From: Acidobacteriota bacterium
GTDB taxonomy: Bacteria > Acidobacteriota > Terriglobia > Terriglobales > SCQP01
Length of the DNA stretch: 64,000 nt
Assembly: GCA_021789895.1 (NCBI GenBank)
Contig: JAJYIU010000002.1
Location: 93,805 to 157,804, forward strand
Reading direction: 5' to 3'
Shown here: positions 1-64,000 of the stretch, piece after piece
How positions within the stretch are numbered: the first letter of the stretch is position 1
Layout: every line of letters begins with the position of its first letter
The notes under the pieces: generated by a model
The model's database searches: none
What the model was told of the DNA's origin: nothing
The model's input: the letters and a program-made list of their open reading frames with translations, nothing else
Translations under genes and position numbers: made by a program

Positions 1-189
1 CCAAAGATCCATGCCCCCCATCACCGGCCGAAATTCCCGCTGCATGCGGGAATAAGGGCCGATTTGCTTGGGCAAGGCAGCTAGTTCCAGGCAATGCTGC
101 AGGCCGGGATGGGCGGACGGCACGACCCGCGCCGGCCAGACGGCCAGGGCTCCGGCAATCACCGCGAGCAGCGCCAGTTTCACTTTCAT
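1..189 (-). CDS. EpsI-like exosortase-associated protein, N-terminal 63 codons (gene continues beyond window start)
   Basis: Not in the ORF track because there is no stop in the window. The minus-strand ATG at 189-187 overlaps the exosortase stop (ATGA at 186-189). My translation is MKVKLALLAVIAGALAVWPARVVPSAHPGLQHCLELAALPKQIGPYSRMQREF..., an N-terminal hydrophobic anchor followed by an LP.QIG motif. The gene lies directly downstream of an exosortase, as in EpsH/EpsI pairs. Confidence 0.4.
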   Translation of the reverse strand, partial: MKVKLALLAVIAGALAVWPARVVPSAHPGLQHCLELAALPKQIGPYSRMQREFRPVMGGMDLW

Positions 190-1052
190 GGCGCGCCTCG
201 CGCGAGCCGGGAAGCCGCGCCGGCGCTCTTATCAACCGGTTGGGACCGCAGCAAGACCAGCCACAATCCGGTCGCGCCCAAAAAAAATAACAACCCTCCC
301 CAGGCGTGGTCCGCGACGCTCTCATAACCCGAGAGCGCGGGCCAATGTCCCGCCCACAGGTGAAATATCACCAATCCGCTCAGGCGCAGGGCATTGATGA
401 GATAGGCCAGCAGCACACCTGCCAGGGTGAAGGCGGCCAGGCGTAGCCGGCGCAGGCCGCGCCAATAAGCCGTGATCAGGCACAAGTAGAACATGGTGAC
501 CGCGCTGCGCAGGCCTTCGCATTGGCCGGCCAGGTACATGCTTTGATGATGGGCGAAGCGGAGGCTGAAGCCGTACCGTACGGGTTGCATGCCCAGCAGG
601 CTGGCGAAGGCCTGGGCCAGCGCCACGGCCCATAGCTGCAGCCGGGTATCGAACATCGAAGTCAAAAACATTGGCACGGGGTTCAAAAATAACAGCAATC
701 CCAAGCCGAACCAGGCGCGGCGCCAGTCGTGCCAGCCGCGCAGCCAGACCACGGCGCCGCTGGCGGCAGTCCAGATCAGCACGCCGGAAGGCAAGCGCAG
801 CCAGCGGGCGCCGGCCAGTGCCGCCAGCAGCGCCGCCAGTCCCCAGAGGCTGCCGCGCCCCGGCGCGGTCCCTTTCCAGGCGCGCCACAGCAGCGCCAGG
901 CTGGCCAGGGGCAGCAAGATCCCGATCGAGCGCAACCCGCTGCTGGTCCAGCGCCACCACAGATAGGCCCACTGCGAGCGCAGGCCGAATCCCAGCACCA
1001 ACCCGCCGAGCAGCATGGCTAAGCCCCACTCGATCCGGCTGGATTTCACCAT
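186..1052 (-). CDS. exosortase (EpsH/Xrt family) polytopic membrane transpeptidase
   Basis: ORF 186..1070 starts at TTG; the first ATG is at 1052. It is a polytopic membrane protein with an exosortase-like Cys motif (YLAGQCEGLRSAVTMF), an N..R motif (INALRLSGLV) and a late His (VADHAWGGLLFF). It sits next to a Wzc-like kinase and an EpsI-like ORF. Confidence 0.7.
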   Translation of the reverse strand: MVKSSRIEWGLAMLLGGLVLGFGLRSQWAYLWWRWTSSGLRSIGILLPLASLALLWRAWKGTAPGRGSLWGLAALLAALAGARWLRLPSGVLIWTAASGAVVWLRGWHDWRRAWFGLGLLLFLNPVPMFLTSMFDTRLQLWAVALAQAFASLLGMQPVRYGFSLRFAHHQSMYLAGQCEGLRSAVTMFYLCLITAYWRGLRRLRLAAFTLAGVLLAYLINALRLSGLVIFHLWAGHWPALSGYESVADHAWGGLLFFLGATGLWLVLLRSQPVDKSAGAASRLARGAP

Positions 1053-1066
1053 GCCGGCCGCAGGCT

Positions 1067-3886
1067 TCAAACGTGCTCCTCGGTGGCGTCCTCGCGGGAA
1101 TAAGCGTAATAACCGCGGTCGTAATGGCTGTAATACGGGCTCATGCCCTGCACCACCTGATTCAACACGACGCCAATCACGTTGGCGCGCACGCGGCGCA
1201 GTTGCTGCAACGTGGCCCGAACCTGCTCGCGCTTGGTCTTGCCCGCCAGCACCACCATCATCACCATGTCCACCAGGCTGTCCACCAGCAGCGTCTCGGA
1301 GAAACCCAACAGCGGCGGCGTGTCAATGAAGATGACCTGGTATTCCTTCTTCAACTGCTCCAATAACGGCGACAAGCCGGTATGCAGCAGTTGGGAGGGA
1401 TTGGGAATGCGCCCGCCGGAGGGCAGCACCCACAGATTGTTGAAGGCGGTGGGCAGAATGCATTCCTGGGTCTCGGCGACGCCGCGCAGGATATCGCTGA
1501 CCCCTTGGCGATTGGCAACGTCCAGCAGGCGGTGCATCTGCGGCCGGCGCAATTCCGCGTCGAGCAGCAGGGTCTTGACCCCGTGCAGCGACATCGCAAT
1601 CGCCAAATGGGCCAGAATCGTGGACTTGCCTTCGCCCGGGGTCGAGCTGGTAATCGTAAACGTGCGCGCCTCGACCGCTCCCGGCGAGAGCATCAACGCG
1701 GTGCGCAGGCTCAACACGGCTTCTTCGAAGGCCGAGGGTGCGGGCGCCGAAGCTTCGTCCCCGCCGGAAAATGGCTTGCGCACGGTAATCGCTTCGTAAG
1801 ACAGCGGCAGCGAGCCGAGGAAGTTCGCCCCCATGTGGGTCACGTCCTCGGGCGTCTTCAAGCTGCGGTCCAGGTAGCCGATCCCGATCGCCAGCATGCA
1901 TCCGCCGAGCAGCGACATCAGGAAGGCGAGCATCACTTCCCGGCGCACATTGGGATACACCGGCGCCGGATTCGGCGTGGCGGGATTGACGACGCGCAGC
2001 ATCTCGCCGTGGAAGCTGGCTGTCAGATTGGCGGCGTCGAATTGCTGTTGCAGCGCGTTATACAGATCCTGATTGTTTTTTTCCTCCTGCTTCAACAGGT
2101 TGTAGTCGAGCGCGTTCGAGTTGAAATTTGCCTGTTGGATCTGGCCGGACTGCAACGCCCTGCGGAGCAGGGTTTCCTGGTCGAGCGCTTTTTGATATAG
2201 GGTCTGGATCTGCGCGGTGGCTTCGTCGCGCATGCGGCGCAGTTGCTGGTTGGCCACCGTCATCCGCTGCTGGGCCTGGATGTACGCGGGATTTGCCGGC
2301 CCATCGTGCAGCTTGATCGCCTCGAAAGCGGCTTGCGCGGTTTGCTGTTGCGTCAGCGCCGCCGCCAGTTCCTGCCCGATCGTGGATTGCGCAATCGAGG
2401 TGGTCAGCAGCGCGCTCAGGCTGTTGCCCTGCACCGCGTTGCGATCGGCCTCATAGCGGAAGCGCTCCGCTTGTATCGTGCCCAGTTCATTGTTGATCTG
2501 CAGCATCCGCTGCTGCATCAGCTTGTCCTGATCATCGGGGTTGAGCAGGGCCTTCCGGTGCTGGTAATCGAGCAATTTCTGCTGGCTTCGCTCCAGCTTG
2601 GCTTTCAACTCCCCCAACTGCTGCCGCATCCAGTCGTTCGACCGGTTCACCGCGCGCAGGCGGGTCTGGAACTCATGCTCGATCAGCCCTTGCGCCATCG
2701 CATTGGCAATGTCGGCAGCCGCGGCCGGATTGCCGGCGACGGCGTTGATTTGAAAATTGCGGGTGTTGGGGACCGCGCTTACCGAAATCGCCCCGCTCAC
2801 CAGCCCCGCCAGTTCATCCTGGCTGAGCGGCTTGCCGGCGGGATTGAGCGCCCGGTCGCGATCCAGCTTGCCGACGCGTATGGAATCGTTCACTACCGAA
2901 GGCGTGACCACATCGCTCATGATCGTGGCCATCAGCGTTTGTAGATTGTCCAGATAATCGCCGGAATACCCCGAGTTGGTCAGGCCGTTGTTGCCGGCCA
3001 GCGAGGCCGAAATGCGGACCGTCGCCGTGCTGCCGTATTCCTTGGGAATGCGCCGCATGTGAATCCCGACCAGCACCGTGATCACCACCGCCATCGCCAG
3101 CACTTTGATCCAGTGACGCCGAATCTGCTGCCCGTAGAAGGCCAGCGGCAGTTCGCGGCGCCCGCCCTCGGCGCCTTCCATTACGTTTTCATATAAGCCG
3201 CCGGGCAGCGCCAGCCCGGAACCGGGCCAGCCGGCCGAAACCATCCCCGCGCCGGGCGCGCCCAGCATCGGGTTGTACGGCAGCGCCGCGCTCGCGGCGG
3301 AAGCTGCGCCCGCCGGCGCGATCCATCCGAACGGGTGCGCGGCGTTGCCCGGCGCAGCCGCGGTTGGCATGACAAAGGCCGGCATGGCGGCGGCCTCGGC
3401 ATGGCGTTCCGAACTGCCGCCGGCCGCCGGTTCCGCCTTGGCGTTGACAATCAACTTTCTCGCCGCCGCCGGCGTCACTCCACTTTCTAGCGCCGGGGCA
3501 GTGGAGACGGCACTGGCGGCGGCCGCTTCCGCGAGCGACGGACTCGGCTCCGCCTTGCGCTCCACCAGGTGCATGCCCGCTAAAAAAGTTTCATACTCTT
3601 GCGGCTGCGGCTCCTCGGCCAGATGCTTGAGTACCGGACGCTGGCTGTACAACGATCCGCGATCCCGGTCACGGCGCACCGGCAGAATCCCATTGGCCGC
3701 CAAAAAGCGCCCCACAATCGCCGCCTGTTCCCGCAGGCTGCGGTCATGCAGGTATTCGTGCCAGGCACGCTGCCGGCTGAGTTGTGGAATCAGCTCGCCG
3801 GGAGAAAATTCCTCTACTCCCCGAGCCGACAAAACCTCTGTGATCTCTTGCGCCAGTTGATGCCGGCTTATAGGCTGTGAAGACAT
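1067..3886 (-). CDS. polysaccharide co-polymerase / BY-tyrosine autokinase (Wzc/EpsG/GumC-like) with a long N-terminal extension
   Basis: 939 aa. Has a Wzz-type TM-periplasmic coiled-coil-TM region and a C-terminal P-loop kinase domain (ITSSTPGEGKSTILAHLA Walker A; LLDAELRRP; VIFIDTPP). GGAG Shine-Dalgarno sequence upstream of the ATG at 3886. Confidence 0.85.
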   Translation of the reverse strand: MSSQPISRHQLAQEITEVLSARGVEEFSPGELIPQLSRQRAWHEYLHDRSLREQAAIVGRFLAANGILPVRRDRDRGSLYSQRPVLKHLAEEPQPQEYETFLAGMHLVERKAEPSPSLAEAAAASAVSTAPALESGVTPAAARKLIVNAKAEPAAGGSSERHAEAAAMPAFVMPTAAAPGNAAHPFGWIAPAGAASAASAALPYNPMLGAPGAGMVSAGWPGSGLALPGGLYENVMEGAEGGRRELPLAFYGQQIRRHWIKVLAMAVVITVLVGIHMRRIPKEYGSTATVRISASLAGNNGLTNSGYSGDYLDNLQTLMATIMSDVVTPSVVNDSIRVGKLDRDRALNPAGKPLSQDELAGLVSGAISVSAVPNTRNFQINAVAGNPAAAADIANAMAQGLIEHEFQTRLRAVNRSNDWMRQQLGELKAKLERSQQKLLDYQHRKALLNPDDQDKLMQQRMLQINNELGTIQAERFRYEADRNAVQGNSLSALLTTSIAQSTIGQELAAALTQQQTAQAAFEAIKLHDGPANPAYIQAQQRMTVANQQLRRMRDEATAQIQTLYQKALDQETLLRRALQSGQIQQANFNSNALDYNLLKQEEKNNQDLYNALQQQFDAANLTASFHGEMLRVVNPATPNPAPVYPNVRREVMLAFLMSLLGGCMLAIGIGYLDRSLKTPEDVTHMGANFLGSLPLSYEAITVRKPFSGGDEASAPAPSAFEEAVLSLRTALMLSPGAVEARTFTITSSTPGEGKSTILAHLAIAMSLHGVKTLLLDAELRRPQMHRLLDVANRQGVSDILRGVAETQECILPTAFNNLWVLPSGGRIPNPSQLLHTGLSPLLEQLKKEYQVIFIDTPPLLGFSETLLVDSLVDMVMMVVLAGKTKREQVRATLQQLRRVRANVIGVVLNQVVQGMSPYYSHYDRGYYAYSREDATEEHV

Positions 3887-3998
3887 GAGAATTCCTCTCC
3901 CCGCACATCTCCTCTAGCGGTGGGGAGAGATATGTAACCCATCCTAAAGTATGGCCCTGAATTTTTTATTTTTAGCAGAAATGACGGGGGGTGTCAAG

Positions 3999-5390
3999 TT
4001 AATGAACCCCCTCGGTATCCGAACGCCGGGGGATTATCGGGGCGGCGGCAGTCCCGCTTAGCAGGCCTGCGAGCAGTAGTATGGCTGGAATATGTAAATT
4101 AAATTGCACTAAAGACGTGAGCAATACGCTGGCGATTCCCATCGCCGCCATCCAGCGCAATTTTTCGCCCCAGCGGCTCGCGTGTGACAGTGACGTCAAC
4201 CGGCTGGCAAACAATCCCAAACCGAGCAGCGCAAGCAGTGAGCCGATGAGGCCAGTTTCCGCCAGCCACTGTAGCCAGTCATCGTGTGCGTATTCAATCA
4301 CTGCATTGAGATACAGGTGATTATAGCGGTAATAAACCGGTTGCCAAGTTCCCAGGCCCCAACCGGTCCACGGGTGTTGCCGCCACAGGGCCAGGGTGCT
4401 ATGGTCCAGCGCAATCCGCTGTTGCGTCGAAGCTTGCGACTGCAGATGCATCACCCGCAGGGTCTGCGGCGCCAGGCCGCTGAAACTGACTATGACGAAC
4501 AACAACAGGCAGAACCCCGCCACCAGCCAGGGGGATTTGCCGCTGCTGCTTGCGGCTCCCGGCGCCCGGGAACCGGCGGCGCCCGAAGCGTCAGGTTTGC
4601 GCCGGCGCCAACGTTGCACCAGCCAGAGCGTCCAGATCGCTTCCACGATAAGCACCAGCAGCCCGCTCAGGCTGCGGGACAAGACTACGTCGGCCACCCC
4701 GACGGCAGGGATCAGCGCCCAGAGCAGGGCCCGATCCGGCCGTGAGCGCGCATGCCAGGCTTGCAGCACACTGCCCGGTAAAAGCATATCCATGCAGGCG
4801 GCGAAGTTGTCCCGGTTGACAAATGGCCCGAAGGGTTTGGCCAGCAAATAATGGAAATGCCAGTAGATGCCGTTGCTGCCGCTTCCCCATTCAACCAACC
4901 CCAGCCAGGCCAGCGCGCCGCATAAGATCGCCAGGCGCCGGGACATCCATACGTTATCCACCCGGGCCTGATAGTTTTGGCTGACCAGAAAATAGATGGC
5001 TGCCGCGCCCAGGCCGTGCAGCAGCGCGGTCAGCGTGCGGCCGGGCACGGGGGAAATCCACAGCCATTGAATGGTGATCCAGGCCAGCACAGCCAAAATC
5101 GGAAGCAGCAAGGGATCCGGCCGCAGCCGCTGTCGGCCGCGCGACAATTGCACCGCCCATAGCAGCAACCCTATATCCAGCAGTGCGTAAGCCGGGATAA
5201 AAACCCAGAAATAAACCCCTCCGAAGGCGAATACCGACCACGCTGCCGCGCCGAATGCCAGATAAAGCAAAAACCGCGGCGTGCTGAAATTCCAACGCCA
5301 GTTCTCGAGCCGGTGCTTCCAGGCCGCCAGGCGCGATGGGCGGGCTGCGCCCGCGGGCTTGGCGGTGGCATTGGGAGCTTGTATGCCCAT
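3999..5390 (-). CDS. O-antigen ligase / Wzy_C family membrane protein (putative EPS polymerase or ligase)
   Basis: Multi-TM protein with the Wzy_C-type motif YAHDDWLQWLAETGLIGSLL. I place the start at the internal ATG (MGIQAPN...), which overlaps the upstream gene's stop as TAATG at 5388-5392. The 5391-5663 extension in the ORF track is Arg/Gly-rich and overlaps the upstream CDS. Confidence 0.75.
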   Translation of the reverse strand: MGIQAPNATAKPAGAARPSRLAAWKHRLENWRWNFSTPRFLLYLAFGAAAWSVFAFGGVYFWVFIPAYALLDIGLLLWAVQLSRGRQRLRPDPLLLPILAVLAWITIQWLWISPVPGRTLTALLHGLGAAAIYFLVSQNYQARVDNVWMSRRLAILCGALAWLGLVEWGSGSNGIYWHFHYLLAKPFGPFVNRDNFAACMDMLLPGSVLQAWHARSRPDRALLWALIPAVGVADVVLSRSLSGLLVLIVEAIWTLWLVQRWRRRKPDASGAAGSRAPGAASSSGKSPWLVAGFCLLLFVIVSFSGLAPQTLRVMHLQSQASTQQRIALDHSTLALWRQHPWTGWGLGTWQPVYYRYNHLYLNAVIEYAHDDWLQWLAETGLIGSLLALLGLGLFASRLTSLSHASRWGEKLRWMAAMGIASVLLTSLVQFNLHIPAILLLAGLLSGTAAAPIIPRRSDTEGVH

Positions 5391-6790
5391 TACGGATGCC
5401 TCGCGGCGCGAACAGGGTTCGATAAATTGGCCGGCCCGGCGGTTGGACTGCCCTCCGCCGGCGCGCGCACCGAAATGCGGCGCACCCAGAATCTTCCATC
5501 CAACCGGTTGGCGCCGAAAGGTCTTCGGTACGAAAGCAGGAGTTGATAAGCCGCGATTGGCGGCGATACGGCCGGCGGCGCGCTCGCCCGGCGCGGATTC
5601 TGCGCCGGCATGACCGCCGCGGATGCCGCCGGCAAGGTAAACTCCGCGTGCGCGGATTGCCATTCAGCCCCGGTTTTGAGCGGCAGCGTGAACAGCGGCG
5701 CGCTCCCCTGCCGCAGTTGCAGAAAAAAGCCGCCGCACTCGGCCGGATCACGGCGCGATTGGCAGCGCGTTTCCGCGGCCACTTTCAGGGTTGCTTCCGG
5801 CGGCGCAAACAGCCATTGGCGGAGCAGGCTCACGCGCCGGTCGCCTTCCATCCCGTTCATATCCACCACCAGCCGGCCGCCGTCGGGTGGTTCCTCCAGG
5901 CTCAATTGCGTCGCGGCGTCTCCGATGGGAAACCAGCTCAGCCATCGGACGTTATTGGCGCTGTATCGTTGCAGGCTGCCGGCAGGAAACCCGGACGCGC
6001 TGATCAATTCACCTCGCGCTTGCTTCCGCTCGCCTTGATACAGCCCGGTCTCGATCCCCCGGTTCCAGATCATCAACGCTTCGGCGGGATCCGACTTCAA
6101 ATCGCGCTGTAACGTCGCATCCAGTGTGCTGCGGACGAACGCTTGGCGTTGCGGCGTCAGCCCATGGCTCAGCAGAAATAAGCGGGCGAGGGCGGTGTGC
6201 AGCTCGCTGTCCGGTTGGAATTGCTGAACCATGCGCACGTAACCCGCCGCTGCCGCCAGCGAACGCGCCGGCAGCCGTGCCCACACCACGCGCGCCGGAG
6301 TATCGGGTATCGTCAGGGCGCGCGCCAGCATGGGATCGTAATAGCTGTCCGCGGCCAACCGGCAGCTCTGCTGAAATTCCCGCCAAAACTGCGCGCGGTC
6401 GCCGCCGGCGAGCCAGAGATTCGCGCGCAGCCAATGCAGCCTGAAACTGTAAGGAAAATCCTTGACGGCGCGGTCTGCCAGCCGGGTGGCGCGCGCTCCC
6501 TCGCCCGCCCCCAGTTCGGCGGTAATCAGGTCCATGCGGCTCAGCGGGTTTTCCGGATTCAGGCGGATCGAGCGCTGTAAAATCGGAATCGCCTGCTGCG
6601 GGTGCGTACCCAGCACCTGTTCGCCCCACACCCGCCAATAAGTCGCATTGTCCCGGCGCCAAAAAGCGGCCTGGGGAAATTCGGCGCGCTGTGCGTAGCG
6701 GTCCGCCCGCCAGGTGGCGAACCCGAGGCTGAGCGCAAACAGTCCGATCACGCCTGGCGCCAGCGCCGGCGCCCAACGCCGCCAAAACAT
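5390..6790 (-). CDS. hypothetical membrane-anchored protein: helical TPR-like region plus beta-rich C-terminal domain
   Basis: 466 aa with an N-terminal TM helix (APALAPGVIGLFALSLGFA). A helical repeat-like middle region (QAIPILQRSIRLNPENPLSRMDL...) is followed by a C-terminal ~170 aa without recognisable motifs. Translationally coupled to the Wzy-like gene. Confidence 0.6.
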   Translation of the reverse strand: MFWRRWAPALAPGVIGLFALSLGFATWRADRYAQRAEFPQAAFWRRDNATYWRVWGEQVLGTHPQQAIPILQRSIRLNPENPLSRMDLITAELGAGEGARATRLADRAVKDFPYSFRLHWLRANLWLAGGDRAQFWREFQQSCRLAADSYYDPMLARALTIPDTPARVVWARLPARSLAAAAGYVRMVQQFQPDSELHTALARLFLLSHGLTPQRQAFVRSTLDATLQRDLKSDPAEALMIWNRGIETGLYQGERKQARGELISASGFPAGSLQRYSANNVRWLSWFPIGDAATQLSLEEPPDGGRLVVDMNGMEGDRRVSLLRQWLFAPPEATLKVAAETRCQSRRDPAECGGFFLQLRQGSAPLFTLPLKTGAEWQSAHAEFTLPAASAAVMPAQNPRRASAPPAVSPPIAAYQLLLSYRRPFGANRLDGRFWVRRISVRAPAEGSPTAGPANLSNPVRAARHP

Positions 6791-6951
6791 TGCCTGCCTC
6801 CCTGATTTGCAAATGCCGCCGCGCCTTGCCGCATGCTATGCAAAATCCGGACGGCTTGCAAGTCGGGCGTCGGCAGTCCGGGTTCCGGCGCTGTTCCCGG
6901 CGTTCTGGTTCGAATCCGCGGCTTGCAGCATAATCTCTGCTACGGACCTTC

Positions 6952-8565
6952 ATGGCTCCCGAAGATTTCAGCTTGAGTGCCTCCGCCGCGGCCGCCGGCG
7001 GCGAGGAGCTGGCTCCCGCCACCCGTCATCGCGGCGCGCGCTCGATCGTGACCTTCGCCACCGGGCTCATTTACACCGTCACCACCGTTTTGCTCGGCTT
7101 CATCGCCACTCCCCTCCTGGTCCGCTGGCTGGGCGATGCCCGCTATGGCGCATACCGCGCTGCGCTGGATTGGTTTGGCCATTTCTCGCTGTTGGATTTT
7201 GGGCTTAGCGGCGCCCTGCTGCCCATTCTGGCCGCCGCCCTCGCCCGCGAAGCTCATCGCCTGCCTCAGGTACTGCGCACGGCCATCTATGCCTACGCCC
7301 GCATGGGCGTGTTCATGCTCCTGGCCGGCACGCCGTTGGCCCTGCTGCTGCCTCACCTGATCCATGTGCCGCCGGCTATGCGCGGCGATCTCATCGCCGC
7401 CGCCTTCGTCGGCTTAGCCGGTTTTCTGCTCGCGCCCTTCACGCCGTTCAATAAATTGCTGGAAACGGCGCAGTCCGGTTACTGGGTCAATCTGGTGCTG
7501 TTGCTGCAGGCCTGCCTCAGCATCGGCCTGGCGCTGGGCTTGGCCTGGCTGGGCTGGGGAATCACCGGTCAATTCCTGGCGGTGCTGGCGGGCATGCTGC
7601 TCGCTTCCCTGCTTTATGCGGTGCGCGCGCGCCGCCTGCTCCCGTCCGGGAGTTGGGGCCGCTTCTTCGGCCGCCCCGATCCCCAAATCCTGCGCCAATT
7701 GCGCCGGCTGCAGTGGCCCGCCTGGATTCTAACCTTGTCCGGGCGGGTCCAGTTGTTTTCCGACAACATCATCGTCGCCGGCCTGCTTTCCCCCGCCGCC
7801 GTCGTTCCGTTTTTCATCACCCAAAAACTGGCCGCCTTGGGCCAGCGTGAGGCGCAGCGGCTCTCGCTGGTCAGTTGGCCGGCGTTGGCGGAAATGCATG
7901 CCCGCGGCGAAATGGATTTGTTCCGCCGCCGCTTGTTCGAACTGACCCGCCTGACCAGCGTCACCGGCTGTCTGTTGATGCTGCCGGTGGTGATTTACAA
8001 CCGCGCCTTCATTACCGCCTGGATGGGCGTCCGCTATTACGCTGGCATGCCGCTTACCTTCCTGGCCGCGGCCAACGCCATCTTGTTGGCCTGCCAGAGC
8101 GTCTGGTCGTATTGCATCGAGAGCACCGGCCAGGTGCGCGCCCTCGTTCCCATCGGCGTCGCCCAGGGCGCGTTCAACCTGGCCGCCAGCCTGTTGCTGA
8201 CCTGGCGATTGGGCCTGGTGGGCCCGGTGCTGGCCACGACCTTAGCCTATCTTGGCTTTACCATCTGGTATCATCCGCTGATGCTTCGCCGTCATTTTGC
8301 AGTCGTCCCTTGGCGCATGCATTGGGCGATGCTCCAGCCCATTCTGCTGGCGTTCGGCTTAGGCCTGGCGAGCTGGCAATGGGTCCGGTTCAGCCCCCCT
8401 TCCGGATTGCTGTCGGCTCTTTGGCAGATGGCGATCGTAGCAGCCGTTTATGGCCTGCTGGCCTGGGTGCTGGCGTTTTCTCCGGCCATGCGCCGCGACC
8501 AATCCCGCTGGCTGGCCACCATCGCTGCGAGCCTCCGCCGCTTGGGCAGGTCACGGCCGCAATGA
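6952..8565 (+). CDS. polysaccharide flippase (Wzx / MOP superfamily)
   Basis: 537 aa, about 12-14 hydrophobic helices, typical oligosaccharide-flippase composition. Divergent from the Wzy-like operon inside the EPS locus. Confidence 0.7.
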   Translation: MAPEDFSLSASAAAAGGEELAPATRHRGARSIVTFATGLIYTVTTVLLGFIATPLLVRWLGDARYGAYRAALDWFGHFSLLDFGLSGALLPILAAALAREAHRLPQVLRTAIYAYARMGVFMLLAGTPLALLLPHLIHVPPAMRGDLIAAAFVGLAGFLLAPFTPFNKLLETAQSGYWVNLVLLLQACLSIGLALGLAWLGWGITGQFLAVLAGMLLASLLYAVRARRLLPSGSWGRFFGRPDPQILRQLRRLQWPAWILTLSGRVQLFSDNIIVAGLLSPAAVVPFFITQKLAALGQREAQRLSLVSWPALAEMHARGEMDLFRRRLFELTRLTSVTGCLLMLPVVIYNRAFITAWMGVRYYAGMPLTFLAAANAILLACQSVWSYCIESTGQVRALVPIGVAQGAFNLAASLLLTWRLGLVGPVLATTLAYLGFTIWYHPLMLRRHFAVVPWRMHWAMLQPILLAFGLGLASWQWVRFSPPSGLLSALWQMAIVAAVYGLLAWVLAFSPAMRRDQSRWLATIAASLRRLGRSRPQ

Positions 8566-8656
8566 ACCCGCACCGCAGTGGCTGTTCCCGCCCGCGGCCG
8601 GTGACGGCCGGTGCCAGCCCGCCGTACCTCGGCCATCGCCGGCTTGCGTTTTTCGG

Positions 8657-9697
8657 ATGGGCGTTATGACGGAAGAATCGGCGCCCGCCCCCGCCGCCAG
8701 GTCCAGCCCCCGCCGGTTAACCGGGATGAACCCTTTGGCCTGGCTCCGCCGCCAGCCCGCTTATCTGGACTTTCGTTGGGCGACGCGGGAAGGCCTGGCC
8801 CGCGCCTGGCGGCGCCATGCCTGCGAGCGCCGCATCCTCGACACCCCTCCGCTCTGGACCGCTGCGGCCTCCCGCCGCATCGAAGTGCGCGCCCTGACCT
8901 GGCGGCGCGATTGTCTCGATCTGATCTGGGCCTTGAAGAGCTTTTATTTCTTCGCCGGGGTGGATTATCCCCTGGTCATCCACGACGGCGGCTTGTTGCC
9001 GCGGCAGTTGCAGCTCCTGCGGCGGCATTTCCCCAATGCCGGCTTCGTCACCGCCGGCGAGGCCGAACTGCGGGTGCCGGCCGAGCTCGAACGCCGCGGC
9101 CTCCGGCGCTGCCGGGCTTATCGCCGTAGCAATGTCGCCACCCGCAAGCTGTTCGACTTCTTCCTCTTCTCTGCCGCCGAGTATGTGATCTCGATTGATT
9201 CCGATATCGTGTTCTTCCGCCGCCCCGATCGGTTGTGCATCCCGCCGCAGGGCGATTTCAAGAATCGCTATAACAAAGATGCGGGCTACTGGTACTCGAT
9301 GAGCCTCGATGAGCTGGAGGCCAACTTTGGCATTCGCCCTCCCGAGCGCATCAACTCCGGCCTCTCGCTGGTTCGCCGCGCTTCGATGGATTTCGAAGCG
9401 ATGGAGCGCTGGCTGGCCCATCCCAAATTGTTCGCCGATCAATGGGTCACGGAACAGACCTTGCACGCGCTCTGCGCCGGCCTCTACGGCTTCGAATTCC
9501 TGCCGGATACTTACTGTGTCAGCACCAGCCCGGGCTTGTCTCCGGAGATGGTTTGCAAGCACTATCCCGGCTTCTTCCGCTATCTGCAATATGAAGAAGG
9601 CATGGCGCGCCTGATCGAAACCGGCTTTCTGCAGGCGCTGCGCCGCCAAACTTCTTTTGCGCCGCCGGCGAGCCCCGAAACGCTCGGCCCTGCTTAA
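8657..9697 (+). CDS. putative GT-A-fold glycosyltransferase (DxD motif)
   Basis: ORF 8450..9697 overlaps the flippase, so I use the ATG at 8657 (alternatives at 8666 and 8726). It has a DSD motif in a hydrophobic context (YVISIDSDIVFFRRP) and no TM helices. The family assignment is not certain. Confidence 0.5.
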   Translation: MGVMTEESAPAPAARSSPRRLTGMNPLAWLRRQPAYLDFRWATREGLARAWRRHACERRILDTPPLWTAAASRRIEVRALTWRRDCLDLIWALKSFYFFAGVDYPLVIHDGGLLPRQLQLLRRHFPNAGFVTAGEAELRVPAELERRGLRRCRAYRRSNVATRKLFDFFLFSAAEYVISIDSDIVFFRRPDRLCIPPQGDFKNRYNKDAGYWYSMSLDELEANFGIRPPERINSGLSLVRRASMDFEAMERWLAHPKLFADQWVTEQTLHALCAGLYGFEFLPDTYCVSTSPGLSPEMVCKHYPGFFRYLQYEEGMARLIETGFLQALRRQTSFAPPASPETLGPA

Positions 9698-10551
9698 AAT
9701 TCCAAACGATAGTCTGGCTTGCCGGGATCGTTGGGCCAATCCAATCCCGGAATCGGATAGCTCTCTCGCGCGCGGCTTTCCTGCTGCCCGTGCATGAGGT
9801 CCTTGTTTAGAAAAGTAACTTCCAGCACGCTCGGCGTCGCCGAGCCCGGAATCAACCGGGCCCAGTTGTTGCCGTGAATGTGCGTAACTTCAAACTTGTC
9901 CCGCAACTGGTTCACCATCCCGGCGAAATTCGGCCATAGTATGTCCAGCTCGTGAAACTCCACCGCCATTCCACTCACATACTCTGCAAATGGCTCCAGG
10001 TCGGGCAAGATCCGGAACTCCGATTGCTCGATATCCATTTTGATGAAAACGGAATTTTTCGCGATCCCGTCTTTTTGAAGCATCGAAAAGATATCGCCCA
10101 AGGTAATGAATCCCGGGCCGTTCTCGTTGGAGACTCCTTGTTGAAAACATCGCACATTCTCGCCGGCGCAAAACGAGCGGAAGTCGAAATACAAGCGGGC
10201 GGCTTTTTTAACCTCCCGCAGCCGCTGCCATGCCGCTCGCCAACGCCCCAAGAGCAGCAACGTCAAAAATCTCAGGCTGAGGATTTCATTCAGGGCGTTG
10301 CTCAGCCGCCCACGGAAAATATCCCGGGATACGGAATGATCGAAACAGAGTATTTTGATTTCAGGCTTTCGCTTCCGGAAATCCGCCTCAAACGACCAAT
10401 CGTTGCCCAAGCCCAGGCTGATCAGATATCGCGAGTGAAGAATCGCTGCCTGGTTGATGACATACCCCCCGTCGGCATCCCTCCCGAGTCGCACCAGATC
10501 GTTCAAGCATCTCGGCCGGTAGCTGGCAAGGGACGGCGGCATGATCTTCAT
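9694..10551 (-). CDS. FkbM-family SAM-dependent methyltransferase
   Basis: FkbM signature FIKMDIEQSEFRILPDL ... GMAVEFHELD. The ORF begins with TTG at 10602; ATG candidates are at 10551 and 10542. Its stop codon overlaps the convergent GT stop (TTAA at 9694-9697). GC is visibly lower than in the neighbouring genes. Confidence 0.75.
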   Translation of the reverse strand: MKIMPPSLASYRPRCLNDLVRLGRDADGGYVINQAAILHSRYLISLGLGNDWSFEADFRKRKPEIKILCFDHSVSRDIFRGRLSNALNEILSLRFLTLLLLGRWRAAWQRLREVKKAARLYFDFRSFCAGENVRCFQQGVSNENGPGFITLGDIFSMLQKDGIAKNSVFIKMDIEQSEFRILPDLEPFAEYVSGMAVEFHELDILWPNFAGMVNQLRDKFEVTHIHGNNWARLIPGSATPSVLEVTFLNKDLMHGQQESRARESYPIPGLDWPNDPGKPDYRLEF

Positions 10552-10767
10552 CTGGGGATATCGCACCCCGTATTTTCCTGTTTCCGTCCAAGCTCGCTGC
10601 AAAGGCTCCGGGGCGCCCTGGTTCTTTGGAAGCTCTCCCTGGATTGCAGCAAGAAACGTACGCCAGGCGATTCATAATGCCATAAATTCTATGCCGGTGA
10701 TTCGACCGCCACGATTCGTTTCCATGCATTCCTCTCGGAATTGAATTTGCATCCCTAAACGTTGAGA

Positions 10768-11916
10768 TCAGCCGGACGTTTGCGTAAAAGATTCTCCCGT
10801 AACCCGGCGGATCGCCTGCACCACCTCTTCCACCTGTATGGAAAGCATGCACGCGCTTTTGACCGGGTGCGCGCATTCGCCTGGCGTCAGCCCGCGAAAG
10901 TTTCGAATGCAGGGGGCGCAGGGCAGGCCGCTCTGCCGCACCAGGATGGCCCGCGGTCCCCACGGCGCCCATTGCTCCGGGGCGGTGGGGCCGAACAGCC
11001 CGACGGTGGGCGTCCCCTGGGCCGCCGCCAGATGCATGATTCCGGTATCGCCGCTGACCACCACCTGCACACGTTCGCAGACCGCCGCCAGTTCTTCGAT
11101 CGTGAAGGCCGGGCATGCCACCGAGCGTCCCGAAAAACCCCGGGCGAATTCGCCGGCCAGCGGTGCTTCCGGCGGCGTCGCGGTCAGCAGAAACACGGTG
11201 GCGCGATCGCGTTCCCGCAGGCGCTCGGCTAATTCGATGAAACGGGCGACCGGCCAGCGTTTGAAATCGTGCACCGTCCCGCAGCCCGGGTGTAGCAGGA
11301 TCGCCGCCGCCCCGTCTGGCATGGTGGCTTGCCACCAGGTGTTCACCCTGCTCCGGGCTGCTTCCGGAATCCGAATCGGCGCCGGCGCGGCCGGCAGGGT
11401 CAAATTCACATCGTAGGCCTTCGCCAGTTCCCAAAGCATTTGCCAATGGGTGCGCCGTTCGTCCAGCCGGATCGCATGGGTGAAATACCGCGCCTGCGGG
11501 CAATCGCACAACGGCTCGAAGCCGATGCGCCGGGGAATGCCGCAGGCTTCCAGCAGGGCCGCCACCATCACCGAGGTATGCTCGGTGGCGATCGCCGCCG
11601 TATAGCCTTGCTTGTTGATTTCCCCGATCAATCGCAGCCGGCCGCGCAGGCTCTGCTGCGCCGGTTCGATGCGGTGCTCGGCCGCCAATGGCAGCGTGCG
11701 CATGACTTCGAGGCCGAGACGGCTGCCCAGCACCCCCAACTTCAGGTCCGGATTCGCGCGTTGGAGGTGCGCGAGGATCGAGCGTGCCAGTACGGCATCG
11801 CCCAGCCCGCGCGTGCACGTGACCAGCAGCCGCGCAGCCTGGCCCTCCGCCGCTGCCGCGCGGCGCCGCCGTGCCCAAAGCAGGATGCAGCGTTGCGCCA
11901 GCGTTCGAGCCTTCAT
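10768..11916 (-). CDS. glycosyltransferase family 9 (heptosyltransferase-like)
   Basis: GT9 motifs: LLVTCTRGLGDAVLA near the N-terminus and VVSGDTGIMHLAAAQGTPTVGLFGPT near the C-terminus. Start placed at the internal ATG (MKARTLAQ...); the upstream extension to 12120 is Gly/Arg-rich. Confidence 0.8.
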   Translation of the reverse strand: MKARTLAQRCILLWARRRRAAAAEGQAARLLVTCTRGLGDAVLARSILAHLQRANPDLKLGVLGSRLGLEVMRTLPLAAEHRIEPAQQSLRGRLRLIGEINKQGYTAAIATEHTSVMVAALLEACGIPRRIGFEPLCDCPQARYFTHAIRLDERRTHWQMLWELAKAYDVNLTLPAAPAPIRIPEAARSRVNTWWQATMPDGAAAILLHPGCGTVHDFKRWPVARFIELAERLRERDRATVFLLTATPPEAPLAGEFARGFSGRSVACPAFTIEELAAVCERVQVVVSGDTGIMHLAAAQGTPTVGLFGPTAPEQWAPWGPRAILVRQSGLPCAPCIRNFRGLTPGECAHPVKSACMLSIQVEEVVQAIRRVTGESFTQTSG

Positions 11917-12252
11917 CGTTTCTGCCCGTGCAGGTCCCCGCCTTCGGCTGCCGCCCGCTCCACCGCGACGATGGCCGGCGCCGGTTTCCATGCAGCCCAG
12001 CTCGCGGCATGCCCGGAAACATAGTGTATGCGAACCGCCCCTCCATGCGCCGCCGCCATGGTCTGGGCCGGAAACGCATTCTATGCCTTCGCTCCCGCCA
12101 TTCCGGGTTGATCCGGCCATGGTTTAACGTGAATAATTGAACTCTGCGCCTGAGTATCCGGGCCGTAAGTTCAAGCCGTATCCGGATTTTCCGCTCCCCA
12201 ACGCTGAGCGCAGCGTGTATAGTTTAGCTAACACTAGTGAGTGCATCCCCCC

Positions 12253-14214
12253 ATGAGTGATAACATCAATGGGCGTAAACCGGCCGAAGCGATGGAATTA
12301 CAGGAATTTAGCGCCTTTTTCGATTACGCCCCCGAGCCCTGCTGTATCGCCACTCCGGAAGGCATCCTCCTGCGCGTGAATGCAACCCTCGCCCAGGTGC
12401 TGGGCTCGCGCAATGAGGACTTGGCCGGTCATTCCCTGTTCACCTATTTGCACGCGGACGATCGCGCCCTGGGACAGCAGTGGCTGGAAACCTTATCGGC
12501 GGATAAACTGGCGACCCAAAAACTGCGTCTGAAGCGCCAGGACGGCAATTATTGCGGCTTGCTTTGCAAGGCCGCCTTTTCCGTTTCGGCGCGCCGCATA
12601 TTTATCATCGGGCGCGAATTGCCCGAACCCAACGGCACGCTCGAGGCTCTCGCCAACACCCATACCCTCGAAGAACTTGGCGCCTTAGCCGGCCGGCTGG
12701 CGCACGACTTCAATAATCTGCTTACCCGGATTCATGGTTATAGCTGCCTGTTGCTCGATCTGCTGGACGAGGAAGATCCCAACCGGCGCTATATGGAACG
12801 CATCCAGGAGGCGGGCGAGCAGGCGGTCGGCATCACCAACCAGTTGCTCGAAACCAGCCGCCGCTATGCCGGCGTGCTCGCGTTTGCCGACCTGATCGAG
12901 CCCTCGCCCGCGGCCGGCAGCGCGGCGGCGCCCGCGCCCGCCGCGCAACCCGAGCTCGCGGCCGGTTCGGATCCCTCCGCGCCCACCATCCTGGTGGTCG
13001 AAGACGATGCGGAAATTCGGGACTTGATGCGCATTGTCCTGCAGGGCGAAGGTTATAATCTGCTGCTCGCCGCCGATGGCGCCGAGGGCTTGGAAATCGG
13101 CCGCCGCTATGCCGGAAAAATCAATCTGCTGCTCACCGATGTCGTCATGCCGCGCATGGATGGCTTGAATCTGGCAAAGGAACTGCAGCGCCTGCGCCCG
13201 GAATTGGCCGTGCTGTTTGTTTCCGGCTACGCGGAAAGCAAGTTGGTCAGCGACGCCTTGCAAAAGGTGGATACCGTTTTCCTGCCCAAGCCATTTGGGC
13301 CGCAGACCTTGCTGGAACCGGTCCACAAGCTGCTCGCCCTGGCGCCCGCTGCCGCCGCGCCTCCGCCTTGGCTGGCTGCCGCGGCGGCGTCGGTGCCTGC
13401 TCCCGGCGCCGCCGCCCTCGCCGCCGATGCGCCGCACTCATCGTCGTTTCCAATGGAATTGCAGCCTGAGCCGGCCGCCGCGGATGCCAACTCTATCCCG
13501 ATCGTTCCGGAAGCGGATCCGGAAGCCTCGCCGCCAACTTGGTCCGGCGACAGTGAAACCATCTTCAGCTATATCGCCGATACCGATCTGCCTGCCCGGC
13601 GGCGTTGGTTGGCGCCGGGACTGGCCTTGGCGGTGCTCTTAGTGGTGGGGTTGGCACTCGCCTGGCTGTGGCGCGACCGTTGGCTGCATTCACCGGCCCC
13701 CGCCCGCCAAAGCTCTCTTCCTCATCCGGCGCATTCAGTCCCGCCCTCGCCGGCGGGTCAGGCTCCGCCCCCGGTCAAGCCCCAACCCTCCGCGTCCCCA
13801 ACCGCCGCGCCCGCCCCCTATGCTGCCGTTCCCGCCGCGCACACCACTCCGGCCTCGCCGGCGGCGCAACCGGGTGGCGCCGGCCTGGCGCAAATCGATA
13901 CCCCCAGGCTTGTGCAGCAAGGCGGCACGCTGAGCATCCTGTTGCCGGTGACCGGCCCCCTGCCCCGCGCCGACAGCCATCTCCTGCGCCACCCCCGGCG
14001 CTGGTATGTGGATTTTCAGCCGGCGATCAAATTGTCCGCCGCTTCCCGCTGGCCGGGTGCGGATTGGGTCCACGACTTGCGCCTGGCGCAGTTCGCCAAC
14101 CAGCCCGGGCATCAGGTGGTGCGGCTGGTGCTGGATTTGCCTGCCCAGGCCCCGCGCCTGCGGCTGCAAAGCCGGCCGCATGGCTTTCTGATCGTCGCTT
14201 CTCCGCCTTCCTGA
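12253..14214 (+). CDS. PAS - HisKA(DHp) - receiver - TM - Pro-rich linker - AMIN domain protein (no HATPase_c domain)
   Basis: Domains in order: PAS-like N-terminus; H-box LAHDFNNLLTRIHGY; Ala/Pro linker; REC (ILVVEDD ... LLLTDVVMP ... LPKPF); TM helix LAPGLALAVLLVVGLALAWLW; Pro-rich stretch; C-terminal AMIN-like motif (RRWYVDFQP ... VHDLRLAQFANQPGHQVVRLVLDLP). GTG at 12241 or ATG at 12253 could be the start. Confidence 0.8.
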   Translation: MSDNINGRKPAEAMELQEFSAFFDYAPEPCCIATPEGILLRVNATLAQVLGSRNEDLAGHSLFTYLHADDRALGQQWLETLSADKLATQKLRLKRQDGNYCGLLCKAAFSVSARRIFIIGRELPEPNGTLEALANTHTLEELGALAGRLAHDFNNLLTRIHGYSCLLLDLLDEEDPNRRYMERIQEAGEQAVGITNQLLETSRRYAGVLAFADLIEPSPAAGSAAAPAPAAQPELAAGSDPSAPTILVVEDDAEIRDLMRIVLQGEGYNLLLAADGAEGLEIGRRYAGKINLLLTDVVMPRMDGLNLAKELQRLRPELAVLFVSGYAESKLVSDALQKVDTVFLPKPFGPQTLLEPVHKLLALAPAAAAPPPWLAAAAASVPAPGAAALAADAPHSSSFPMELQPEPAAADANSIPIVPEADPEASPPTWSGDSETIFSYIADTDLPARRRWLAPGLALAVLLVVGLALAWLWRDRWLHSPAPARQSSLPHPAHSVPPSPAGQAPPPVKPQPSASPTAAPAPYAAVPAAHTTPASPAAQPGGAGLAQIDTPRLVQQGGTLSILLPVTGPLPRADSHLLRHPRRWYVDFQPAIKLSAASRWPGADWVHDLRLAQFANQPGHQVVRLVLDLPAQAPRLRLQSRPHGFLIVASPPS

Positions 14215-14235
14215 ACCCCGCCGCCGGGCTGCAAT

Positions 14236-15198
14236 CTAGCGGTGCGCGACGTAATACAGCAGCAGCATCAGCAGCGCCGGCAATGCCGCCAGCAAGGCAT
14301 AGAAAGCCAGCCGCCGGGCTTGCGGATTGCGCCGGCGCGCGGCCGGAGTCGAGCTGCGCTCGCGCGGCGTTACCGATTCCGGATGCTCCAGATCGAGCAT
14401 CATCTCCGCCGCCGAGGCGTACCGCTGCGCCGGTTGCCGCTCCAAGGCCCGGTACAGGATCTCTTCCAGCCGCGGATCCATCGCCGGATCGGCCTCGTGC
14501 GGCGGGATCGGATCGTTCAATAAGCGATCGTTCATGATCGCGAAGGGGTTGCCGCCGCGGAACGGCAGCTTGCCGGTGAGCATCTCGTAGAGCATGACCC
14601 CGAGCGCATAGAGATCGCTGCGGGCGTCGCCGCGCTGGCCTTTGACCTGCTCGGGCGAGATGTAATCCGGCGTTCCCATGGTTTTCGACAATTTGGCAAA
14701 GGTCAGCCGCCGGGCGCCGGCGTTGGCGGCCAGGCCGAAATCCAGAATTTTGACCTCGTCCCGGTCGTCGATCAGGATGTTTTCGGGCTTCAGATCGCGG
14801 TGCGCGACGCCCTGTTCATGCATGTGGCCGAGCGCGGCGGCAATCCGCCGCGCCAGCGCCAGCGCGCGCATTTGCGGCAGCGGCGCTTCGCGGGCGATGA
14901 TTTGCCGCAGCGGCCGGCCCTCCCCCCATTCCATCACCAGGTAAACATTGCCGGGCCGGATCGGCGCCAGCACCTTGACGATGCCGGGATGGTTCAGGCG
15001 CCGGCCCACCTCCGCTTCCCGCTGAAAGCGCTCGAAAAATACCGGATCGCACTCGATTTCCGCGTGTGGCACCTTGATCGCGACCTTCCGCCCGGTGGCT
15101 TCCTCGACGGCGCGATAGATGCACGCCATCCCGCTGCGCGCGATCATCTGCTCGATGCGATAACCGTCCAGTTGTTCGTTAGGTTGATACTCGCGCAT
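14236..15198 (-). CDS. Hanks-type Ser/Thr protein kinase, C-terminally membrane-anchored
   Basis: Motifs: VAIKV (catalytic Lys), HRDLKPENILID, DFGLA, GTPDYISPE. Single C-terminal TM helix (LAFYALLAALPALLMLLLYYV). Confidence 0.9.
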   Translation of the reverse strand: MREYQPNEQLDGYRIEQMIARSGMACIYRAVEEATGRKVAIKVPHAEIECDPVFFERFQREAEVGRRLNHPGIVKVLAPIRPGNVYLVMEWGEGRPLRQIIAREAPLPQMRALALARRIAAALGHMHEQGVAHRDLKPENILIDDRDEVKILDFGLAANAGARRLTFAKLSKTMGTPDYISPEQVKGQRGDARSDLYALGVMLYEMLTGKLPFRGGNPFAIMNDRLLNDPIPPHEADPAMDPRLEEILYRALERQPAQRYASAAEMMLDLEHPESVTPRERSSTPAARRRNPQARRLAFYALLAALPALLMLLLYYVAHR

Positions 15199-15263
15199 GC
15201 TGGAGCCGGCAAAAATGGAAAACGAGCGATCGCGGCGCCCGTTCCCATTGTCGCCCAGTTTCT

Positions 15264-16058
15264 TTACCGCAGCGCATAGGTCCGCCCGCGGTACATTCCG
15301 GTCGCTTCCACCTGGTGAATATGGACCACCAGCGCCGTGACATTATCGCCGCCGCCGTTGCCGTTGGCGAGCGCAATCAGCCGCTGCGCGGCCGCGGGCG
15401 GATCCGCTGGCCCGCCGAGTGCCGCGGCAATCTGGTCGGGCTCGACGTACGCATGCAATCCGTCGCTCGAAAGCAGCAGGCGATCGCCGGCCTGAAGCTG
15501 GTGAACCGCAATCTCCGCGCGCACCGTCATCCCGGTCCCCAGCGAGCGCGTGAGCAGGCTGCTATTGGGGGACGCGGCCCCGGCCTGCGCCGGGATCAGG
15601 CCGAGCCGCGCTTGTTCGGCGGCCAGGTTGTGGTCTTCCGTCAGCCGCCGCAGGCGCCCCTGGCGATAGAGATAACAGCGGGAATCGCCCACATGCGCCA
15701 CCGTGGCGCGATCGCGATGCAGAGCGCAGGCCACCAGCGTCGTCGCCATCCCGCCCGGGCCGGCCTCCAGGTTGCCGCTGAAGATGCGCGCGTTGATTTC
15801 CGCGATCAGCCGCTCCAGCACATTGCGTTGACTGGCTTGGGGCGGCGCGTGCTGGAAGCCTGCCACCAGCCCCTCGACCGCCCATCGGGCGGCAATCTCG
15901 CCCTGGCGCTGTCCCCCCACCCCGTCGGCGAGCACGAACAGGCAGCCCCGCTGCGCCAATTGCTTCGGCTCGGCCGGCACAAAGCTGCCGACTGCATCTT
16001 CGTTGTTGGCGCGAACCCGGCCCCGGTCGGAAACGGCGAAATGGGCAAGCGCGAGCAT
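15264..16058 (-). CDS. PP2C-family (PPM) Ser/Thr protein phosphatase
   Basis: This is the C-terminal 264 aa of track ORF 15264..17303, starting at MLALAHFAVSDRGRVRANNEDA. Motifs: FVLADGVGG, HVGDSRCY, LLLSSDGL, GGGDNVTALVV. The upstream part of the track ORF is out of frame and overlaps the permease gene. Confidence 0.85.
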   Translation of the reverse strand: MLALAHFAVSDRGRVRANNEDAVGSFVPAEPKQLAQRGCLFVLADGVGGQRQGEIAARWAVEGLVAGFQHAPPQASQRNVLERLIAEINARIFSGNLEAGPGGMATTLVACALHRDRATVAHVGDSRCYLYRQGRLRRLTEDHNLAAEQARLGLIPAQAGAASPNSSLLTRSLGTGMTVRAEIAVHQLQAGDRLLLSSDGLHAYVEPDQIAAALGGPADPPAAAQRLIALANGNGGGDNVTALVVHIHQVEATGMYRGRTYALR

Positions 16059-16150
16059 AACTCCAAATGCTGGCCGGGGCTGGCGGATATTGCGCTGGCT
16101 GCGGGCGGAGCCGGTCTCCGGTCCGGCCCCTGCACGCCGCCGCGGCGCGG

Positions 16151-17923
16151 CTACGCTGTGACGGCGTTCGGTTTGATCACCGGCACGGCCTTCTTGTTCC
16201 TGGCAAAATAGATCGCGCCATAGATGCCCCAGGCGGCTGCGACCCCCAGCGCCAGCAGCGGCTCTTTCGCCGTGCCGTAGCCCATGAAGGGCCCGATCAG
16301 GTAAAAGAGCATGCAGGCGAGATTGGCCGCGATTCCGAAGCTCGGCACCAGGCCGTGTTTCACCAGCTTGAATCCCGGCTTCTTCCAGAACGCCACGATG
16401 CAAACCAGGTTGCTCATGCCGTACAGCAGGAAGGTGCCGAAATTCGAAGCCAAGGTCATCATCAGCAGCGTATTCGGCCACTTGGCCATGCCCGCGTGCG
16501 TGGTGTAGCCGAAGCTGGACCAGAAGCCGTGCGGCAGCGCGGCAATCGCCGCATTCGTGGGCGCGCCGCCGTCGCCAAAAACGGCGGCCAGGGCGAGGCA
16601 GCCGACGATCGCCGAAATTGCCGTCAGCGTCCAGATCGCGCGATGCGGAGTCAGCTTCTCGCTGTGCAGCAACCCAAAGTGCTCCGGCACTTCCTTGTCT
16701 TTGCCCATCGCATAGGTCACGCGCGCGCCCGTATTGATGCAGGAGAGCGTGGTGCCAATCAGGGCGAGGAAGACCGTGACCGCTTCGATCAGCATGAAGG
16801 CGCGGCCGTGTCCGGCGCCGAAAATGGCGTCGCCCACCGTCACCATCAGATCGCCAATCGGCGCCGCCGAGCCGGTGGCGTTGGCCATGGTGTAGCCGCT
16901 GCTGAGCATGTAATTCGCGGCAAAGTATTCGATCAGGTAGAAAATCGCGCCTTGGATGATGAGCGAAAGAATAATGGCTTTCGGCAGGTCTTTCTTCGGG
17001 TTCTTCGCCTCGCCGCCCAGCGCCGTACAGGATTCGAAGCCGACCAGAATCAGAATGGCGACGGTGGCCTGTATGAACGCCCAGCTCAACTGGTGCGGCG
17101 CCACCACCGATCTGGCATTGGGATGGGTCAGAAAGTTGCCGCTGGCGTCGGATTTTGGATAGCTGACCACATACGGCACCGCTTGCCCGGCCGCGTTCAG
17201 CAGCGGACGGGGCGTGCCGTTGGCGAAACGCAGCACGTTGCCCTTGGCATCCGTGGCGAACTGGTAGGTGTAGGCGTCGCCCGAGGCCGCATCGAACTGC
17301 CACGCCTGCGATCCCGGCGGGTGCGCCATGCGATAGTGGATCGCCATGAACGTGAACACCAGCAGCGCCGAGATCTGTATGACATTGATCGCCACGCTGA
17401 CCGCGGTCGAACCGTTCACGCCGCGCGAGGCGATATAGCCAACCACGCCGGCGAAGACGATGGCGATGAGCATCATGAACGGGATGCCCGGATTGGAGGC
17501 GCTCATGACATTGGGCCAGAGCGTGCCCACCAGGTAACCGCAGAGAATGCCCATCGTGGCGACCATCACTCCGGGGTAGATCCAGTAATAAAGGTGTGAG
17601 GCCCAGCCGATCATGAACTTGGCGGGCCGGGCGTACTTTGCGGCCTCATCGCGGTTGAGAAATGCCTGCTCGGCGAAAAAGTAAGAGCTGCCGGGCCCGG
17701 GGTAGAGCTTGGCCAGCTCGCCATAGGACAGCGCCGTCGCCAGGCAGAGCAGCAGCGCGATCAGAATGCCAAACCACATCGCCGGCGCGGTTGTGCCGGT
17801 GGTGGCTTGGATGTAGAAGGTGAGCCAGAGAAACGCCCCCGGCGCGATCAGCGCCATCGCGTTCGAGGTCAGGCCCGTCAAGCCCAAAGTGGGCTGCATT
17901 TCGACGGTGGATGCGTCCTTCAT
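16151..17923 (-). CDS. APC-superfamily amino acid/polyamine permease
   Basis: About 12+ TM helices with APC-like composition. The start is at the ATG with an AAGGAG Shine-Dalgarno sequence (MKDASTVEMQPTLGLTG...). Same strand as the PP2C and kinase genes, with 93- and 65-nt gaps. Confidence 0.8.
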   Translation of the reverse strand: MKDASTVEMQPTLGLTGLTSNAMALIAPGAFLWLTFYIQATTGTTAPAMWFGILIALLLCLATALSYGELAKLYPGPGSSYFFAEQAFLNRDEAAKYARPAKFMIGWASHLYYWIYPGVMVATMGILCGYLVGTLWPNVMSASNPGIPFMMLIAIVFAGVVGYIASRGVNGSTAVSVAINVIQISALLVFTFMAIHYRMAHPPGSQAWQFDAASGDAYTYQFATDAKGNVLRFANGTPRPLLNAAGQAVPYVVSYPKSDASGNFLTHPNARSVVAPHQLSWAFIQATVAILILVGFESCTALGGEAKNPKKDLPKAIILSLIIQGAIFYLIEYFAANYMLSSGYTMANATGSAAPIGDLMVTVGDAIFGAGHGRAFMLIEAVTVFLALIGTTLSCINTGARVTYAMGKDKEVPEHFGLLHSEKLTPHRAIWTLTAISAIVGCLALAAVFGDGGAPTNAAIAALPHGFWSSFGYTTHAGMAKWPNTLLMMTLASNFGTFLLYGMSNLVCIVAFWKKPGFKLVKHGLVPSFGIAANLACMLFYLIGPFMGYGTAKEPLLALGVAAAWGIYGAIYFARNKKAVPVIKPNAVTA

Positions 17924-18158
17924 GCGGCAATCTCCTTGCGGAATCAGAATTCCGGTTTCCAATGAACGGTGCGGGCCGGGACGGATCGGAGTCCCAAGGA
18001 AATTGCACGAACGGGGTGCAGGAAAAGAGCAGCCGGAAACGGTGGGTGCTGCCGGCGCGCTTTCTTTGCTCACACTGCCTGAGCCGCGCCGGGAATGGAA
18101 ACAGAAAATTTCTATGATGAGCATCGGCGGGAGTGATCGGCGGCGATTGAAAAAATGA

Positions 18159-19529
18159 ATGCTGAGGATTTGCCTGCCTGTCGCCGGCGGAAATCACTGG
18201 CGTTCGCGCTATGATGAAGCGCGGTTATCCGGCCGCGCACGCGACTCAGTGCTGGAGGCTCCGATCGCCTTGCCCTCTGATCCCTCCCTCGTCCTGCCCA
18301 TCGCCGCGGCGTTATGGATCCCTCTGCTCCCGCTCGGCCTGCTGCTCTTGCAGGCGGGTATGAGCCGGATTCGCAACACTGCGCATACGCTCCTGATGGG
18401 CTTGGCCGGCATCGCGCTCGCCATCGTCGGTTTTCTCCTGCCCGGCGCCTGGATCGCCGGCGCCGGCGCCGCCGGACATGGCTTCTGGTTAGCCGGACAT
18501 TTTTGGGATCTGATCGGGCGCCATGCCCCCTGGTCTGCTCTGGCCGCGCATCCCGCCGCCGCGCTGCAGGCCTGGCAGGAGCTTTGGGCCGCCGCGATCG
18601 TCGCGCTGCTCGCGTTGGCCGGTGGCTTGGAGCGCTGGCGCCGGCGTCCCGCCATGCTGGCGGCGTATCTCTGCGGCGCCTTCTTCCTGCCGCTGATGGC
18701 CCACTGGCTTTGGGGCCAAGGCTGGCTGGCGCAAGCCCCCGCGCTCTTTCACCTGCGCAACGCCCCCGTGGACCCCGCCGGCGCCGGCGGGGTTCAACTC
18801 CTGGGCGGGTTGATCGCGCTTTCGGTGATGATTCAACTGGGCCCGCGGCGGGGTAAGTTTCCGGCCGATGGCCTGCCGGCAGCCTTGCCGGCGCATAATA
18901 TTCCGCTCGTCCTGCTCTCTTGCTTATTGCTGCTGCCCGGCTGGTTGGCCTGGAACCTTCTCGGGGCGCTGCTCCATCCCCAGCCCTTCGCGGCCATTTC
19001 CGCCATGACCGTCGCCGTCAACACCGTTCTGCCGGCCGCCGGCGGCCTGCTGGCCGCGTTCGAACTCTCCGCCTGGCGGTTTGGGAAACCGGACGCTTCC
19101 TTGTCCGCCAACGGCTGGCTCGCCGGCTTGGTCGCGAGCAGCGCGGGCTGCGCCCTCTGGGGGCCGCTGGCGGCCTTGATCACCGGGGCGGTGGCCGGCG
19201 CCCTGGTCGTCTTCACCGTGGAGTTGATTGAGCTGCGCGCCCGCCTCGATGATCCCGCCGGCGTGCTCCCCACTCATCTCCTCGCCGGCATCTGGGGCGT
19301 GCTCGCGGTCGCGCTCTTCGGGCGTAACCTGTCGCGTGCCGCCCAACTGCTGGAACTCGCGGTGCTGATTGCTTTCTTCTGGCCGCTAAGCTTCGCGGCG
19401 CTCTGGCTGATCGGCCGGCTGGCTCCGCACCGCCTCGATCCGGATGACGAGCGCCGCGGCCTCGACTTGTCTGAATTGGGCGCCGGCGCCTATCCCGAAT
19501 TCGTGACCCACGACGATGCCGGCTTTTAA
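18159..19529 (+). CDS. divergent Amt/MEP/Rh-family ammonium channel-like protein
   Basis: Alignable by eye to E. coli AmtB motifs: AHWLWGQGW (AHMVWGGG), VDPAGAGGVQLLGG (LDFAGGTVVHINAA), HNIPLVLL...GWLAWN (HNLPMVF...GWFGFN), LDDPAGVLPTHLLAGIWG (VDDPCDVFGVHGVCGIVG). The start codon is uncertain because the N-terminal 30 aa are not membrane-like. Confidence 0.65.
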   Translation: MLRICLPVAGGNHWRSRYDEARLSGRARDSVLEAPIALPSDPSLVLPIAAALWIPLLPLGLLLLQAGMSRIRNTAHTLLMGLAGIALAIVGFLLPGAWIAGAGAAGHGFWLAGHFWDLIGRHAPWSALAAHPAAALQAWQELWAAAIVALLALAGGLERWRRRPAMLAAYLCGAFFLPLMAHWLWGQGWLAQAPALFHLRNAPVDPAGAGGVQLLGGLIALSVMIQLGPRRGKFPADGLPAALPAHNIPLVLLSCLLLLPGWLAWNLLGALLHPQPFAAISAMTVAVNTVLPAAGGLLAAFELSAWRFGKPDASLSANGWLAGLVASSAGCALWGPLAALITGAVAGALVVFTVELIELRARLDDPAGVLPTHLLAGIWGVLAVALFGRNLSRAAQLLELAVLIAFFWPLSFAALWLIGRLAPHRLDPDDERRGLDLSELGAGAYPEFVTHDDAGF

Positions 19530-19575
19530 ACTGTCGGTGAACGGCCGATAGCTATTGTAAGCACCCGGCTTCTCT

Positions 19576-22257
19576 TCACTCCGGCAGCATGACCTGGCCT
19601 TTCACTTCGAACTGGCCGCTGGCCGCCGGCGCGCCGGTTCCCGGCTGTCCGCCGCCCACCGAAACGGTGTACTCGCCCGGCGCCACGATGATATCCCCGG
19701 CCGCCGTCACCATGCTCAGATCGCGGCGCATCAGATGAAAATGCACCACCTGGCTGGCGCCCGGCGCCAGGTGAATCCGCTGGAAGCCGCGCAGCGCCCG
19801 GATCGGCGCGCCGGGCACCTGGGGAAATTGCAGATACAGTTGCACCACTTCGTCGCCCGCCAGCTTCCCGGTATTGCTGACGGTCACGGCGGCATCGAGC
19901 GGCGCGCCGGCCTCGATCGGCCCCGCCGGTAAGCTCAAATGGCTGTAGTGAAACTGCGTATAGCTGAGCCCGTAGCCGAACGGCCACAGCGGCTGGCCTT
20001 TGAAATACCGGTAAGTGCGCCCCTGCATCGAGTAATCCTCGAAATTGGGCAACTGGTGGACGCTTTGATAAAACGTCACCGGCAGGCGTCCGGCGGGGTC
20101 GTTGCGCCCGCTGAGCGTGTCGGCAATCGCCGCCCCGCCTTCCTCGCCTGAGTACCAGGCTTCCAGAATGGCGTCGGCGTGCGCCTTTTCCCAATTCACC
20201 GCCAGCGCGCTCCCGTTCATCAGCACCACCACCAGCGGCTTGTGCGTCGCCGCTACCGCTTCCACCAATTCCTCCTCCGGCTGCGGCATCTTGAGGTTGG
20301 TTCGATCGCCGCCCAGAAAACCGGGCTGGTCAATCGGCATCTCCTCGCCTTCCAGCCGGCTGGTGATCCCGACCACGGCAATCACCACATCCGCTTTGCG
20401 GGCGGCGGCGATGGCGGCCGGATCGACCCCACTCCGCACCGGTGCCCATACCAGTTGCGCCAGCGGCCGCTGGCCCCCGAACTGCACATAAGTAATGTCC
20501 AGCTTCACCGCCTGCCCCCGCGTCAGGTGTACCTGGCCGAGATTGGTTCCGGGCGTGTACCCATGCACGATCGGCTGCCCGTTCAGCAGGGCGCGCGCAT
20601 AGCCGCTGGTATGCACTCCCAGCAGAAAATTGCCGCTGGCTTGCGGATGCAGATAGCCCGTCCAATGCACGCTGATTCCCCGCCGTCCCCGCGCCGCCGC
20701 CGGCAGGCTGGCTTCGTTCAAATTCAGGCTCGCGTCCACCCGCTTCACCAGCGGCGCCGGAGGCTTGCCGATGCCCCGGAACTCGCTGTATTCCGCCTGC
20801 AGCCCGGGCCGGCCGTCGGGCGTGGTCAGCCGGTCCGCCGGCACCGGCGTCCCCAGGTTCTGCGCCAGGAATTGCGTGCCGGGCACGTAGGTGATCCGGG
20901 CCTGCGGAAATTCCGCCCGCATCCCTTCCAGCATGCTCACCGTGTGCGTGGGAATGCCGTTGTAGTTGCCCAGCAGCACCGCGGTCTGGTCCGCCAGCGG
21001 GCCGATAATGGCGATCCGCCGCACGTGTTTCAGCGGCAGCACCCCGTCGTTTTTCAGCAGCACCATGGCTTCATCTGCCAACCGGCGGGCCAGCGCGCGA
21101 TGCGCCGCGCTGTTGAGCTGGTCGTGTGCAATATGGTCGTAGGGCACCATCGCCGGCGGATCGAACATCCCCAGCTTGATGCGCGCGGTGAATAGCCGGA
21201 TCAGCGCGGTATTGACCGCGCGCTCGGATAAATAGCCCTGCCGTACCGCTTCCAGGTACGGGCGGTAGTCGTGATCGTCCTGCACCTTGGCCAGAAAGTC
21301 GGCGCATTCGTTGTCCATCCCGCGCTCCAGCGAAATCGCCGAAGCCTGCGCCTGCGTGGGCCGGTAGTGATGCCCGCTGTAGATGTTGCGCACCGCCCCG
21401 CAATCGGATACCACGTAGCCCTGGAAGCCCCATGCCCCGCGCAGCGTGTGCTGCAGCAGAAACTGGTTGGCGCAGGCCGGCTGGCCGTTGATGGCGTTGT
21501 AGGCGCACATCACCGAGCCCGCATGGCCTTCGACCACGGCCGCGCGAAACGCCGGCAGGTAGGTGTCTTCCTCGTCGTGCCGGCTGACGTCCACGTCGGC
21601 GAAATGCCGGGTCGGTTCCGGCCCGCTGTGCACGTCGAAGTGCTTGGGCGTGGAGATCACCCGGTAGTAATGCGGGTTGCTGCCCTGCATCCCGGTGACG
21701 AACGCCACCGCCATGCGGGCGTCCAGAAATGGATCTTCGCCATAGGTCTCTTGCCCCCGCCCCCAGCGGGGATCGCGGAAGATATTGACGTTGGGGGCCC
21801 AGAAATCGAGCCCGTGAAAGATGCTCGAGTTGCCGTTTTGCTCCGATTCGGCGTGCACGACTCGGGCTTCGATCCCGATGTCCGTGGCCATGCGGTGGAT
21901 CCCGGGCGTGTCAAACGTCGCTGCCAGCCCGATCGGCTCGGGAAATTCCGTCGTGCCGTTGACCGCGACTCCGTGCAGCGCCTCGCTCCACCAGTCGTAG
22001 GCCGGCACCCCCAGACGCGGAATGGCGCGCGCCTGGTTGATCAGTTGCGAGCACTTCTCCCGCAGCGTCATCCGGTGTACCAGGTCGGCCGCCCGCTCTT
22101 TGGCCGGCAGCTTGGGATTCATGAACGGCAGCTTCGCCAGTTGCGCCGCCGCCGGTGCGGCTGCGGCGGTTTGCGCCGCCGCGGCGCCGGTCAGGCATGC
22201 GAACGCGGCCAATGCGGCCGCCAGCGGCCAGAGCGTGCGTTTTCTGCTGAGGGTCAT
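19576..22257 (-). CDS. GH3 beta-glucosidase/beta-xylosidase with PA14 insertion
   Basis: Signal peptide MTLSRKRTLWPLAAALAAFACLTGAAAAQ. GH3 motifs KHFDVHSGPE and GYVVSDCGAV (nucleophile Asp). PA14-like insert (HWTGYLHPQASGNFLLGVHTSGYARALLNG). C-terminal GYGLSYTQF. Confidence 0.9.
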   Translation of the reverse strand: MTLSRKRTLWPLAAALAAFACLTGAAAAQTAAAAPAAAQLAKLPFMNPKLPAKERAADLVHRMTLREKCSQLINQARAIPRLGVPAYDWWSEALHGVAVNGTTEFPEPIGLAATFDTPGIHRMATDIGIEARVVHAESEQNGNSSIFHGLDFWAPNVNIFRDPRWGRGQETYGEDPFLDARMAVAFVTGMQGSNPHYYRVISTPKHFDVHSGPEPTRHFADVDVSRHDEEDTYLPAFRAAVVEGHAGSVMCAYNAINGQPACANQFLLQHTLRGAWGFQGYVVSDCGAVRNIYSGHHYRPTQAQASAISLERGMDNECADFLAKVQDDHDYRPYLEAVRQGYLSERAVNTALIRLFTARIKLGMFDPPAMVPYDHIAHDQLNSAAHRALARRLADEAMVLLKNDGVLPLKHVRRIAIIGPLADQTAVLLGNYNGIPTHTVSMLEGMRAEFPQARITYVPGTQFLAQNLGTPVPADRLTTPDGRPGLQAEYSEFRGIGKPPAPLVKRVDASLNLNEASLPAAARGRRGISVHWTGYLHPQASGNFLLGVHTSGYARALLNGQPIVHGYTPGTNLGQVHLTRGQAVKLDITYVQFGGQRPLAQLVWAPVRSGVDPAAIAAARKADVVIAVVGITSRLEGEEMPIDQPGFLGGDRTNLKMPQPEEELVEAVAATHKPLVVVLMNGSALAVNWEKAHADAILEAWYSGEEGGAAIADTLSGRNDPAGRLPVTFYQSVHQLPNFEDYSMQGRTYRYFKGQPLWPFGYGLSYTQFHYSHLSLPAGPIEAGAPLDAAVTVSNTGKLAGDEVVQLYLQFPQVPGAPIRALRGFQRIHLAPGASQVVHFHLMRRDLSMVTAAGDIIVAPGEYTVSVGGGQPGTGAPAASGQFEVKGQVMLPE

Positions 22258-22413
22258 CGTTTCTCCATCGAGCGCGTGGGTGAACTGGCCGAAGAGAGTT
22301 CTAATTTCCGCTGCCGGCCTGGAGCCCACCGGGCCGCCCAAAGGTTAATGTCGCCGCCTCCGGGTTGTCAACCCGAATACGCGTTCTGCACCGGCGCTGC
22401 GTTCCGGCCTTGG

Positions 22414-23292
22414 TTAAATCGTTTCCATGCTGCGATGGAGCCCAAACAGCCGCGTCAGGGCAACCAGTTCCCGGCCGCTCGACGGCAAATCCCGGCAGAC
22501 CAGGCTCAAGCGCGCCTCGCGCTTTCCCGCGATCAAACGCAATGGCAGCAGCTCTCCGCCGTCCAGATCGGCCTGGATGCGATGTCGCGGCAGCCAGCCA
22601 AAGCAAAGCCCGCTGCGCACCGCGGCGACCGCGGCCTCGATGGTGTTGACCGCGAGATAGCGTTGCGCCGCCCCGCGCGGCTGGCGGCGGCTGGAGCCTG
22701 CATCCTCGATCACTGCCAGCATGTGCTGCATCAAATCAACCCGGGTAATGTTCCGCTTGTGGGCATGCAGCGGATGATCGCGCCGGGCAACCGCAAGCAG
22801 CTCGATGGCCAGAATCGGTTGCACGAAATACTCGTTCGTTGCCAGTGCGGAAATGCATAAATGCGCATGCTGTGCGGTGAATTCGGCGTCGGCCGAAAGC
22901 AGCGTGGCTTGCCGCAGCCGCGGCTGGGTGTAGGGAAAAAGGCGGCTGAATTCCGCCAGGACCGCAAACAACCGCTCGTAGGGATAAATGCTGTCCACCG
23001 ACAGCCGGATTTCCGACATCCCGCCCGTGGCCAGCGAGCGGGCGCGCTGCTCCAGCCGGCGAAAGCCCGTTAAGTGCGGCTCGGCATCGGTCAACAGCAT
23101 GCGTCCGGCTTCGGTCAGGTGCGCTTTTCTGCCGCGCAGCTCGAACAATCGCACGCCAAGCTGCTCTTGCAGCCGCGTAATGGCATAGCTGATGGTGGAT
23201 TGCGAGCGGTGCAGTTGTTTGGCGGCGGCGGCGAAGCTGCCCAGTTGCACCACGGCGTGCAGGATTTCCCAGGCGTCGAGGGTGGAGTTCAT
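22414..23292 (-). CDS. LysR-family transcriptional regulator
   Basis: N-terminal wHTH (LHAVVQLGSFAAAAKQLHRSQSTISYAITRLQEQLGVRLFELRGRK) and a LysR substrate-binding domain. Start at the ATG at 23292 (MNSTLDAW...). Confidence 0.9.
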   Translation of the reverse strand: MNSTLDAWEILHAVVQLGSFAAAAKQLHRSQSTISYAITRLQEQLGVRLFELRGRKAHLTEAGRMLLTDAEPHLTGFRRLEQRARSLATGGMSEIRLSVDSIYPYERLFAVLAEFSRLFPYTQPRLRQATLLSADAEFTAQHAHLCISALATNEYFVQPILAIELLAVARRDHPLHAHKRNITRVDLMQHMLAVIEDAGSSRRQPRGAAQRYLAVNTIEAAVAAVRSGLCFGWLPRHRIQADLDGGELLPLRLIAGKREARLSLVCRDLPSSGRELVALTRLFGLHRSMETI

Positions 23293-23388
23293 GTCCTGAA
23301 AATATCGAATATTTCGATCAATGGCGGGTAGAAATTCGACTTTCCATGCGGGTTTCCTGCGGAATATCATGCAGCTTGCTGTCATTCG
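23251..23388. repeat. 138-bp direct repeat, left copy (lysR 5' end plus lysR/GH51 intergenic DNA)
   Basis: Aligns with 24501-24638 at a constant offset of 1250 bp. I counted 4 mismatches (23253, 23271, 23329, 23348). Confidence 0.9.
23304..23318. promoter_or_regulatory. candidate LysR-type (T-N11-A) box ATCGAATATTTCGAT
   Basis: ATC-N9-GAT imperfect dyad 12 nt upstream of the lysR ATG. Duplicated identically at 24554-24568. Confidence 0.4.
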
Positions 23389-23711
23389 CTCATGGAGGTG
23401 AGCTTTATAGCAAGGAAGAATTGGTTGCCGAGATGGGAGCTGCTTTCCTTTGCGCTATCGCCGGTATCGTCAACGAGCATACCGGCCGCAACACTATTGC
23501 ATACCTTTAGATCTGGATTGAAAAACTGGAAGAGGATAACTGCCTTATTATTCATGCGCCGCGAACGCGCAGAGAGCCGTGGACATGATTCTCGGCAGCA
23601 ACTTTGAGGAAGAGAACAATACAACCGAACGACGGGGATGTCGCTGTCAGCGGCATCCCGCAGCCGTTGCGATAAACACTGCTCTGACGGTTTACGGCCA
23701 TGCTCATCTCT
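23389..23711 (+). pseudogene. 3' remnant of an ArdC-like (zincin/antirestriction, DUF1738-associated) gene
   Basis: My translation from 23388 is AHGGELYSKEELVAEMGAAFLCAIAGIVNEHTGRNTIAYL*IWIEKLEEDNCLIIHA, then a frame change near 23556-23560 to AANAQRAVDMILG.... The pattern Y..EELVAE.GAAFLCA ... AYL..W...L..D ... AA..A..A.D.IL is as I recall ArdC C-termini. There is an in-frame TAG at 23508-23510, and the 5' part is missing at the repeat junction. Confidence 0.55.
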
Positions 23712-23730
23712 GAGCAGTGGCCGGATGCTT

Positions 23731-24129
23731 CTATCCGGCCCGCAGATATTCCGAGGGAGTGATAATGCGCGTTCCCTTGTACGTGCCGAGAGTCAACAAA
23801 TCCTTGTCGCCTACAACCAGCAAATCAGCTTTCGCAAGGGCGGCGCACTCAAGAAACATATCGTCGTTCGGATCACGGCAGACCTTTACCGTGCCTCGAA
23901 TCTTCACGCGGATACCACGCGCCAGAATCGTTTGCAGCGCCGAGGTTGCGCGGTGTCGTTCCCAGGAGAATTTTTCCGTCAGGACGCGCACAATCTCCGC
24001 GTCAATTTCATCGCAGGTGGCAATCACGTCTTGGCTCATCGCCTTTTCAAGCGCCAGAGTCGGCGTGCCGCGACGTTTTGCAAACTGAAGCGCGGAAATC
24101 CAGACGTTTGTGTCTACGACGACGATCAC
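23731..24129 (-). CDS. PIN-domain toxin (PIN_3 / TIGR00305-like)
   Basis: MIVVVDTNVWISAL ... CRDPNDDMFLECAALAKADLLVVGDKDLL ... ITPSEYL, with the acidic PIN residues in place. The GTG start overlaps the antitoxin stop (GTGA). Confidence 0.85.
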   Translation of the reverse strand: MIVVVDTNVWISALQFAKRRGTPTLALEKAMSQDVIATCDEIDAEIVRVLTEKFSWERHRATSALQTILARGIRVKIRGTVKVCRDPNDDMFLECAALAKADLLVVGDKDLLTLGTYKGTRIITPSEYLRAG

Positions 24130-24416
24130 CCGTTAGATCGTACCTTGCGGCGGCGCGGCTTCTCGGCGCGCACTTCTTTGATGAGCCGGGGCACATCGGC
24201 TTCGGTGTAGCCCTTGGGATTGCGGCCCGCTGCGTATTCGCCCAACTCATCCAGTGTCCGCCGCGCCTGCTGCGCGGAGTAGGTGCGGAAGGCTTCGCGA
24301 AATAGCTCGCTCATGGTGCGGCTGTCCCGCTGTGCCAGCGCTTCGGCCCTCTGCGCGAGTTCAGGTGGCAGGCTAATCGTATAGACCTTAGATTTCCTTG
24401 CGGTAGTAGTAGCCAT
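24126..24416 (-). CDS. ribbon-helix-helix (CopG/MetJ-type) antitoxin
   Basis: KVYTISLPPELAQRAEALAQRDSRTMSELFREAFRTY is a beta-strand followed by two helices, as in RHH proteins. It lies upstream of, and overlaps, the PIN gene. ATG at 24416; the track ORF starts at TTG 24422. Confidence 0.8.
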   Translation of the reverse strand: MATTTARKSKVYTISLPPELAQRAEALAQRDSRTMSELFREAFRTYSAQQARRTLDELGEYAAGRNPKGYTEADVPRLIKEVRAEKPRRRKVRSNG

Positions 24417-24433
24417 ATCCAAAGTATTACACC

Positions 24434-24450
24434 GTAATGGATTCCATTAC
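24434..24450. promoter_or_regulatory. candidate TA operator: perfect palindrome GTAATGGA-T-TCCATTAC
   Basis: Arms of 8 bp, located 18 nt upstream of the antitoxin ATG. An extra ATTAC half-site is at 24426-24430. Confidence 0.4.
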
Positions 24451-24500
24451 AACTTCAAGTACCATAGGAAGCCCTATTCCGAACGCGTAAATTAACAGCA

Positions 24501-24638
24501 CATGGCGTGCAGGATTTCCCGGGCGTCGAGGGTGGAGTTCATGTCCTGAAAATATCGAATATTTCGATCAATGGCGGGCAGAAATTCGACTTTCCATTCG
24601 GGTTTCCTGCGGAATATCATGCAGCTTGCTGTCATTCG
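24501..24638. repeat. 138-bp direct repeat, right copy (orphan lysR start plus GH51 upstream region)
   Basis: See the left copy. It contains an orphan minus-strand ATG with about 13 lysR-like codons (MNSTLDAREILHA) and runs up to the GH51 Shine-Dalgarno sequence. Confidence 0.9.
24554..24568. promoter_or_regulatory. candidate LysR-type (T-N11-A) box, second copy, upstream of the GH51 gene
   Basis: Identical ATCGAATATTTCGAT inside the right repeat copy, 85 nt upstream of the GH51 ATG. Confidence 0.4.
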
Positions 24639-24652
24639 GCAAGGAGAAATCG

Positions 24653-26803
24653 ATGTCTTTCCCCAAATTTGGCTGCGGGGCCGTGTTATGGCTGCTGGCG
24701 GTTTCAGCGCCGGCAGCAGCGCCCCGGCAATCCGCCGCCGCCGCCCCGCGCCGGTTGATCGCGGTCGTTCATGCGCAGCGCGCCGCCCGGCCCGTCTCGC
24801 GCTATGAGTACGGCATGTTTATCGAGCATATCGGCACCCTGATCTATCGCAGCCTCTGGGCTGAAATGCTGGACGACCGCAAATTTTATTTCCCCATCGT
24901 GCCGCCTCCGCTCCATCCCCGGCCCGCGCCCGGCGGCTTCTTTCGCCGGATGCGGCTGCGCCGCTGGCGGCCGGTGGGCCCGGGCAATTTTGTCTCCATG
25001 GATCCCGCTCATCCCTTCGTCGGCCGGCATAGCCCGCGTATCCAACTCGACCCCCTCCGGCCGCGTGGCATTCGGCAATCCGGCCTGGCGCTGGTCAAGG
25101 GTCAACGCTACATCGGCCGTATTTATCTGCGCGGCACTTCCGGCGCCCGGGTAAAAGTTGCGCTCATCTGGGGCGCGGGCGCGCATGATCGGCAGACTCT
25201 GGCCATGCCCCGGCTATCCGCCGGCTATCGCAAATTCCCGCTTCACTTCACCGCCCGGGCCGGCACCGGCCGGGGAGTGCTGGCCATCACCGGCTTGGGG
25301 TCGGGCAGCTTTCATGTCGGCACAGTATCCTTGATGCCCGCCAATAATGTGGATGGCTTCCGCCCCGAGGTGATCGCGCGCCTGCGTTCCCTGCACTCCG
25401 GCTTTTGGCGCTTGCCGGGCGGCAACTTCGTCTCCGATTTCAACTGGTACGACTCGGTCGGCAACCGCGACCGCCGCCCGCCCGTTCGGGATTACGCCTG
25501 GAACGCCGTGCAGTCGAACGATGTGGGCCTGGATGAATTTATGACCTTCTGCCGGCTCATCGGCGTCGCGCCCTACATCACCGTCAATGCCGGCTTTGGC
25601 GATGCGCACTCGGCCGCGGCAGAAGTCGAATATCTCAACGGCCCCGCCTCCAGCCGCTTAGGCGCGCTGCGCGCCCGCAATGGACATCCCGCGCCTTATC
25701 ACGTCCAATTTTGGGATATCGGCAACGAGCCCTATGGCCCCTGGGAATTGGGCGTCACCCCGCTGAAGTATTACCTGCTCAAGCACAACCAGTTCGCCCG
25801 CGCCATGCGCCGGGCCGATCCCTCCATCACCTTGCTCGCCTCCGGCGCCATGCCCGACGAGGAAACCATCGAAGGCATCGCCCACGGCCTGCATTTGAAA
25901 AACGATCAGGTCCCCTTCTGCTCCTCCGCCGATTGGACTTGCGGCTTCCTCCAGCATAGCTGGGGCAATTTTGACGGCATTACCGAACACTGGTACGCGC
26001 GCGCCGGGGTGCGCTTCGACTTGCAGCGCGCCATCCAGGGGCTGCGGGTGCATGGCATGGAGGCCGGCTACGTGCCCGCCCGGCAAAGCGTGCTCGAGTG
26101 GGTGCGCGTGCCCTCCGATCGCCTGCATCTGAAAGCCGAGGAATGGCAGCAATATCAGCAGCGCTTCCCCGCCATGCGCCGGAAAAAAATCTTCATGTCG
26201 GTGGATGAATACGCTTATACCGGCGCGCCGCCGAATCTGAAGCTCGCGCTCGCCTACGCCATGGTGTTCAACGAGATGCTGCGCCACACCGGATTCCTCC
26301 GGATGTCGGCCTTCACCATGGGCGTTTCCACCCTGGATTTCAACCGCACCTCTGCGGCGCTGAACTCGACCGGCCTGCTGTTCAAACTCTACGGAGAGCA
26401 TATGGGCGCTGGCATGCTGCCCCTCTCCGTCACCGGCAATTCGCCTCAGCCGACGCCCGCTCAGCGCTATATTGACGGCCTGCCGCGGACCAGTGCCGGC
26501 AGCCCGACCTATCCGCTCGATCTGGTGGCGGCGCTCACCCCAGATCGCAAATTTCTCACCTTGGCCGTCGTCAATGCGACCGCGTCGGTGCAGCCGCTGG
26601 CTTTGAAACTCCAGGGCCTGCGGCTCGCGGGCTCGCCCACGCTCTGGGAAATGACCGGCTCGTCGCTGGCCGCCGCCAACCGCCTCGGGCACCCGCCGCA
26701 AGTCGAAATCCGGCGAAAGCAACTGGCGGGCGCGCCCGCTGCGCTCTCCGTTCCGCCCATCAGCGTGGATATTTACCGCTTTCCCGTGGCGCCCGCTCGC
26801 TAA
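24653..26803 (+). CDS. GH51-like alpha-L-arabinofuranosidase (secreted)
   Basis: AAGGAG Shine-Dalgarno sequence at 24641-24646. Signal peptide MSFPKFGCGAVLWLLAVSAPAAA. GH51-like motifs: YGMFIEH, LPGGNFVSDFNWYDSVGNRDRRPP, FWDIGNEPYGPWELG (acid/base Glu), FMSVDEYAY (nucleophile Glu). Confidence 0.8.
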   Translation: MSFPKFGCGAVLWLLAVSAPAAAPRQSAAAAPRRLIAVVHAQRAARPVSRYEYGMFIEHIGTLIYRSLWAEMLDDRKFYFPIVPPPLHPRPAPGGFFRRMRLRRWRPVGPGNFVSMDPAHPFVGRHSPRIQLDPLRPRGIRQSGLALVKGQRYIGRIYLRGTSGARVKVALIWGAGAHDRQTLAMPRLSAGYRKFPLHFTARAGTGRGVLAITGLGSGSFHVGTVSLMPANNVDGFRPEVIARLRSLHSGFWRLPGGNFVSDFNWYDSVGNRDRRPPVRDYAWNAVQSNDVGLDEFMTFCRLIGVAPYITVNAGFGDAHSAAAEVEYLNGPASSRLGALRARNGHPAPYHVQFWDIGNEPYGPWELGVTPLKYYLLKHNQFARAMRRADPSITLLASGAMPDEETIEGIAHGLHLKNDQVPFCSSADWTCGFLQHSWGNFDGITEHWYARAGVRFDLQRAIQGLRVHGMEAGYVPARQSVLEWVRVPSDRLHLKAEEWQQYQQRFPAMRRKKIFMSVDEYAYTGAPPNLKLALAYAMVFNEMLRHTGFLRMSAFTMGVSTLDFNRTSAALNSTGLLFKLYGEHMGAGMLPLSVTGNSPQPTPAQRYIDGLPRTSAGSPTYPLDLVAALTPDRKFLTLAVVNATASVQPLALKLQGLRLAGSPTLWEMTGSSLAAANRLGHPPQVEIRRKQLAGAPAALSVPPISVDIYRFPVAPAR

Positions 26804-26835
26804 TCCAGCCTTTCTATGACCACCGGAGGGAACCC

Positions 26836-27960
26836 ATGCCAGCCATTCAATTGAGGCTTCAAAATCGGTGCGCCGCACTTTGGGCGCTCGGCGGCGCCGC
26901 GCTCCTGCTCTTCCTGGCCCGGCCCGCGAGCGCGCAGGCGCTCACCCAGGACCCGCCGCTGGTGCCCGGCGCCAGGCCATTGACCGTCCAGCACATCCGG
27001 ATTCCCGGCGCGGCGCTCGCCGGCAATCTGGAAGGCAATGCCGTGGACCGCCCCGCCATCGTCATCCTGCCTCCCGGCTACTCGAAGCATCCGCGCCGCC
27101 GTTATCCCGTCGTGTACGCCCTGCACGGCTACTCCATCGGCGCCGCGCAATGGACGCATGAAATCCGGGTGCCGCAGACGGTGGCGGGCGCTTTCGCCCG
27201 CGGCGCGCGGCCGATGATCGTGGTCCTGCCCGATTCCAAAACGCTCTTTGGCGGTTCGATGTATTCCAGCTCCGTCACCACCGGCGACTTCGAACGCTAT
27301 ATTTTCCATGACGTGGTGGCCTATATGGATGCGCATTATCGCACCATCCCGCGCCGTTGGGCGCGCGGCCTGGTGGGCCATTCCATGGGCGGATATGGCG
27401 CCCTGCGCATTGGCATGCAGCACCCGGAGGTGTTCGCCAGCCTCTATGTCATGAGCGCCTGCTGCCTGTCGCCGATGGGCGCGCGGCCCTCCAATCCCGC
27501 CTTTGCCCAGGCGCAGGCCCGTATGGAAAAGCAGTTGGAATCGCTCAAATCCCCCGCCCAGGCGGCGCACCTTTCCTTCTTCGCCCGCGCCATGCTGGCC
27601 TCCGCCGCGGCCTGGTCGCCCGATCCGCAAAATCCGCCCTTCTTTTTCGATTTGCCGTTCAAAAATGGCCGCCCGCAGCCGGATATCCAGGCCAAATGGG
27701 CCGCCAACGCGCCGCTGGCCTTCCTCGATCAGTACATTGACAACCTGCGGCGCTACCGCGCCATCGCTCTTGATGTCGGCGATCAAGACGGCTTGCGCTT
27801 CGATATGATCCGCCTGCATCGCCTGCTCGACCGCTATCGCATCCGCAATCGCTTTGAGCTCTATCACGGCACCCACACCAGCCATGTCGCCTTTCGCTTT
27901 CAAAACCACGTGCTGCCCTTCTTTAGCCGTCACCTCTGCGCCGCCGCCCCCTGCCGCTAA
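26836..27960 (+). CDS. secreted esterase (esterase D / CE1-like alpha/beta hydrolase)
   Basis: Signal peptide; YPVVYALHGYS; nucleophile elbow GHSMGGYGAL. Confidence 0.8.
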   Translation: MPAIQLRLQNRCAALWALGGAALLLFLARPASAQALTQDPPLVPGARPLTVQHIRIPGAALAGNLEGNAVDRPAIVILPPGYSKHPRRRYPVVYALHGYSIGAAQWTHEIRVPQTVAGAFARGARPMIVVLPDSKTLFGGSMYSSSVTTGDFERYIFHDVVAYMDAHYRTIPRRWARGLVGHSMGGYGALRIGMQHPEVFASLYVMSACCLSPMGARPSNPAFAQAQARMEKQLESLKSPAQAAHLSFFARAMLASAAAWSPDPQNPPFFFDLPFKNGRPQPDIQAKWAANAPLAFLDQYIDNLRRYRAIALDVGDQDGLRFDMIRLHRLLDRYRIRNRFELYHGTHTSHVAFRFQNHVLPFFSRHLCAAAPCR

Positions 27961-28184
27961 CCGCGCGGCAGCTCCGCGGCCATCGCGCCCGGCGTTGCGC
28001 CACTGGCGCTGCCGGCGGTCACCTGTTGGTTGAAAGCTGAATTTCACGATTCCGCGTGGGGCCTTGGGCATGTTTTCCAGTGCATGGCCGGATTGCATCG
28101 GCAAGAGGAACAAAATAGAAGCGATGCGATCCGGCGAACATAGCGGTGCCGGCGAGTATACTTTCGCTTAGCCGGGGCAATAGC

Positions 28185-30668
28185 ATGAAAAGCCTGGTTT
28201 CTGGCGATCCCTTCCGCGCGGCCCCGAAACCCGTCTTTGCCGCCGCCATCCTCTTCGCCGCTCTCCTCACCTCCTTTTGCGGCGGCGGCTCGAGCCCCAC
28301 GCCGCCGCCGGCGATCGCTTCCGTCAGCGTTTCGCCGTCCACCGCCATCGTCGCGACGGGCAACACGGTGGCTTTTACGGCGGCCGTCGCCGGAACGGGA
28401 AGCTATTCCTCCGGCGTCGTCTGGAGCGCCAGTGCCGGCGCCATCAGTGCCGCCGGCGTCTTCACCGCCCCCGCCGCGGCGGGAACGGCAACCATCCATG
28501 CAACTTCGACTGAAGATCCCTCCAAGATGGGAACCGCCATCGTCACCGTGGTCAACCCCTTGACCTTATCCATCTCTGCCGCATCGCCTACGGTGAACGT
28601 GGGCGGCACGGTGGGTTTGACGGCCCAGGTTTCCGGTGGAACGGGGCATGGGATCGTCGAATGGAGCCTGGGCAGTGCGTCGGATGGCAGCATCTCGCCG
28701 CTGAGCGGTTGGGCTGCGACCTTATCTATCCCCGCTTCCCTGGCTCCCTTCACCCCGGTGACGGTCATCGCGACCGCCAGCGATCCCTCCGGCTCTGCCG
28801 GCGCCAGCACGACGCTGCTGGCCGAGCCTGCCGTGGGCGCCGGCCCTGCCGTATCCGTGGTCGTCACGACCGATGATCGCAGGAATTTGATGTCGTCCGC
28901 GGCCGCGGCCGGCTTCTCCGTCGCGCCGGCCGCCGGCAAGGTCGTGATCGTGGATGAAACCCAAACTTACCAGCCGATCGAAGGCTTCGGCGCGGCGTTC
29001 ACCGACTCGGCCGCATATCTGCTCCATGAAGTGGCGCAGCCGGCGCAGCTCGCAAGCGCGATGCGCGCTCTGTTCACCCGCAACGGCGGCGGAATTGGCT
29101 TGAGTTTCATGCGCAATCCGATCGGCGCGTCCGACCTGGCGCGTTCGGTCTATTCCTTCGACGATAACGGCGCCATCAATGGCGTGGGCGGCGCCCCCGA
29201 TCTCTCCCTCGCCAATTTTTCCATCGCCCACGATCGTGCCGACATCATTCCCATCATCCAGCAGGCGCGGAGCCTCAATCCGCAGCTTAAGATCATGGCC
29301 AATCCCTGGAGCCCGCCGGCGTGGATGAAAAACCCGCCCGCCGGCCAAACCGTTCCCACCATGGACGGCGGCTCGCTCAACCCGGGCATGGCCGCGCCCT
29401 TCGCCAATTATTTCGTGAAGTACATTCAGGCCTACGCCGCCGCCGGCATTCCGATCGCCTATATCACCCTGCAGAATGAGCCGCTCTACGATACTGCGTC
29501 CAGCTCCGCGCCCTATCCGGGCATGCTTTTGGATGCAGCCACTGCGGCCTCCGTGCTCAATCAATATCTGCTGCCCGCTTTTTCCGCGCAGAATATCCAC
29601 GCCAAAGTGCTGGTTTACGACCATAACTGGGATCAGCCGTCATACCCGGAATCGGTCCTTGCCGCCACGCCGTCCCAAAACCTGGGCTGGATCGCGGGCG
29701 TGGCCTGGCATGGTTATGGCGGACCGCCGGGCGCGATGACCACCCTGTTCAACCTCTATCCTTCCTTGGGCGAATACGAAACCGAACATTCCGGCGGCGC
29801 CTGGGTCGCGGATCAGGTGAAATCCGACTTCGAGGAAATCATCCAGGTGATGCGCAATTACGGCAGCAGCTACGTCAAATGGAGCCTCGCCCTCGACCAG
29901 AATCTGGGGCCGCACACCGGCGGCTGCGCAACCTGCACGCCGCTGGTCACCGTCAACAGCTCGACCGGCGGCATTGCCTATGATGTCGAGTTCTACACCC
30001 TCGGCCAGTTCAGCAAATATGTGCTGCCCGGCGCGTTGCGCATCTATTCGAGCGATGCGGAAGGCATCGTGAGCGCGGCTTTCCTCAATCCCGATCGCTC
30101 CAAAGCCCTGGTGGTTTTCAACGACTCCGCCGCGGCCCAAACCTTCCGCGTGCAGTGGGGCGGCGAGTCCTTCGCCTATGCCCTGCCGTCGCTTGCAGCC
30201 GCCACCTTCACCTGGAGCGGAACGCCAATCTCCAGTTCCCCGCCTTATACCGTCAGCGCGGTTTCGCAGATTCAGGCCTCCAGCTATAGCTCGCTTTCCG
30301 GCCTGCAGACCGAGACCGCAGCCGGCGGGGAGGGCGGCTACGATCTCGGCTACGCCGGCGCGGGCAGTTGGGCCGTTTACAAATATGTGGATTTTGCTTC
30401 GGGGGTCGGCGGCGTTAGCGCGCGCCTGGCCTGCGATGGCTCGAATGGCGGCCATTGCGGTGGCACGCTGGAATTCCACCTCGACAGCGCCGCCGGCCCG
30501 CTGATCGCCGCGCTCGCGATTCCATCTACCGGCGGCTGGCAAAACTGGCAGACCGTCTCCGCCGCCGCCGCCGGCGCCAGCGGCGTGCATGATCTCTATG
30601 TGGTCTTCCAGCCGCCCGCTTCGGGAACGGATGCGCTGGGCAACTTGAAATGGTTCCAGTTCCGTTGA
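28185..30668 (+). CDS. GH30-family glycoside hydrolase with N-terminal Ig-like (Big_2) repeats and C-terminal CBM6; probable lipoprotein
   Basis: MKSLV...LLTSFCGGGSS is lipobox-like. Two or three Big_2-like repeats (VSVSPSTAIVATGNTVAFTAAV...). GH30 core (QPIEGFGAAFTDSAAYLL, MANPWSPPAWMK, ITLQNEP, ETEHSGG). CBM6-like tail (IQASSYSSLSGLQTE ... WAVYKYVDF ... GGWQNWQTVS ... LKWFQF). Confidence 0.85.
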   Translation: MKSLVSGDPFRAAPKPVFAAAILFAALLTSFCGGGSSPTPPPAIASVSVSPSTAIVATGNTVAFTAAVAGTGSYSSGVVWSASAGAISAAGVFTAPAAAGTATIHATSTEDPSKMGTAIVTVVNPLTLSISAASPTVNVGGTVGLTAQVSGGTGHGIVEWSLGSASDGSISPLSGWAATLSIPASLAPFTPVTVIATASDPSGSAGASTTLLAEPAVGAGPAVSVVVTTDDRRNLMSSAAAAGFSVAPAAGKVVIVDETQTYQPIEGFGAAFTDSAAYLLHEVAQPAQLASAMRALFTRNGGGIGLSFMRNPIGASDLARSVYSFDDNGAINGVGGAPDLSLANFSIAHDRADIIPIIQQARSLNPQLKIMANPWSPPAWMKNPPAGQTVPTMDGGSLNPGMAAPFANYFVKYIQAYAAAGIPIAYITLQNEPLYDTASSSAPYPGMLLDAATAASVLNQYLLPAFSAQNIHAKVLVYDHNWDQPSYPESVLAATPSQNLGWIAGVAWHGYGGPPGAMTTLFNLYPSLGEYETEHSGGAWVADQVKSDFEEIIQVMRNYGSSYVKWSLALDQNLGPHTGGCATCTPLVTVNSSTGGIAYDVEFYTLGQFSKYVLPGALRIYSSDAEGIVSAAFLNPDRSKALVVFNDSAAAQTFRVQWGGESFAYALPSLAAATFTWSGTPISSSPPYTVSAVSQIQASSYSSLSGLQTETAAGGEGGYDLGYAGAGSWAVYKYVDFASGVGGVSARLACDGSNGGHCGGTLEFHLDSAAGPLIAALAIPSTGGWQNWQTVSAAAAGASGVHDLYVVFQPPASGTDALGNLKWFQFR

Positions 30669-30678
30669 GACGCCGCGT

Positions 30679-31026
30679 TCAGGCCGGCGCGCCGGGTGGA
30701 GGCATGTACTTGATCACTTCCACTTCCGAACTGGCGATCAGCCCTTCCCCCACCGCCTGATCCAGAAACGGAAGTAATTTTTGAATTTTTTCTTCCGCAT
30801 CCACGATGCTGACCATCACCGGCAAATCGCGGGAGAACGACAGCAGGTGCGCACGGTGGATCAGCGTGCTCGCCCCATAACCGGCTATCCCGCGTAACAC
30901 CGTCGCCCCGGCCATGTCCAGTTCCCGGCATTTCTCCACGATCGCCTGGTACAACGGCTTGCCGTTCCATTGGTCGTCTTCCCCGAAATAGATCCGCAGC
31001 ATCCGGGCCTTGCCGGCGAGTTTCAT
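30679..31026 (-). CDS. DUF190 (UPF0166, PII-like fold) protein, single domain
   Basis: LRIYFGEDDQWNGKPLYQAIVEKCRELDMAGATVLRGIAGYG ... LPVMVSIVDAEEKIQKLLPFL. The ATGA overlap with the upstream gene is at 31023-31026. Confidence 0.85.
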   Translation of the reverse strand: MKLAGKARMLRIYFGEDDQWNGKPLYQAIVEKCRELDMAGATVLRGIAGYGASTLIHRAHLLSFSRDLPVMVSIVDAEEKIQKLLPFLDQAVGEGLIASSEVEVIKYMPPPGAPA

Positions 31027-31757
31027 GCGCGCGCCTCCTGCCCGGGTTCGCCGCTGCCCGAACGGTGGGCGTACTTGATCACCTCCACCTCCGAAAGGAC
31101 CACCAGCCCTTGCTGCATCATCTGGTCCAGGATGGGGAAATAAGCCTGCAGTTTCTCCTCCGTCTCCACCACCGCAAGCATGATCGGGTGGTCATGCGCG
31201 AGGTGCAGGGCGGAATCCTTGTGCATCCGGCGGTGGGCGCCGTAGCCGAGAATCCCCTGATAGACCGTCACTCCCGCAATATCGTTGGCCCGCATGCTTT
31301 CGATCAGCGCTTTGTGCAACGGCTGTCCGCGCCACTTGTCGTTCTCTCCGAGGAAGATCTGCATCAGCTTCGCCTGGCTTTGCCGCTTGAACGGCGGCAG
31401 GCCGGCTTCCGCCCGCTTTCCCTTCTCTTCTTCCGCCGGCTTGGCCACCTGCGTGTCCTGGATTTCAATCAGCCCGGTCCCCGCGAGCTCGCGCAGCTTG
31501 GGCAAGACTTCCTCGACCTTATCCGCCGTCTCGATGAACTCGATCTTCATCGGCAGATCGGTGGTCAGCGCCTCGATGCGCGTGGAATGCAGATGGTGGT
31601 CCGCCCCAAATCCCGCAACGCCCCGCGTGACCATGGCGCCGGAGATGCCGTGGTAGAAGAGATAATTCAAAATCGCCGAATACAGCGATTGGCCGTGGTA
31701 TTTATGCGTTTCCCCGACATAAATACTCACCTTCTTAGCCGGCCCCGGTTTCAACAT
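31023..31757 (-). CDS. tandem DUF190 protein (two DUF190 domains)
   Basis: Two repeats of the DUF190 pattern (VSIYVGETHKYHGQSLYSAIL...VTRGVAGFG...; MQIFLGENDKWRGQPLHKALI...VYQGILGYG...) joined by a charged linker. Confidence 0.85.
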   Translation of the reverse strand: MLKPGPAKKVSIYVGETHKYHGQSLYSAILNYLFYHGISGAMVTRGVAGFGADHHLHSTRIEALTTDLPMKIEFIETADKVEEVLPKLRELAGTGLIEIQDTQVAKPAEEEKGKRAEAGLPPFKRQSQAKLMQIFLGENDKWRGQPLHKALIESMRANDIAGVTVYQGILGYGAHRRMHKDSALHLAHDHPIMLAVVETEEKLQAYFPILDQMMQQGLVVLSEVEVIKYAHRSGSGEPGQEARA

Positions 31758-31886
31758 CGCCCTTCCTGCCTTTCCCTCCTCAACCGTTCGATCCCGCCCT
31801 GCTGCCAGCCGTTGCCGCCGGCATGCCGGCGCGCGCGAGCGCTCGGGCTTGGCTTTCGCATTCGCGGCATGCCTTCGCCGCCCGGC

Positions 31887-32264
31887 TCATGCCAGACTCC
31901 TTCCCGTGATCACCCCGGCCCAGACCGCCGCCAGTCCGGCGCCGACGCTGAATACGATATTCAGCGCCGCGATCAGGAATTCTCCATCTTCAAATACGCG
32001 AAAAGTCTCGTAAGTAAACGATGAGAAGGTGCTGTACCCGCCCAAAAAACCAATCACCAGCAGGTATCCCCAGAACGGGTCGAAATGCGCCCGCTCGGCC
32101 AGGAGGGTCATGATCAAGCCGATCAGAAAGGAGGCGCTAACGTTGATTGCTAATGTGCCGTAGGGAAAACGGATTCCCCACCGCTCGCCCACCTGGCCGG
32201 CCGCCCAGAATCGCAGCATCGAGCCTGCGGCGCCGCCGAGTGCGATGATCAGGTACTTGGTCAT
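31887..32264 (-). CDS. crcB: fluoride ion channel CrcB/FluC
   Basis: 125 aa with 4 TM helices. Motifs: GGAAGSMLRF, FPYGTLAINVSASFLIG, GFLGGYSTFSSF. Start at the ATG at 32264 (MTKYLII). Preceded by a fluoride riboswitch. Confidence 0.9.
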   Translation of the reverse strand: MTKYLIIALGGAAGSMLRFWAAGQVGERWGIRFPYGTLAINVSASFLIGLIMTLLAERAHFDPFWGYLLVIGFLGGYSTFSSFTYETFRVFEDGEFLIAALNIVFSVGAGLAAVWAGVITGRSLA

Positions 32265-32417
32265 ACCCTCCGCTCGTTGTCCTCTCCGCTTGCAGGCCCT
32301 ATCCCGCCGCTCCCGGCTCATGCGGAACGCGGAGCCTCAGCCGCAGCGGCTCAATTTGACCTTCGAGGGTTCGTGCGGACGGGGGGAGAGCTGATGATTC
32401 CACCAAGGCAAAAACCC

Positions 32418-32472
32418 TCGTAGGAGTCATCTGCCCCGGAATGGGGCGGTTAGGGGTGAACTCCAACACCCG
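32418..32472 (-). promoter_or_regulatory. fluoride riboswitch (crcB RNA motif) aptamer
   Basis: Minus-strand RNA GGUGUUGGAGUUCACCCCUAACCGCCCCAUUCCGGGGCAGAUGACUCCUAC. Elements: P1 GGUG/CACC; pseudoknot GGAG/CUCC; conserved AACCGCC; P3 CCCC-AUUCC-GGGG; GAUGACUCCUAC. It matches the B. cereus crcB aptamer from memory (GGCGAUGGUGUUCGCCAUAAACGCUGCUUAGCUAAUGACUCCUAC). Confidence 0.85.
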
Positions 32473-32648
32473 TGAACAATTTCATTATTTTCTCGCCCCC
32501 GCCTTAAAGTCAATGGATCGCAGCTCGCTTACCGCCTCGCTCCTTGATTCGTGCAGGACCGTGAGGTTGAGCCTGCGTTCAAAGGCATCGAAATCGCAGT
32601 CGCGATGCCGCGGCAAGTGCACTGCTTGCAGGCAAAGGGTTGCGAAGC

Positions 32649-35453
32649 TCAGCGGGCGTGAAACAGAACTACATCGGAAGATTGCTGCAGGCGGGCAATG
32701 GCGAGGGTGCCATCCGGCGCCCAGGCGTAGCCGGCGATCTGACGGTCGCGGAAATGTGTGAGCTGGCGCGGCTGGCCAAAAGGCAGATTATTGCGCAAGG
32801 TCTGGAGCCAGATGTTTTGAATTCCGTGCACGGTGCGCACGTAGCTGATCGCCTGCCCGTCGGGCATCCATTCCGGTAATTGATGCAGCGGAAAATAGCT
32901 GATTTGTCGAGGCTGATGCAGGTAGAAAATGGCGCTGACCGCCTTGCCGGTTTGCGGATCGTGGGTTTCAATCAGCAGCCGCTGCCCTTTCGGGGAAAGC
33001 CGCGGTTGATACATCATGCCTATAAATTGCTGCGCTACCTGCCGCCCGCTTCCACCTTGCCGCGGCATGCGATATAGAGTCTGATAATTGTTGTTTTGCT
33101 TCACGTAATAGATCGTCTGTCCGCCAGCGCCATAGAATCCGGCGATTGCATTGCTTTTGAGCAAATGCGAAGGGCCGCCGGCAAGTTGCGCGAGATGCAG
33201 GGTGGCATCACTATAGCCGCCGAAGAGGAAATGGCGGCCGTTGGGGGAGACCACTAAATACGAGGGCGAGATTTGGTTCTGCGTGATTTGCGCGGCGGGT
33301 GTGTCGGACCCCCACTGTGCCCGCCAGATATTTTCATAGCCGGGCTGATGGCGGGTAAAGAGCAGATCGTGCTGCGCGCCCCAGGCTAAGCTGTCCATGC
33401 CGGGCAGATTGCTGCTGGAAGCGATCCACGGCTGGGGCGCGCTTTGCTGCCGCGGCCAGATCCAGATGGCGCTGCTGGCGCGTTTTTCTACCGTGGCCAG
33501 GGTTTGTCCGTTCGCGGTTAGGCTCAATCCGGAAAAAGCTCCCAGGCCGCTGGTAATGGTGGCGCTTTGCCCGCTGGGATAGCCGATCAATTCAATCTGG
33601 GGCGAGTAGAGCATGCTGAAATTGCCGCTGGCCACGGTCCAAAGCTCCCGCGTGCCGGGCAATGCTTCTAAGTCCATATAGATCGCATTCGGTCCAAACA
33701 AGCGCTTCTGCCCGGTGGCCACATTGACCGCGGCCAGACGGGTGTTGGTGCCATTTTTCGTCAAAATGCCGTAAATCCGGCGGCCGTCGCGCGACCAGGC
33801 GAGAACTTTAGTCTGAGGCGTATAGGTAACCCCGAAAGACAAGCTGGAATTAGTCCATTGCATCGTGGGCGGCGCGTCGGCCAGCTTGTGGGAAACGGCC
33901 ATATCGCTGGAAGCGATCCGGAGTTGGTCTATGTTTTTGGTTACATCGAAGCGGATGAATGCGAAGCGATGGCCGCCGGGAGAAAATGCGGGCAAACTTT
34001 GAATATTATCCAGCATCAGGCGCGCCTGGCCGCCCAGCACTGGGATCTGATAGAGGCTGGGGCGAACCAGATTGCCGGCCAGAAAATAGAGATAATTGCT
34101 GTCCGGAGTGAAGATCAGGCCGCGGTAACCCCGGTAAATGCCGGGGGCGACCACCTGTACGCCGCCGGGCGTGGCGATTTGGTGCAGCCATAAGCTTTCG
34201 CCTTGTGCGGTTTGGCGGATATAGGCTACATACTGGCCATTGCGCGAGATGGCGGCATAGGTGATATTGCCGGAAGAGGTGAATTGTTCCGCGCGCGGAT
34301 GCTGCCAGGCGCGGAGCAATGCCTGAGCGCCGGCCAGATACTGCCGCCAAATCCAGTCGCCGCTGCCGGCCAACAGCAGCAACAAAGCTCCGATAAACAG
34401 GCCGCGGCGATGCCGCCGGAGAAGGGCGGAAACGATTTGCGAATCGGATGCCGGGGCGGCCGGGATGGCCCTGGGCGCAGCCGAAACCGGTTCGGCGCGA
34501 CTGGCGGGCGCCGGCGCGCGCACTGCCGCTGCCCCCGCGCCGGCTTCGGCCGCGATCGCGGCGGTCATGCGGCCGGCGCTGGCGCGCTCTAGGCGCTTCA
34601 GGTCGGCGCGCACTTCGGCCGCGGTCTGGCAGCGCAGTTCGGGATCCTTTTCCAGCATCTTGGCCACGATCGCATCCAGCTCCGGCGGCAAATCGGGACG
34701 TGATTGGCGCAGCGAGAGCGCCGGATCGGCCAGGATCTGCTTAAACGTTTCCGCCGCCGATTTGCCATTGAAAAGTTGCTGCCCGGTGGCCATTTCATGG
34801 AATATCACGCCCAGCGAGAATAGGTCGGATCGCGCGTCAGCGGTTTCGCCTCGGGCCTGCTCGGGCGACATGTAAGCCACCGTGCCCAAGGTCATGCCCG
34901 GAGAAGTCAACTGGTCGGGCATGACGGTCACGGTTTCCGCCTGGGAATCGAACCCCGGCAGCGAGGGTCGGGTGATGCGCGCCAAGCCGAAATCGAGGAT
35001 TTTGGCATCGCCGCGGCGGGTGATGATGATATTGGCCGGCTTCAGATCGCGATGGATCAGCCCTGCTTGGTGGGCGGCCGCCAGGCCATCGGCCAACTGA
35101 ATGCCCCAGTGCAGAATCTGCGGCAGCGGCTGCGGCTGGCCATGGATTTTCTCGCGCAGAGTCTGACCCTCAAGCAGTTCCATCACCAGAAACGGCTGCG
35201 GCGGTTCTCCCGTCCGTTCCGCTTCGCCCACTTCATGCAGGACACAGATGTGCGGATGGTTCAGGGCGGCGATGGCGCGCGCCTCGCGTTGAAAACGTTC
35301 CCGGGCCGCCGCTTGGGCCACGAGCGATGGCGGTAAAAGCTTGATGGCCACGCGCCGGCCCAGTCGCAGATCCTCGGCCACATAGACTTCACCCATGCCG
35401 CCTGCGCCCAGCTTTTGCAGAATCCGAAAATGGCTGAAGCTTTCCCCAAGCAT
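32649..35453 (-). CDS. Hanks-type Ser/Thr kinase - TM - TolB-like (PD40/WD40-like) beta-propeller sensor protein
   Basis: N-terminal kinase domain (GAGGMGEVY, VAIKLL, HRDLKPANIII, DFGLARI, YMSPEQ), then an Ala-rich linker and a TM helix (GLFIGALLLLLAGSG). The remaining ~550 aa are periplasmic with repeated PD40-like blades (SRNGQYVAY, FSPGGHRFAF, SRDGRRIY, LSPKGQRLL, WMPDGQAISY). Confidence 0.9.
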   Translation of the reverse strand: MLGESFSHFRILQKLGAGGMGEVYVAEDLRLGRRVAIKLLPPSLVAQAAARERFQREARAIAALNHPHICVLHEVGEAERTGEPPQPFLVMELLEGQTLREKIHGQPQPLPQILHWGIQLADGLAAAHQAGLIHRDLKPANIIITRRGDAKILDFGLARITRPSLPGFDSQAETVTVMPDQLTSPGMTLGTVAYMSPEQARGETADARSDLFSLGVIFHEMATGQQLFNGKSAAETFKQILADPALSLRQSRPDLPPELDAIVAKMLEKDPELRCQTAAEVRADLKRLERASAGRMTAAIAAEAGAGAAAVRAPAPASRAEPVSAAPRAIPAAPASDSQIVSALLRRHRRGLFIGALLLLLAGSGDWIWRQYLAGAQALLRAWQHPRAEQFTSSGNITYAAISRNGQYVAYIRQTAQGESLWLHQIATPGGVQVVAPGIYRGYRGLIFTPDSNYLYFLAGNLVRPSLYQIPVLGGQARLMLDNIQSLPAFSPGGHRFAFIRFDVTKNIDQLRIASSDMAVSHKLADAPPTMQWTNSSLSFGVTYTPQTKVLAWSRDGRRIYGILTKNGTNTRLAAVNVATGQKRLFGPNAIYMDLEALPGTRELWTVASGNFSMLYSPQIELIGYPSGQSATITSGLGAFSGLSLTANGQTLATVEKRASSAIWIWPRQQSAPQPWIASSSNLPGMDSLAWGAQHDLLFTRHQPGYENIWRAQWGSDTPAAQITQNQISPSYLVVSPNGRHFLFGGYSDATLHLAQLAGGPSHLLKSNAIAGFYGAGGQTIYYVKQNNNYQTLYRMPRQGGSGRQVAQQFIGMMYQPRLSPKGQRLLIETHDPQTGKAVSAIFYLHQPRQISYFPLHQLPEWMPDGQAISYVRTVHGIQNIWLQTLRNNLPFGQPRQLTHFRDRQIAGYAWAPDGTLAIARLQQSSDVVLFHAR

Positions 35454-35596
35454 TGGTGTGGCCGATCCCCCAGCTAGCGCGGTGCGAGTGCGGTATTCGC
35501 AGGAATTCTCGTAATCATATAAATCGGCTCCGGGAATTTCAAGCGAGCACAGAGGAAATGCAGTTCTGGCTTGTGGATGGTACTATTGGCTCGCAT

Positions 35597-36439
35597 TCAA
35601 CGCAATCGAAATCGCCGCGGATTTCGCTTCGCCGTCGGGTGCGGCTTCGATCTCAACCGCGACGGCGGCGCCGGCCGCGAATTCGACGATAGTGCCTTGA
35701 ACATTCGTTCCACCTCGCCGGCCTCGAGCGGGCGCATTTCTCCCGGCGGCAGCTTGCCCAGCGAGAGCGTGCCGATGCGCACCCGCTTGAGCTTTTCCAC
35801 CGGATGGCCGATGGATGCGAACATGCGCCGAATCTGGTTTTTCCGCCCTTCGGTCAGAGTTACTTCCAGCCAGGGATTGGCTTGCGAGCGGCGCGGCTCG
35901 CCGCCGGCCGCGGCAGGCAGCCAGCGCAGGCCCGCGGGCGCGGTGCGTCGCGCATGAGTGGCTTCCGGCAGCACCACGCCGCGGCGCAGCCGCTCCAGTT
36001 GCGCCTCGCTGGGCCGCCCGGAAACTTTCACCCAATAGGTCTTGGCAAAGGCCGCACCCGCCTTCATCACCCGCTCGGCCAGCACGCCGTCGTTGGTTAC
36101 GAGCATCAGCCCTTCGGAGTGATAATCGAGCCGCCCGACGGGATAGAGCCGCTCGCCTCGCCGCGCCGGAAACCATTCGCCTAGATGGCGGCGATGTTGG
36201 GGATCGTCCAGCGTCGAAACCACCCCGCGCGGCTTGTGAAAGAGCCAATACTGCATCTCCGCCCGTCGCCGCAATGGGCGGGCGTCGAGCGTGATGCGGT
36301 CCCGCTCCGGGTCGGCCTTGCTGCCCAATTGCGTAATGACGTGGCCGTTGACCGCAACCCGCCCCGAAGCGATCAACTCTTCCGCCTTGCGGCGCGAGGC
36401 AATGCCGGCCTGGGCAATAATTTTTTGCAGTCGGATCAT
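35597..36439 (-). CDS. rluB: 23S rRNA pseudouridine synthase, RsuA/RluB family
   Basis: S4 domain (MIRLQKIIAQAGIASRRKAEELIASGRVAVNG), catalytic motif GRLDYHSEGLMLVTNDG, and a basic C-terminal tail. Confidence 0.85.
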   Translation of the reverse strand: MIRLQKIIAQAGIASRRKAEELIASGRVAVNGHVITQLGSKADPERDRITLDARPLRRRAEMQYWLFHKPRGVVSTLDDPQHRRHLGEWFPARRGERLYPVGRLDYHSEGLMLVTNDGVLAERVMKAGAAFAKTYWVKVSGRPSEAQLERLRRGVVLPEATHARRTAPAGLRWLPAAAGGEPRRSQANPWLEVTLTEGRKNQIRRMFASIGHPVEKLKRVRIGTLSLGKLPPGEMRPLEAGEVERMFKALSSNSRPAPPSRLRSKPHPTAKRNPRRFRLR

Positions 36440-36722
36440 GGCTAGACTTTCAAACAACGAGCACCATATTCATGATGTCATGCGCAATTGCGGCTGGAGG
36501 ATCGCGCAGTCTTTCCTCTATGTAGTGCTGTCTATATGCACTACGAAGCTGCTGGCTAGGATTAGAAAACTTTAATGAAAATGAGACACTTTGCCTTTTT
36601 CTCTTTTTGCTCGTCCGCTGAATAAACTACTTCCAAATCAATCACTTAGCCGAGATTTTGCCTGCTTTCCCCGGCGCCTGGTGTCTCACGGCTTCATCGC
36701 GGGCGAACCGTCGGCACGGCCA

Positions 36723-37409
36723 TTAACGCTCTTGGGAGTCAACCGTGGTGGTTTCCGGGATGGGGGTTTCGGCCGGTTCGGCTGACGGGACTGGGGTCGC
36801 CACGCTTTCGGCTGCGGCTTCCGGCGCGGTGTCGGCCGGGGCGGATTCCGGCTCGGCGTCGGAGGAAGCAATGCCCTCCATGCCGGCCTGGAGCATCTCC
36901 TCGAATTCCTTCATGGTGGGCAGGTCGGAGAGGCTGGAAAGACCGAATTTGAGCAGGAAATCGCGGGTAGTGCGGTAAAGAATCGGCTTGCCGACGACGT
37001 CTTTGCGGCCGGCGGTGGTAATCAGCTTTTTTTCCAGCAGAGTGTTGAGCACGCCGCTGGCATCCACACCGCGGATTTCGCGGATTTCCGGCGCGGTGAC
37101 GGGTTGGCGGTAAGCGATGACCGCGAGGGTTTCCAGCGCCGGGAGCGAAAGCCGCATGGGGGGCTTGAGATTGTGTATGAACTGCCGCACGGATTCGTGG
37201 TGCTGCGGCTTGGTCATCAGGCGCCAGCCGCCGGCGACGGTCTTCAGCTCGATGCCGAAATCGTCGGCGGCGTAACGGGCGCGCAGCTCCTCCAGCGCGG
37301 CTTCCACCTGTTCCGGCGGGGCATCCAGGGCCGCGGCCAGCCGCGCCAGTTCGACCGGCTCGGGGCTGGCGAAGAGAATCGCCTCGGCAGAGGCGGCCAA
37401 TTCACTCAT
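36723..37409 (-). CDS. scpB: segregation and condensation protein B
   Basis: AILFASPEPVELARLAAAL ... LETLAVIAYRQPVTAPEIREIRGVD ... GRKDVVGKPILYRTT. Overlaps the scpA stop by 8 nt. Confidence 0.9.
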   Translation of the reverse strand: MSELAASAEAILFASPEPVELARLAAALDAPPEQVEAALEELRARYAADDFGIELKTVAGGWRLMTKPQHHESVRQFIHNLKPPMRLSLPALETLAVIAYRQPVTAPEIREIRGVDASGVLNTLLEKKLITTAGRKDVVGKPILYRTTRDFLLKFGLSSLSDLPTMKEFEEMLQAGMEGIASSDAEPESAPADTAPEAAAESVATPVPSAEPAETPIPETTTVDSQER

Positions 37410-38223
37410 GCGCGGTTCCTCCGTGAGGTTCGAGCGCGGCCGAGGCGAAAGCGGCCTCGAAGTTGCTGCTCTTGCGGATCAGGATATCGCCGAAGGTGTG
37501 TTCCTGGCGCAGTTCCACCGCCTGCAGCCGCACCAGCTCCAGCACCGCCAGGAAAAAGGTCACCAGCACCCGCCGATTGGGCGCGGATTCGAACAGCTCG
37601 CGCACCCGCAGCGGGCGCCGCTCCAGCAACAGCAGCCGCCGGCGCAAGTGCTCGATGGCTTCGCCCACCGTAATGTCTTCGGCCTCGATCGCCATCACCG
37701 GACGTTCCTGCAGGCGCCGCAGCACCTGTTGAAACGCCTGGGTGAGGTCGAAGATGCCCACCGCCAGCTCGGGGTCGGCTTCGCGGTCGCCGGCAAATTC
37801 CTCGCCCGCCGGGCGCGGCCAACTGGCGTCTTCCAATTGCTGGCGCTGGTGCAGCATCTCCGCCGCTTTTTTGAACTGTTCGTACTCGATCAGCCGCCGC
37901 ACCAGGTCTTCGCGGGGGTCTTCCGCATTTTCGCCCGGCAGCAGCGGAGCGGAGGGCAGCAGCATACGGCTTTTAATCTGGATCAGGGTGGCGGCCATCA
38001 GGAGAAATTCGGCCGCGACTTCGACGTCGAGCTCGCGCAGGCTGCCCAGGTAGGCCAGGTACTGGCCGGTGATGCGGGCAATAGGGATATCGCGGATATC
38101 AATATCCTGCTTGCGGATCAAATCCAGCAGGAGATCGAGCGGGCCATCGTAGATTCCGCCGACGCGCACGCTGATGGGCGAAGCGGCGGGATTGTCGGGC
38201 TCGGCGGCGGCAGGCATAGGCAT
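37402..38223 (-). CDS. scpA: segregation and condensation protein A (kleisin)
   Basis: This is the C-terminal 273 aa of track ORF 37402..38979, starting at MPMPAAAEPD... and containing YDGPLDLLLDLIRKQDIDIRDIPIARITGQYLAYL. The upstream part of the track ORF overlaps the M50 gene in another frame. Confidence 0.85.
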   Translation of the reverse strand: MPMPAAAEPDNPAASPISVRVGGIYDGPLDLLLDLIRKQDIDIRDIPIARITGQYLAYLGSLRELDVEVAAEFLLMAATLIQIKSRMLLPSAPLLPGENAEDPREDLVRRLIEYEQFKKAAEMLHQRQQLEDASWPRPAGEEFAGDREADPELAVGIFDLTQAFQQVLRRLQERPVMAIEAEDITVGEAIEHLRRRLLLLERRPLRVRELFESAPNRRVLVTFFLAVLELVRLQAVELRQEHTFGDILIRKSSNFEAAFASAALEPHGGTAHE

Positions 38224-38243
38224 ATGCGGCGGCGCGGGTAGGG

Positions 38244-38933
38244 TTAGAGTATCCCGCGCAGGCCAAAGACGCCACGGAAAAACAGCAGGACCGGGGTAAA
38301 CAACCAGCCGGGGATGCCGGCGTAAATGACGCCGAACAGCAGCAGCAAGCAAAGCCAGCCGTGCGCATAGAGCCGGCGGTAGGGGTCGCGGAGAGCCTTC
38401 GGCAGCAGATGGCCGAGCACGTGGCTGCCGTCGAGCGGCGGAATGGGAATCAGGTTGAAGACCGCCAGAATAACGTTGAGGATCAGGCTGTAGTAGGCCA
38501 GATTGGCCAGCGGCGCCACCCAGCCGCCGCGGCCGGCGGGATGGCTGATGCTGGCCAGCGCGGCGGGATGGATTTGGCGGACCAGCAGCAGCACCAGGGC
38601 CGAGAGGCAGGCGATGAGCAGGTTGCTGGCCGGACCGGCCAGCGACACCAAAATGTCGTCCCATTTCCGGTTTTTCAGCCGGGTCACATCCACGGGCGTC
38701 GGGCGGGCCCACCCAAAAAACCAGCCGGCGCCGCTGAACAACATCAATAGCGGAAAAACCACAGAGCCAATTAACTCTAGATGTTTCAATGGGTTCAACG
38801 TGATCCGGCCAAGCAGTAGGGCGGTATCGTCGCCACGCAAGTGAGCCACCCAGGCATGTGCTGCCTCGTGTACGCTGAGGGCAAAGATGAAGGCCAGGAA
38901 CTCGATCGCGATAATGGCGGGATTCTGAGGCAA
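38244..38933 (-). CDS. site-2 protease family (M50) membrane metalloprotease
   Basis: HExxH motif in a TM helix (LSVHEAAHAWVAH), LNPLKHLE, and a second metal-ligand region NLIPIPPLDGSHVL. Confidence 0.85.
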   Translation of the reverse strand: MPQNPAIIAIEFLAFIFALSVHEAAHAWVAHLRGDDTALLLGRITLNPLKHLELIGSVVFPLLMLFSGAGWFFGWARPTPVDVTRLKNRKWDDILVSLAGPASNLLIACLSALVLLLVRQIHPAALASISHPAGRGGWVAPLANLAYYSLILNVILAVFNLIPIPPLDGSHVLGHLLPKALRDPYRRLYAHGWLCLLLLFGVIYAGIPGWLFTPVLLFFRGVFGLRGIL

Positions 38934-39066
38934 GCTGGACTATGATCCGCAGCGTTAACTGACACTGGCATGGTAGCATGGCCGGGTTTCCAGCCCGGGA
39001 TTAAGTGGACTATTTGGCACGCGGGAGGTGTAACATTTTTAGCATTTGGGGCGTTAGCAGAATGAG

Positions 39067-39684
39067 ATGCAAACCGAATCGGCCATCTGGACGGTGTTGA
39101 GCACGTTTGTGAGCGACGATCCGGACCAGCTTCTGGTCGAGCGAGCGCAAGCGGGCGAAGTGGCGGCTTTTGAGCAGCTTTACGCCCGTTATCAAGCGCC
39201 CATCAGCCGCATGGTGGCCAACCTGGTACGCAACCCGGCCGACACGCCCGACCTGGTGCAGGAAGTTTTCACCAAGGTGTATATGGCCCTGGACCGTATA
39301 CAGCCCAATTTGCCTTTCCGGCCCTGGCTCTACCGCATTGCGGGGAACCACTGCCTGGATTACCTGCGCAAGCGCAAGCGCCAACTGGTGCGGCTGGATC
39401 CGAACCCGGAGGCGGCGGAGCACACGCAACCGGTTGACCCTAGCGCCACGCCGGCCGAGCAGGTCGTGGCCCAGGATCTGGTGAACAAGCTGTTTGCCGG
39501 GTTGAAGCCGCGTGACCGCTGGCTGCTGATCATGAAAGAAGTCGAGGGACTGACGCTGGAAGAGATTTCCGCGATGACCGGCATGGGCATCTCGGCCTTG
39601 AAAGTGGCATTGTTTCGAGCGCGCCGGCGCCTACAGCGCCGCTATGGGGATATGCGATCTCACCAGAGCGAGGCATCCGTATGA
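39067..39684 (+). CDS. ECF-type RNA polymerase sigma-70 family factor
   Basis: Region 2 (FEQLYARYQAPISRMVANLVRNPADTPDLVQEVFTKVY ... FRPWLYRIAGNHCLDYLRKR) and region 4 (LTLEEISAMTGMGISALKVALFRARRRL). Confidence 0.9.
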   Translation: MQTESAIWTVLSTFVSDDPDQLLVERAQAGEVAAFEQLYARYQAPISRMVANLVRNPADTPDLVQEVFTKVYMALDRIQPNLPFRPWLYRIAGNHCLDYLRKRKRQLVRLDPNPEAAEHTQPVDPSATPAEQVVAQDLVNKLFAGLKPRDRWLLIMKEVEGLTLEEISAMTGMGISALKVALFRARRRLQRRYGDMRSHQSEASV

Positions 39685-40130
39685 ACTGCCGCGAATGGCG
39701 TCGCCGGAGAGAAAATCAACCGGCGGGGGCGGGACTGGCGCCCGCCGCCGCTGAGCACTTGCGGGACTGCGCCGCCTGCGCCGAGTACGAGCGTTTGCGG
39801 GGCTGGAGCGGAGAATTATTGCGCCGCGGCGCGCTGGAAGCGCCGCCGGCGCCCAGCTTCGCCGCACTCTGGGCCGCGATCCAACGCGCCACGCAACCGC
39901 GCTGGGAGCTGGCCTTGAGCCTTAGCTTCCGCCGCCTGGCGCCCTTCCTGGTGGCGCTCTCGCTGCTGCTGCTGCTGGTCGGCGCCATGGCGCCGCGCCA
40001 GCCCAATATCGCCGCTTCCAGCTACACTTCGCCGCTGCTGGTGGCCGGGCCGGGCCATAGCGCCAATCTTGCTCCCGACCTCAGCCGGCAAGGCGACCCG
40101 GAGGCCGTGCTGGTTGCAACCCAACCCTGA
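39681..40130 (+). CDS. anti-sigma factor (zf-HC2-like N-terminus, single TM)
   Basis: ATGA overlap with the sigma gene. AEHLRDCAACAEY is an H-x3-C-x2-C motif. TM helix LAPFLVALSLLLLLVGAMA. Confidence 0.7.
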   Translation: MNCREWRRRRENQPAGAGLAPAAAEHLRDCAACAEYERLRGWSGELLRRGALEAPPAPSFAALWAAIQRATQPRWELALSLSFRRLAPFLVALSLLLLLVGAMAPRQPNIAASSYTSPLLVAGPGHSANLAPDLSRQGDPEAVLVATQP

Positions 40131-40148
40131 ATCAGGCAGCCTTAGACC

Positions 40149-40541
40149 ATGCGCTGGCGCACCACCATCATACTGATCGCGGTCTTCCTGCTCGGCACCG
40201 CCGCCGGGGTGGGAATCGCCCGCGGCTATCCGATTTGGCGCGCGCATTGGCATAAACCGGCCCCGCCGCCGCACCACGACCGCCAGGCCTTCATCCAAAA
40301 GATGAAACAGCGGCTGAATTTAAGCGATGCCCAAACCCGGCAGTTCAGCTCGATCCTCGACCAGGCCGACGGCCAGTACCATCAACTGCACCATAGCTGC
40401 CACCAACGCTTCCTCGAGTTGCACCACTTTTACCGCAATCAGGTGCGGGCGATGCTGAATCCGCAGCAGTTGCAGACGTTCAACGCCTGGCTGGCGAGCA
40501 TCGAGCGGGCGCGCGCGGCGCGGCGCGCGGCCGGCCACTAG
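40149..40541 (+). CDS. periplasmic Spy/CpxP-like (heavy-metal-sensor family) His-rich protein
   Basis: N-terminal anchor or signal sequence. Two LxxxQ-type helices (LNLSDAQTRQFSSILD; MLNPQQLQTFNAWL) and many His residues (HWHKPAPPPHH, YHQLHHSCHQRFLELHHF). Confidence 0.55.
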   Translation: MRWRTTIILIAVFLLGTAAGVGIARGYPIWRAHWHKPAPPPHHDRQAFIQKMKQRLNLSDAQTRQFSSILDQADGQYHQLHHSCHQRFLELHHFYRNQVRAMLNPQQLQTFNAWLASIERARAARRAAGH

Positions 40542-40942
40542 CTGGAACCGCCGTCAGCCAACTTGCCTTTACAAAATCTTTGGTAAGTCGCCCGGCTGAC
40601 TGCCCGGCAATGCAGCGGATATCAGCGGACCGTTCTTTATTTTTTCTCGCACCGTATTTTCCACGAAACGAAACAACCGGCGCGGCCGGAAAAGCCCGAA
40701 TAAACGGCTATAATAGAAGGCTGTACCCCGCCGGACGTGGTCAGTGTTCAACCTTGAATGAAGCGTCAGGCGAGCCCGGGGCGGACCGGGCGCGGATGCT
40801 GTTTTCCGGGCCAGGCTTGCCGAGGAGAGCCGGGATGGCCGGGCCTTCCCGAAGCCGGCCATGCCAGGTTTAGCCCGAGGGCGGCGAGACTGATCCATCG
40901 CCGCGCCGCGCGCGGGGGAGGGACAGTAAAGGCGGAAACGAG

Positions 40943-42880
40943 ATGTTAAGGCTATTTCAACAGCGGGAAAAGCTGGTCAAATATTTTCTCGGCGCCATCC
41001 TGGTGGTGGTTTCCGTTGGGATGACGATGTACCTGATCCCCGGATTTCTTTACAACCCGGGTGGCAACCAGTCCAACGGCAGCGTAGCCAGCGTGAACGG
41101 ACAGCCGATCAGCGTGCTGGAATTTTCACAAGCCTACCAGCAACGGCAGCAGCAATATGCCAGCCAGTTGCCAGCGAGCATGATGCCGCTGCTCGGGCGC
41201 CAGGTGCTGCAAGGGCTGATTCAGACCGAGCTGATGGTGCAGCAGGCGAAGGAGCTGGGGCTGACAGTGAGCAACGCCGAGCTTAGCCATTATCTGCAGC
41301 AGGATCCGAACCTGTTTCCCAACGGGCAATTCATCGGTGCGCAGCAGTATCAGAACCTCATCGCGAACAGCTACAACATGACCGTGCCGGAGTTCGAGGC
41401 GCAGCAGCGCGACCGGATTCTGGAGGGTAAACTGTTGGACCTGATCACCGATGGCGTGCGGGTGAGTCCACAGGAAGTGCGGCAGGAGTTCCTGCAGGAA
41501 TTTGAAAAGGCCAAAATCGCTTACGTTGCGCTGGCTCCGCAGTCGCTGAAAAATCAGGTGAAACCCACGCCGGCGGCGCTGGAAGCCTACTATCACGCCC
41601 ATGCCAGCAGCTATATGACGCCGGAAAAGCGACGGCTGCAGTTCGTCGTGGCCGAGCCCGCACTGTTCGCCGCGCAGGTCAAGGTTTCCGACGCGGCGAT
41701 TGCCCGCGTTTACCAGCAAAATCTGGGCCAGTACACCTATCCCGAGCGCGCCAAGGTGGCGCATATCCTGATCAAGACCACTGGGGACAATGCTGCCCAG
41801 CGCCAGGCGGCGCTCAAGAAAGCGCAGAGCATCCTGGCGCAGTTGCGCCACGGCGCCGATTTTGCCAAGTTGGCGAAGCAGTATTCGCAAGACCCGGGCA
41901 GCGCCGCCCAGGGGGGCGAGTTGGGCTGGATCACGCCCGGGCAGACGGTGCCCGCGTTCCAGCAAACCGCCTTTTCGCTGCCCGTGGGGCAGATCAGCGG
42001 CATCGTGAAGACGGTTTACGGCTACCACATCATCAAGGTGGAAGCGCGGCAGCCGGCGCATACTGAAAGCCTGGCGGAAGCGACGCCGCAGATTCGCGCC
42101 AACCTGCAGCAGACGGAAGCGCAGCAGGCGGCGCAGAACGCCATCCAGCAGGCGGCCACGATGGCGCCCACCAGCGGGCTGGCGGCGGCGGCCAACAGCC
42201 TGCATCTGCCGCTGATTACCACGCCGCCAATCAGCCGCACCGATCCGGTCGAATACGTGGGCGTCAATCCGGATTTCGTCAACGCCGTGTTTCAGGCCCC
42301 AGCCAACGGGCTCACGCCGGTGTTGAATCTGCCTTCCGGTTTCGTGCTGGCGCAAGTCAAAGCGATTTTGCCGCCGCAGTTGCCGCCGTTTAGCCAGGTA
42401 GCGGCCGAGGTGCAGCGGGATTATATCCGGGAACAGGCGCAAAAACTGATGGAGCAGCAGGCGCAAAAACTGGCGCAGACGGCCAAACAATCGGGAGTGA
42501 AAGGGCTGCAGGCTGCGGCCGCAAAGCTGGGGATGAAGCTGGCCACCAGCGGCTGGCTGGGCCGCAACGATGAATTGACGGGCATCGGCCCGGTCAGCTC
42601 GTTCTTCCGCCCGCTGGTGAACCTGCAACCCGGACAGGCAGGGGGGCCGGTGCTGATCGGTACCGACCAGGTGGTGTACGTGCTGCAGCAACTGCAGCCG
42701 CCGCCGTCCGGCACCTTCGCCAAAAATCGCTTGCAGATAAAAAACACCCTGCTTGAGCAAAAGCGCGAACACCTGTTCACCGCGTACAGCGATGCCCTGC
42801 TGACCCAAGCGGAAAAGACCGGCAAGGTCAAAATCAACGAAGCGCAGTTGGAAAACGTGCTCGGCACCAATAGCGATTAA
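40943..42880 (+). CDS. PpiD/SurA-like periplasmic chaperone with parvulin PPIase domain
   Basis: N-terminal TM helix and a SurA_N-like region. Parvulin domain: VAHILIKT ... GADFAKLAKQYSQDPGSAAQGGELGWITPGQTVPAFQQTAFSL ... VKTVYGYHIIKV. Confidence 0.85.
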   Translation: MLRLFQQREKLVKYFLGAILVVVSVGMTMYLIPGFLYNPGGNQSNGSVASVNGQPISVLEFSQAYQQRQQQYASQLPASMMPLLGRQVLQGLIQTELMVQQAKELGLTVSNAELSHYLQQDPNLFPNGQFIGAQQYQNLIANSYNMTVPEFEAQQRDRILEGKLLDLITDGVRVSPQEVRQEFLQEFEKAKIAYVALAPQSLKNQVKPTPAALEAYYHAHASSYMTPEKRRLQFVVAEPALFAAQVKVSDAAIARVYQQNLGQYTYPERAKVAHILIKTTGDNAAQRQAALKKAQSILAQLRHGADFAKLAKQYSQDPGSAAQGGELGWITPGQTVPAFQQTAFSLPVGQISGIVKTVYGYHIIKVEARQPAHTESLAEATPQIRANLQQTEAQQAAQNAIQQAATMAPTSGLAAAANSLHLPLITTPPISRTDPVEYVGVNPDFVNAVFQAPANGLTPVLNLPSGFVLAQVKAILPPQLPPFSQVAAEVQRDYIREQAQKLMEQQAQKLAQTAKQSGVKGLQAAAAKLGMKLATSGWLGRNDELTGIGPVSSFFRPLVNLQPGQAGGPVLIGTDQVVYVLQQLQPPPSGTFAKNRLQIKNTLLEQKREHLFTAYSDALLTQAEKTGKVKINEAQLENVLGTNSD

Positions 42881-42894
42881 GCGGCATTCCTCTC

Positions 42895-43956
42895 ATGTCC
42901 TCAAAAATTCCGGTTGGTATCCTCGGCGCCACCGGCATTGTCGGCCAGCGCCTGCTCTCCCTGCTCGACCAGCATCCCTGGTTCGAGCCAGTCTGGCTGG
43001 CGGCTTCGGAGCGTTCGGAAGGCAAGACCTATGTTGAAGCGGCGCGCTGGCGGCTGGCGCAACCGCTGCCGGCGCGCTTTGCCGGCCTGACGGTGCAGGG
43101 ACCGGAGCCGGCCACCTGCCCAACGCGGGTGGTGCTGGCGGCGCTGGACGCGGCCGCGGCGGCGCGCATCGAGCCCGCCTTCGCCGCCGCCGGCAAGCTG
43201 GTGATTTCCAATTCCAGCGCCCTGCGCATGCATCCCGAGGTGCCGCTGCTGGTGCCGGAAGTGAATCCCGAACACCTGCAACTGCTCGAGCGGCAGCGGA
43301 CGGGCGAACTGGGGCGACGGGGCGGGGGCGCCATTACCAACCCCAACTGCTCCACCATCGGGCTGGTGCTGGCGCTGGCGCCACTGGCGCGCGGGTTCGG
43401 GCTGCGGCGGGTGCAGGTAACGACCATGCAGGCGATTTCCGGAGCCGGCTACCCCGGCGTGGCGTCACTCGACATTCTCGGCAACGTGGTGCCGTACATC
43501 GCCAACGAAGAAGAAAAGATGGAAAGCGAGACGCGGAAGATTCTCGGCCGGCTGACCCGGGACGGCATCGAAGCCGCGGCGACGCAGGTCTCGGCGCAGT
43601 GCAATCGGGTGGCGGTGGAAGACGGGCACATGGAAACAGTCAGCGTCGAGTTGGAGCGGAAGGCGGGACTGGACGAGGTGCGGGCGGCGATGGCGGGCTT
43701 CCGCGGCCGCCCGCAGGAACTGGAACTGCCCACCGCGCCGGCGCAGCCGTTGATTCTGCTCGAAGCCGCCGACCGCCCGCAGCCGCGCTTCGACGCCGAG
43801 CGCGCCGGCATGAGCGTGCTCGTCGGCCGGCTGCGCCCCTGCCCGGTGTTCGATTACAAATTCACCCTGCTGTCGCACAATACGCTGCGCGGCGCCGCCG
43901 GCGCGGCGCTGCTCAATGCCGAATGGCTGCAGGCGGAAGGCCGGCTGCCGGCGTAA
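42895..43956 (+). CDS. asd: aspartate-semialdehyde dehydrogenase
   Basis: GILGATGIVGQRL (NADP-binding), active-site NPNCSTIGLVLAL, SGAGYPG, HNTLRGAAGAALLNAE. Confidence 0.92.
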   Translation: MSSKIPVGILGATGIVGQRLLSLLDQHPWFEPVWLAASERSEGKTYVEAARWRLAQPLPARFAGLTVQGPEPATCPTRVVLAALDAAAAARIEPAFAAAGKLVISNSSALRMHPEVPLLVPEVNPEHLQLLERQRTGELGRRGGGAITNPNCSTIGLVLALAPLARGFGLRRVQVTTMQAISGAGYPGVASLDILGNVVPYIANEEEKMESETRKILGRLTRDGIEAAATQVSAQCNRVAVEDGHMETVSVELERKAGLDEVRAAMAGFRGRPQELELPTAPAQPLILLEAADRPQPRFDAERAGMSVLVGRLRPCPVFDYKFTLLSHNTLRGAAGAALLNAEWLQAEGRLPA

Positions 43957-44006
43957 GAGCGCGGCCATCGAAGGCGGTCCAAGCGAGGAGAAAGGGAAAC
44001 GGGGCC

Positions 44007-45437
44007 ATGGTGGTGATGAAATTCGGCGGCACGTCGGTGGAGGATGCCGCCGCGCTGGCGCGCATGGCCGAAATCGTGGCCGACCGCCGGCCGGAACATC
44101 CGCTAACCGTGGTTTCCGCCATGGCCGGCGTCACCGACCGCCTGCTGGAGCTTTCCAGCCTGGCGCTTTCGGGCGCGGAAAGTTTCCTCGCCCAGGCGCT
44201 GGAGGCGCTCGAAGCCCGGCATCTTGAAGCGCTCAGCCGGCTGGGCGCCGATCCCGGCGCCGAGCGCATCATCCGCGAACTCTGCCGCGGGCTGGGCGAA
44301 TTGCTGCACGGCATCGCGGCGGTGGGCGAGTTGACGCCGCGCACCCGCGACGCGGTGCTGGCCTACGGTGAACGCCTCTCGCCGCCCCTGGCGGCCGCGG
44401 CGCTGCGCGCCCGCGGGTTGGCGGCGCAAGCGCTCGACGCCCGCCGCTTCATCGTCACCGACAGCCAGTTCAACCAGGCCCAGCCGCTGTACGCACTAAT
44501 CGAGCAGCGGGCGAAACAAGAACTGCTGCCGGCCATGGGCGACGGCGAAGCGTCGCCGCTGGCGGTGGTGGGCGGGTTTATTGGCGCCAACGCCGCCGGC
44601 GTCACCACCACCCTGGGCCGCGGCGGCTCGGATTTTTCCGCCGCCATCCTGGGCGCGGCGCTAGGCGCGGAACGAATTGAAATCTGGACCGACGTAGACG
44701 GCATGCTCACCACCGATCCGCGCATTTGCGCCTCCGCCCTGCGGATCAAGCACATTTCCTTCGCCGAGGCGGCCGAATCCGCCTATTACGGCGCCAAGGT
44801 GCTGCACCCGGCGACACTGCTGCCGGCGATGCAGAAAAATATCCCGGTCTGGATTCTCAACTCGCGCGCCTGGTTTCCCGGCCGGCCCGACGGCGAGCGC
44901 ACCGGGACGCTGGTTTCCTCGCACGCGCCGCGTTCAGCCACGCTGTTCAAATGCATCTCATGCAAGCGCGGCATCGCCCTGGTCGAAGTGGTTTCCACCC
45001 GCATGCTGATGGCGCACGGCTACATGAAAGCTATCTTCGACGTTTTCGCCCGGCATGGATGCCCGGTGGACATGCTGGCGACCTCCGAAGTCAGCGTCTC
45101 ACTGACCGTGGCCGACACGGCGCAATTACCCGAGATCGCGGACGAGTTGGGGCGCTTTGCCGAAGTGCGCTACCAGGGCAAGATGGCGATTCTCTGCATG
45201 GTGGGGGAGAACATACGCTACCGCCCGGGGGTGGCGGCGCGCGTCTTCGAGGCGCTGAAAAATACCAATATCCGGATGATTTCGCAAGGCGCTTCCGAGA
45301 TCAATATCGGGGTGGTGATTGCGGATGAAGACGTGCCGGCGGCGATCGCATCGCTGCACCGGATATTTTTTCAAGAGCCTGATCCGGCGATTTTCGGGGT
45401 CGAGAGCGGGGCGGCGGCTTTGAGCGTCAAGCGTTGA
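44007..45437 (+). CDS. lysC: aspartate kinase (monofunctional, with C-terminal ACT domains)
   Basis: AGGAG Shine-Dalgarno sequence, then MVVMKFGGTSVEDAAALARMAEIV. Motifs: VVSAMAGVTD, GRGGSDFSAAILGAAL, IWTDVDGMLTTDPR, AYYGAKVLHP; ACT region at the C-terminus. The 43599-44006 extension in the track overlaps asd. Confidence 0.92.
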   Translation: MVVMKFGGTSVEDAAALARMAEIVADRRPEHPLTVVSAMAGVTDRLLELSSLALSGAESFLAQALEALEARHLEALSRLGADPGAERIIRELCRGLGELLHGIAAVGELTPRTRDAVLAYGERLSPPLAAAALRARGLAAQALDARRFIVTDSQFNQAQPLYALIEQRAKQELLPAMGDGEASPLAVVGGFIGANAAGVTTTLGRGGSDFSAAILGAALGAERIEIWTDVDGMLTTDPRICASALRIKHISFAEAAESAYYGAKVLHPATLLPAMQKNIPVWILNSRAWFPGRPDGERTGTLVSSHAPRSATLFKCISCKRGIALVEVVSTRMLMAHGYMKAIFDVFARHGCPVDMLATSEVSVSLTVADTAQLPEIADELGRFAEVRYQGKMAILCMVGENIRYRPGVAARVFEALKNTNIRMISQGASEINIGVVIADEDVPAAIASLHRIFFQEPDPAIFGVESGAAALSVKR

Positions 45438-45581
45438 GGGGTACTTTCAGCCGGAGAGCCGCCAGTTTTTCTGCCGACAGTTCACCGCCGAATTGCCGTG
45501 GCCGCGCGACGCCTTCGGGGACGCGGGCTATGCTAGGCTCAAGGGAGCGGCGCGCGAGTGCGGCCCGCGAGGAGCAGAGGC

Positions 45582-45761
45582 ATGTCAATCAGCCAGGAGT
45601 TGCTGGACATACTGGTTTGCCCGGAAGACAAAGCGAAACTGAAACTGGTGGCGGACGGCTCCGGTCTGGAGTGCCAGAAATGCCGGCGGATCTATCCGAT
45701 CCGCGATGGGATACCGGTGATGCTGGTGGAAGAGGCGCGGCTGCCGGAGCAAGAAAACTGA
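45582..45761 (+). CDS. Trm112/YcaR (UPF0434) family small protein
   Basis: LLDILVCPEDKAKL ... CQKCRRIYPIRDGIPVMLVEEA. Confidence 0.8.
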   Translation: MSISQELLDILVCPEDKAKLKLVADGSGLECQKCRRIYPIRDGIPVMLVEEARLPEQEN

Positions 45762-45880
45762 AGCGGCACGGCTTTTATCGCACCAAGACTTTGGGGTTGC
45801 AAACAGCGGGGCATGCCATTTCTAATTTATCCGTCTGAAAACATACCAACCGGATCATCTCCCAAACCTAGAAATCATCT

Positions 45881-48547
45881 TTATTCATATCGCAGGGCGG
45901 TCAGCGGATCGAGCTTCGCCGCGCTGCGCGCCGGTAGCCAGACGGCCACCAGGGCGGCAACCATTAACGCCAACGTCGCCAAGGCATAGGTCCATGGGTC
46001 CTGCGGGGAAATTTCAAATAAAAGGCTGCGGGCCGCGCGCGACGCCAACCAAGCCAAGCACCAGCCGAGTAAAGCGCCCGTTCCGGTCCAAAGTAATACT
46101 TTCCTCAAAAAATCAGCCATCACTCTTCCAGGGCTCGCGCCAAGCAGCATGCGAACAGCAATATCGTGGATTGAACGTTGGACGAAATAATGCGTCACGC
46201 CAAAAATTCCCAGCATGGCCAGGCCCAAAGCCAATACGGCAAAGAGGAGCAATAATGTTGAACGAAAGCGAGGAACCGCGGCCGCGGCGGCTATCTGGGC
46301 GCGCATCAAGATCGCGGGTTCGATGGACATCCGCAGGCCGCTTGCCGCGGCCACCCCGTCCATGACGGCATCCAGTTGCGCCAACAATTCGGCGAGAGGG
46401 CGGCGAGCACGCACGATCAAGTTACCGCCAACGAATGCTTCCTGCCATATAGATTCGTAAACCAACGGCTCGGTATTTGCCAAGCCGGTCTGGCGCGTGT
46501 CTTCGACCACTCCAATCACCAGACAATCCGGATCGCGGGCGCGAGTGAAGCGGCATCGGTACCATCGCAGCCGCCGGCCGACAGGATTCCGGCCGGGAAA
46601 AAATCGCTTCGCGGCGTTACGGGTCAGCACCACGCGCATGGGCAAGGCATTCGTATCGGAGGCATTGAAAACGCGCCCGGCAAGCACCCGCGCGCCCATC
46701 ATACGGAAATAACCGGGCGATACAACGCTCAAATCCACCGCCCGGGCGAACGCAGCGCTTTCGGATTGCGCGGCGGGCGTGAGCGGCGGGTTGGAGGCCA
46801 TCGCGACCCCGGCCACGCCGGACAGCGCGCGCAAGCGCGGCAACAACTCGCGTAAAAAGGCATGAAACGCCGCCGAAGCATACCCATATTTTCGGGGAAA
46901 CGGCGGCTGCAGATCGAGGCCAACGCTGATCAAGTGCCGGCGTTGAAAGCCCAAGGGCGCATGCACCAGCTTATGGAAGCTGCGCAGGAATAAACCGGCC
47001 GTGAGCAGGAGCGACAAAGCCATCGCCATTTCAGCCATCATCAGCAGCGGTTGCAGACGAAAGCCGCGGCGGTCTCCACGCACCCTGCCCGATAATCCAC
47101 GCCAATATTCAAAGCGTTTTGCACGATGCGCCGGTAAAAAGGCGAATAGAAGCATCCACGCGATCGTAACCAACAAAGCCCAGCCGAGTTCGGGCATGGT
47201 GAACAATGCGGGATGCAGCAACTGGAAGGTGGCGACCAGGGAAGGCGGCAAAACCACCAGCAGCAATTTCAGTCCGATCCCAGCCAAGCCCAGCCCGAAA
47301 CCGATTCCGAAAAAAGCCAAAAGAAAATTTTCCGCCAGCCGTTGCCGCGCCAATCGTCCCGCACCGGCGCCCAATGCAGTCCTAATCGAAAATTCGCGCC
47401 GGCGCGTTTCGGAACGGGCCAAGAAAAGATTGGCGAGATTGGCAAAAACGATCAGCAGGACCAAGCCGGAGGCGGCAAACAATAACACTAGATAAAGCGA
47501 AATCCGGGAAAAGAAGTGATGCTGCAGCGGCTCGATAGCAATCTGCCAGCCGCGTTCCTGCGGATCGCTTCGCACCAGGCCGGCGTCCATCGTATTCAAA
47601 GCCGCTTGGAGCCGGGACGGCTTAACTCCCGGTCGCGGTAAGGCAATGGCCCAAAGGTTGTGCCGTGGGTCCGGATGCGCGGCGAGGGCATTGTACTCGA
47701 TCCAAAAATCGACTTTTTTAGCGCCAAATCGAAAGCCTGGCGGAAGCACGCCCACCACCGCCACTTCCGGAGGGAAAAAGTCCAGCACGCGAAAACGCAA
47801 GCCGGAAGATAACGGGCGGGACTGGAATTGTCGCTGCCAGAAGGAATAAGAGACGACCGCTACTAGAGCATGATGCGCTTGCGCATCGGCAGGATTCAGC
47901 AGGCGGCCGCGCCATTGCACAACCCCCAGCATTGAAAATAAATTGCCGCTGGCGCTGGCAAAGGTTGCATATCGCAGCCGGCCCGGCCGAAATTGACAGG
48001 TAACCACTTCGGGCGAAACGCCCGCAACTATGCCAACCAATAACGGCTTGGCGCCTTGTTGCCAGGCTTCGACCTCTTCCGCCGAGACCGGCTGCCGGCG
48101 TAATCCGAGCCGCGGATTCTCGTCCGTCAACCAGAGCAAGCGAGCGGCATGGGGATACGGCAGAGGGCGGAAGAATGCTTTATCTAATAGTGAAAAGATG
48201 GCGGCATTGACGCCGATTCCCAGCGCCAGGGTAAGCACCGCGACCGCGGTGAATCCCGGGCTACGGCGCAACTGGCGCAGGCCGAAGCGCAGATCCTGCG
48301 CCAGCTCGTCGAGCCAGCGCAGCCCGCGGCGATCGCGGCAGGCCTCGGCGGCGGCGTCCAGGCCACCCAGCTTGATTCGCGCCCGCCGCCGCGCTTCTTC
48401 GGGCGGCAAACCGGCGCGCTCATATTCAGCCGCGGCGAGCGCCAGATGAGTTGCCAACTCCTCCGCCAGCTCGCGCTCCCGCCGCCCGTGATAAAACAGC
48501 TCGCCGACCCGCGCCAGCGCCCGCCGAATTGACCGTCTGCTATTCAT
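45881..48547 (-). CDS. ADOP-family duplicated FtsX/MacB-type permease (copy 1)
   Basis: 888 aa with a conserved N-terminal prefix (ELAEELATHLALAAAEYERAGLPPEEARRRA...). Two MacB_PCD-plus-FtsX 4-TM modules. Ends ...KLDPLTALRYE. Confidence 0.85.
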   Translation of the reverse strand: MNSRRSIRRALARVGELFYHGRRERELAEELATHLALAAAEYERAGLPPEEARRRARIKLGGLDAAAEACRDRRGLRWLDELAQDLRFGLRQLRRSPGFTAVAVLTLALGIGVNAAIFSLLDKAFFRPLPYPHAARLLWLTDENPRLGLRRQPVSAEEVEAWQQGAKPLLVGIVAGVSPEVVTCQFRPGRLRYATFASASGNLFSMLGVVQWRGRLLNPADAQAHHALVAVVSYSFWQRQFQSRPLSSGLRFRVLDFFPPEVAVVGVLPPGFRFGAKKVDFWIEYNALAAHPDPRHNLWAIALPRPGVKPSRLQAALNTMDAGLVRSDPQERGWQIAIEPLQHHFFSRISLYLVLLFAASGLVLLIVFANLANLFLARSETRRREFSIRTALGAGAGRLARQRLAENFLLAFFGIGFGLGLAGIGLKLLLVVLPPSLVATFQLLHPALFTMPELGWALLVTIAWMLLFAFLPAHRAKRFEYWRGLSGRVRGDRRGFRLQPLLMMAEMAMALSLLLTAGLFLRSFHKLVHAPLGFQRRHLISVGLDLQPPFPRKYGYASAAFHAFLRELLPRLRALSGVAGVAMASNPPLTPAAQSESAAFARAVDLSVVSPGYFRMMGARVLAGRVFNASDTNALPMRVVLTRNAAKRFFPGRNPVGRRLRWYRCRFTRARDPDCLVIGVVEDTRQTGLANTEPLVYESIWQEAFVGGNLIVRARRPLAELLAQLDAVMDGVAAASGLRMSIEPAILMRAQIAAAAAVPRFRSTLLLLFAVLALGLAMLGIFGVTHYFVQRSIHDIAVRMLLGASPGRVMADFLRKVLLWTGTGALLGWCLAWLASRAARSLLFEISPQDPWTYALATLALMVAALVAVWLPARSAAKLDPLTALRYE
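48272..48547. repeat. conserved 5' block shared by the two ADOP genes (copy 1)
   Basis: Aligns with 51012-51287 at a constant offset of 2740. I counted 24 mismatches in 260 nt (48271-48530), while the rest of the two genes is far more diverged. Confidence 0.8.
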
Positions 48548-48617
48548 TCCCTCGCGTCTCCGACTTTACGGCGCTGCGCTTGCTATGTTTCCGCCCAGGC
48601 CCCTGCTTCGCTAACAT

Positions 48618-51287
48618 TCACTCATAACGCAACGCTTCCAACGGATCCAATTTCGCCGCCCGGCGCGCCGGCACATAGCTGGCGGCCAGGGCCACGCCGG
48701 TCAGCAGCAAGCCGGCGCCCAGATAACTCCAGAGATCACCCGGTGAAACTTGGAATAGCAGGCCGGCCAACAGCCGGCCGAACGCCCAGGCGGCGGCAAG
48801 CCCGATCAATCCGCCGACCAGCGCCAGCTTCAAGCCTCCGGCGACAATCAATCGCACCAACTGGCCATGCGTCGCGCCCAGCGCCGATCGCACGCCCAAT
48901 TCATGCCGACGCTGGGTTACGCCATACGCCAGCAAACTATAAATTCCCATCCCGGCCACGCCCAAGCCGAGCAGGCCCAGCAAGGCCGTCAGCCAGGCAT
49001 GGACCCGTTCCGCCGACAATGACGCGTCATGAGCGATTTCGCTTTCCAGCGGACGAATGACGATGGGCAAACCGTTCAGATCAGCGCCGCAGATCTTGCG
49101 CATCTCCGGCACGAAGCCGGCGGCGGGGGTTTTCGTGCGCGCCAGGAAATGCAGAAACGGCACTGGAAATTGCGCCAGCGGAACAAAATAGCCCGGAGCC
49201 GGGGGGCGCGTCAGCGTTTGACCCATCGTATTTCCCACCACACCGATGACGACGTCATTGCCTAATTTTTTTCCCAGCGGGTTGCGCCCGGGAAAGGCCT
49301 GGCGCGCCAGAGCCCGATTGATGATGCACACCCGGCGCGATCGGGCGGTATCGCCGGCGCGAAAGTCGCGCCCGCTCAGCAGCGGGATCTGCATGGTGGT
49401 GAAATAGCCGGGGCTGACGGGCTGCAAGGCCATCTCCAGCGGGTGACCGACGGGGCCATGCGCGCCAAAATTTTGGATCGCCTGGGTGATGGTCGCACCG
49501 CCGGACAGCATGGGCGGGGTGACGGCGACGGCGGCCGAGGCCACCGCCGGCCGCGCCTGCAGGCGGGCCAAGACTTCCGCGGCAAAACGGGTCCAATCGG
49601 CATGGGTTTTATATTGATTCAGCGGCAATTGAATATAGGCATCGAGCAGGCGGCGAGGATTGAAGCCCGGCCGCACGGCCAGCGTGCGCAGCAGGCTATG
49701 CAGCAGCAAGCCGGCGCTCAATAGCAGCATAAAAGACAGCGCAATTTCCGCCGTCGTCAAGGCTTGACGCATCCGGCGCGGGGCGCGGCACTCGCCGTGC
49801 CTGAGATTGGCCAGCGCCGGGCTGCCAGGGTGGTTTTGCCAGCGCCCAGCTTGCCAAGCCGGCAACAGGGCCAGCAGCAGCGCGATGGCGACCCCCGCAC
49901 CCAGCGCCGCCAGCAGCAGCGCCGGTTTGAGCGCCAATTCCGCTGCCCCCAAGCCGAGCGGCAACTCGCTGCGGGACAGCCGCAGCGCCGCCAGCGCCAA
50001 GCCCCATCCGGCGGCTGCGCCGGGCAGCGCCAGCAGCAGATTTTCAACCAGCCACTGCCGCATTAACTCGCGGCGTCCGGCGCCCAGCATGGCGCGCGTG
50101 ACAATTTCCACCCGGCGCGCGCCGACCCGCGCCGAGAGCAGGTTGGCCAGATTGACGCACGCAATTAAAAGCAAAAGCCCGGCGGCGATCAGCAGGAGCC
50201 ACAAGGGCCGGCGATAGGGGCGCGACACCAGGCCCGCCAGCGGTACGAGCGTTACCCGCACATGCTGCGCATCATAGAGCAGGGTGTGCCGGGCGCTCAG
50301 CCAGTTATGAAACCGGGTTTGGAATTCTGCCGCGGCCGCGGCCCGCGTCGCCCCCGATGCCAAGCGGCCGAGTACGTCATAGCCCCAGCCGGCGGAGCCG
50401 GGGGAAATGCCGCGATAAAGGTTCGGCAGCAGGCCGGCAATTAATCGAGGGCTAATCGGCAGCCAAATTGGGGGCGTGCCGGCAAGAAACGGGTAGCGCG
50501 CATGTGCCGGCAAGATGCCGACGATGGTGAAGCTTCCCGAGGAAACGCCGAGCGTTTCGCCCACCGCATGCGGATCGCCATGCAGCGCTTGCCGCCAAAA
50601 AGCATGGCTGATTACCACCACCGGACGCCCGGCGCTTACATCGCCGGCATCGAACAGCCGCCCCCGCGCGGCATGCGTCGCCGTCAATTGAAACAATTCG
50701 GGCGTGGACACCTCAACCAAGGAATTCCATGTATGCTGCCGATACCTTACATGCGCCGGGAAGGAAGTATAGACGGCCAGTTTGCGCAAGAGGGAGGCTG
50801 GTTTCGCCAAAATCCGCGCCAGCCCGAAATCAATCCCATGGGACACAGCGCGCCGGTCCAGCACTTCGAGGCTCATCAGCCGATGGGCCTGCGGGTAGGG
50901 CAGAGGCTCGAGCAACGTGGCCTGGAAGAGGCTGAAAACCGCCGTGGTGGCGCCCAAGCCGAGCGCCAGGGTGAGAATTGCGGCCATGGAAAATGCGCGG
51001 GCTTTGCGCATCTGGCGCAGGCCGAAGCGCAGGTCCTGCGCCAACCCGTCGAGCCAGCGCAGCCCGCGGCGGTCGCGGCAGGCCTCGGCGGCGGCGTCCA
51101 GGCCGCCCAGCTTGATCTGCGCCCGCCGCCGCGCCTCTTCGGGCGGCAAACCGGCGCGCTCATATTCAGCCGCGTGCAGCGCCAGATGAGTTGCCAGCTC
51201 GTCCGCGAGTTCGCGCTCCCGCCGACGGCGATGAAACAGCTCGCCTACGCGCACCAGCGTCCGCCGAATTTGCCTGGCGAAGTTCAT
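48618..51287 (-). CDS. ADOP-family duplicated FtsX/MacB-type permease (copy 2)
   Basis: Same architecture as copy 1, starting at MNFARQIRRTL... and ending ...KLDPLEALRYE. Lies 45 nt downstream of padR. Confidence 0.85.
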   Translation of the reverse strand: MNFARQIRRTLVRVGELFHRRRRERELADELATHLALHAAEYERAGLPPEEARRRAQIKLGGLDAAAEACRDRRGLRWLDGLAQDLRFGLRQMRKARAFSMAAILTLALGLGATTAVFSLFQATLLEPLPYPQAHRLMSLEVLDRRAVSHGIDFGLARILAKPASLLRKLAVYTSFPAHVRYRQHTWNSLVEVSTPELFQLTATHAARGRLFDAGDVSAGRPVVVISHAFWRQALHGDPHAVGETLGVSSGSFTIVGILPAHARYPFLAGTPPIWLPISPRLIAGLLPNLYRGISPGSAGWGYDVLGRLASGATRAAAAAEFQTRFHNWLSARHTLLYDAQHVRVTLVPLAGLVSRPYRRPLWLLLIAAGLLLLIACVNLANLLSARVGARRVEIVTRAMLGAGRRELMRQWLVENLLLALPGAAAGWGLALAALRLSRSELPLGLGAAELALKPALLLAALGAGVAIALLLALLPAWQAGRWQNHPGSPALANLRHGECRAPRRMRQALTTAEIALSFMLLLSAGLLLHSLLRTLAVRPGFNPRRLLDAYIQLPLNQYKTHADWTRFAAEVLARLQARPAVASAAVAVTPPMLSGGATITQAIQNFGAHGPVGHPLEMALQPVSPGYFTTMQIPLLSGRDFRAGDTARSRRVCIINRALARQAFPGRNPLGKKLGNDVVIGVVGNTMGQTLTRPPAPGYFVPLAQFPVPFLHFLARTKTPAAGFVPEMRKICGADLNGLPIVIRPLESEIAHDASLSAERVHAWLTALLGLLGLGVAGMGIYSLLAYGVTQRRHELGVRSALGATHGQLVRLIVAGGLKLALVGGLIGLAAAWAFGRLLAGLLFQVSPGDLWSYLGAGLLLTGVALAASYVPARRAAKLDPLEALRYE
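51012..51287. repeat. conserved 5' block shared by the two ADOP genes (copy 2)
   Basis: See 48272-48547. Confidence 0.8.
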
Positions 51288-51332
51288 CTCTATTCGCTTC
51301 TCCGATGCCGTCTTCCCACCTGACCACTGCAT

Positions 51333-51689
51333 TTACGGCTCTTGCGGGCGCCAGAAGCGGGCCAGCAGGTCGTGGGCGCGCTGCCAGGCGCGCGCTTCCT
51401 CCGCCAACAGCTTGCGCCCGGCGGGTGCGAGGCGGTAATACCTGGCGCGTCGGTTGTTTTCCGTGTTGCCCCACTCGCTTTGGATATAACCTTCCTGTTC
51501 CAGCTTGATCAGCGCCGGGTAGAGCGTGCCGTAGTTGACCAGCAGTTCCTGACCGCTGACCTGCTCGATGCGCCGCGCGATGCCGTAGCCATGCTGCGGC
51601 CCCATCGTCTCCAACGACTTGAGCACCATCAGCACCAGCGTTCCCGGCCAAATCTCGCGCTTGTGGTTGGGATCATTTTTTCCGGCCAT
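51333..51689 (-). CDS. PadR-family transcriptional regulator
   Basis: GTLVLMVLKSLETMGPQHGYGIARRIEQVSGQELLVNYGTLYPALIKLEQEGYIQSEW ... RRARYYRLAPAGRKLL. First gene of the padR-ADOP-ADOP operon. Confidence 0.9.
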   Translation of the reverse strand: MAGKNDPNHKREIWPGTLVLMVLKSLETMGPQHGYGIARRIEQVSGQELLVNYGTLYPALIKLEQEGYIQSEWGNTENNRRARYYRLAPAGRKLLAEEARAWQRAHDLLARFWRPQEP

Positions 51690-51705
51690 GAAGCTTCACC
51701 CTTCT

Positions 51706-51724
51706 TCTATGGGTTAAGCATAGA
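51706..51724. promoter_or_regulatory. candidate PadR operator: inverted repeat TCTATG-N7-CATAGA
   Basis: Perfect 6-bp arms, 17 nt upstream of the padR ATG. A third CTATGGG half-site is at about 51739-51745. Confidence 0.3.
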
Positions 51725-51866
51725 GCATGGCACAACTGCTATGGGAAGGCAATAGGACTCGTGGGCCGCCGCCACTACTCGTGGGTCGCCGTCAGGCGGC
51801 ACGACCGCCGCCAGAGGCATGCAGACGGTAAAGCGGGTAGTATGAATGGCATAGCCGGCGAGGACT

Positions 51867-51998
51867 ATGCAAGGCCAGATCCTGGGACATTTCAAGGTCG
51901 GGGCAAAGCTCGGCGCGGGCGGCATGGCGAGGTGTATAAGGCCGAGGATTTGAAGCTGCACCGGCAGGTGGCGCTAAAGTTTCTTCCCCGGGCGGCGG
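51867..51998 (+). pseudogene. truncated, frameshifted 5' fragment of a Hanks kinase gene (paralogous copy of the 53840 gene start)
   Basis: ATG at 51867. MQGQILGHFKVGAKLGAGGM, then one G missing near 51927 relative to 53893-53905, giving a stop at 51951. With the frame restored it reads (G)EVYKAEDLKLHRQVALKFLPRAAA. Similarity ends where the convergent phosphatase gene ends (51999). Confidence 0.6.
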
Positions 51999-53723
51999 CT
52001 AACGGGCGGCGGTGGCGGGGCCGCGGAAATGGAACTCGAGCAGGGTGCAATCATCGAGCATGGCGACGGGGCCGCGGAAGGTGTCCACGGCAGCCTGCAG
52101 GCTGGCAATCGAGCCGCCGGCGGCGAGCGCCGCCTCCAGGCGCTCTTCACCGAAAAACTCGTGGCAATCGTTTTCGACCTCGGTGACGCCGTCGGTAACC
52201 AGCAGCAGGCGGTCGCCGGGGAGGAGTTGGCGGGCGGTGGAGGCATATTCGGCGCCGGCGAAGAGTCCGAGCGGCATGCCGCCTTCGCGCAGGCGCTCGA
52301 CCGCGCCGCCGCGGGCGAGCAGCGGGGGGACGTGACCGCAGTTGACGTATTCGAGGCGGCCCTGGGCGTCCAGGCTGGCGAGAATGCCGGTGGCGTATTT
52401 TTCACCGCTGAGGCGCTGGCAGAGATACGTGTTGACAGCGGCGGCGAGCGTCGCCAGCGGGACGCCGGCGAGCAATTGGGCATAGATCATGCCCTGCAGG
52501 CTGGCGGCGAGCAGGGCGGCGGAGATGCCCTTGCCGGCGACATCAATCAGTGCGGCGTACACGGTTGAGCCGGCGGCAAGGCAGTCGAAGAAATCACCGC
52601 CGACCTGCTGGCAGGGGAGGCTGCTGCCGCGCAGCTCGATTTCCGGCAGCGCAGGCCACTCCAGCGGCAGCAGGCGGCGCTGGATTTCGGCAGCAATAGA
52701 GAGCTCCTGGCGGATGCGGCGGGCTTCGCGCTCGGCGCGCGCCAGGCGGGCGTTTTCCACCAGGTTGGCAGCCTGATTCGCAATGGCATGCAACAGGTCG
52801 GCATTGAGCGAGGAAAAGCCGCGGGCGGCGGCATGGCTATCGAGATAGAGGGCGCCCAGGGCGGCTTCGGGGCGGGCGATAAGGCTCTGCATCACTTCTT
52901 CACGCACCAGCCGCGGGCGCAGCGGGATACAGAGCACCATGCGCAGATTCTGGTCCACGATGCTTTGCCGCGCCAGCGCGCCGGAGTTGGCGGCGGTGTC
53001 GCTGAAGATGAAATCGGTAGCGGAGGCGAGCGCGTCGTGGATGGTGGAACGGGAGATGGATTGATCGCCGGCGATGGGCTCGCCGGCGCGGTTGCGGGCG
53101 GCTGCGAGGCGCAGCTCGCCGGCTTCCTGCAAAAAGACGTAGCCGCGCTCGGCGCCAGTGAGCCGGAGAGTGGTTTCGATGAGGCTGACGAGCACGTCTT
53201 CCAGCGCGCTGGGGGAATCGAGCTTGCGGGCGAGCTCGAGAAAGAGGCTGAGCTTTTGCAGATCGGCGGCGCCGCTATCCTCTTCGCCGGTGACCATCGA
53301 GAGCTGGCGCAGGAAATCGCGGGCCATGCCGGTGAGCGGGGCGAAGATCAAGCGCGGGCCGTCAGACGCGCCCAGGGCAATCTCATCGCCGGGCTTCAGT
53401 TGAGCCGTCTCCACACGGGCGCCGTTGACCCAGGTGCCGTGGCGGCTGCCCAGGTCGCGCAGCAGATAGCCGTCGCCTGAGGGAACGATTTCGGCATGAT
53501 CACGCGAGATGCGCGGGTCGAGAATCACTAGACCTTTGCCGCTCCGCCGACCGATGGTGAAGCCGGCAGGCGAGAGCTGAAACTCGTGCTGCTCTTCGCC
53601 AGCGATGTAGCGCAGGCGCGGGGCCTCAACCGGCAAGGGGGATGGAGCGAAACTGGCCATGGAACCTGCCTGGAGCCATGCTACAGCATTTGCCCGGTTG
53701 CGGGGATCAGTGTCGCCTTCCAT
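51999..53723 (-). CDS. FHA - GAF - SpoIIE/PP2C-type phosphatase fusion protein
   Basis: FHA domain (FTIGRRSGKGLVILDPRISRDHAEIVPSGDGYLLRDLGSRHGTWVNG). GAF-like middle region (LTGAERGYVFLQEAGELRL ... LGALYLDS). SpoIIE domain (GGDFFDC, LIDVAGKG, LLLVTDGVTE). The alternative ATG at 53660 gives MASFAPS.... Confidence 0.85.
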   Translation of the reverse strand: MEGDTDPRNRANAVAWLQAGSMASFAPSPLPVEAPRLRYIAGEEQHEFQLSPAGFTIGRRSGKGLVILDPRISRDHAEIVPSGDGYLLRDLGSRHGTWVNGARVETAQLKPGDEIALGASDGPRLIFAPLTGMARDFLRQLSMVTGEEDSGAADLQKLSLFLELARKLDSPSALEDVLVSLIETTLRLTGAERGYVFLQEAGELRLAAARNRAGEPIAGDQSISRSTIHDALASATDFIFSDTAANSGALARQSIVDQNLRMVLCIPLRPRLVREEVMQSLIARPEAALGALYLDSHAAARGFSSLNADLLHAIANQAANLVENARLARAEREARRIRQELSIAAEIQRRLLPLEWPALPEIELRGSSLPCQQVGGDFFDCLAAGSTVYAALIDVAGKGISAALLAASLQGMIYAQLLAGVPLATLAAAVNTYLCQRLSGEKYATGILASLDAQGRLEYVNCGHVPPLLARGGAVERLREGGMPLGLFAGAEYASTARQLLPGDRLLLVTDGVTEVENDCHEFFGEERLEAALAAGGSIASLQAAVDTFRGPVAMLDDCTLLEFHFRGPATAAR

Positions 53724-53839
53724 CCGCCATCAGCTTCGCGGTCCGCAGCGCATGAAGAGACGGGGGAATGGGGTCGGAGCTAGCCATGGCAGCAACTTGA
53801 CTGAAAAACGGGTAGTATGAACATCATCCGGCAAGGTCT

Positions 53840-56689
53840 ATGCAACCCGAAATCATGGGCCATTTCAGTGTGCGGGAAAAGCTCGGTGCGGGCGGCATGG
53901 GCGAGGTGTATAAGGCCGAGGATTTGAAGCTGCACCGGTACGTGGCGCTGAAATTCCTGCCGCGAGGAGCGGCGGGCGGGGCGGTGGAGCGATTCACGCG
54001 CGAGGCGCGAGCCATTGCCGGATTGAATCATCCTAACATCTGCACTCTCTACGAGTTCGCAGATGAAGCCGGCCAGCCGTTCCTGGTAATGGAGCTGCTT
54101 GAAGGCGAGACGTTGCGGGAGCGGCTGCTGCGCAAGCCTCTGCCGGGGCTGAACCTGCTGCTGGAGTGGGCGATCCAGATTGCCGACGCCCTGGAGGCGG
54201 CGCACCGGCAGGGCATCGTGCATCGCGATTTGAAGCCGGCCAACCTGTTCATCACCCGGCACCAGCAGGCGAAGATTCTCGATTTCGGGCTGGCGCGGCT
54301 GCAGGCCGGCGGCGAGACTGGACTGGACGAAGAAACGGCGAGCCTTACGGCGCCGCAACTGACTTCGCCGGGCACAACCCTGGGAACGATCGCCTATATG
54401 TCACCCGAGCAGGCGCGAGGCGAGGAAGTTACGGCGCAGAGCGACCTGTTTTCGTTCGGCGTGGTGTTGTATGAAGCGGTCACCGGGCATCCGTGCTTTC
54501 AGGCAAAAAGCACGGCGGAAACCTTCAGCCGCATATTGAACCTGCAGCCCGCTCCGCCAACGCGGCTGCGGCCGGAGATGCCGGCCGAACTGGAACGGAT
54601 CATTCTGCGGGCGCTGGAAAAAGACCCCGAGCTGCGTTATCAGCACGCCAGCGAGCTGCGGGCGGAGCTGAAGCGCTGCCAGCGCGACCTGCTGGCGGCA
54701 AATGCGGCGGCAACGGCAGGCGGCAATCCGGTCATTGCCGCCGTCGGCAGAATGGCAGACAGCCCGGAAAACAGCAGGACCGGCGCCACTCGTTTCGATA
54801 CACCGGCAGCCGAAGCGAGCACCGGCAGCGGCGCCGCATCCGCTGCCACAATGGCGGCAAGCGCAGACAAGCCAACTGCGGTTTCCGACAGCCAGATCAT
54901 CTCGGCGCTGCTGAGCCGACACCGCCGCGGGCTGCTATGGAGCGGGGCCGGCGCGATCACGATTTTGGCAGCGTTGGCGGGCTGGTATTCCCTGGCGAGC
55001 TCGCGTTCACGAGAACTGGCGACCGTAGTGAATGCCTGGCGCAACGCGCAGGTGATCGAACTGACGCATTCGGGGTTGGTGGCGGCCCCGGTGGCGATCT
55101 CACCCGACGGCAATTACGTTGCCTACGTGCGGAACAGCCCGCAAGGAGAGAGCCTGTGGATCCGGCAGGTGCTGGCCAGCAGCGGTTCGCAAATCGTGCC
55201 GCCGCTCTCGAGCCCATCCGCCGTATTCCGCTATACCGGACTGAGCTTCACTCCCGACAACAGCTACGTGGATTACACCGCCGGAAGCCTGATTCATCCG
55301 AACCTGTACCAAGTCCCGGTGCTGGGAGGAACGCCGGTGGAGCTGGCAAAAGACGTGGACAGCGGGCCGGCATTTTCCCCGGACGGACGGAAAATGGCGT
55401 TCGTGCGCTGTCAACCTTCCGGATACCAAGCCCAAGTTGTTGTGGCGGCAGCGGACGGTTCGCAAGCCCGAATGCTAGCGCAGAGCCAAGGGCCTGATTT
55501 CAGCTTTACCTGTTCCGCCTTCTCCGATTTAGCCCAGCCCGCCTGGTCCCATAACGGACGTTGGATTGCGGTAATCGCCGTCTCCCAGCGGCAAGTCTTT
55601 TCCCAGCAGATCGCAGTCATCTCAACCCGCACCGGCGCAATCAAACTTCTCCCGCCAACGCTTGGATTTGCGCAAGGCCTGCAATGGCTGGCCAAGGATA
55701 ACGGGCTAATGGTGATCGGCGGCAGACAGAACTTAGTTTTGGCAGAAAACCACGTCCTGCTGGTTCCCTATCCCCATGGCGCGATGGAAGTGCTCACGCA
55801 CGGCCTGGGGCCGTTCAATAGTTTGAGCCTGAGCGCCGATGGCAAGACCCTGGCCAGCCAGAAAGAAACCGACTACGCCTCGATCTGGTTGCAGCGGCCG
55901 GGCCAGGCGGCGCAGCCGATTGTGGCTCCCGCCAACAATTATCAAGGGACCTCGCTGGCTTGGGCGCCGCAGCGCAGGATTGCCTATATGGCCGAGAACG
56001 GCAACGGGCAAAACGCCGTTTTCGAAGTGGACCCCGAACATCCCGGCCCACCTCAGCAAACTTCCGACAGCGGCAACATTGCCCAGCTTGCAGTCAGCTC
56101 CCGCGGCCAGATCGCCTACAATCAGTTGCGCGGCGGGCAACCCTACCTGATCACCCAAGGCGGCCAGCAGCGGCACGGCATACCCTTGCTGGCGGGAGGA
56201 TTTCCCAGTTTTACCCCGGACGGAAACTCGATCGTGTTCATCCAACTCACGCCGCAGCAGGAACTGGCGATGATCCCCGCCCAAGGCGGCAGGGCGCGAG
56301 TATTGGCGCCATATTTCGCCGGTGTGCTATTTCCGCCCGCGCTCTCGCCGGACGGGCGGCAGATCCTGTTTGAAACGCACGATCCTAAGACGGGCAAGAT
56401 GGCGGCCGGGATCTTTCCTCTGGCCCAGCCGAAACAGATCGCATATTTGCCGATCGAAAAACAAATGCAATGGCTGCCCGATGGGCGGGGGCTGAGCTAT
56501 GTGAAAACCGTGAACGGGGTGGACAACATTTGGGCGGCGGCGTGGCGGGGCAAGCCACGTGCCATCACGCATTTTCGAAGCCAAATGATCTGGTCGTACG
56601 CTTGGTCGCGCGGCGGCCGGCTAGCGATCGCGCGGAACGAGGCGCACGGCAGCGTGGTGCTGCTGAATGCGACGAACACCAGATATTAA
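53840..56689 (+). CDS. Hanks-type Ser/Thr kinase - TM - TolB-like (PD40) beta-propeller sensor protein
   Basis: Kinase motifs: GAGGMGEVY, VALKFL, HRDLKPANLFI, DFGLARL, YMSPEQ. TM helix (LLWSGAGAITILAALAGWY). PD40-like blades (ISPDGNYVAY, FSPDGRKMAF, SHNGRWIAV, LSADGKTLA, FTPDGNSIVF, LSPDGRQILF, WLPDGRGLSY). Paralogue of 32649..35453. Confidence 0.9.
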   Translation: MQPEIMGHFSVREKLGAGGMGEVYKAEDLKLHRYVALKFLPRGAAGGAVERFTREARAIAGLNHPNICTLYEFADEAGQPFLVMELLEGETLRERLLRKPLPGLNLLLEWAIQIADALEAAHRQGIVHRDLKPANLFITRHQQAKILDFGLARLQAGGETGLDEETASLTAPQLTSPGTTLGTIAYMSPEQARGEEVTAQSDLFSFGVVLYEAVTGHPCFQAKSTAETFSRILNLQPAPPTRLRPEMPAELERIILRALEKDPELRYQHASELRAELKRCQRDLLAANAAATAGGNPVIAAVGRMADSPENSRTGATRFDTPAAEASTGSGAASAATMAASADKPTAVSDSQIISALLSRHRRGLLWSGAGAITILAALAGWYSLASSRSRELATVVNAWRNAQVIELTHSGLVAAPVAISPDGNYVAYVRNSPQGESLWIRQVLASSGSQIVPPLSSPSAVFRYTGLSFTPDNSYVDYTAGSLIHPNLYQVPVLGGTPVELAKDVDSGPAFSPDGRKMAFVRCQPSGYQAQVVVAAADGSQARMLAQSQGPDFSFTCSAFSDLAQPAWSHNGRWIAVIAVSQRQVFSQQIAVISTRTGAIKLLPPTLGFAQGLQWLAKDNGLMVIGGRQNLVLAENHVLLVPYPHGAMEVLTHGLGPFNSLSLSADGKTLASQKETDYASIWLQRPGQAAQPIVAPANNYQGTSLAWAPQRRIAYMAENGNGQNAVFEVDPEHPGPPQQTSDSGNIAQLAVSSRGQIAYNQLRGGQPYLITQGGQQRHGIPLLAGGFPSFTPDGNSIVFIQLTPQQELAMIPAQGGRARVLAPYFAGVLFPPALSPDGRQILFETHDPKTGKMAAGIFPLAQPKQIAYLPIEKQMQWLPDGRGLSYVKTVNGVDNIWAAAWRGKPRAITHFRSQMIWSYAWSRGGRLAIARNEAHGSVVLLNATNTRY

Positions 56690-56718
56690 ACGCCGGGAGC
56701 TTTAGCCGGCGCCAGCTT

Positions 56719-56751
56719 AATAAAAACGGGACCGGAGGGGATCCGGTCCCG
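56719..56751 (-). terminator. intrinsic terminator downstream of rpoC (possibly bidirectional)
   Basis: A 10-bp perfect stem (CGGGACCGGA at 56727-56736 with TCCGGTCCCG at 56742-56751) and a GGGGA loop. On the minus strand it is followed by UUUUUAUU (56726-56719). It sits 25 nt after the rpoC stop. Confidence 0.65.
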
Positions 56752-56775
56752 GAAAGAGTTGAACAACGAGCCGGT

Positions 56776-60984
<4,209 letters not shown>

Positions 60985-61115
60985 GATGCCTCCGAAGTAA
61001 CCCACGGCCGGCCCCGCCAGCGGGAGCGGCCGCTCGAAGCCCTCCCGCCGGGCGGGAGAGCGTACGCGCCGGTCCGATGCGGCGGGCCGGCAGAACCCAG
61101 GCAACGCCGGCGGGC

Positions 61116-64000
<2,885 letters not shown>

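Follow-up and report, generated by a model that had tools for sequence, protein, structure and literature searches.

A CA-less relative of CckA-type hybrid histidine kinases with a transmembrane helix and an AMIN domain, encoded beside an exosortase locus of an Acidobacteriota bacterium

What can a histidine-kinase-like protein still do when its ATP-binding (CA) domain is gone, and why would such a protein be joined to a receiver, a membrane helix and an AMIN domain? This question is raised by a 653-aa protein encoded in a stretch of 64,000 nucleotides (64 kb, here called the window) from an Acidobacteriota bacterium. The original prediction, made from the sequence alone, had proposed the domain order PAS, DHp, Ala/Pro linker, REC, low-complexity region, transmembrane (TM) helix, Pro-rich spacer and AMIN, and this order is borne out by Pfam, hydropathy and an AF2 model (Table 1). 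The coordinates of the ORF were exact, and all motifs quoted for it (LAHDFNNLL, VVEDD, LLLTDVVMP, LPKPF and RRWYVDFQP, also VVRLVLDLP) were found. The combination PAS-DHp-REC-TM-AMIN is real, extremely rare and apparently undescribed.

Table 1. Features of the gene and of its conserved neighborhood, in positions of the window
Feature	Position	Strand	Evidence
Exosortase EpsH	186-1070	-	Pfam
Wzz/tyrosine-kinase-like protein	1067-3886	-	Pfam
Wzy_C	3999-5663	-	Pfam
TPR protein	5390-6790	-	Pfam
Polysacc_synt flippase	6952-8565	+	Pfam
Whole conserved neighborhood	186..8565	.	Pfam and collinearity with L001
Whole gene, PAS-DHp-REC-TM-AMIN protein, 653 aa	12253..14214	+	ORF list; identical protein P0001; continuous GC3
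PAS, aa 18-125, cytoplasmic sensor/input	12304..12627	+	Pfam PAS 24.8 bits (cut-off 22.6); AF2 pLDDT ~95
DHp (HisKA) helical hairpin, aa 137-206	12661..12870	+	Pfam HisKA; AF2 helices 137-170 and 176-206
Deletion junction, aa 207-216, GVLAFADLIE	12871..12900	+	Identical boundaries in five CA-less proteins
Ala/Pro linker replacing the ~170-aa CA, aa 217-243	12901..12981	+	Alignment gap versus CckA-like kinases
REC, aa 244-363	12982..13341	+	Pfam Response_reg aa 246-356, E 4.5e-21, 75.5 bits (cut-off 30.2)
Cytoplasmic disordered Ala/Pro-rich linker, aa 364-449 (86 aa)	13342..13599	+	pLDDT ~33-38 (380-447); no Pfam match
Single TM helix, aa 450-478 (core 454-472), RRR before	13600..13686	+	Kyte-Doolittle 2.36; model helix pLDDT 78-92
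Periplasmic Pro/Ala-rich spacer, aa 479-545 (67 aa)	13687..13887	+	pLDDT 33-39; 28% Pro, 25% Ala
AMIN, PilQ type, aa 546-649, predicted periplasmic	13888..14199	+	Homology to PilQ-type secretins, profile, fold

The ORF starts with an ATG at 12253 (an alternative GTG start is present at 12241) and ends with a stop codon at 14212-14214, and an identical protein (P0001) is present in the protein collection. An obvious objection, which had been raised from the beginning, is that two genes were fused by a frameshift. Here, the GC3 of the ORF stays at 0.62-0.90 in a single frame from end to end, and the stop-free run of 182 codons from REC to AMIN has a chance probability of ~0.007 at the base composition of the window. 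Furthermore, an ortholog (P0002) of matching layout, REC-linker-TM-periplasmic domain, was recovered from three independent assemblies (ENA, NCBI and Logan). Because of the steady GC3, the improbable stop-free run and this ortholog, the ORF is one gene, and a frameshift fusion is not supported. Upstream of the gene, an Rfam scan revealed neither a riboswitch nor a leader RNA; the sole Rfam match in the window is a fluoride riboswitch, which is unrelated to the gene. The sigma-70-like and terminator-like matches near the gene start are at chance level.

Within the cytoplasmic part, the Pfam match of the PAS domain spans aa 18-81, and Foldseek matches of this segment are PAS domains and PAS-histidine-kinase structures. 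The DHp domain required for a HisKA histidine kinase is present by Pfam (HisKA at aa 144-204, E 2.6e-8, 34.2 bits versus a cut-off of 26.9), by the phospho-acceptor H151 (nt 12703-12705) in the H-box LAHDFNNLL and by the helical hairpin of the model. The H-D-x-x-N phosphatase motif of this box is intact, the motif H-E/D-x-x-T/N being the phosphatase determinant of HisKA proteins (PMC12963549). The REC domain (model pLDDT ~96) exceeds the Pfam threshold and contains all residues required, namely the acidic pocket E250/D251/D252, the phospho-accepting D296 (nt 13138-13140), S324 and K346 (nt 13288-13290). Among solved structures, the CckA receiver 6tne has the highest identity to it (38%, TMt 0.93). 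H151, D152, N155, E250, D251, D296, S324 and K346 are unchanged in 15 of the 15 aligned sequences, and D252 is invariant inside the CA-less family described below. The ortholog P0002 is identical at 81% of the DHp and 82% of the REC residues, at 52% of the PAS residues and at 25-31% of those in the linkers. Since the phospho-residues are invariant and DHp and REC are far better conserved than the linkers, the phospho-chemistry of both domains is under selection. A paper by Willett and Kirby reportedly deals with the HisKA phosphatase motif, and another paper, on EnvZ, is entitled 'Phosphatase activity of histidine kinase EnvZ without kinase catalytic domain'.

The CA domain, which a functional kinase of the HisKA family requires, is missing. 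HATPase_c (PF02518) has no Pfam match in the 653-aa protein even at E<=10, neither a CA-domain profile nor tblastn gave a match in any reading frame of the 64-kb window or of the relatives' loci, and the full-length AF2 model displays no cryptic CA-like fold. The claimed absence of N, G1, F and G2 boxes thus stands for residues 190-250, for the rest of the protein and for every frame of the window. An alignment with CckA-like hybrid kinases revealed a clean gap of ~170 aa exactly at their CA domain. The junction GVLAFADLIE is the remnant of the first CA strand and serves as a signature of the family. It is followed by a linker of 41% Ala and 22% Pro (pLDDT <50 at 218-227), and the length of ~27-38 aa between DHp and REC agrees with the ~35 aa expected. 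The best NCBIfam matches are CckA models, matched over two stretches (DHp and REC); the CckA equivalogs NF046020 and NF046026 reach 138.2 and 111.1 bits and stay below their cut-off of 1000. The homologs outside the family are all PAS-HisKA-HATPase-REC proteins, many of which are labeled CckA at source. Based on these matches, the architectures of the homologs and the proximity of REC to 6tne, the gene, as judged by sequence comparison, derives from a CckA-type hybrid histidine kinase through an ancestral in-frame deletion of the whole CA domain. To the remaining PAS-DHp-REC core, the disordered linker, the membrane helix, the Pro-rich spacer and the PilQ-type AMIN domain were added in this lineage. 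A protein without CA would be unable to autophosphorylate.

Of 5.8 billion clusters at 90% identity, no more than five share the CA deletion; these five come from separate assemblies and have identical deletion boundaries. The members are 43-63% identical overall, and toward the CA-containing relatives the score drops from 565 to 270 bits. Three of the five are soluble PAS-DHp-REC proteins without a membrane part, and only two membrane-tethered members are present in the databases searched. In the second one, P0002, the TM helix is followed by an OmpA-type domain (OmpA family E 2.7e-23, with TD...NxxLSxxRA visible) in the place of AMIN. Since the slot of the ortholog holds an unrelated peptidoglycan-binding module, wall tethering itself seems to be the selected trait, as far as a single domain swap can tell. 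A DNA pattern of the junction, which recognises the window, each of the five family loci and 0 of 82 other loci, yielded 0 matches in 241 million metagenome records; as the pattern was verified on known loci, this empty search reflects true rarity rather than a defect of the pattern. Genome contigs of 185,579 species representatives, queried with the N-terminal 366 aa, yielded no ortholog and only CA-containing hybrid kinases, whose matches span ~1.1-1.5 kb for ~230 query residues. No second REC+OmpA protein was found among the best 120 matches to the REC-to-OmpA half of P0002, a search of limited sensitivity due to its word index. P0345, a candidate CA-less HisKA-REC protein, was not counted as a member, since the ~190 unassigned residues between its domains are probably a degenerate CA.

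The TM helix is the sole strongly hydrophobic segment of the protein. Its flanking charges are nearly balanced, with RRR ahead and R-D-R behind, and the periplasmic location of the C-terminus is predicted not from the positive-inside rule but because PAS, DHp and REC are cytoplasmic domains and only one TM helix follows them. On both sides of the membrane the AF2 model is of very low confidence (pLDDT ~33-39 for aa 380-447 and 480-542). The linker between REC and the TM helix, 25% identical to that of P0002, is shorter than expected (~86 instead of ~110 aa), as is the Pro-rich spacer (~67 instead of ~90 aa).

The C-terminal region had been read as an AMIN domain, and this is confirmed by transitive homology, profile matches and predicted fold, although Pfam alone falls short of its threshold. 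In Pfam, the isolated C-terminus matched AMIN (PF11741) as the only family, with 11.9 bits and E 0.24 below the cut-off of 20.5, the full-length protein gave no AMIN match, and phmmer with the C-terminus as a single query sequence had no match in the PDB sequences. These results were superseded by exhaustive phmmer, profile and structure comparisons. Here, exhaustive phmmer retrieved the N-terminal domains of two PilQ-type secretins (E 2e-29 and 1e-22, 58% and 54% identity) as well as proteins at E 2e-15 to 2e-4 whose matched regions exceed the Pfam AMIN threshold. The closest secretin relative (58%) is encoded within a pilM-to-pilQ gene cluster and is a bona fide PilQ. A profile of the domain matched PilQ 3jc8 (E 1.9e-16) and residues 19-108 of AmiC 4bin (E 1.9e-8) among the PDB sequences. 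The AF2 model of the domain is all-beta (pLDDT 89.9), and its top three Foldseek matches are AmiC 4bin, M. xanthus PilQ 3jc8 and N. meningitidis PilQ B2 4aqz (probability 1.00, TMq 0.58-0.68), followed by matches of a probability <=0.15. By extrapolation from PilQ (PMC10653833) and AmiC, this AMIN domain may bind peptidoglycan and, by the same analogy, may be targeted to septal or polar sites. Of the R-x-x-x-acid motifs given for AMIN in the founding survey (PMC2572700), Box I could not be recognised in this sequence. The survey contains only secreted or cell-surface architectures and does not mention kinases or signaling (PMC2572700), and a full-text literature search combining AMIN domain, response regulator and histidine kinase returned nothing relevant. 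Within this literature, the view that the architecture is an unrecognised one holds.

Which output could such a protein control? The five upstream genes are collinear with, and 53-69% identical to, those upstream of P0002 in its locus L001. The adjacency to an exosortase/exopolysaccharide (EPS) cluster is present in both tethered members, i.e., in two genomes, and absent at the loci of the three soluble members. Since the gene keeps its place at the border of this cluster, the protein may control the production or export of exopolysaccharide. An EPS locus and a Ser/Thr kinase/PP2C pair had both been noted as neighbors, and both are present; the EPS association is conserved between the two tethered members, whereas the kinase/PP2C pair is not. 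The permease, STK, PP2C, GT9 and two unknown ORFs of the window had no tblastn matches in L001, L004 and L085. The STK/PP2C pair, being absent beside the ortholog, was rejected as a conserved partner and is probably not a dedicated one. Neither the 64-kb window nor the 20-kb ortholog loci encode a further histidine kinase, a further response regulator or an HPt protein.

The reading we favor, at somewhat better than even confidence, is a phosphate sink or relay which does not autophosphorylate, is gated by its PAS domain, descends from a hybrid kinase of the CckA type and is held at the peptidoglycan. It retains the earlier idea of an AMIN-localised relay, phosphatase or trans-phosphorylated node, which we infer is still the best one. 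The phosphoryl groups on D296 of REC would come from another kinase or from a phosphotransfer protein, the gene of which lies elsewhere in the genome. As a sink, the DHp dimer would hydrolyse REC~P via its H-D-x-x-N motif, which corresponds to the phosphatase half of a bifunctional enzyme such as CckA; as a relay, it would use H151 to hand the phosphoryl group on to a downstream regulator, in the manner of Spo0B and ChpT. Either activity would be gated by the PAS domain. The data at hand fit both the sink and the relay version. The phosphatase state of CckA reportedly involves the nucleotide- and c-di-GMP-bound CA domain, so a CA-less DHp may differ in its behavior from CckA in the phosphatase state. 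No signal would be transmitted by the TM helix and AMIN, since the disordered linkers on either side of the membrane would preclude conformational coupling, and three family members have no membrane part at all; the role of helix and AMIN would instead be to anchor the dimer in the inner membrane and to connect it to the peptidoglycan. The tether sites would probably be those septal or polar wall sites which are recognised by the AMIN domains of PilQ. There, phosphate flux would be drained or relayed locally, and exopolysaccharide production or export would be the output under control.

A more far-reaching proposal, advanced tentatively and regarded by us as doubtful, is that this is the first two-component phosphotransfer module placed by its own periplasmic domain binding peptidoglycan directly. 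The CA-less dimer of DHp and REC would be pinned by AMIN to the septal or polar wall, beside the secretin of the type IV pilus, so that a diffusible phosphorelay is drained or relayed only there and pilus sites are spatially coupled to exosortase-dependent EPS export. In the sister species, the pinning domain would be of the OmpA type.

Other explanations have to be weighed against the tethered sink or relay. The protein might be the heterodimer or trans partner of a full CckA-like kinase, in which case H151 would be phosphorylated in trans, or autophosphorylation of the partner would be blocked, as RetS does to GacS, and the AMIN tether would recruit or sequester the complete kinase at the cell wall. 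The highly conserved DHp (81%) with its intact H-box and the hundreds of close CA-containing PAS-HisKA-HATPase-REC kinases in related lineages would fit, RetS acts on GacS via the DHp dimer interface (PMC8498467), and split histidine kinases exist, for example Hik36/Hik43, which regulate EPS and pili in Synechocystis (PMC7656254). However, no full kinase is encoded nearby, neither in the window nor at any family locus, and with the gap between 565 and 270 bits no obvious recent paralog partner is visible. RetS also retains its CA domain, and Hik36/Hik43 are a split CheA and not a HisKA dimer, and we consider such a partnership rather unlikely. Improbable in our view is a pseudokinase acting as a phosphorylation-independent scaffold, i.e., a dimeric DHp-REC platform at membrane and wall, which organises the machinery for EPS or pili like the Streptomyces polarisome protein PsmA or Caulobacter DivL. 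Loss of CA is the kind of change that yields pseudokinases, no partners are encoded nearby, and the polar PsmA, hybrid-kinase-like and with a long disordered Pro-rich linker, works without phospho-sites (PMC12963549). Nevertheless, unlike in PsmA, all phospho-residues are invariant across members of 43-63% identity, which is hard to explain without phosphotransfer.

The bitopic layout, with a periplasmic ligand-binding domain and a cytoplasmic signaling module, resembles that of sensor kinases, and the orthologs differ in which peptidoglycan-binding domain they have at this position. This could indicate an outside-in wall sensor, in which AMIN or the OmpA-type domain would monitor the peptidoglycan and signal its state across the membrane, thereby changing the activity of DHp and REC. 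Yet, the TM helix lies C-terminal to REC, ~86 and ~67 disordered residues separate it from REC and AMIN, respectively, there is no HAMP domain or signaling helix, which makes conformational coupling implausible, and the soluble family members work without a membrane module. We give this sensor little credence. Mechanical or clustering-based signaling might still occur. Finally, an assembly chimera, a frameshift fusion or a decaying, pseudogenised hybrid kinase may be considered, since just one contig is known to encode the exact protein of the window, GC-rich genomes often contain long open frames that are spurious and the low-complexity linkers could conceal compensating frameshifts. Such an artefact is very hard to believe in view of deletion boundaries that recur in five clusters from separate assemblies, the layout of P0002 in all three of its assemblies, the high GC3 in one frame with an improbable stop-free run, and domain cores conserved far above the linkers.

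How does the protein relate to known systems? With the CckA-type hybrid kinases it shares the order PAS-DHp-REC, the HDFNNLL H-box and the REC sequence; in contrast to them, the CA domain (~170 aa) is gone, a C-terminal TM helix and AMIN are added, and it cannot be a kinase. In Spo0B from Bacillus and ChpT from Caulobacter, a histidine in the four-helix bundle of a dimeric DHp moves the phosphoryl group between receivers without ATP. Both keep a degenerate CA-like domain and are devoid of a fused REC, PAS, TM or periplasmic domain, whereas here only 10 structured residues (207-216) precede the disordered linker, and a degenerate CA-like domain is not present. For the non-enzymatic 'HisKA, no HATPase' proteins, labeled 'possible incomplete histidine kinase' in P2CS, phospho-acceptor, phosphotransfer or phosphatase roles have been proposed (Galperin et al., 2018; PMC5847659). 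The protein has the N-terminal sensor and the HisKA with its histidine and lacks HATPase, which places it in this class, a descriptive one and not a homologous family. Its members are mainly archaeal and end at HisKA, while the present protein is bacterial and continues with REC, a membrane anchor and a periplasmic peptidoglycan-binding domain. Neither this class nor the CA-less family has a characterised member.

On the side of the anchor, MotB/OmpA-like proteins, FtsN/SPOR, ExeA/GspA and RodZ are single-pass N-in/C-out proteins of the inner membrane, which reach the wall by a flexible periplasmic spacer. The present protein is predicted to have this topology as well. To our knowledge, none of them has a cytoplasmic two-component phosphotransfer module. 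Fold and sequence family of the C-terminus are common with the AMIN domains of PilQ and AmiC. Known AMIN domains are N-terminal and occur in proteins that are secreted or reside in the outer membrane, namely murein hydrolases, secretins, TonB-dependent receptors and OEP proteins (PMC2572700), whereas here AMIN is C-terminal on an inner-membrane-anchored protein, the bulk of which is a cytoplasmic phosphotransfer module. RetS from Pseudomonas aeruginosa is likewise a kinase-like non-kinase, which modulates the phosphorelay of another kinase via DHp contacts and phosphatase or phosphate-siphoning activity (PMC8498467), and it controls exopolysaccharide and biofilm. It differs by its retained CA, its N-terminal periplasmic sensor, two REC domains and the absence of a peptidoglycan anchor. 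PsmA from Streptomyces is similar in being hybrid-kinase-like, polar, incapable of autophosphorylation and equipped with a Pro-rich disordered linker (PMC12963549). It represents the opposite degeneration, as a degenerate CA is kept while the histidine and the phosphatase motif are lost, and it is localised by DivIVA, not by peptidoglycan (PMC12963549). The Burkholderia BiofilmReg operon was rejected as a precedent, since LysM/FecR is encoded in a separate gene, and Hik36/Hik43 as a close one, the split CheA being a loose analogy.

With five clusters, two tethered members and uncultured organisms, the finding is a curiosity and a hypothesis generator and not a general mechanism. The common picture of two-component signaling is that of a freely diffusing kinase and regulator, and the known cases of spatial control (CckA, DivL, PleC/DivJ and PsmA) use cytoplasmic or membrane polarity scaffolds. 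If the reading as a tethered sink or relay is true, a different principle would be present here, namely a kinase-less phosphotransfer or phosphatase module that is fixed by its own cell-wall-binding domain. The AMIN and OmpA-type domains of the two sister species represent a natural domain-swap experiment, and the CA-less family is a clean test case for the 'HisKA, no HATPase' class, in which it may be seen what a DHp domain alone does in vivo.

The architecture of the focal protein, which consists of a PAS domain, a HisKA hairpin (DHp), a receiver (REC), a TM helix and a C-terminal AMIN domain, is solidly confirmed, and every motif quoted in the original prediction was found in it. Over the full length, Pfam recognizes PAS, HisKA and Response_reg as the only families, and the ATP-binding domain HATPase_c (CA) is absent even at E<=10. 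The best NCBIfam matches are CckA models, which align in two separate stretches and far under their cut-offs. By score the protein lies outside the CckA equivalogs and, since it has no CA domain, also outside the functional histidine kinases. Only one strongly hydrophobic segment is present (residues 454-472, Kyte-Doolittle 2.36), preceded by RRR. The full-length AlphaFold2 model is confident for PAS (about 20-125), the DHp helices (137-170 and 176-206), REC (245-363), the TM helix (450-478) and a beta domain (546-649), with pLDDT below 50 in the segments 218-227, 380-447 and 480-542. An alternative GTG start adds four residues. An in-frame ATG (codon M401) lies about 49 codons 5' of the TM helix, and the ortholog P0002 likewise carries a Met a few dozen residues ahead of its TM helix; an internal start at M401 could yield a short TM-AMIN isoform beside the full-length protein. 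No RNA element was found by Rfam in the leader of the gene.

Coordinates of the features (nt of the window unless another locus or residues are stated)
Feature	Position	Strand	Remark
Focal gene	12253-14214	+	653 aa from ATG
Alternative GTG start	12241	+
In-frame ATG, codon M401	13453	+
PAS	aa 18-81		Pfam
HisKA	aa 144-204		Pfam, E 2.6e-8
Response_reg	aa 246-356		Pfam, E 4.5e-21
ORF between flippase and GT9 gene	8450-9697	+	415 aa
ORF between flippase and GT9 gene	9694-10602	-	302 aa
Ser/Thr kinase	14236-15198	-	convergent with focal gene
PP2C phosphatase	15264 to about 16100	-	convergent with focal gene
Fluoride riboswitch	32414-32479	-	Rfam RF01734
Eukaryote-like signalling gene	32649-35453	-
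Eukaryote-like signalling gene	51999-53723	-
Eukaryote-like signalling gene	53840-56689	+
Tandem MacB_PCD/FtsX permease genes	45881-51332	-	888 and 904 aa
Soluble paralog P0003	L004 5543-11122		neighbourhood
Soluble paralog P0135	L085 1753-13287		neighbourhood
pilM-to-pilQ gene cluster with PilQ secretin	L086 3363-8016

When aligned with the nearest CA-containing relatives, the focal protein cleanly lacks about 170 residues, starting just past the first CA strand (GVLAFADLIE in the focal protein, residues 207-216); a 27-residue Ala/Pro linker joins this junction to REC. The full-length model shows neither room for nor any sign of a hidden Bergerat fold. Furthermore, when the window and the relatives' loci were searched in every frame, by profile and by tblastn, with the CA domains of ten relatives, no match rose above noise; hence no split CA gene is located nearby. 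The predicted lack of HATPase_c is thus borne out by Pfam, alignment, model and all-frame search, and because no CA domain is present the protein would be unable to autophosphorylate.

Using the whole protein and then a profile of its PAS-DHp-REC core, only five clusters without HATPase_c were found among 5.8 billion protein clusters: the focal protein, P0002 (625 aa), P0003 (373 aa), P0135 and P0136 (377 aa each). Between these and the first CA-containing CckA-like kinase the score falls from 565 to 270 bits. The deletion boundaries are identical in all five, which points to one ancestral deletion. At the DNA level, the junction pattern E-x-S-R-x-[YH]-A-G-x-L-x-[FY]-x-D-L-I matched the window and all family loci, none of 82 other loci and none of 241 million metagenome records, and only CA-containing kinases came up in the 185,579 species-representative genomes scanned. 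The CA-less family is real and very rare. A search with the REC-to-OmpA half of P0002 also returned P0345, a 540-residue PAS-HisKA-REC protein without a Pfam HATPase_c, in which about 190 residues between HisKA and REC have no Pfam assignment. This stretch probably represents a CA domain that has degenerated, so that here a kinase-dead hybrid would have arisen by another route.

For the last 113 residues alone, Pfam AMIN was the only family matched, at 11.9 bits and below the cut-off of 20.5, and a single-sequence search of the C-terminus against PDB sequences gave nothing. An exhaustive phmmer search with the domain returned 15 proteins among 1.84 billion representatives. At the top of the list stand two 671-residue secretins (58 and 54% identity, E 2e-29 and 1e-22) that comprise STN/N0, Secretin_N and Secretin domains; their matched region is N-terminal, at the place of AMIN in PilQ. 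In the next eight the aligned regions exceed the Pfam AMIN threshold. A2, a profile of aligned AMIN-like domains, matched Myxococcus xanthus PilQ (3jc8, E 1.9e-16) and the AMIN region of Escherichia coli AmiC (4bin residues 19-108, E 1.9e-8), which is partly expected, since it includes canonical AMIN sequences. The AlphaFold2 model of the domain is all-beta (pLDDT 89.9), and Foldseek ranks the solved AMIN structures of AmiC (4bin), PilQ (3jc8) and Neisseria meningitidis PilQ B2 (4aqz) first to third, with a probability of 1.00 each and TMq 0.58-0.68; all lower-ranked matches have a probability of <=0.15. Because homology, profile and predicted fold agree, the C-terminus, subthreshold in Pfam alone, is accepted as a divergent member of the PilQ-type AMIN domains, as originally proposed. 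Its closest relative, at 58% identity, forms the N-terminal domain in a PilQ secretin whose gene closes a pilM-to-pilQ cluster and adjoins a RodZ-like gene; this suggests that the AMIN module may have been copied from pilQ.

P0002 is the positional ortholog of the focal protein, and five upstream genes are collinear between the window and its locus: exosortase EpsH (69% identity), a Wzz/tyrosine-kinase-like gene (67%), Wzy_C (53%), a TPR protein (53%) and a flippase (67%). Of the neighbours originally described, the EPS locus is therefore conserved. The downstream genes are not: the Ser/Thr kinase and PP2C phosphatase are present in the window and have no counterpart at the P0002 locus, where an amino-acid permease takes their position, so that this pairing is lineage-specific. 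Between flippase and GT9 gene, two ORFs without Pfam match likewise have no counterpart in that locus, which carries a GT4 glycosyltransferase here; these could represent new genes of the EPS locus or, given the GC-rich DNA, spurious reading frames. Elsewhere in the window, the sole Rfam match is a fluoride riboswitch (45 bits versus a gathering score of 34, E 3e-9). Eukaryote-like signalling genes are abundant, comprising two fusions of a Ser/Thr kinase with PD40/beta-propeller regions and one FHA-GAF-SpoIIE (PP2C-type) phosphatase, and two large MacB_PCD/FtsX permease genes lie in tandem. The soluble paralogs P0003 and P0135 share another neighbourhood, with a bactofilin, a 220-residue protein of no known family and a GH35 beta-galactosidase, at the P0135 locus within 6 kb of RNase E/G (RNase G), RodA and PBP2. 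For the soluble form too, this setting hints at a connection with cell shape or the cell wall.

P0003, P0135 and P0136 end after REC. As in the focal protein, REC of P0002 is followed by a disordered linker, a single TM helix and a periplasmic domain; here this domain belongs to the OmpA family (PF00691, E 2.7e-23), with the motif TD...N-x-x-L-S-x-x-R-A visible in the sequence. Among the best 120 matches of a dedicated search no further REC+OmpA fusion was present. Two unrelated peptidoglycan-binding folds at one position of orthologous proteins argue that wall tethering may be the selected property. Since the TM helix is flanked in the model by long, disordered linkers on either side, and neither a HAMP domain nor a signalling helix is present, the TM-AMIN module is read as a probable anchor and not as a transmembrane signal input; that the protein serves as a wall sensor is considered very improbable. 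It is hardly credible that the architecture is an artefact, such as the frameshift fusion raised originally. GC3 stays at 0.62-0.90 in the ORF frame across both low-complexity linkers, and the 182 stop-free codons from REC to AMIN have a chance probability of about 0.007 under the base composition of the window. Most importantly, the layout of REC, linker, TM helix and periplasmic domain recurs in other assemblies (P0002).

A phospho-independent scaffold would be comparable to PsmA, a phosphorylation-independent pseudokinase in which neither the histidine nor the phosphatase motif survives (PMC12963549). In contrast, the focal protein retains both. Its DHp and REC are 81 and 82% identical to those of P0002, PAS 52% and the linkers 25-31%; H151, D152, N155, E250, D251, D296, S324 and K346 are invariant in 15 of 15 aligned sequences, and D252 inside the CA-less family. 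Since identity in DHp and REC is far above that of the linkers and the phospho-residues are invariant, the conservation pattern is, on sequence grounds, that of a working phosphotransfer module, neither of a decaying gene nor of a phospho-independent pseudokinase, and we regard the scaffold as improbable. A RetS-like heterodimer or split-kinase partner is the likeliest of the rival readings, yet still unlikely; across its 64 kb, the window encodes no further histidine kinase, HPt protein or response regulator.

The most economical model, held with moderate confidence, is a PAS-gated, wall-tethered phosphate sink or relay with an EPS-linked output. Here, REC would accept phosphoryl groups from an unlinked donor, and DHp would then either hydrolyse REC~P (sink) or hand the phosphoryl group on via H151 (relay). 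PAS would gate this activity, and the AMIN tether would hold it at those parts of the wall that PilQ-type AMIN domains recognise. The REC pocket, which determines phospho-acceptance, and the H-D-x-x-N motif of DHp, which determines HisKA phosphatase activity, are intact. The relay version resembles Spo0B and ChpT, which pass phosphoryl groups via a DHp histidine; these, however, possess a CA-like domain, which the focal protein lacks. Willett and Kirby reportedly described the HisKA phosphatase motif, and in a study of EnvZ the DHp without the kinase catalytic domain is said to act as a phosphatase. In PMC12963549, an H-D-x-x-N-type DHp motif is cited as a determinant of HisKA phosphatase activity. 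The model also matches the phospho-acceptor, phosphotransfer and phosphatase roles proposed by Galperin et al. for 'HisKA, no HATPase' proteins (PMC5847659). In M. xanthus, the PilQ-type AMIN sites are septal and polar peptidoglycan (PMC10653833).

All parts are already known, namely CckA-type DHp and REC, the descriptive 'HisKA, no HATPase' class and PilQ-type AMIN. Their combination is absent from the literature searched, in line with the original reading of an unrecognised architecture: the founding AMIN survey contains secreted or outer-membrane architectures only (PMC2572700), and a full-text query combining the AMIN domain with response regulators and histidine kinases yielded unrelated papers only. 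Limits are set by the tiny size of the family and its uncultured organisms. The conserved EPS/exosortase neighbourhood suggests that EPS/exosortase function is the output, and the exchange of AMIN for OmpA represents a striking natural experiment.

Follow-up and report, generated by a model that had tools for sequence, protein, structure and literature searches.

A toxin-antitoxin pair between long direct repeats of a lysR/GH51 control region: a possible case of long target duplication in acidobacterial DNA

In the 64-kb stretch of metagenomic DNA analysed here (the 'window'; ENA ERZ27233565 contig k141_1427670), a 1,112-bp insert (23389-24500) sits in the 110-bp divergent control region between lysR and a GH51-like gene, and that region, together with the first 14 codons of lysR, is duplicated on both sides of it. 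Our preferred but tentative interpretation is that the insert arrived by illegitimate recombination with a long duplication of its target, and that it has since been retained through the addictive properties of the toxin-antitoxin (TA) pair that it carries.

The direct repeat and its assembly

The left (23251-23388) and right (24501-24638) copies of the repeat lie at an offset of 1250 and are identical at 134 of 138 positions, differing at 23253 (C/T), 23271 (A/G), 23329 (T/C) and 23348 (G/T). The repeat, its coordinates, the offset and the number of mismatches had been given in a preliminary description of this DNA, and all were reproduced by repeat search and direct comparison. The repeat ends abruptly on the right (23388/24638); its left limit is fuzzy, with a mismatch already at base 3 and a blastn alignment that reaches 23247/24498 with one gap. 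There is no third copy, and no other repeat of this type, elsewhere in the window, where no tRNA was found either; the 138-bp sequence is also absent from ~170 related loci.

The data come from a metagenome assembly, and the 138-bp repeat is almost as long as the largest MEGAHIT k-mer (141), both of which might suggest an artefact. This is ruled out because the two copies differ at four positions, and because a separate Logan unitig (L082, from SRR13170411; 1193 bp, k=31) matches window 23359-24551 at 100% and crosses both junctions, exactly where unique k-mers begin; the same architecture, in addition, is seen at a second locus that was assembled independently in two samples (L170 and L175, described below). 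The repeat is not an assembly artefact. As to mobile elements, the target-site duplications of transposons and insertion sequences are usually <15 bp, and come with terminal inverted repeats and a transposase. A repeat of 138 bp greatly exceeds any transposase footprint, a point on which we agree with the preliminary description, and neither inverted repeats at the ends of the insert nor, by Pfam, a transposase could be found, which rules out a transposon as its origin. That the repeat reflects either misassembly, or a target-site duplication left by a transposon or MITE, is therefore an explanation to which we give next to no weight.

The lysR/GH51 control region

The regulator gene, lysR (22414-23292, minus strand), encodes a LysR-type protein of 292 aa (Pfam HTH_1 2.6e-20, LysR_substrate 5.2e-17), whose true start is the ATG at 23292-23290; its N-terminus, MNSTLDAWEILHAVVQ, aligns with those of orthologues, and public assemblies call the same 292-aa protein. 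(A sub-threshold Rfam match to SgrS inside lysR was treated as chance.) On the far side of the insert, the gene for a GH51-like alpha-L-arabinofuranosidase (24653-26803, plus strand; 716 aa; Pfam ASD1_dom and Alpha-L-AF_C) begins with an ATG at 24653, and has 206 relatives in GTDB genomes, the best of them among GTDB species genomes being 73% identical. The left repeat copy comprises lysR codons 1-14 plus 96 bp of upstream control region and serves lysR; the right copy comprises a dead lysR 5' fragment plus the full control region and serves GH51.

A candidate LTTR box, ATCGAATATTTCGAT, with the T-N11-A form and a 6-3-6 palindrome as read from the sequence, lies at 23304-23318 in the left copy and, identical and displaced by 1250, at 24554-24568 in the right. 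The block ATATCGAAnAATTCGATCAAT at this box is kept in six orthologous intergenic regions, which also keep a GAAAT...CTTTCCATTCGA block downstream of the box and a -10-like TAnnATGC. A promoter scan places a GH51 promoter-like site, TTTCCA-18-TATCAT, at 24591-24620 (plus strand), ~33 nt upstream of the GH51 ATG, and its -10 block TAnnATGC is likewise kept in relatives. On these features, the intergenic region fits a putative divergent promoter of the LysR-type regulator/target kind.

Every conserved regulatory block (LTTR box, -35 and -10) is inside the repeat, so that lysR and GH51 each appear to retain a complete operator and promoter set. The preliminary description had placed the lysR start, its first codons and the candidate box within the repeat, and had given each gene an operator of its own, all of which stands; its further suggestion, that the lysR promoter had been partly replaced by island DNA, is not supported, as 96 bp of an intergenic region reconstructed at 110 bp are still present in the left copy, with every block that is conserved in relatives. 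Insertion into a divergent promoter can, it would seem, be harmless when the whole control region gets duplicated. The duplication also leaves two orphan promoter copies facing the TA operon, one in the sense and one in the antisense direction, through which TA expression could become tied to the LysR regulon. The left-hand, orphan version of the GH51 promoter-like site (TTTCCA-18-TATCAT in the same scan; 23341-23370, plus strand) points into the ArdC remnant, antisense to PIN/RHH. A truncated lysR' reading frame, which translates as MNSTLDAREILHAMCC* (24492-24542, minus strand), reads toward the TA operon.

Judged against a consensus of distant orthologues, all four mismatches are departures in that half of each copy which the adjoining gene does not use. 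The left copy agrees with the consensus in its lysR-coding part (W8, V14) and departs from it at 23329 and 23348, the latter (G for the conserved T in CCATTCG) adjoining the -35 of the orphan GH51 promoter-like copy; the right copy has the consensus base at the equivalents of both positions and carries W8R and V14M in its lysR fragment. The copies seem to have had time for 3% divergence.

The insert

The preliminary description credited the insert with an ArdC-like remnant and a PIN/RHH pair in DNA of lower GC content, and both Pfam and base composition bear this out (GC 0.551, vs 0.655 and 0.653 for the left and right flanks). Its left end is a 5-nt filler, CTCAT (23389-23393), that matches neither the target nor ArdC; at the filler position, 17 intact ArdC genes read ...GACCGTTTCGGAGATGAGC. 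The ArdC pseudogene (23394-23713, plus strand) follows, cut at ~codon 265 exactly at the repeat edge, save for the filler. It retains the last ~108 codons of a ~360-390-aa gene, corresponding to the C-terminal zincin part (Pfam MPTase-PolyVal 1.9e-11, profile positions 72-124/126), and a full-length ArdC from a related island (L109) aligns with the window by tblastn over residues 287-393 only. The remnant is 83-86% identical to its relatives, and is broken by a TAG stop (23508-23510) and three frameshifting indels, namely deletions at 23558, 23630 (2 nt) and 23660. Separately, GCTCAT/GTGAGC may form a small hairpin across the left junction (z = -2.6, weak evidence), and an inverted repeat detected by blastn as a self-complementary match (23632-23663), between the convergent ArdC and PIN genes, may be a terminator, with a weak terminator-like prediction.

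The TA genes are intact. The PIN-domain toxin (23731-24129, minus strand; 132 aa; PIN_3, Pfam 1.5e-15) is preceded by a CopG-type RHH antitoxin (24126-24416, minus strand; 96 aa; Pfam RHH_1 2.4e-5) that overlaps its start by 4 nt; neither has indels vs relatives, to which they are mostly 91-95% identical (RHH 88-95%). Homologues of PIN form 606 clusters, the best 120 of which are at 80-92% identity and nearly all 129-141 aa, and the exact 96-aa RHH protein belongs to a 554-member cluster. Upstream of the RHH ATG by 17 nt is a conserved 19-nt site that contains a palindrome, TTGTAATGGAATCCATTAC on the TA strand (24434-24452), presumably the TA operator. The pair can accordingly be classed as a predicted type II toxin-antitoxin module with a VapC-like toxin, and the earlier proposal of a decayed element of which the TA survived agrees with a neighbour carrying one stop and three frameshifts beside an indel-free pair. 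Homology to all related loci ends at 24452-24454, and the 48 bp of AT-rich DNA between the operator and the right repeat copy (24453-24500; GC 0.40 for 24423-24500) match nothing in any related locus or elsewhere in the window. A retro-copy as the source of the insert was ruled out, since the insert extends beyond the start of the TA transcript to include the upstream operator and promoter.

Relatives and source islands

Six distant relatives (LysR 61-64%, GH51 60-71% identical) have lysR and GH51 in the same divergent arrangement, across a single intergenic region of 148-236 bp and with no TA, which supports the view, also taken in the preliminary description, that the insert is foreign and derived. 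A candidate for the single-copy empty site that had been predicted, with the same conserved blocks, is seen in distant relatives and not at strain level: the databases searched hold no LysR relative above 69% identity (the next homologue is at 69%), a point against our preferred interpretation, and exact-protein look-ups with LysR, PIN and RHH returned only this contig, one near-identical contig and the 1.2-kb Logan unitig.

Metagenome relatives indicate the source of the insert. Some ~35 metagenome loci are 85-91% identical in nucleotide sequence across window 23394-24452, and ArdC is full length (363-393 aa) in those long enough to show the whole gene. In islands of ~4.6 kb from peat and soil metagenomes, RHH-PIN and full-length ArdC make up one conserved end, and the islands also carry a tyrosine integrase of 473-475 aa and a HigB/HTH or HTH_17 Xis-like gene; a scan of 14 island loci detected no tRNA. 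The TA-side arm of the islands is shared to a variable extent (-6 to -65 bp). The TA seems to have spread horizontally, being found in at least 21 distinct flank contexts at 85-95% nucleotide identity. The PLSDB plasmids yielded no nucleotide match and IMG/VR only one PIN, at 32% identity, and the exact-protein contexts P0053 and P0040 represent one widespread chromosomal context without repeats. From these comparisons, 23389-24500 is best described as 1.1 kb from the interior of a small island with an integrase, belonging to a family that carries a tyrosine integrase, Xis or HigBA, ArdC and RHH/PIN.

This parentage invites a different reading of the repeats, and it was the one adopted in the preliminary description: that they are attL and attR. 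A complete island would have entered through an attP that carried a copy of the lysR 5' end and promoter, by site-specific integration or a Campbell-type crossover, and a later illegitimate deletion would have taken out most of ArdC along with the integrase and Xis/HigBA, possibly trimming the left copy and so setting the present right repeat edge. The island family exists, with integrase, ArdC and this TA, the last being its terminal operon, and the order and orientation of the insert fit attL - (integrase ... ArdC - PIN - RHH) - attR; a terminal part that lacks the integrase side is what integration of a whole island followed by deletion predicts, and counts against our preferred interpretation. 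So do the integrase-less TA islets of the same TA family that lie between att repeats derived from tRNA 3' halves (L172, L144/L148), and the 3' remnants of ArdC beside the TA form a nested length series across loci, as progressive loss of neighbours would produce.

The site itself is harder to reconcile with such a history. Nothing but the TA and the 3' remnant of ArdC lies between the repeats, with no integrase or remnant of one, and a tblastn search of the window with the L109 integrase gave no match. An intact element of the expected kind was found insofar as islands with integrase, ArdC and TA exist in metagenomes, but lysR-like sequence is absent from every related island examined, as is the same or a comparable att repeat from intact relatives: flanking repeats of at least 25 bp are lacking at L104, L109, L128 and L133, where island ends are mapped approximately only. 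The reading needs at least two events, and an island variant with at least 138 bp that are 97% identical to the host control region, which is absent from ~90 related TA loci. Nor does the left repeat stand at a natural element end, its junction being a filler-containing join inside ArdC; on the right the repeat begins 48 bp past the TA block, after DNA that matches no known island arm. We consider this history possible, but on balance unlikely.

A second locus

The same TA family provides a second case. At L170/L175 a minimal RHH-PIN piece of 748 bp lies between 211-bp repeats, which leave the 3' end of an ABC-2 permease gene and the 5' end of tadA intact. The flanks of the TA are 16 and ~11 bp, too tight to suggest a whittled island; derivation from attL and attR would here call for two deletions that stopped within ~16 bp of the TA, yet left ~200 bp of useless duplicate untouched. 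(At L100, a 659-bp repeat that was considered as a target duplication proved to be two paralogous lipoprotein genes.) Because the differences between the L170 copies are mostly synonymous (10 of 12 differing codons, with 2 non-synonymous; P = 0.003 against in-situ duplication with decay), at least in L170 one repeat copy appears to have come from another lineage. This tells against our preferred interpretation, and such homeologous copies are also expected where a copy of the target gene end is borne on an att site.

A further possibility is that the repeat-TA-repeat unit was formed in another lineage, by either mechanism, and entered the present one through RecA-dependent homologous recombination, with the repeats as arms or through a single crossover of an excised circle. 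The synonymous bias at L170 would imply two functional alleles from different lineages, and in the window the donor-like, decayed halves of the repeat face the insert and the native halves face the genes, as expected of crossovers inside the repeat, a pattern that fits integration through an att site equally well. A comparable life cycle was proposed for restriction-modification units with long direct repeats (Furuta et al.; PMC2853133). The window, however, offers too few sites for a test (4 mismatches, 14 codons), no related lineage with the locus is known (the best LysR relative being that at 69%), and the origin of the duplication is left unexplained; we regard this possibility as quite improbable.

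We also entertain, as a speculative extension that is more likely wrong than right, that long target duplication is independent of cargo and recurrent for this acidobacterial PIN/RHH module, with two unrelated targets (138 bp at lysR-GH51, 211 bp at ABC-2 permease-tadA), such that repeat-TA-repeat units are self-contained, homology-armed addiction cassettes. If so, the duplicated target would furnish the arms for RecA-mediated spread into any relative in which the site is single-copy, the toxin would act against the reverse reaction, and the homeologous copies at L170 would be the footprint of such spread. A literature search returned no direct description of TA modules with long target duplications.

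Discussion

Bringing these observations together, we suggest that the island piece entered neither by way of a transposase nor through the island's own integrase, but by illegitimate recombination; that is, ends were joined, or the template was switched, between two breakpoints separated by 138 bp, which may have lain on sister chromosomes. The left join falls inside ArdC and carries the 5-nt filler. Selection may then have acted on the products, in that only insertions which duplicate the whole control region leave both genes regulated; the repeat would cover exactly this region because any other insertion would leave a gene unregulated. Recombination between the 138-bp repeats would subsequently release the antitoxin gene on a circle that does not replicate, and cells that lost the circle would face a stable PIN toxin. 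An intact TA could thus persist beside a rotted ArdC, and between repeats that have diverged by 3%, because the toxin penalises excision. Saying this, the mechanism is unknown even for the published cases of long target duplication, and our interpretation names a class more than a chemistry.

Comparison with known systems places the site as follows. Campbell-type insertion-duplication likewise leaves an insert between two homologous copies, with hybrid copies native on their outer sides, but would need a pre-existing circle of TA and repeat; the 1.25-kb unit has neither replication nor transfer functions of its own. Prophages and islands whose att sites supply a surrogate gene end offer another likeness: e14 and phage 21, for example, carry the icd 3' end at their att sites. 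Long repeats (tens to ~165 bp), an intact target gene, few substitutions and an integrase-bearing island family are shared features, and cases of the tRNA 3'-half type occur in the same TA family (L172, L144). Unlike these, the window has no integrase at the site and no island with a matching attP; its repeat takes in a 5' end and an entire divergent promoter instead of a 3' end, and one of the copies abuts a truncated internal island gene.

Chromosomal type II TA modules have also been regarded as the parts of decayed mobile elements that survive (Van Melderen & Saavedra De Bast 2009, PMC2654758), and the intact RHH-PIN operon, its palindromic operator, its horizontal spread and its decayed neighbour genes all conform to this; what sets this insert apart from other such remnants is the bracketing by duplicated host regulatory DNA. 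The ways in which chromosomal TA modules spread and reach fixation are still not well understood, and retention of this one is informative because its repeats make loss by homologous recombination easy in principle.

The closest parallel, in our opinion, is the long target duplication described for restriction-modification genes (Nobusato, Uchiyama, Ohashi & Kobayashi 2000, Gene 259:99; Furuta, Abe & Kobayashi 2010, NAR 38:2428, PMC2853133), in which repeats of ~46-420 bp, genome-unique and with one copy at the empty site, flank inserts of <20 kb (PMC2853133). The site matches this class in its direct repeats of more than 30 bp, covering gene ends, in a short insert, well inside the 20-kb bound, with a complete addiction-type pair (TA here, not restriction-modification), and in having no integrase, transposase or other mobility gene, with a unique, non-tRNA repeat, as judged within the 64 kb and the related loci. 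It differs from the published cases in that the insert is a visibly broken island piece with a truncated ArdC, in its acidobacterial host, in an empty site known from distant relatives only, and in its cargo; the cargo-encoded DNA break that Furuta et al. suggested for restriction-modification inserts (PMC2853133) cannot apply to a PIN/RHH module. We regard the observation as real, largely ordinary and moderately interesting; the site is a clean, testable example of a type of insertion that is already known, though its mechanism has yet to be explained, and not a new system. Because the footprint of long target duplication here surrounds a TA module that is itself a piece of a broken integrase island, a cargo nuclease is disfavoured, and the same footprint around an RNase-type toxin module points instead to host recombination and addiction-based retention.

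A divergent control region duplicated around an insert

A repeat search of the window recovered the direct repeat at 23251-23388 and 24501-24638 as two copies of 138 nt, 97% identical and at a spacing of 1250, and base-by-base comparison placed the mismatches (left/right) at 23253 (C/T), 23271 (A/G), 23329 (T/C) and 23348 (G/T), confirming the offset and the four differences given in the preliminary description. The right edge of the repeat is sharp, with identity collapsing directly outside it; the left edge is fuzzy, its third base being the first mismatch, and blastn extends the match to 23247/24498 with one gap. The 1,112-bp insert between the copies (23389-24500) has a GC content of 55.1% against 65.5% and 65.3% in the flanks, in agreement with the lower GC ascribed to it. 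No tRNA gene was found within the 64-kb window, and the repeat is the only one of its type there, the remaining long repeats being paralogous coding sequences: 48208-48507 / 50948-51247 (300 nt, 86%), together with 14706-14802 / 34958-35054 (97 nt, 70%) and 51926-52006 / 53900-53980 (81 nt, 84%), which look like paralogous Ser/Thr-kinase coding sequence; none of the three is an insertion footprint.

The window forms part of ENA assembly ERZ27233565 (contig k141_1427670), and a separately built Logan unitig (L082, from SRR13170411; 1,193 bp) is identical to 23359-24551, its ends falling at the exact points where k-mers turn unique to each junction. Because this unitig spans both junctions and the repeat copies differ at four positions, a duplication made by the assembler is excluded, and an artefact or a transposon as the source of the structure strikes us as exceedingly improbable.

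Pfam scans upheld the gene calls: lysR (minus strand, ATG at 23292, 292 aa), the ArdC remnant (23394-23713, plus strand; its match confined to the final third of the ArdC zincin domain), a PIN_3 toxin (23731-24129, minus), an RHH_1 antitoxin (24126-24416, minus) and a GH51-type alpha-L-arabinofuranosidase starting at 24653. An upstream ATG at 23385 was rejected as the lysR start, since that at 23292 yields both the N-terminus common to orthologues and the protein called in public assemblies. Neighbouring genes encode GH3, an esterase and GH30, and the lysR/GH51 locus is a hemicellulose-utilisation cluster.

When GTDB species genomes were scanned for relatives of the GH51 protein, 80 loci at 55-73% identity were recovered (of 206 relatives), in six of which (L014, L015, L022, L029, L032 and L068) a lysR orthologue (61-64% identical) stands divergently beside GH51, across one intergenic region of 148-236 bp and with the toxin-antitoxin (TA) pair and ArdC absent. 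Joining the window flanks through one repeat copy reconstructs a 110-bp intergenic region. When both window copies are aligned with the six relatives, three conserved blocks emerge, all within the repeat: a palindromic T-N11-A box, ATATCGAAnAATTCGATCAAT; GAAAT...CTTTCCATTCGA, overlapping a -35-like TTTCCA; and a -10-like TAnnATGC. The second and third coincide with a promoter-like site, TTTCCA-18-TATCAT, found in both copies by a consensus scan, and the candidate box for the LysR-type regulator (LTTR) is supported because it is conserved between both copies and the six relatives. Each gene was said to keep its own operator, and this is correct: the left copy leaves lysR with 96 of its 110 native upstream bases and the right copy leaves GH51 with the entire region, so that the accompanying claim, of a lysR promoter partly taken over by island DNA, is not supported. 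It is established that a formerly single divergent control region is now duplicated whole around a piece of an island.

In each repeat copy, the half serving the adjacent gene agrees with the orthologue consensus and the other half departs from it. Within the LysR codons the left copy retains W8 and V14, where the right reads W8R and V14M; in the control half the right copy retains a conserved C as well as the T of CCATTCG, where the left has T and G, respectively. This pattern is predicted equally by in-situ duplication with decay of the unused halves and by a crossover inside the repeat with an incoming homologous copy, and does not separate the models; the repeat holds only 14 codons, too few coding sites for a synonymous/non-synonymous test. 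That a pre-formed repeat-TA-repeat unit was imported through homologous recombination is, in our estimation, improbable.

The insert as a fragment of an integrase island

The family of the PIN toxin is very large and conserved to an unusual degree: there are 606 clusters, and the best 120 of them show 80-92% identity and, in nearly every case, the ~132-aa length of the query. The 90% cluster of the toxin itself has 1,194 members. A metagenome scan gave 80 loci, some 35 of which share 83-91% nucleotide identity with 23394-24452, a span covering the 3' part of ArdC, PIN, RHH and the operator. Where a locus is long enough, the ArdC gene is complete, encoding 363 aa in L104 and 393 aa in L109, and ArdcN and MPTase-PolyVal domains are both present. 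In L109, L128, L133 and L099 the ArdC-PIN-RHH block is one end of a common ~4.6-kb unit, whose other genes specify a HigB-like toxin, its HTH_3 partner and a tyrosine integrase of 473 aa, and whose integrase end finishes in ...TCATCCTGAGCGAAGC; L104 is a larger variant (~6.1 kb), in which an HTH_17 Xis-like gene accompanies an integrase of 475 aa. These compact units come from peat and soil metagenomes (L109:5679-10328, L133:5679-10290, L128:5679-10304, L099 and L104:5679-11760). An intact element carrying integrase, ArdC and TA had been predicted, and it exists as a family, because these units carry all three; that the insert is a piece of such an island is established.

Among loci with enough flanking DNA, the TA occurs in at least 21 distinct contexts. 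An IS (DDE_Tnp_1 with DDE_Tnp_1_assoc; L109:4468-5628) abuts the TA-side end of one island, and another member of the TA family adjoins a TrwC relaxase and an SNF2 helicase. L083:1-8070, at the end of a 108-kb contig (ENA ERZ27237183), encodes a PIN 91% identical to that of the window in a conjugative-element context (TrwC relaxase, ParE/RelB, SNF2 helicase and a Gp49/HI1420 pair), without an adjacent ArdC. Elsewhere in the window, lower-GC stretches lie at 9001-11000, 32001-34000 and 45001-48000 (0.56-0.60 against ~0.64 for the window), and no match to the island integrase or ArdC was found in them.

The gene order of the insert is that of the TA-terminal end of the island, in favour of the model of the preliminary description, in which a whole island would have integrated through an att or homology segment with the lysR 5' end and then lost its integrase side by deletion. 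We regard this route as possible, though rather unlikely.

Decay and junctions

Neither an integrase nor ArdC sequence beyond the remnant was found in the window, where ArdC is represented by residues ~287-393 of the full protein only. The remnant, 83-86% identical to its relatives, is interrupted by a TAG stop and by three deletions that shift the frame. In PIN and RHH no indels occur, and identity is for the most part 91-95% (RHH 88-95%; five loci compared). The TA is thus intact and ArdC dead, as had been proposed, and this comparison of sequences argues that the TA stayed under selection while the neighbouring ArdC decayed.

At the left junction 17 intact ArdC genes read ...GACCGTTTCGGAGATGAGCTTTA, where the window reads ...GTCATTCG-CTCAT-GGAGGTGAGCTTTA; ArdC homology therefore begins at 23394, and the 5-nt filler CTCAT comes from neither partner. 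At this point TTCG(G) could represent microhomology. The filler completes a small hairpin, GCTCAT/GTGAGC (z = -2.6; 6/200 shuffles fold as well), which is weak evidence. Inverted repeats straddle both junctions, at 23375-23415 on the left (GCTCAT..GTGAGC, with an outer CTTGCT/AGCAAG) and at 24495-24512 on the right (GCAC..GTGC), and could be the trace of fold-back priming or, with z at -2.6, chance. Whether it arose by insertion or by later deletion, the left join is illegitimate.

On the right, homology to every related locus ends at 24452-24454, where the TA operator palindrome has its outer limit, and the 48 bp beyond it (24453-24500) match neither a related locus nor any other part of the window; upstream arms in the other loci fall into several classes, common over variable lengths (-6 to -65 bp). 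Across loci L097-L176 the ArdC 3' remnants beside the PIN stop nest within one another, ranging in length from nothing to the full gene, with breakpoints (as window equivalents) at ~23743, 23730, 23700, 23690, 23640, 23577, 23538, 23510, 23445 and 23394, and on the operator side homology almost always ends at 24452-24454. What stays constant is the TA; the DNA around it has been whittled or exchanged.

A deletion that trimmed the left copy would, under whole-island integration, remove the apparent coincidence of an ArdC cut exactly at the repeat edge. Against that model, the join inside ArdC carries filler, repeat-like DNA occurs in none of the related islands, and intact islands have no long flanking repeats; these same observations favour a one-step illegitimate insertion of the class 'insertion with long target duplication', which is the origin we tentatively prefer, at somewhat less than even likelihood. 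End joining or replication template switching, with breakpoints 138 bp apart on sister chromosomes, could plausibly have captured an island fragment between those breakpoints.

Parallel cases in the same toxin-antitoxin family

Self-comparison of 93 TA loci revealed three further parallel architectures. L170:1536-2705 and L175:242-1411 come from two samples, match each other at 99.8% and show the same structure: direct repeats of 211 bp, with 93.4% identity between the copies, enclose a minimal RHH-PIN piece of 748 bp that reaches 16 bp before the operator and ~11 bp past the PIN stop. Each repeat takes in the final ~43 codons of an ABC-2 permease, the intergenic spacer and the opening 19 codons of a tadA-type deaminase, such that the permease is completed by the left copy and the deaminase started by the right; the logic is that of the window, at an unrelated target. 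Such a very tight insert favours one-step insertion with long target duplication. The copies differ by 14 mismatches in 12 codons, with 10 changes synonymous where ~40% would be expected under in-situ duplication with one copy decaying (P = 0.003), and this excess marks them as alleles that were both functional until recently; one copy came from another lineage, via incoming DNA or later homologous recombination. That these copies are homeologous speaks for whole-island integration, as does the existence of tRNA-type TA islets.

In one such islet (L172) the TA lies between two tRNA 3'-half copies (1-177 and 1291-1468; ~70 nt identical, the rest ~70%), and in L144/L148 between 3' fragments of tRNA-Thr, within an array made up of island remnants (in L144 at 5275-5335, 7505-7564 and 9584-9790, with integrase C-terminal fragments adjoining the repeats). 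L172 and L144 look like decayed or tandem tRNA-targeted islands that retained the TA; with L148 they are ordinary att footprints, and integrase islands of this kind decay to TA-only islets.

Persistence, consequences and relation to known systems

Direct repeats of 138 bp lying 1.25 kb apart should recombine and so restore the wild-type site, whereupon the antitoxin gene would be lost on a non-replicating circle; this argument is identical under all explanations. Since the repeats have diverged by 3% and ArdC holds four disabling mutations, the structure is consistent with long retention enforced by the TA. From the geometry of the locus, two complete LTTR boxes would now lie 1.25 kb apart; the right copy, on the minus strand, would place the lysR promoter region and a 16-codon lysR' frame (24542-24492) in sense into the TA operon, and the left, on the plus strand, an orphan GH51 promoter copy (23341-23370) predicted to run through the ArdC remnant, antisense to PIN/RHH. 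A conserved T neighbouring this orphan promoter is mutated to G. Such an arrangement might tie expression of the TA to the LysR regulon.

Insertion with long target duplication is known for restriction-modification genes, with inserts below 20 kb, repeats above 30 bp (~46-420 bp in published cases) and no mobility genes; the repeats are unique in the genome and often overlap gene ends (Nobusato et al. 2000; Furuta et al. 2010, PMC2853133). By these operational criteria the window falls within the class, but its empty site is known from distant relatives only. In the literature covered, which was incomplete, we found no description of long target duplication around TA modules. Each component is of a kind already known: the TA, the island family, the survival of TAs in decayed elements, and duplications both of att sites and of long targets. 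What is new is modest, namely a long-target-duplication footprint around toxin-antitoxin cargo without DNA-cleaving activity, an insert visibly broken from some larger island, and another, independent instance within this TA family (L170), in which the repeat copies are homeologous.

Follow-up and report, generated by a model that had tools for sequence, protein, structure and literature searches.

The genome of a soil acidobacterium (Terriglobia) carries, within the 64,000-nucleotide stretch analysed here (the window), a direct repeat whose two copies flank a predicted phosphatase gene, and the left copy may well be, at roughly even chances, what is left of a paralogous kinase gene, K1, that had its full length before a deletion cut it short: an ordinary rearrangement scar close to an intact homologue, K2. 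Judged from the sequence, this is the best reading of the locus, and it is favoured by a shared and unique upstream 13-mer, by flank divergence resembling that left by selection, by the mosaic pattern of similarity, by a precedent in the neighbouring ADOP genes and by a patchwork context. We infer that K1 was once full-length, the order in which the events took place, and that the stub left behind is now functionless.

Table 1. Features of the locus, in window coordinates
Feature	Position	Strand	Details
Lineage-specific ~10.9-kb block: ADOP2, ADOP1, padR, kinase stub, phosphatase, kinase	45770-56720	.	absent from same-genus G001
padR regulator, divergent from the kinase stub	51333-51689	-	Pfam PadR 3.6e-19
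Left copy, non-coding upstream part	51824-51866	+	34/41 identical to 53799-53839, with indels
Kinase stub (putative K1 relic)	51867-52015	+	start codon 51867; codons 1-47 = MQGQILGHFKVGAKLGAGGM(G)EVYKAEDLKLHRQVALKFLPRAAANG
Homogenised tract in left copy	51915-51964	+	partner 53888-53938 in K2; identical except for the missing G; 39-nt perfect run
FHA-GAF-SpoIIE (PP2C-type) phosphatase, predicted, 553 aa from Met at 53660	51999-53660	-	Pfam SpoIIE 6.5e-41, FHA 3.1e-18, GAF
Right copy, non-coding upstream part	53799-53839	+	13-mer at 53809-53821
K2, intact Hanks-type Ser/Thr kinase with C-terminal PD40/TolB-like beta-propeller, 949 aa	53840-56689	+	Pfam Pkinase 1.8e-47, PD40 1.2e-16

By blastn, MAFFT and repeat searches the two copies lie at 51824-51999 and 53799-53973 (177 nt, 81% identity) and, with gaps allowed, at 51824-52015 (192 nt) and 53799-53987 (189 nt), with 80% identity over 193 nt; overall identity varies between 80 and 84% depending on the alignment. 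Each copy comprises ~43 nt of non-coding upstream sequence, the ATG and ~47 kinase codons, and ~1.8 kb lies between them (direct repeats of >30 bp each, insert <20 kb). The initial annotation had placed the repeat at 51834-~51990 and 53809-~53968, had matched the start codons at 51867 and 53840 and had described the topology as repeat, reverse-oriented phosphatase gene, repeat; pairwise alignment confirms all of this, the copies being somewhat longer than proposed. Its estimate of ~88% coding identity is close to the ~87% obtained over the first 35 codons, and the shared upstream motif that it reported, the 13-mer CGGGTAGTATGAA, is indeed found at both copies (51834-51846 and 53809-53821), which are its only two sites in the 3.75-Mb genome even when one mismatch is tolerated. 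A -10-like hexamer, TAGTAT, lies inside the left 13-mer region, 24 nt 5' of the ATG; since promoter prediction gave no canonical sigma-70 match in the upstream part, this region can be called only a putative promoter.

The repeat is not a multi-copy element, the 13-mer and the rest of the upstream part being limited to two copies in the genome. Stub and K2 had been described as much closer to each other than to a third paralogue, and this extends to the other kinase paralogues of the genome, which match in the Gly-loop tract only (57-71% overall) and none of which has a match to the upstream part. Among 40 relatives the Gly-loop tract alone matches, at 70-84%, and the upstream part is present in none. 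A wider role for CGGGTAGTATGAA as a widespread regulatory motif was considered and ruled out on this distribution, the sequence upstream of the closest orthologues being unrelated.

The right-hand end of the left copy meets the 3' end of the phosphatase gene, the stop codon of which occupies 51999-52001. The earlier statement that the similarity stops exactly at 51999 stands insofar as the end falls at this stop codon, but the exact point can be placed only within 51995-52027 (shuffle P 0.06), since this GC-rich, low-complexity stretch can be aligned in more than one way. The C-terminus of the phosphatase is 4-5 residues longer than in the two nearest homologues compared, and it is only a suggestion that the stub, in antisense, might supply the last 4-5 codons and stop of the phosphatase. 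An inversion-associated duplication of DNA was also considered and is ruled out, as it would yield inverted repeats and these are direct.

Allowing for its frameshift, the stub reads LGAGGM(G)EVYKAED...VALKFLP, a kinase N-terminus with the GxGxxG Gly-rich loop and the VAxK lysine strand, and its N-terminus, FKVGAKLGAGGMGEVYKAED...VALKFLP, still passes as a plausible kinase beta1-beta3 region. In the assembly sequence the disabling lesions are truncation and a 1-nt deletion, one G missing at 51926-51927, which leaves a 28-aa frame (MQGQ...RPRI) ending in TGA at 51951-51953; the initial annotation had located both the missing G (near 51927) and the stop (51951) correctly. At the stub there is no kinase sequence 3' of ~52015 (~codon 47-50). 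The view that the left element is the frameshifted, truncated 5' end and promoter-proximal region of a kinase, with the adjacent intact kinase as its nearest relative, is likewise upheld, and the stub is better annotated as a kinase pseudogene fragment than as a small ORF. K2 itself shows HRDLKPAN and DFG motifs in translation, and its nearest homologues (49-55% identical) lie in unrelated contexts, where a decarboxylase gene is the neighbour or the contig stops. Tandem kinase arrays occur at C7 of the genome analysed here and also in G002.

It is very unlikely that the stub is an artefact, whether mis-joined in a draft, probably metagenome-derived assembly or created by a base-calling error at the missing G. 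The genome is a 79-contig draft, and a near-identical 50-nt tract in both copies could confuse a small-k assembly graph, but beyond that tract the stub continues for ~30-50 nt in sequence that is kinase-like but unlike K2 before the phosphatase 3' end is reached, so that a mis-join would need a second shared k-mer there. The assembly holds no orphan kinase body lacking its N-terminus, and putting the G back would not rescue the gene, because the stub is truncated anyway.

Similarity between the stub and K2 is distributed as a mosaic. Across the central tract 58 of 59 nt match, with 19 of 20 third positions in agreement (9-15 of 20 in other kinase pairs at the same tract), and the central 50 nt are 98% identical; just downstream, in codons 34-42, two of nine third positions agree, and within codons 37-42 (LKFLPR) all six third positions differ and no other position does. 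The NG86 estimate of dS is 0.08 within the tract vs 0.96 in the flanks (codons 1-13 and 34-47), where pS is 0.54, dN 0.25 and dN/dS ~0.26; these flank pS and dS values are at the level found between the phosphatase and its orthologue from another genus. The run of 23 agreeing family-polymorphic sites at 51915-51964 has a P of 0.002-0.004 in a GENECONV-like permutation, and the same test on 27 other kinase pairs gave no conversion signal with P < 0.09. With a permutation P of ~0.003, the mosaic points to old homologues in which the central 50 nt are a recent gene-conversion or crossover patch. Paralogue homogenisation happens in this region, because the neighbouring tandem ADOP genes carry a similar shared 5' block (324 nt, 87% identical). 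The duplication had initially been considered recent, a claim that does not survive: the identity comes almost wholly from the ~50-nt tract, and the flank codons are near synonymous saturation. Caution is warranted in general, as strong identity over a short conserved motif dates no duplication, and here a 50-nt conversion patch would mask near-saturated divergence. On our reading of the outgroup codons, three of the LKFLPR changes (CTA, CTT and CCC) arose on the stub's lineage, each of them synonymous. The codon-position signal is based on ~25 differences, and a dead-from-birth model of the stub, predicting ~36% synonymous differences vs the 46% observed (binomial P ~0.2), is not rejected.

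Insertion with long target duplication is a process reportedly treated by Nobusato et al. in 2000. As the main alternative, it is possible, if on the doubtful side, that a phosphatase cassette was inserted by such a process into the kinase gene after ~codon 47-50: the cassette (~52016-53798, the gene plus ~138 nt of its own upstream sequence) would have doubled a ~190-nt target (-43 to +149), and the left copy would therefore have been dead from birth and the kinase intact throughout. A Campbell-type variant, in which a circularised homeologous fragment bearing the phosphatase and a kinase 5' end recombined within the conserved Gly-loop tract, would also account for selection-shaped, diverged flanks round a near-identical core, in which the 39-nt perfect run is long enough for homologous recombination. 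The topology is exactly that of a direct repeat, a single gene with its upstream sequence and a direct repeat, with no mobility gene; the phosphatase demonstrably changed its place without the kinases; a second structure of this kind is present in the window; and the codon predictions of a stub dead from birth are compatible with the differences seen. The published cases given by Furuta et al. (2010, PMC2853133) are restriction-modification genes between repeats of 46-423 bp, a range that includes the repeat length here, but those repeats are at least 90% identical (90-100%) and an empty site is present in a sister genome. The present copies are 80% identical, with flank synonymous sites near saturation, and no genome or contig compared provides the defining empty site, same-genus G001 being without the entire block. 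A neutral stub of such an age should have decayed evenly, yet 0-1 substitutions are found in the central 59 nt, the polarised LKFLPR changes are all synonymous, and the plain version of the insertion would still need later gene conversion to produce the mosaic.

The relic reading, which we prefer, would begin with a DNA-level duplication that took in ~43 nt of upstream sequence and gave rise to K1 and K2 as old homologues, K1 being at first full-length, in divergent orientation to padR and in convergent orientation to the phosphatase gene. The two copies would then have diverged under purifying selection to near synonymous saturation, until a later deletion removed K1 from ~codon 47-50 to its end, reaching the phosphatase 3' end and possibly a few codons into it, with the phosphatase kept intact by selection. 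Short-patch gene conversion between the copies, 2 kb apart, would have homogenised ~50 nt round the glycine loop, and the loss of one G within the homogenised tract may have been the final step. No full-length K1 was found in relatives or metagenome contigs.

Several observations weigh on the other side. Four separate events are required by the relic reading; the end of its deletion is the phosphatase stop codon, a coincidence that insertion of a one-gene cassette explains for free; and the second repeat-insert-repeat structure of the window (23251-23388 and 24501-24638, 138 bp, 28 kb away) hints at a target-duplicating insertion mechanism.

The phosphatase open frame extends to 53723, with domains in the order FHA (56-118), GAF (174-324) and SpoIIE (387-565), and the annotated start belongs at 53660, as inferred from alignment to the paralogue at C73 and to a 553-aa database entry (P0122). 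The C73 paralogue is its sister and nearest in-genome relative, at 72% amino acid identity, and the kinases neighbouring the two share just 31%; the phosphatase has therefore relocated independently of the kinases. Duplication of a whole phosphatase and kinase module from C73 is ruled out by the same figures and by intergenic regions that cannot be aligned. Phosphatase and kinase genes are repeatedly neighbours in this family, and three different orientations occur. The pair is divergent here and at C73, and G002, G013 and L034 have it co-directional; the nearest phosphatase homologues (78%, 72% and 66%) occupy three different contexts, and those at 78% and 66% have no neighbouring kinase. The proposal that the phosphatase was captured next to a kinase that it may serve is thus borne out in part, in that it moved independently and that adjacency to kinases recurs. 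The locus illustrates the reshuffling of signalling genes in Terriglobia, FHA-PP2C phosphatases having been put beside PD40 kinases several times and in varied orientations.

The padR gene heads a padR-ADOP1-ADOP2 permease operon (45881-51689), both permeases matching Pfam MacB_PCD/FtsX. The whole block has a small Trm112-like gene (45582-45761) on one side and the rpoC terminator on the other. The ~10.9 kb are missing from G001, where this small gene and ppiD-asd-ask directly adjoin the rpoC 3' end; in G005 a PEP carboxylase gene adjoins rpoC. The locus was found in no relative among the genomes and contigs compared, metagenome and genome collections scanned for exact patterns gave no match, and the collections searched hold no relative closer than G001. 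Pfam, Rfam, tRNA and GC scans of the block revealed no tRNA, Rfam match, mobility gene or GC anomaly, Pfam returned nothing beyond PadR, MacB/FtsX, FHA-GAF-SpoIIE and Pkinase-PD40, and promoter and terminator scans of the locus were uninformative. A padR paralogue at C76 is 88% identical in amino acids, with DNA homology that stops at window position 51756, and together with the phosphatase paralogue at C73 it shows the block to be a patchwork of paralogous pieces. A recurrent native arrangement with padR divergent from a kinase was sought and not found: the C76 gene follows an MFS transporter gene, and of five padR homologues only that of the window has a kinase within 5 kb.

It is improbable that the stub has been kept because it is useful, either through an antisense promoter copy that transcribes across the convergent phosphatase gene, tying repression of the phosphatase to the kinase promoter, or through repeats that make the cassette excisable or amplifiable. 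Among the non-coding parts of the repeat, conservation is best in the -10-like 13-mer and the ATG context, the stub is directed into the phosphatase gene, and the 39-nt run has been retained, apparently refreshed by recombination. Against this, no canonical promoter is predicted, no RNA family matches, 13 nt conserved in two copies are weak evidence of function, and, as no relative carries the arrangement, nothing indicates selection for it. The related idea that the repeats turn the phosphatase gene into a recombination cassette, excised or amplified by crossover in the 39-50-nt identical core, is unlikely; if true, the same crossover would return the kinase to the control region on the padR side, in or out of frame according to the side of the missing G on which the exchange falls, and with the 138-bp structure 28 kb away it would provide a second-phylum, non-restriction-modification example of the unexplained life cycle of insertion with long target duplication. 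Were the insertion itself true, a poorly understood process would extend beyond restriction-modification genes, with two examples within 64 kb. The main value of the locus is for annotation and for the reading of genome history, as a ~10.9-kb block built of paralogous pieces and absent from a sister species.

Among known systems, insertion with long target duplication is resembled in the direct repeats, far longer than transposon target duplications, in the short insert without integrase or transposase and in the uniqueness of the repeat in the genome; unlike the cases in PMC2853133, the cargo here is a phosphatase gene between repeats that form an 80% identical mosaic, and no sister genome supplies an empty site. 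The putative pairing of a SpoIIE/PP2C phosphatase bearing a phosphothreonine-binding FHA domain with a Ser/Thr kinase recalls FHA-PP2C phosphatase/Hanks kinase modules (PstP/PknB-type, and the RsbU/SpoIIE family), but orientation varies here and the closest phosphatase homologues (78% and 66%) lack an adjacent kinase. As in gene relics and short-patch conversion between bacterial paralogues, a truncated, frameshifted 5' remnant stands beside an intact homologue; what differs is that the stub still has a start codon and the sequence upstream of it and runs up to the stop codon of a signalling gene convergent with it. As in the concerted evolution of duplicated genes, the copies are much closer in one short tract than on either side of it, a run-length permutation test detects this tract, and the same kind of block is present in the neighbouring tandem ADOP genes, but the partner in this exchange would be a ~190-nt dead stub in place of a full paralogue.

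The 5' end of the intact kinase gene (K2) recurs beyond the phosphatase gene, as a frameshifted and cut-short copy (the stub) next to padR.

Genes and intervals of the locus, with strand
Feature	Positions	Strand
ADOP-type MacB/FtsX permease gene, first of tandem pair	45881-48547	-
ADOP-type MacB/FtsX permease gene, second of tandem pair	48618-51332	-
padR	51333-51689	-
177-nt spacer, padR to stub	51690-51866	
Kinase stub, start 51867	51867-~52015	+
FHA-GAF-SpoIIE phosphatase gene (open frame)	51999-53723	-
177-nt spacer, phosphatase gene to K2	53661-53839	
K2, intact Hanks kinase with PD40 beta-propeller, 949 aa	53840-56689	+
rpoC, convergent with K2	56776-61104	-

The direct repeat described in the initial annotation is confirmed by alignment of 51824-52015 with 53799-53987 (blastn, 80% over 193 nt; ungapped core, 81% over 177 nt), as is the lesion it reported, one G being absent from the stub at 51926-51927 and a TGA reached at 51951. 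No kinase sequence was found in the stub past about codon 47-50. Roughly 43 nt of the repeat are non-coding and include CGGGTAGTATGAA, at 51834-51846 and 53809-53821, of which the 3.75-Mb, 79-contig genome holds no third occurrence with one mismatch allowed. For three further close kinase paralogues in this genome, similarity to the stub is limited to a Gly-loop tract of about 80 nt, the kinases of 40 related genomes are likewise confined to this tract (70-84%), and the upstream similarity is absent from the closest orthologues of K2, in another genus. The unique upstream 13-mer and the Gly-loop-only matches elsewhere show that the stub and the K2 5' end are mutual nearest relatives by descent rather than carriers of a common motif. 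As a separate observation, DNA of the interval 51901-52001, from the Gly-loop to the VAxK of PD40 kinases, is conserved across family and order (70-84% in the 40 related genomes, short cores 89-96%), which makes it readily available for homeologous recombination between kinase paralogues.

Divergence between the two copies is uneven. Codons 1-13 are 72% identical in nucleotides (third positions 9/13) and codons 34-42 are 70% identical (2/9), with six synonymous differences in succession across LKFLPR (CTA AAG TTT CTT CCC CGG in the stub, CTG AAA TTC CTG CCG CGA in K2), whereas codons 14-33 agree at 58/59 nt and 19/20 third positions. By the Nei-Gojobori method the flanks have pS 0.54, dS 0.96 and dN 0.25, and the central tract dS 0.08. 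The flank values of pS and dS equal those between the phosphatase gene and its paralogue on another contig of this genome (C73); against the orthologue in another genus the phosphatase gives pS 0.55 and dS about 1.0. Other kinase pairs agree at only 9-15 of the 20 central third positions, so codon bias and protein constraint fail to explain 19/20. A GENECONV-style permutation test, restricted to positions that vary among eight family members, finds the stub and K2 in agreement at 23 successive sites (51915-51964; P 0.002-0.004), and none of the remaining 27 kinase pairs approaches significance. The pair is a mosaic, not a recent duplication; the earlier identity of about 88%, taken as a sign of recency, came from aligning mainly the near-identical tract. 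Overall, the observation stood and its interpretation held only in part. That the paired copies are an assembly artefact is highly improbable.

The phosphatase gene almost certainly starts at the Met at 53660, giving 553 aa, because homology with the C73 paralogue begins there and database entry P0122 is also 553 aa; 21 codons of the open frame lie upstream (53661-53723). The protein is 72% identical in amino acids to that encoded at C73:47359-48999. This second phosphatase gene is divergent from a PD40 kinase that is only 31% identical to K2 (the two genes together C73:47359-50073; L024 4354-8853), and no kinase-like fragment was found on the 3' side of the phosphatase gene. With the orthologue in G005, a genome of another genus, as reference (63-66% identical), the two phosphatases group as sisters, and since such sisters stand beside kinases so dissimilar, the phosphatase gene moved independently of its kinase neighbours. 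Homologues are co-directional with a kinase in two related genomes (G002, G013) and contig L034, and lack a nearby kinase in G005 and in entry P0123 (78%, soil metagenome). Among the genomes and contigs searched, no kinase was nearer than 49-55% and no phosphatase nearer than 78%.

G001 is the one further genome of this genus; in it ppiD, asd, ask and a small Trm112-like gene lead directly into the rpoC terminator. About 10.9 kb (about 45770 to 56720) comprising both ADOP genes, padR, the stub, the phosphatase gene and K2 is missing there, and the block is therefore lineage-specific. It contains no tRNA, mobility gene, Rfam match or GC anomaly. Judged by its paralogues elsewhere in the genome, the block is a patchwork that looks assembled from such genes. 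A copy of padR on contig C76 shares 88% identity with it, and DNA homology between the two stops at 51756, 67 nt upstream of the gene. Over their 5' ~324 nt (48208-48530, 50948-51270) the ADOP genes share 87% identity, and 85% with a C76 ADOP gene (C76:177628-177967), and the proteins are diverged outside this segment (dS about 1.3); the segment may reflect gene conversion or strong constraint on an N-terminal block. The small gene named above, which separates the block from the aspartate kinase gene, is a conserved 59-aa ORF (45582-45761, starting MSISQELLDILVCPEDKA), Trm112/UPF0434-like by eye and kept in G001.

The locus is a rearrangement scar of an ordinary kind, made instructive by its conversion patch. 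We give about an even chance to a history in which the stub is the relic of a full-length paralogue, K1, divergent from padR, whose body would have been deleted as far as the phosphatase stop codon, with a short conversion patch between the copies and then the 1-nt deletion following. Such a history explains the selection-shaped divergence of the copies; as we read the outgroup codons, every change in LKFLPR that falls on the stub lineage is synonymous, and the stub N-terminus still looks kinase-like. A stub dead from birth is nevertheless not statistically rejected (about 36% synonymous differences expected, 46% observed, n=24). Retained function, as an antisense promoter or recombination cassette, seems improbable. 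At the junction, the phosphatase C-terminus (…GPATAAR) is 4-5 residues longer than in the C73 paralogue and the G005 orthologue, and a gapped kinase alignment crosses the phosphatase stop codon. These features would fit loss of the native stop at the junction, with the gene now ending on an antisense TAG within the stub, but the alignment lies in GC-rich sequence and falls short of significance (P 0.06).

Rather less probable than the relic history, though it too fits the data, is insertion of a phosphatase cassette with long target duplication, possibly in a Campbell-type variant in which a homeologous circular fragment would cross over in the conserved Gly-loop tract. Insertion accounts for the tidy single-gene insert and for the stub ending at the phosphatase stop codon, and fits a 138-nt direct repeat elsewhere in the window (23251-23388 and 24501-24638), the 'lysR/TA' structure of the initial annotation, whose copies are 97% identical, 1250 nt apart around a short insert, and much younger-looking than the kinase repeat. 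Insertion with long target duplication is a known class whose mechanism is unexplained (PMC2853133); the class is defined by an empty site, where here the repeats alone are seen, and these are far more diverged than in any of the cases consulted (PMC2853133).
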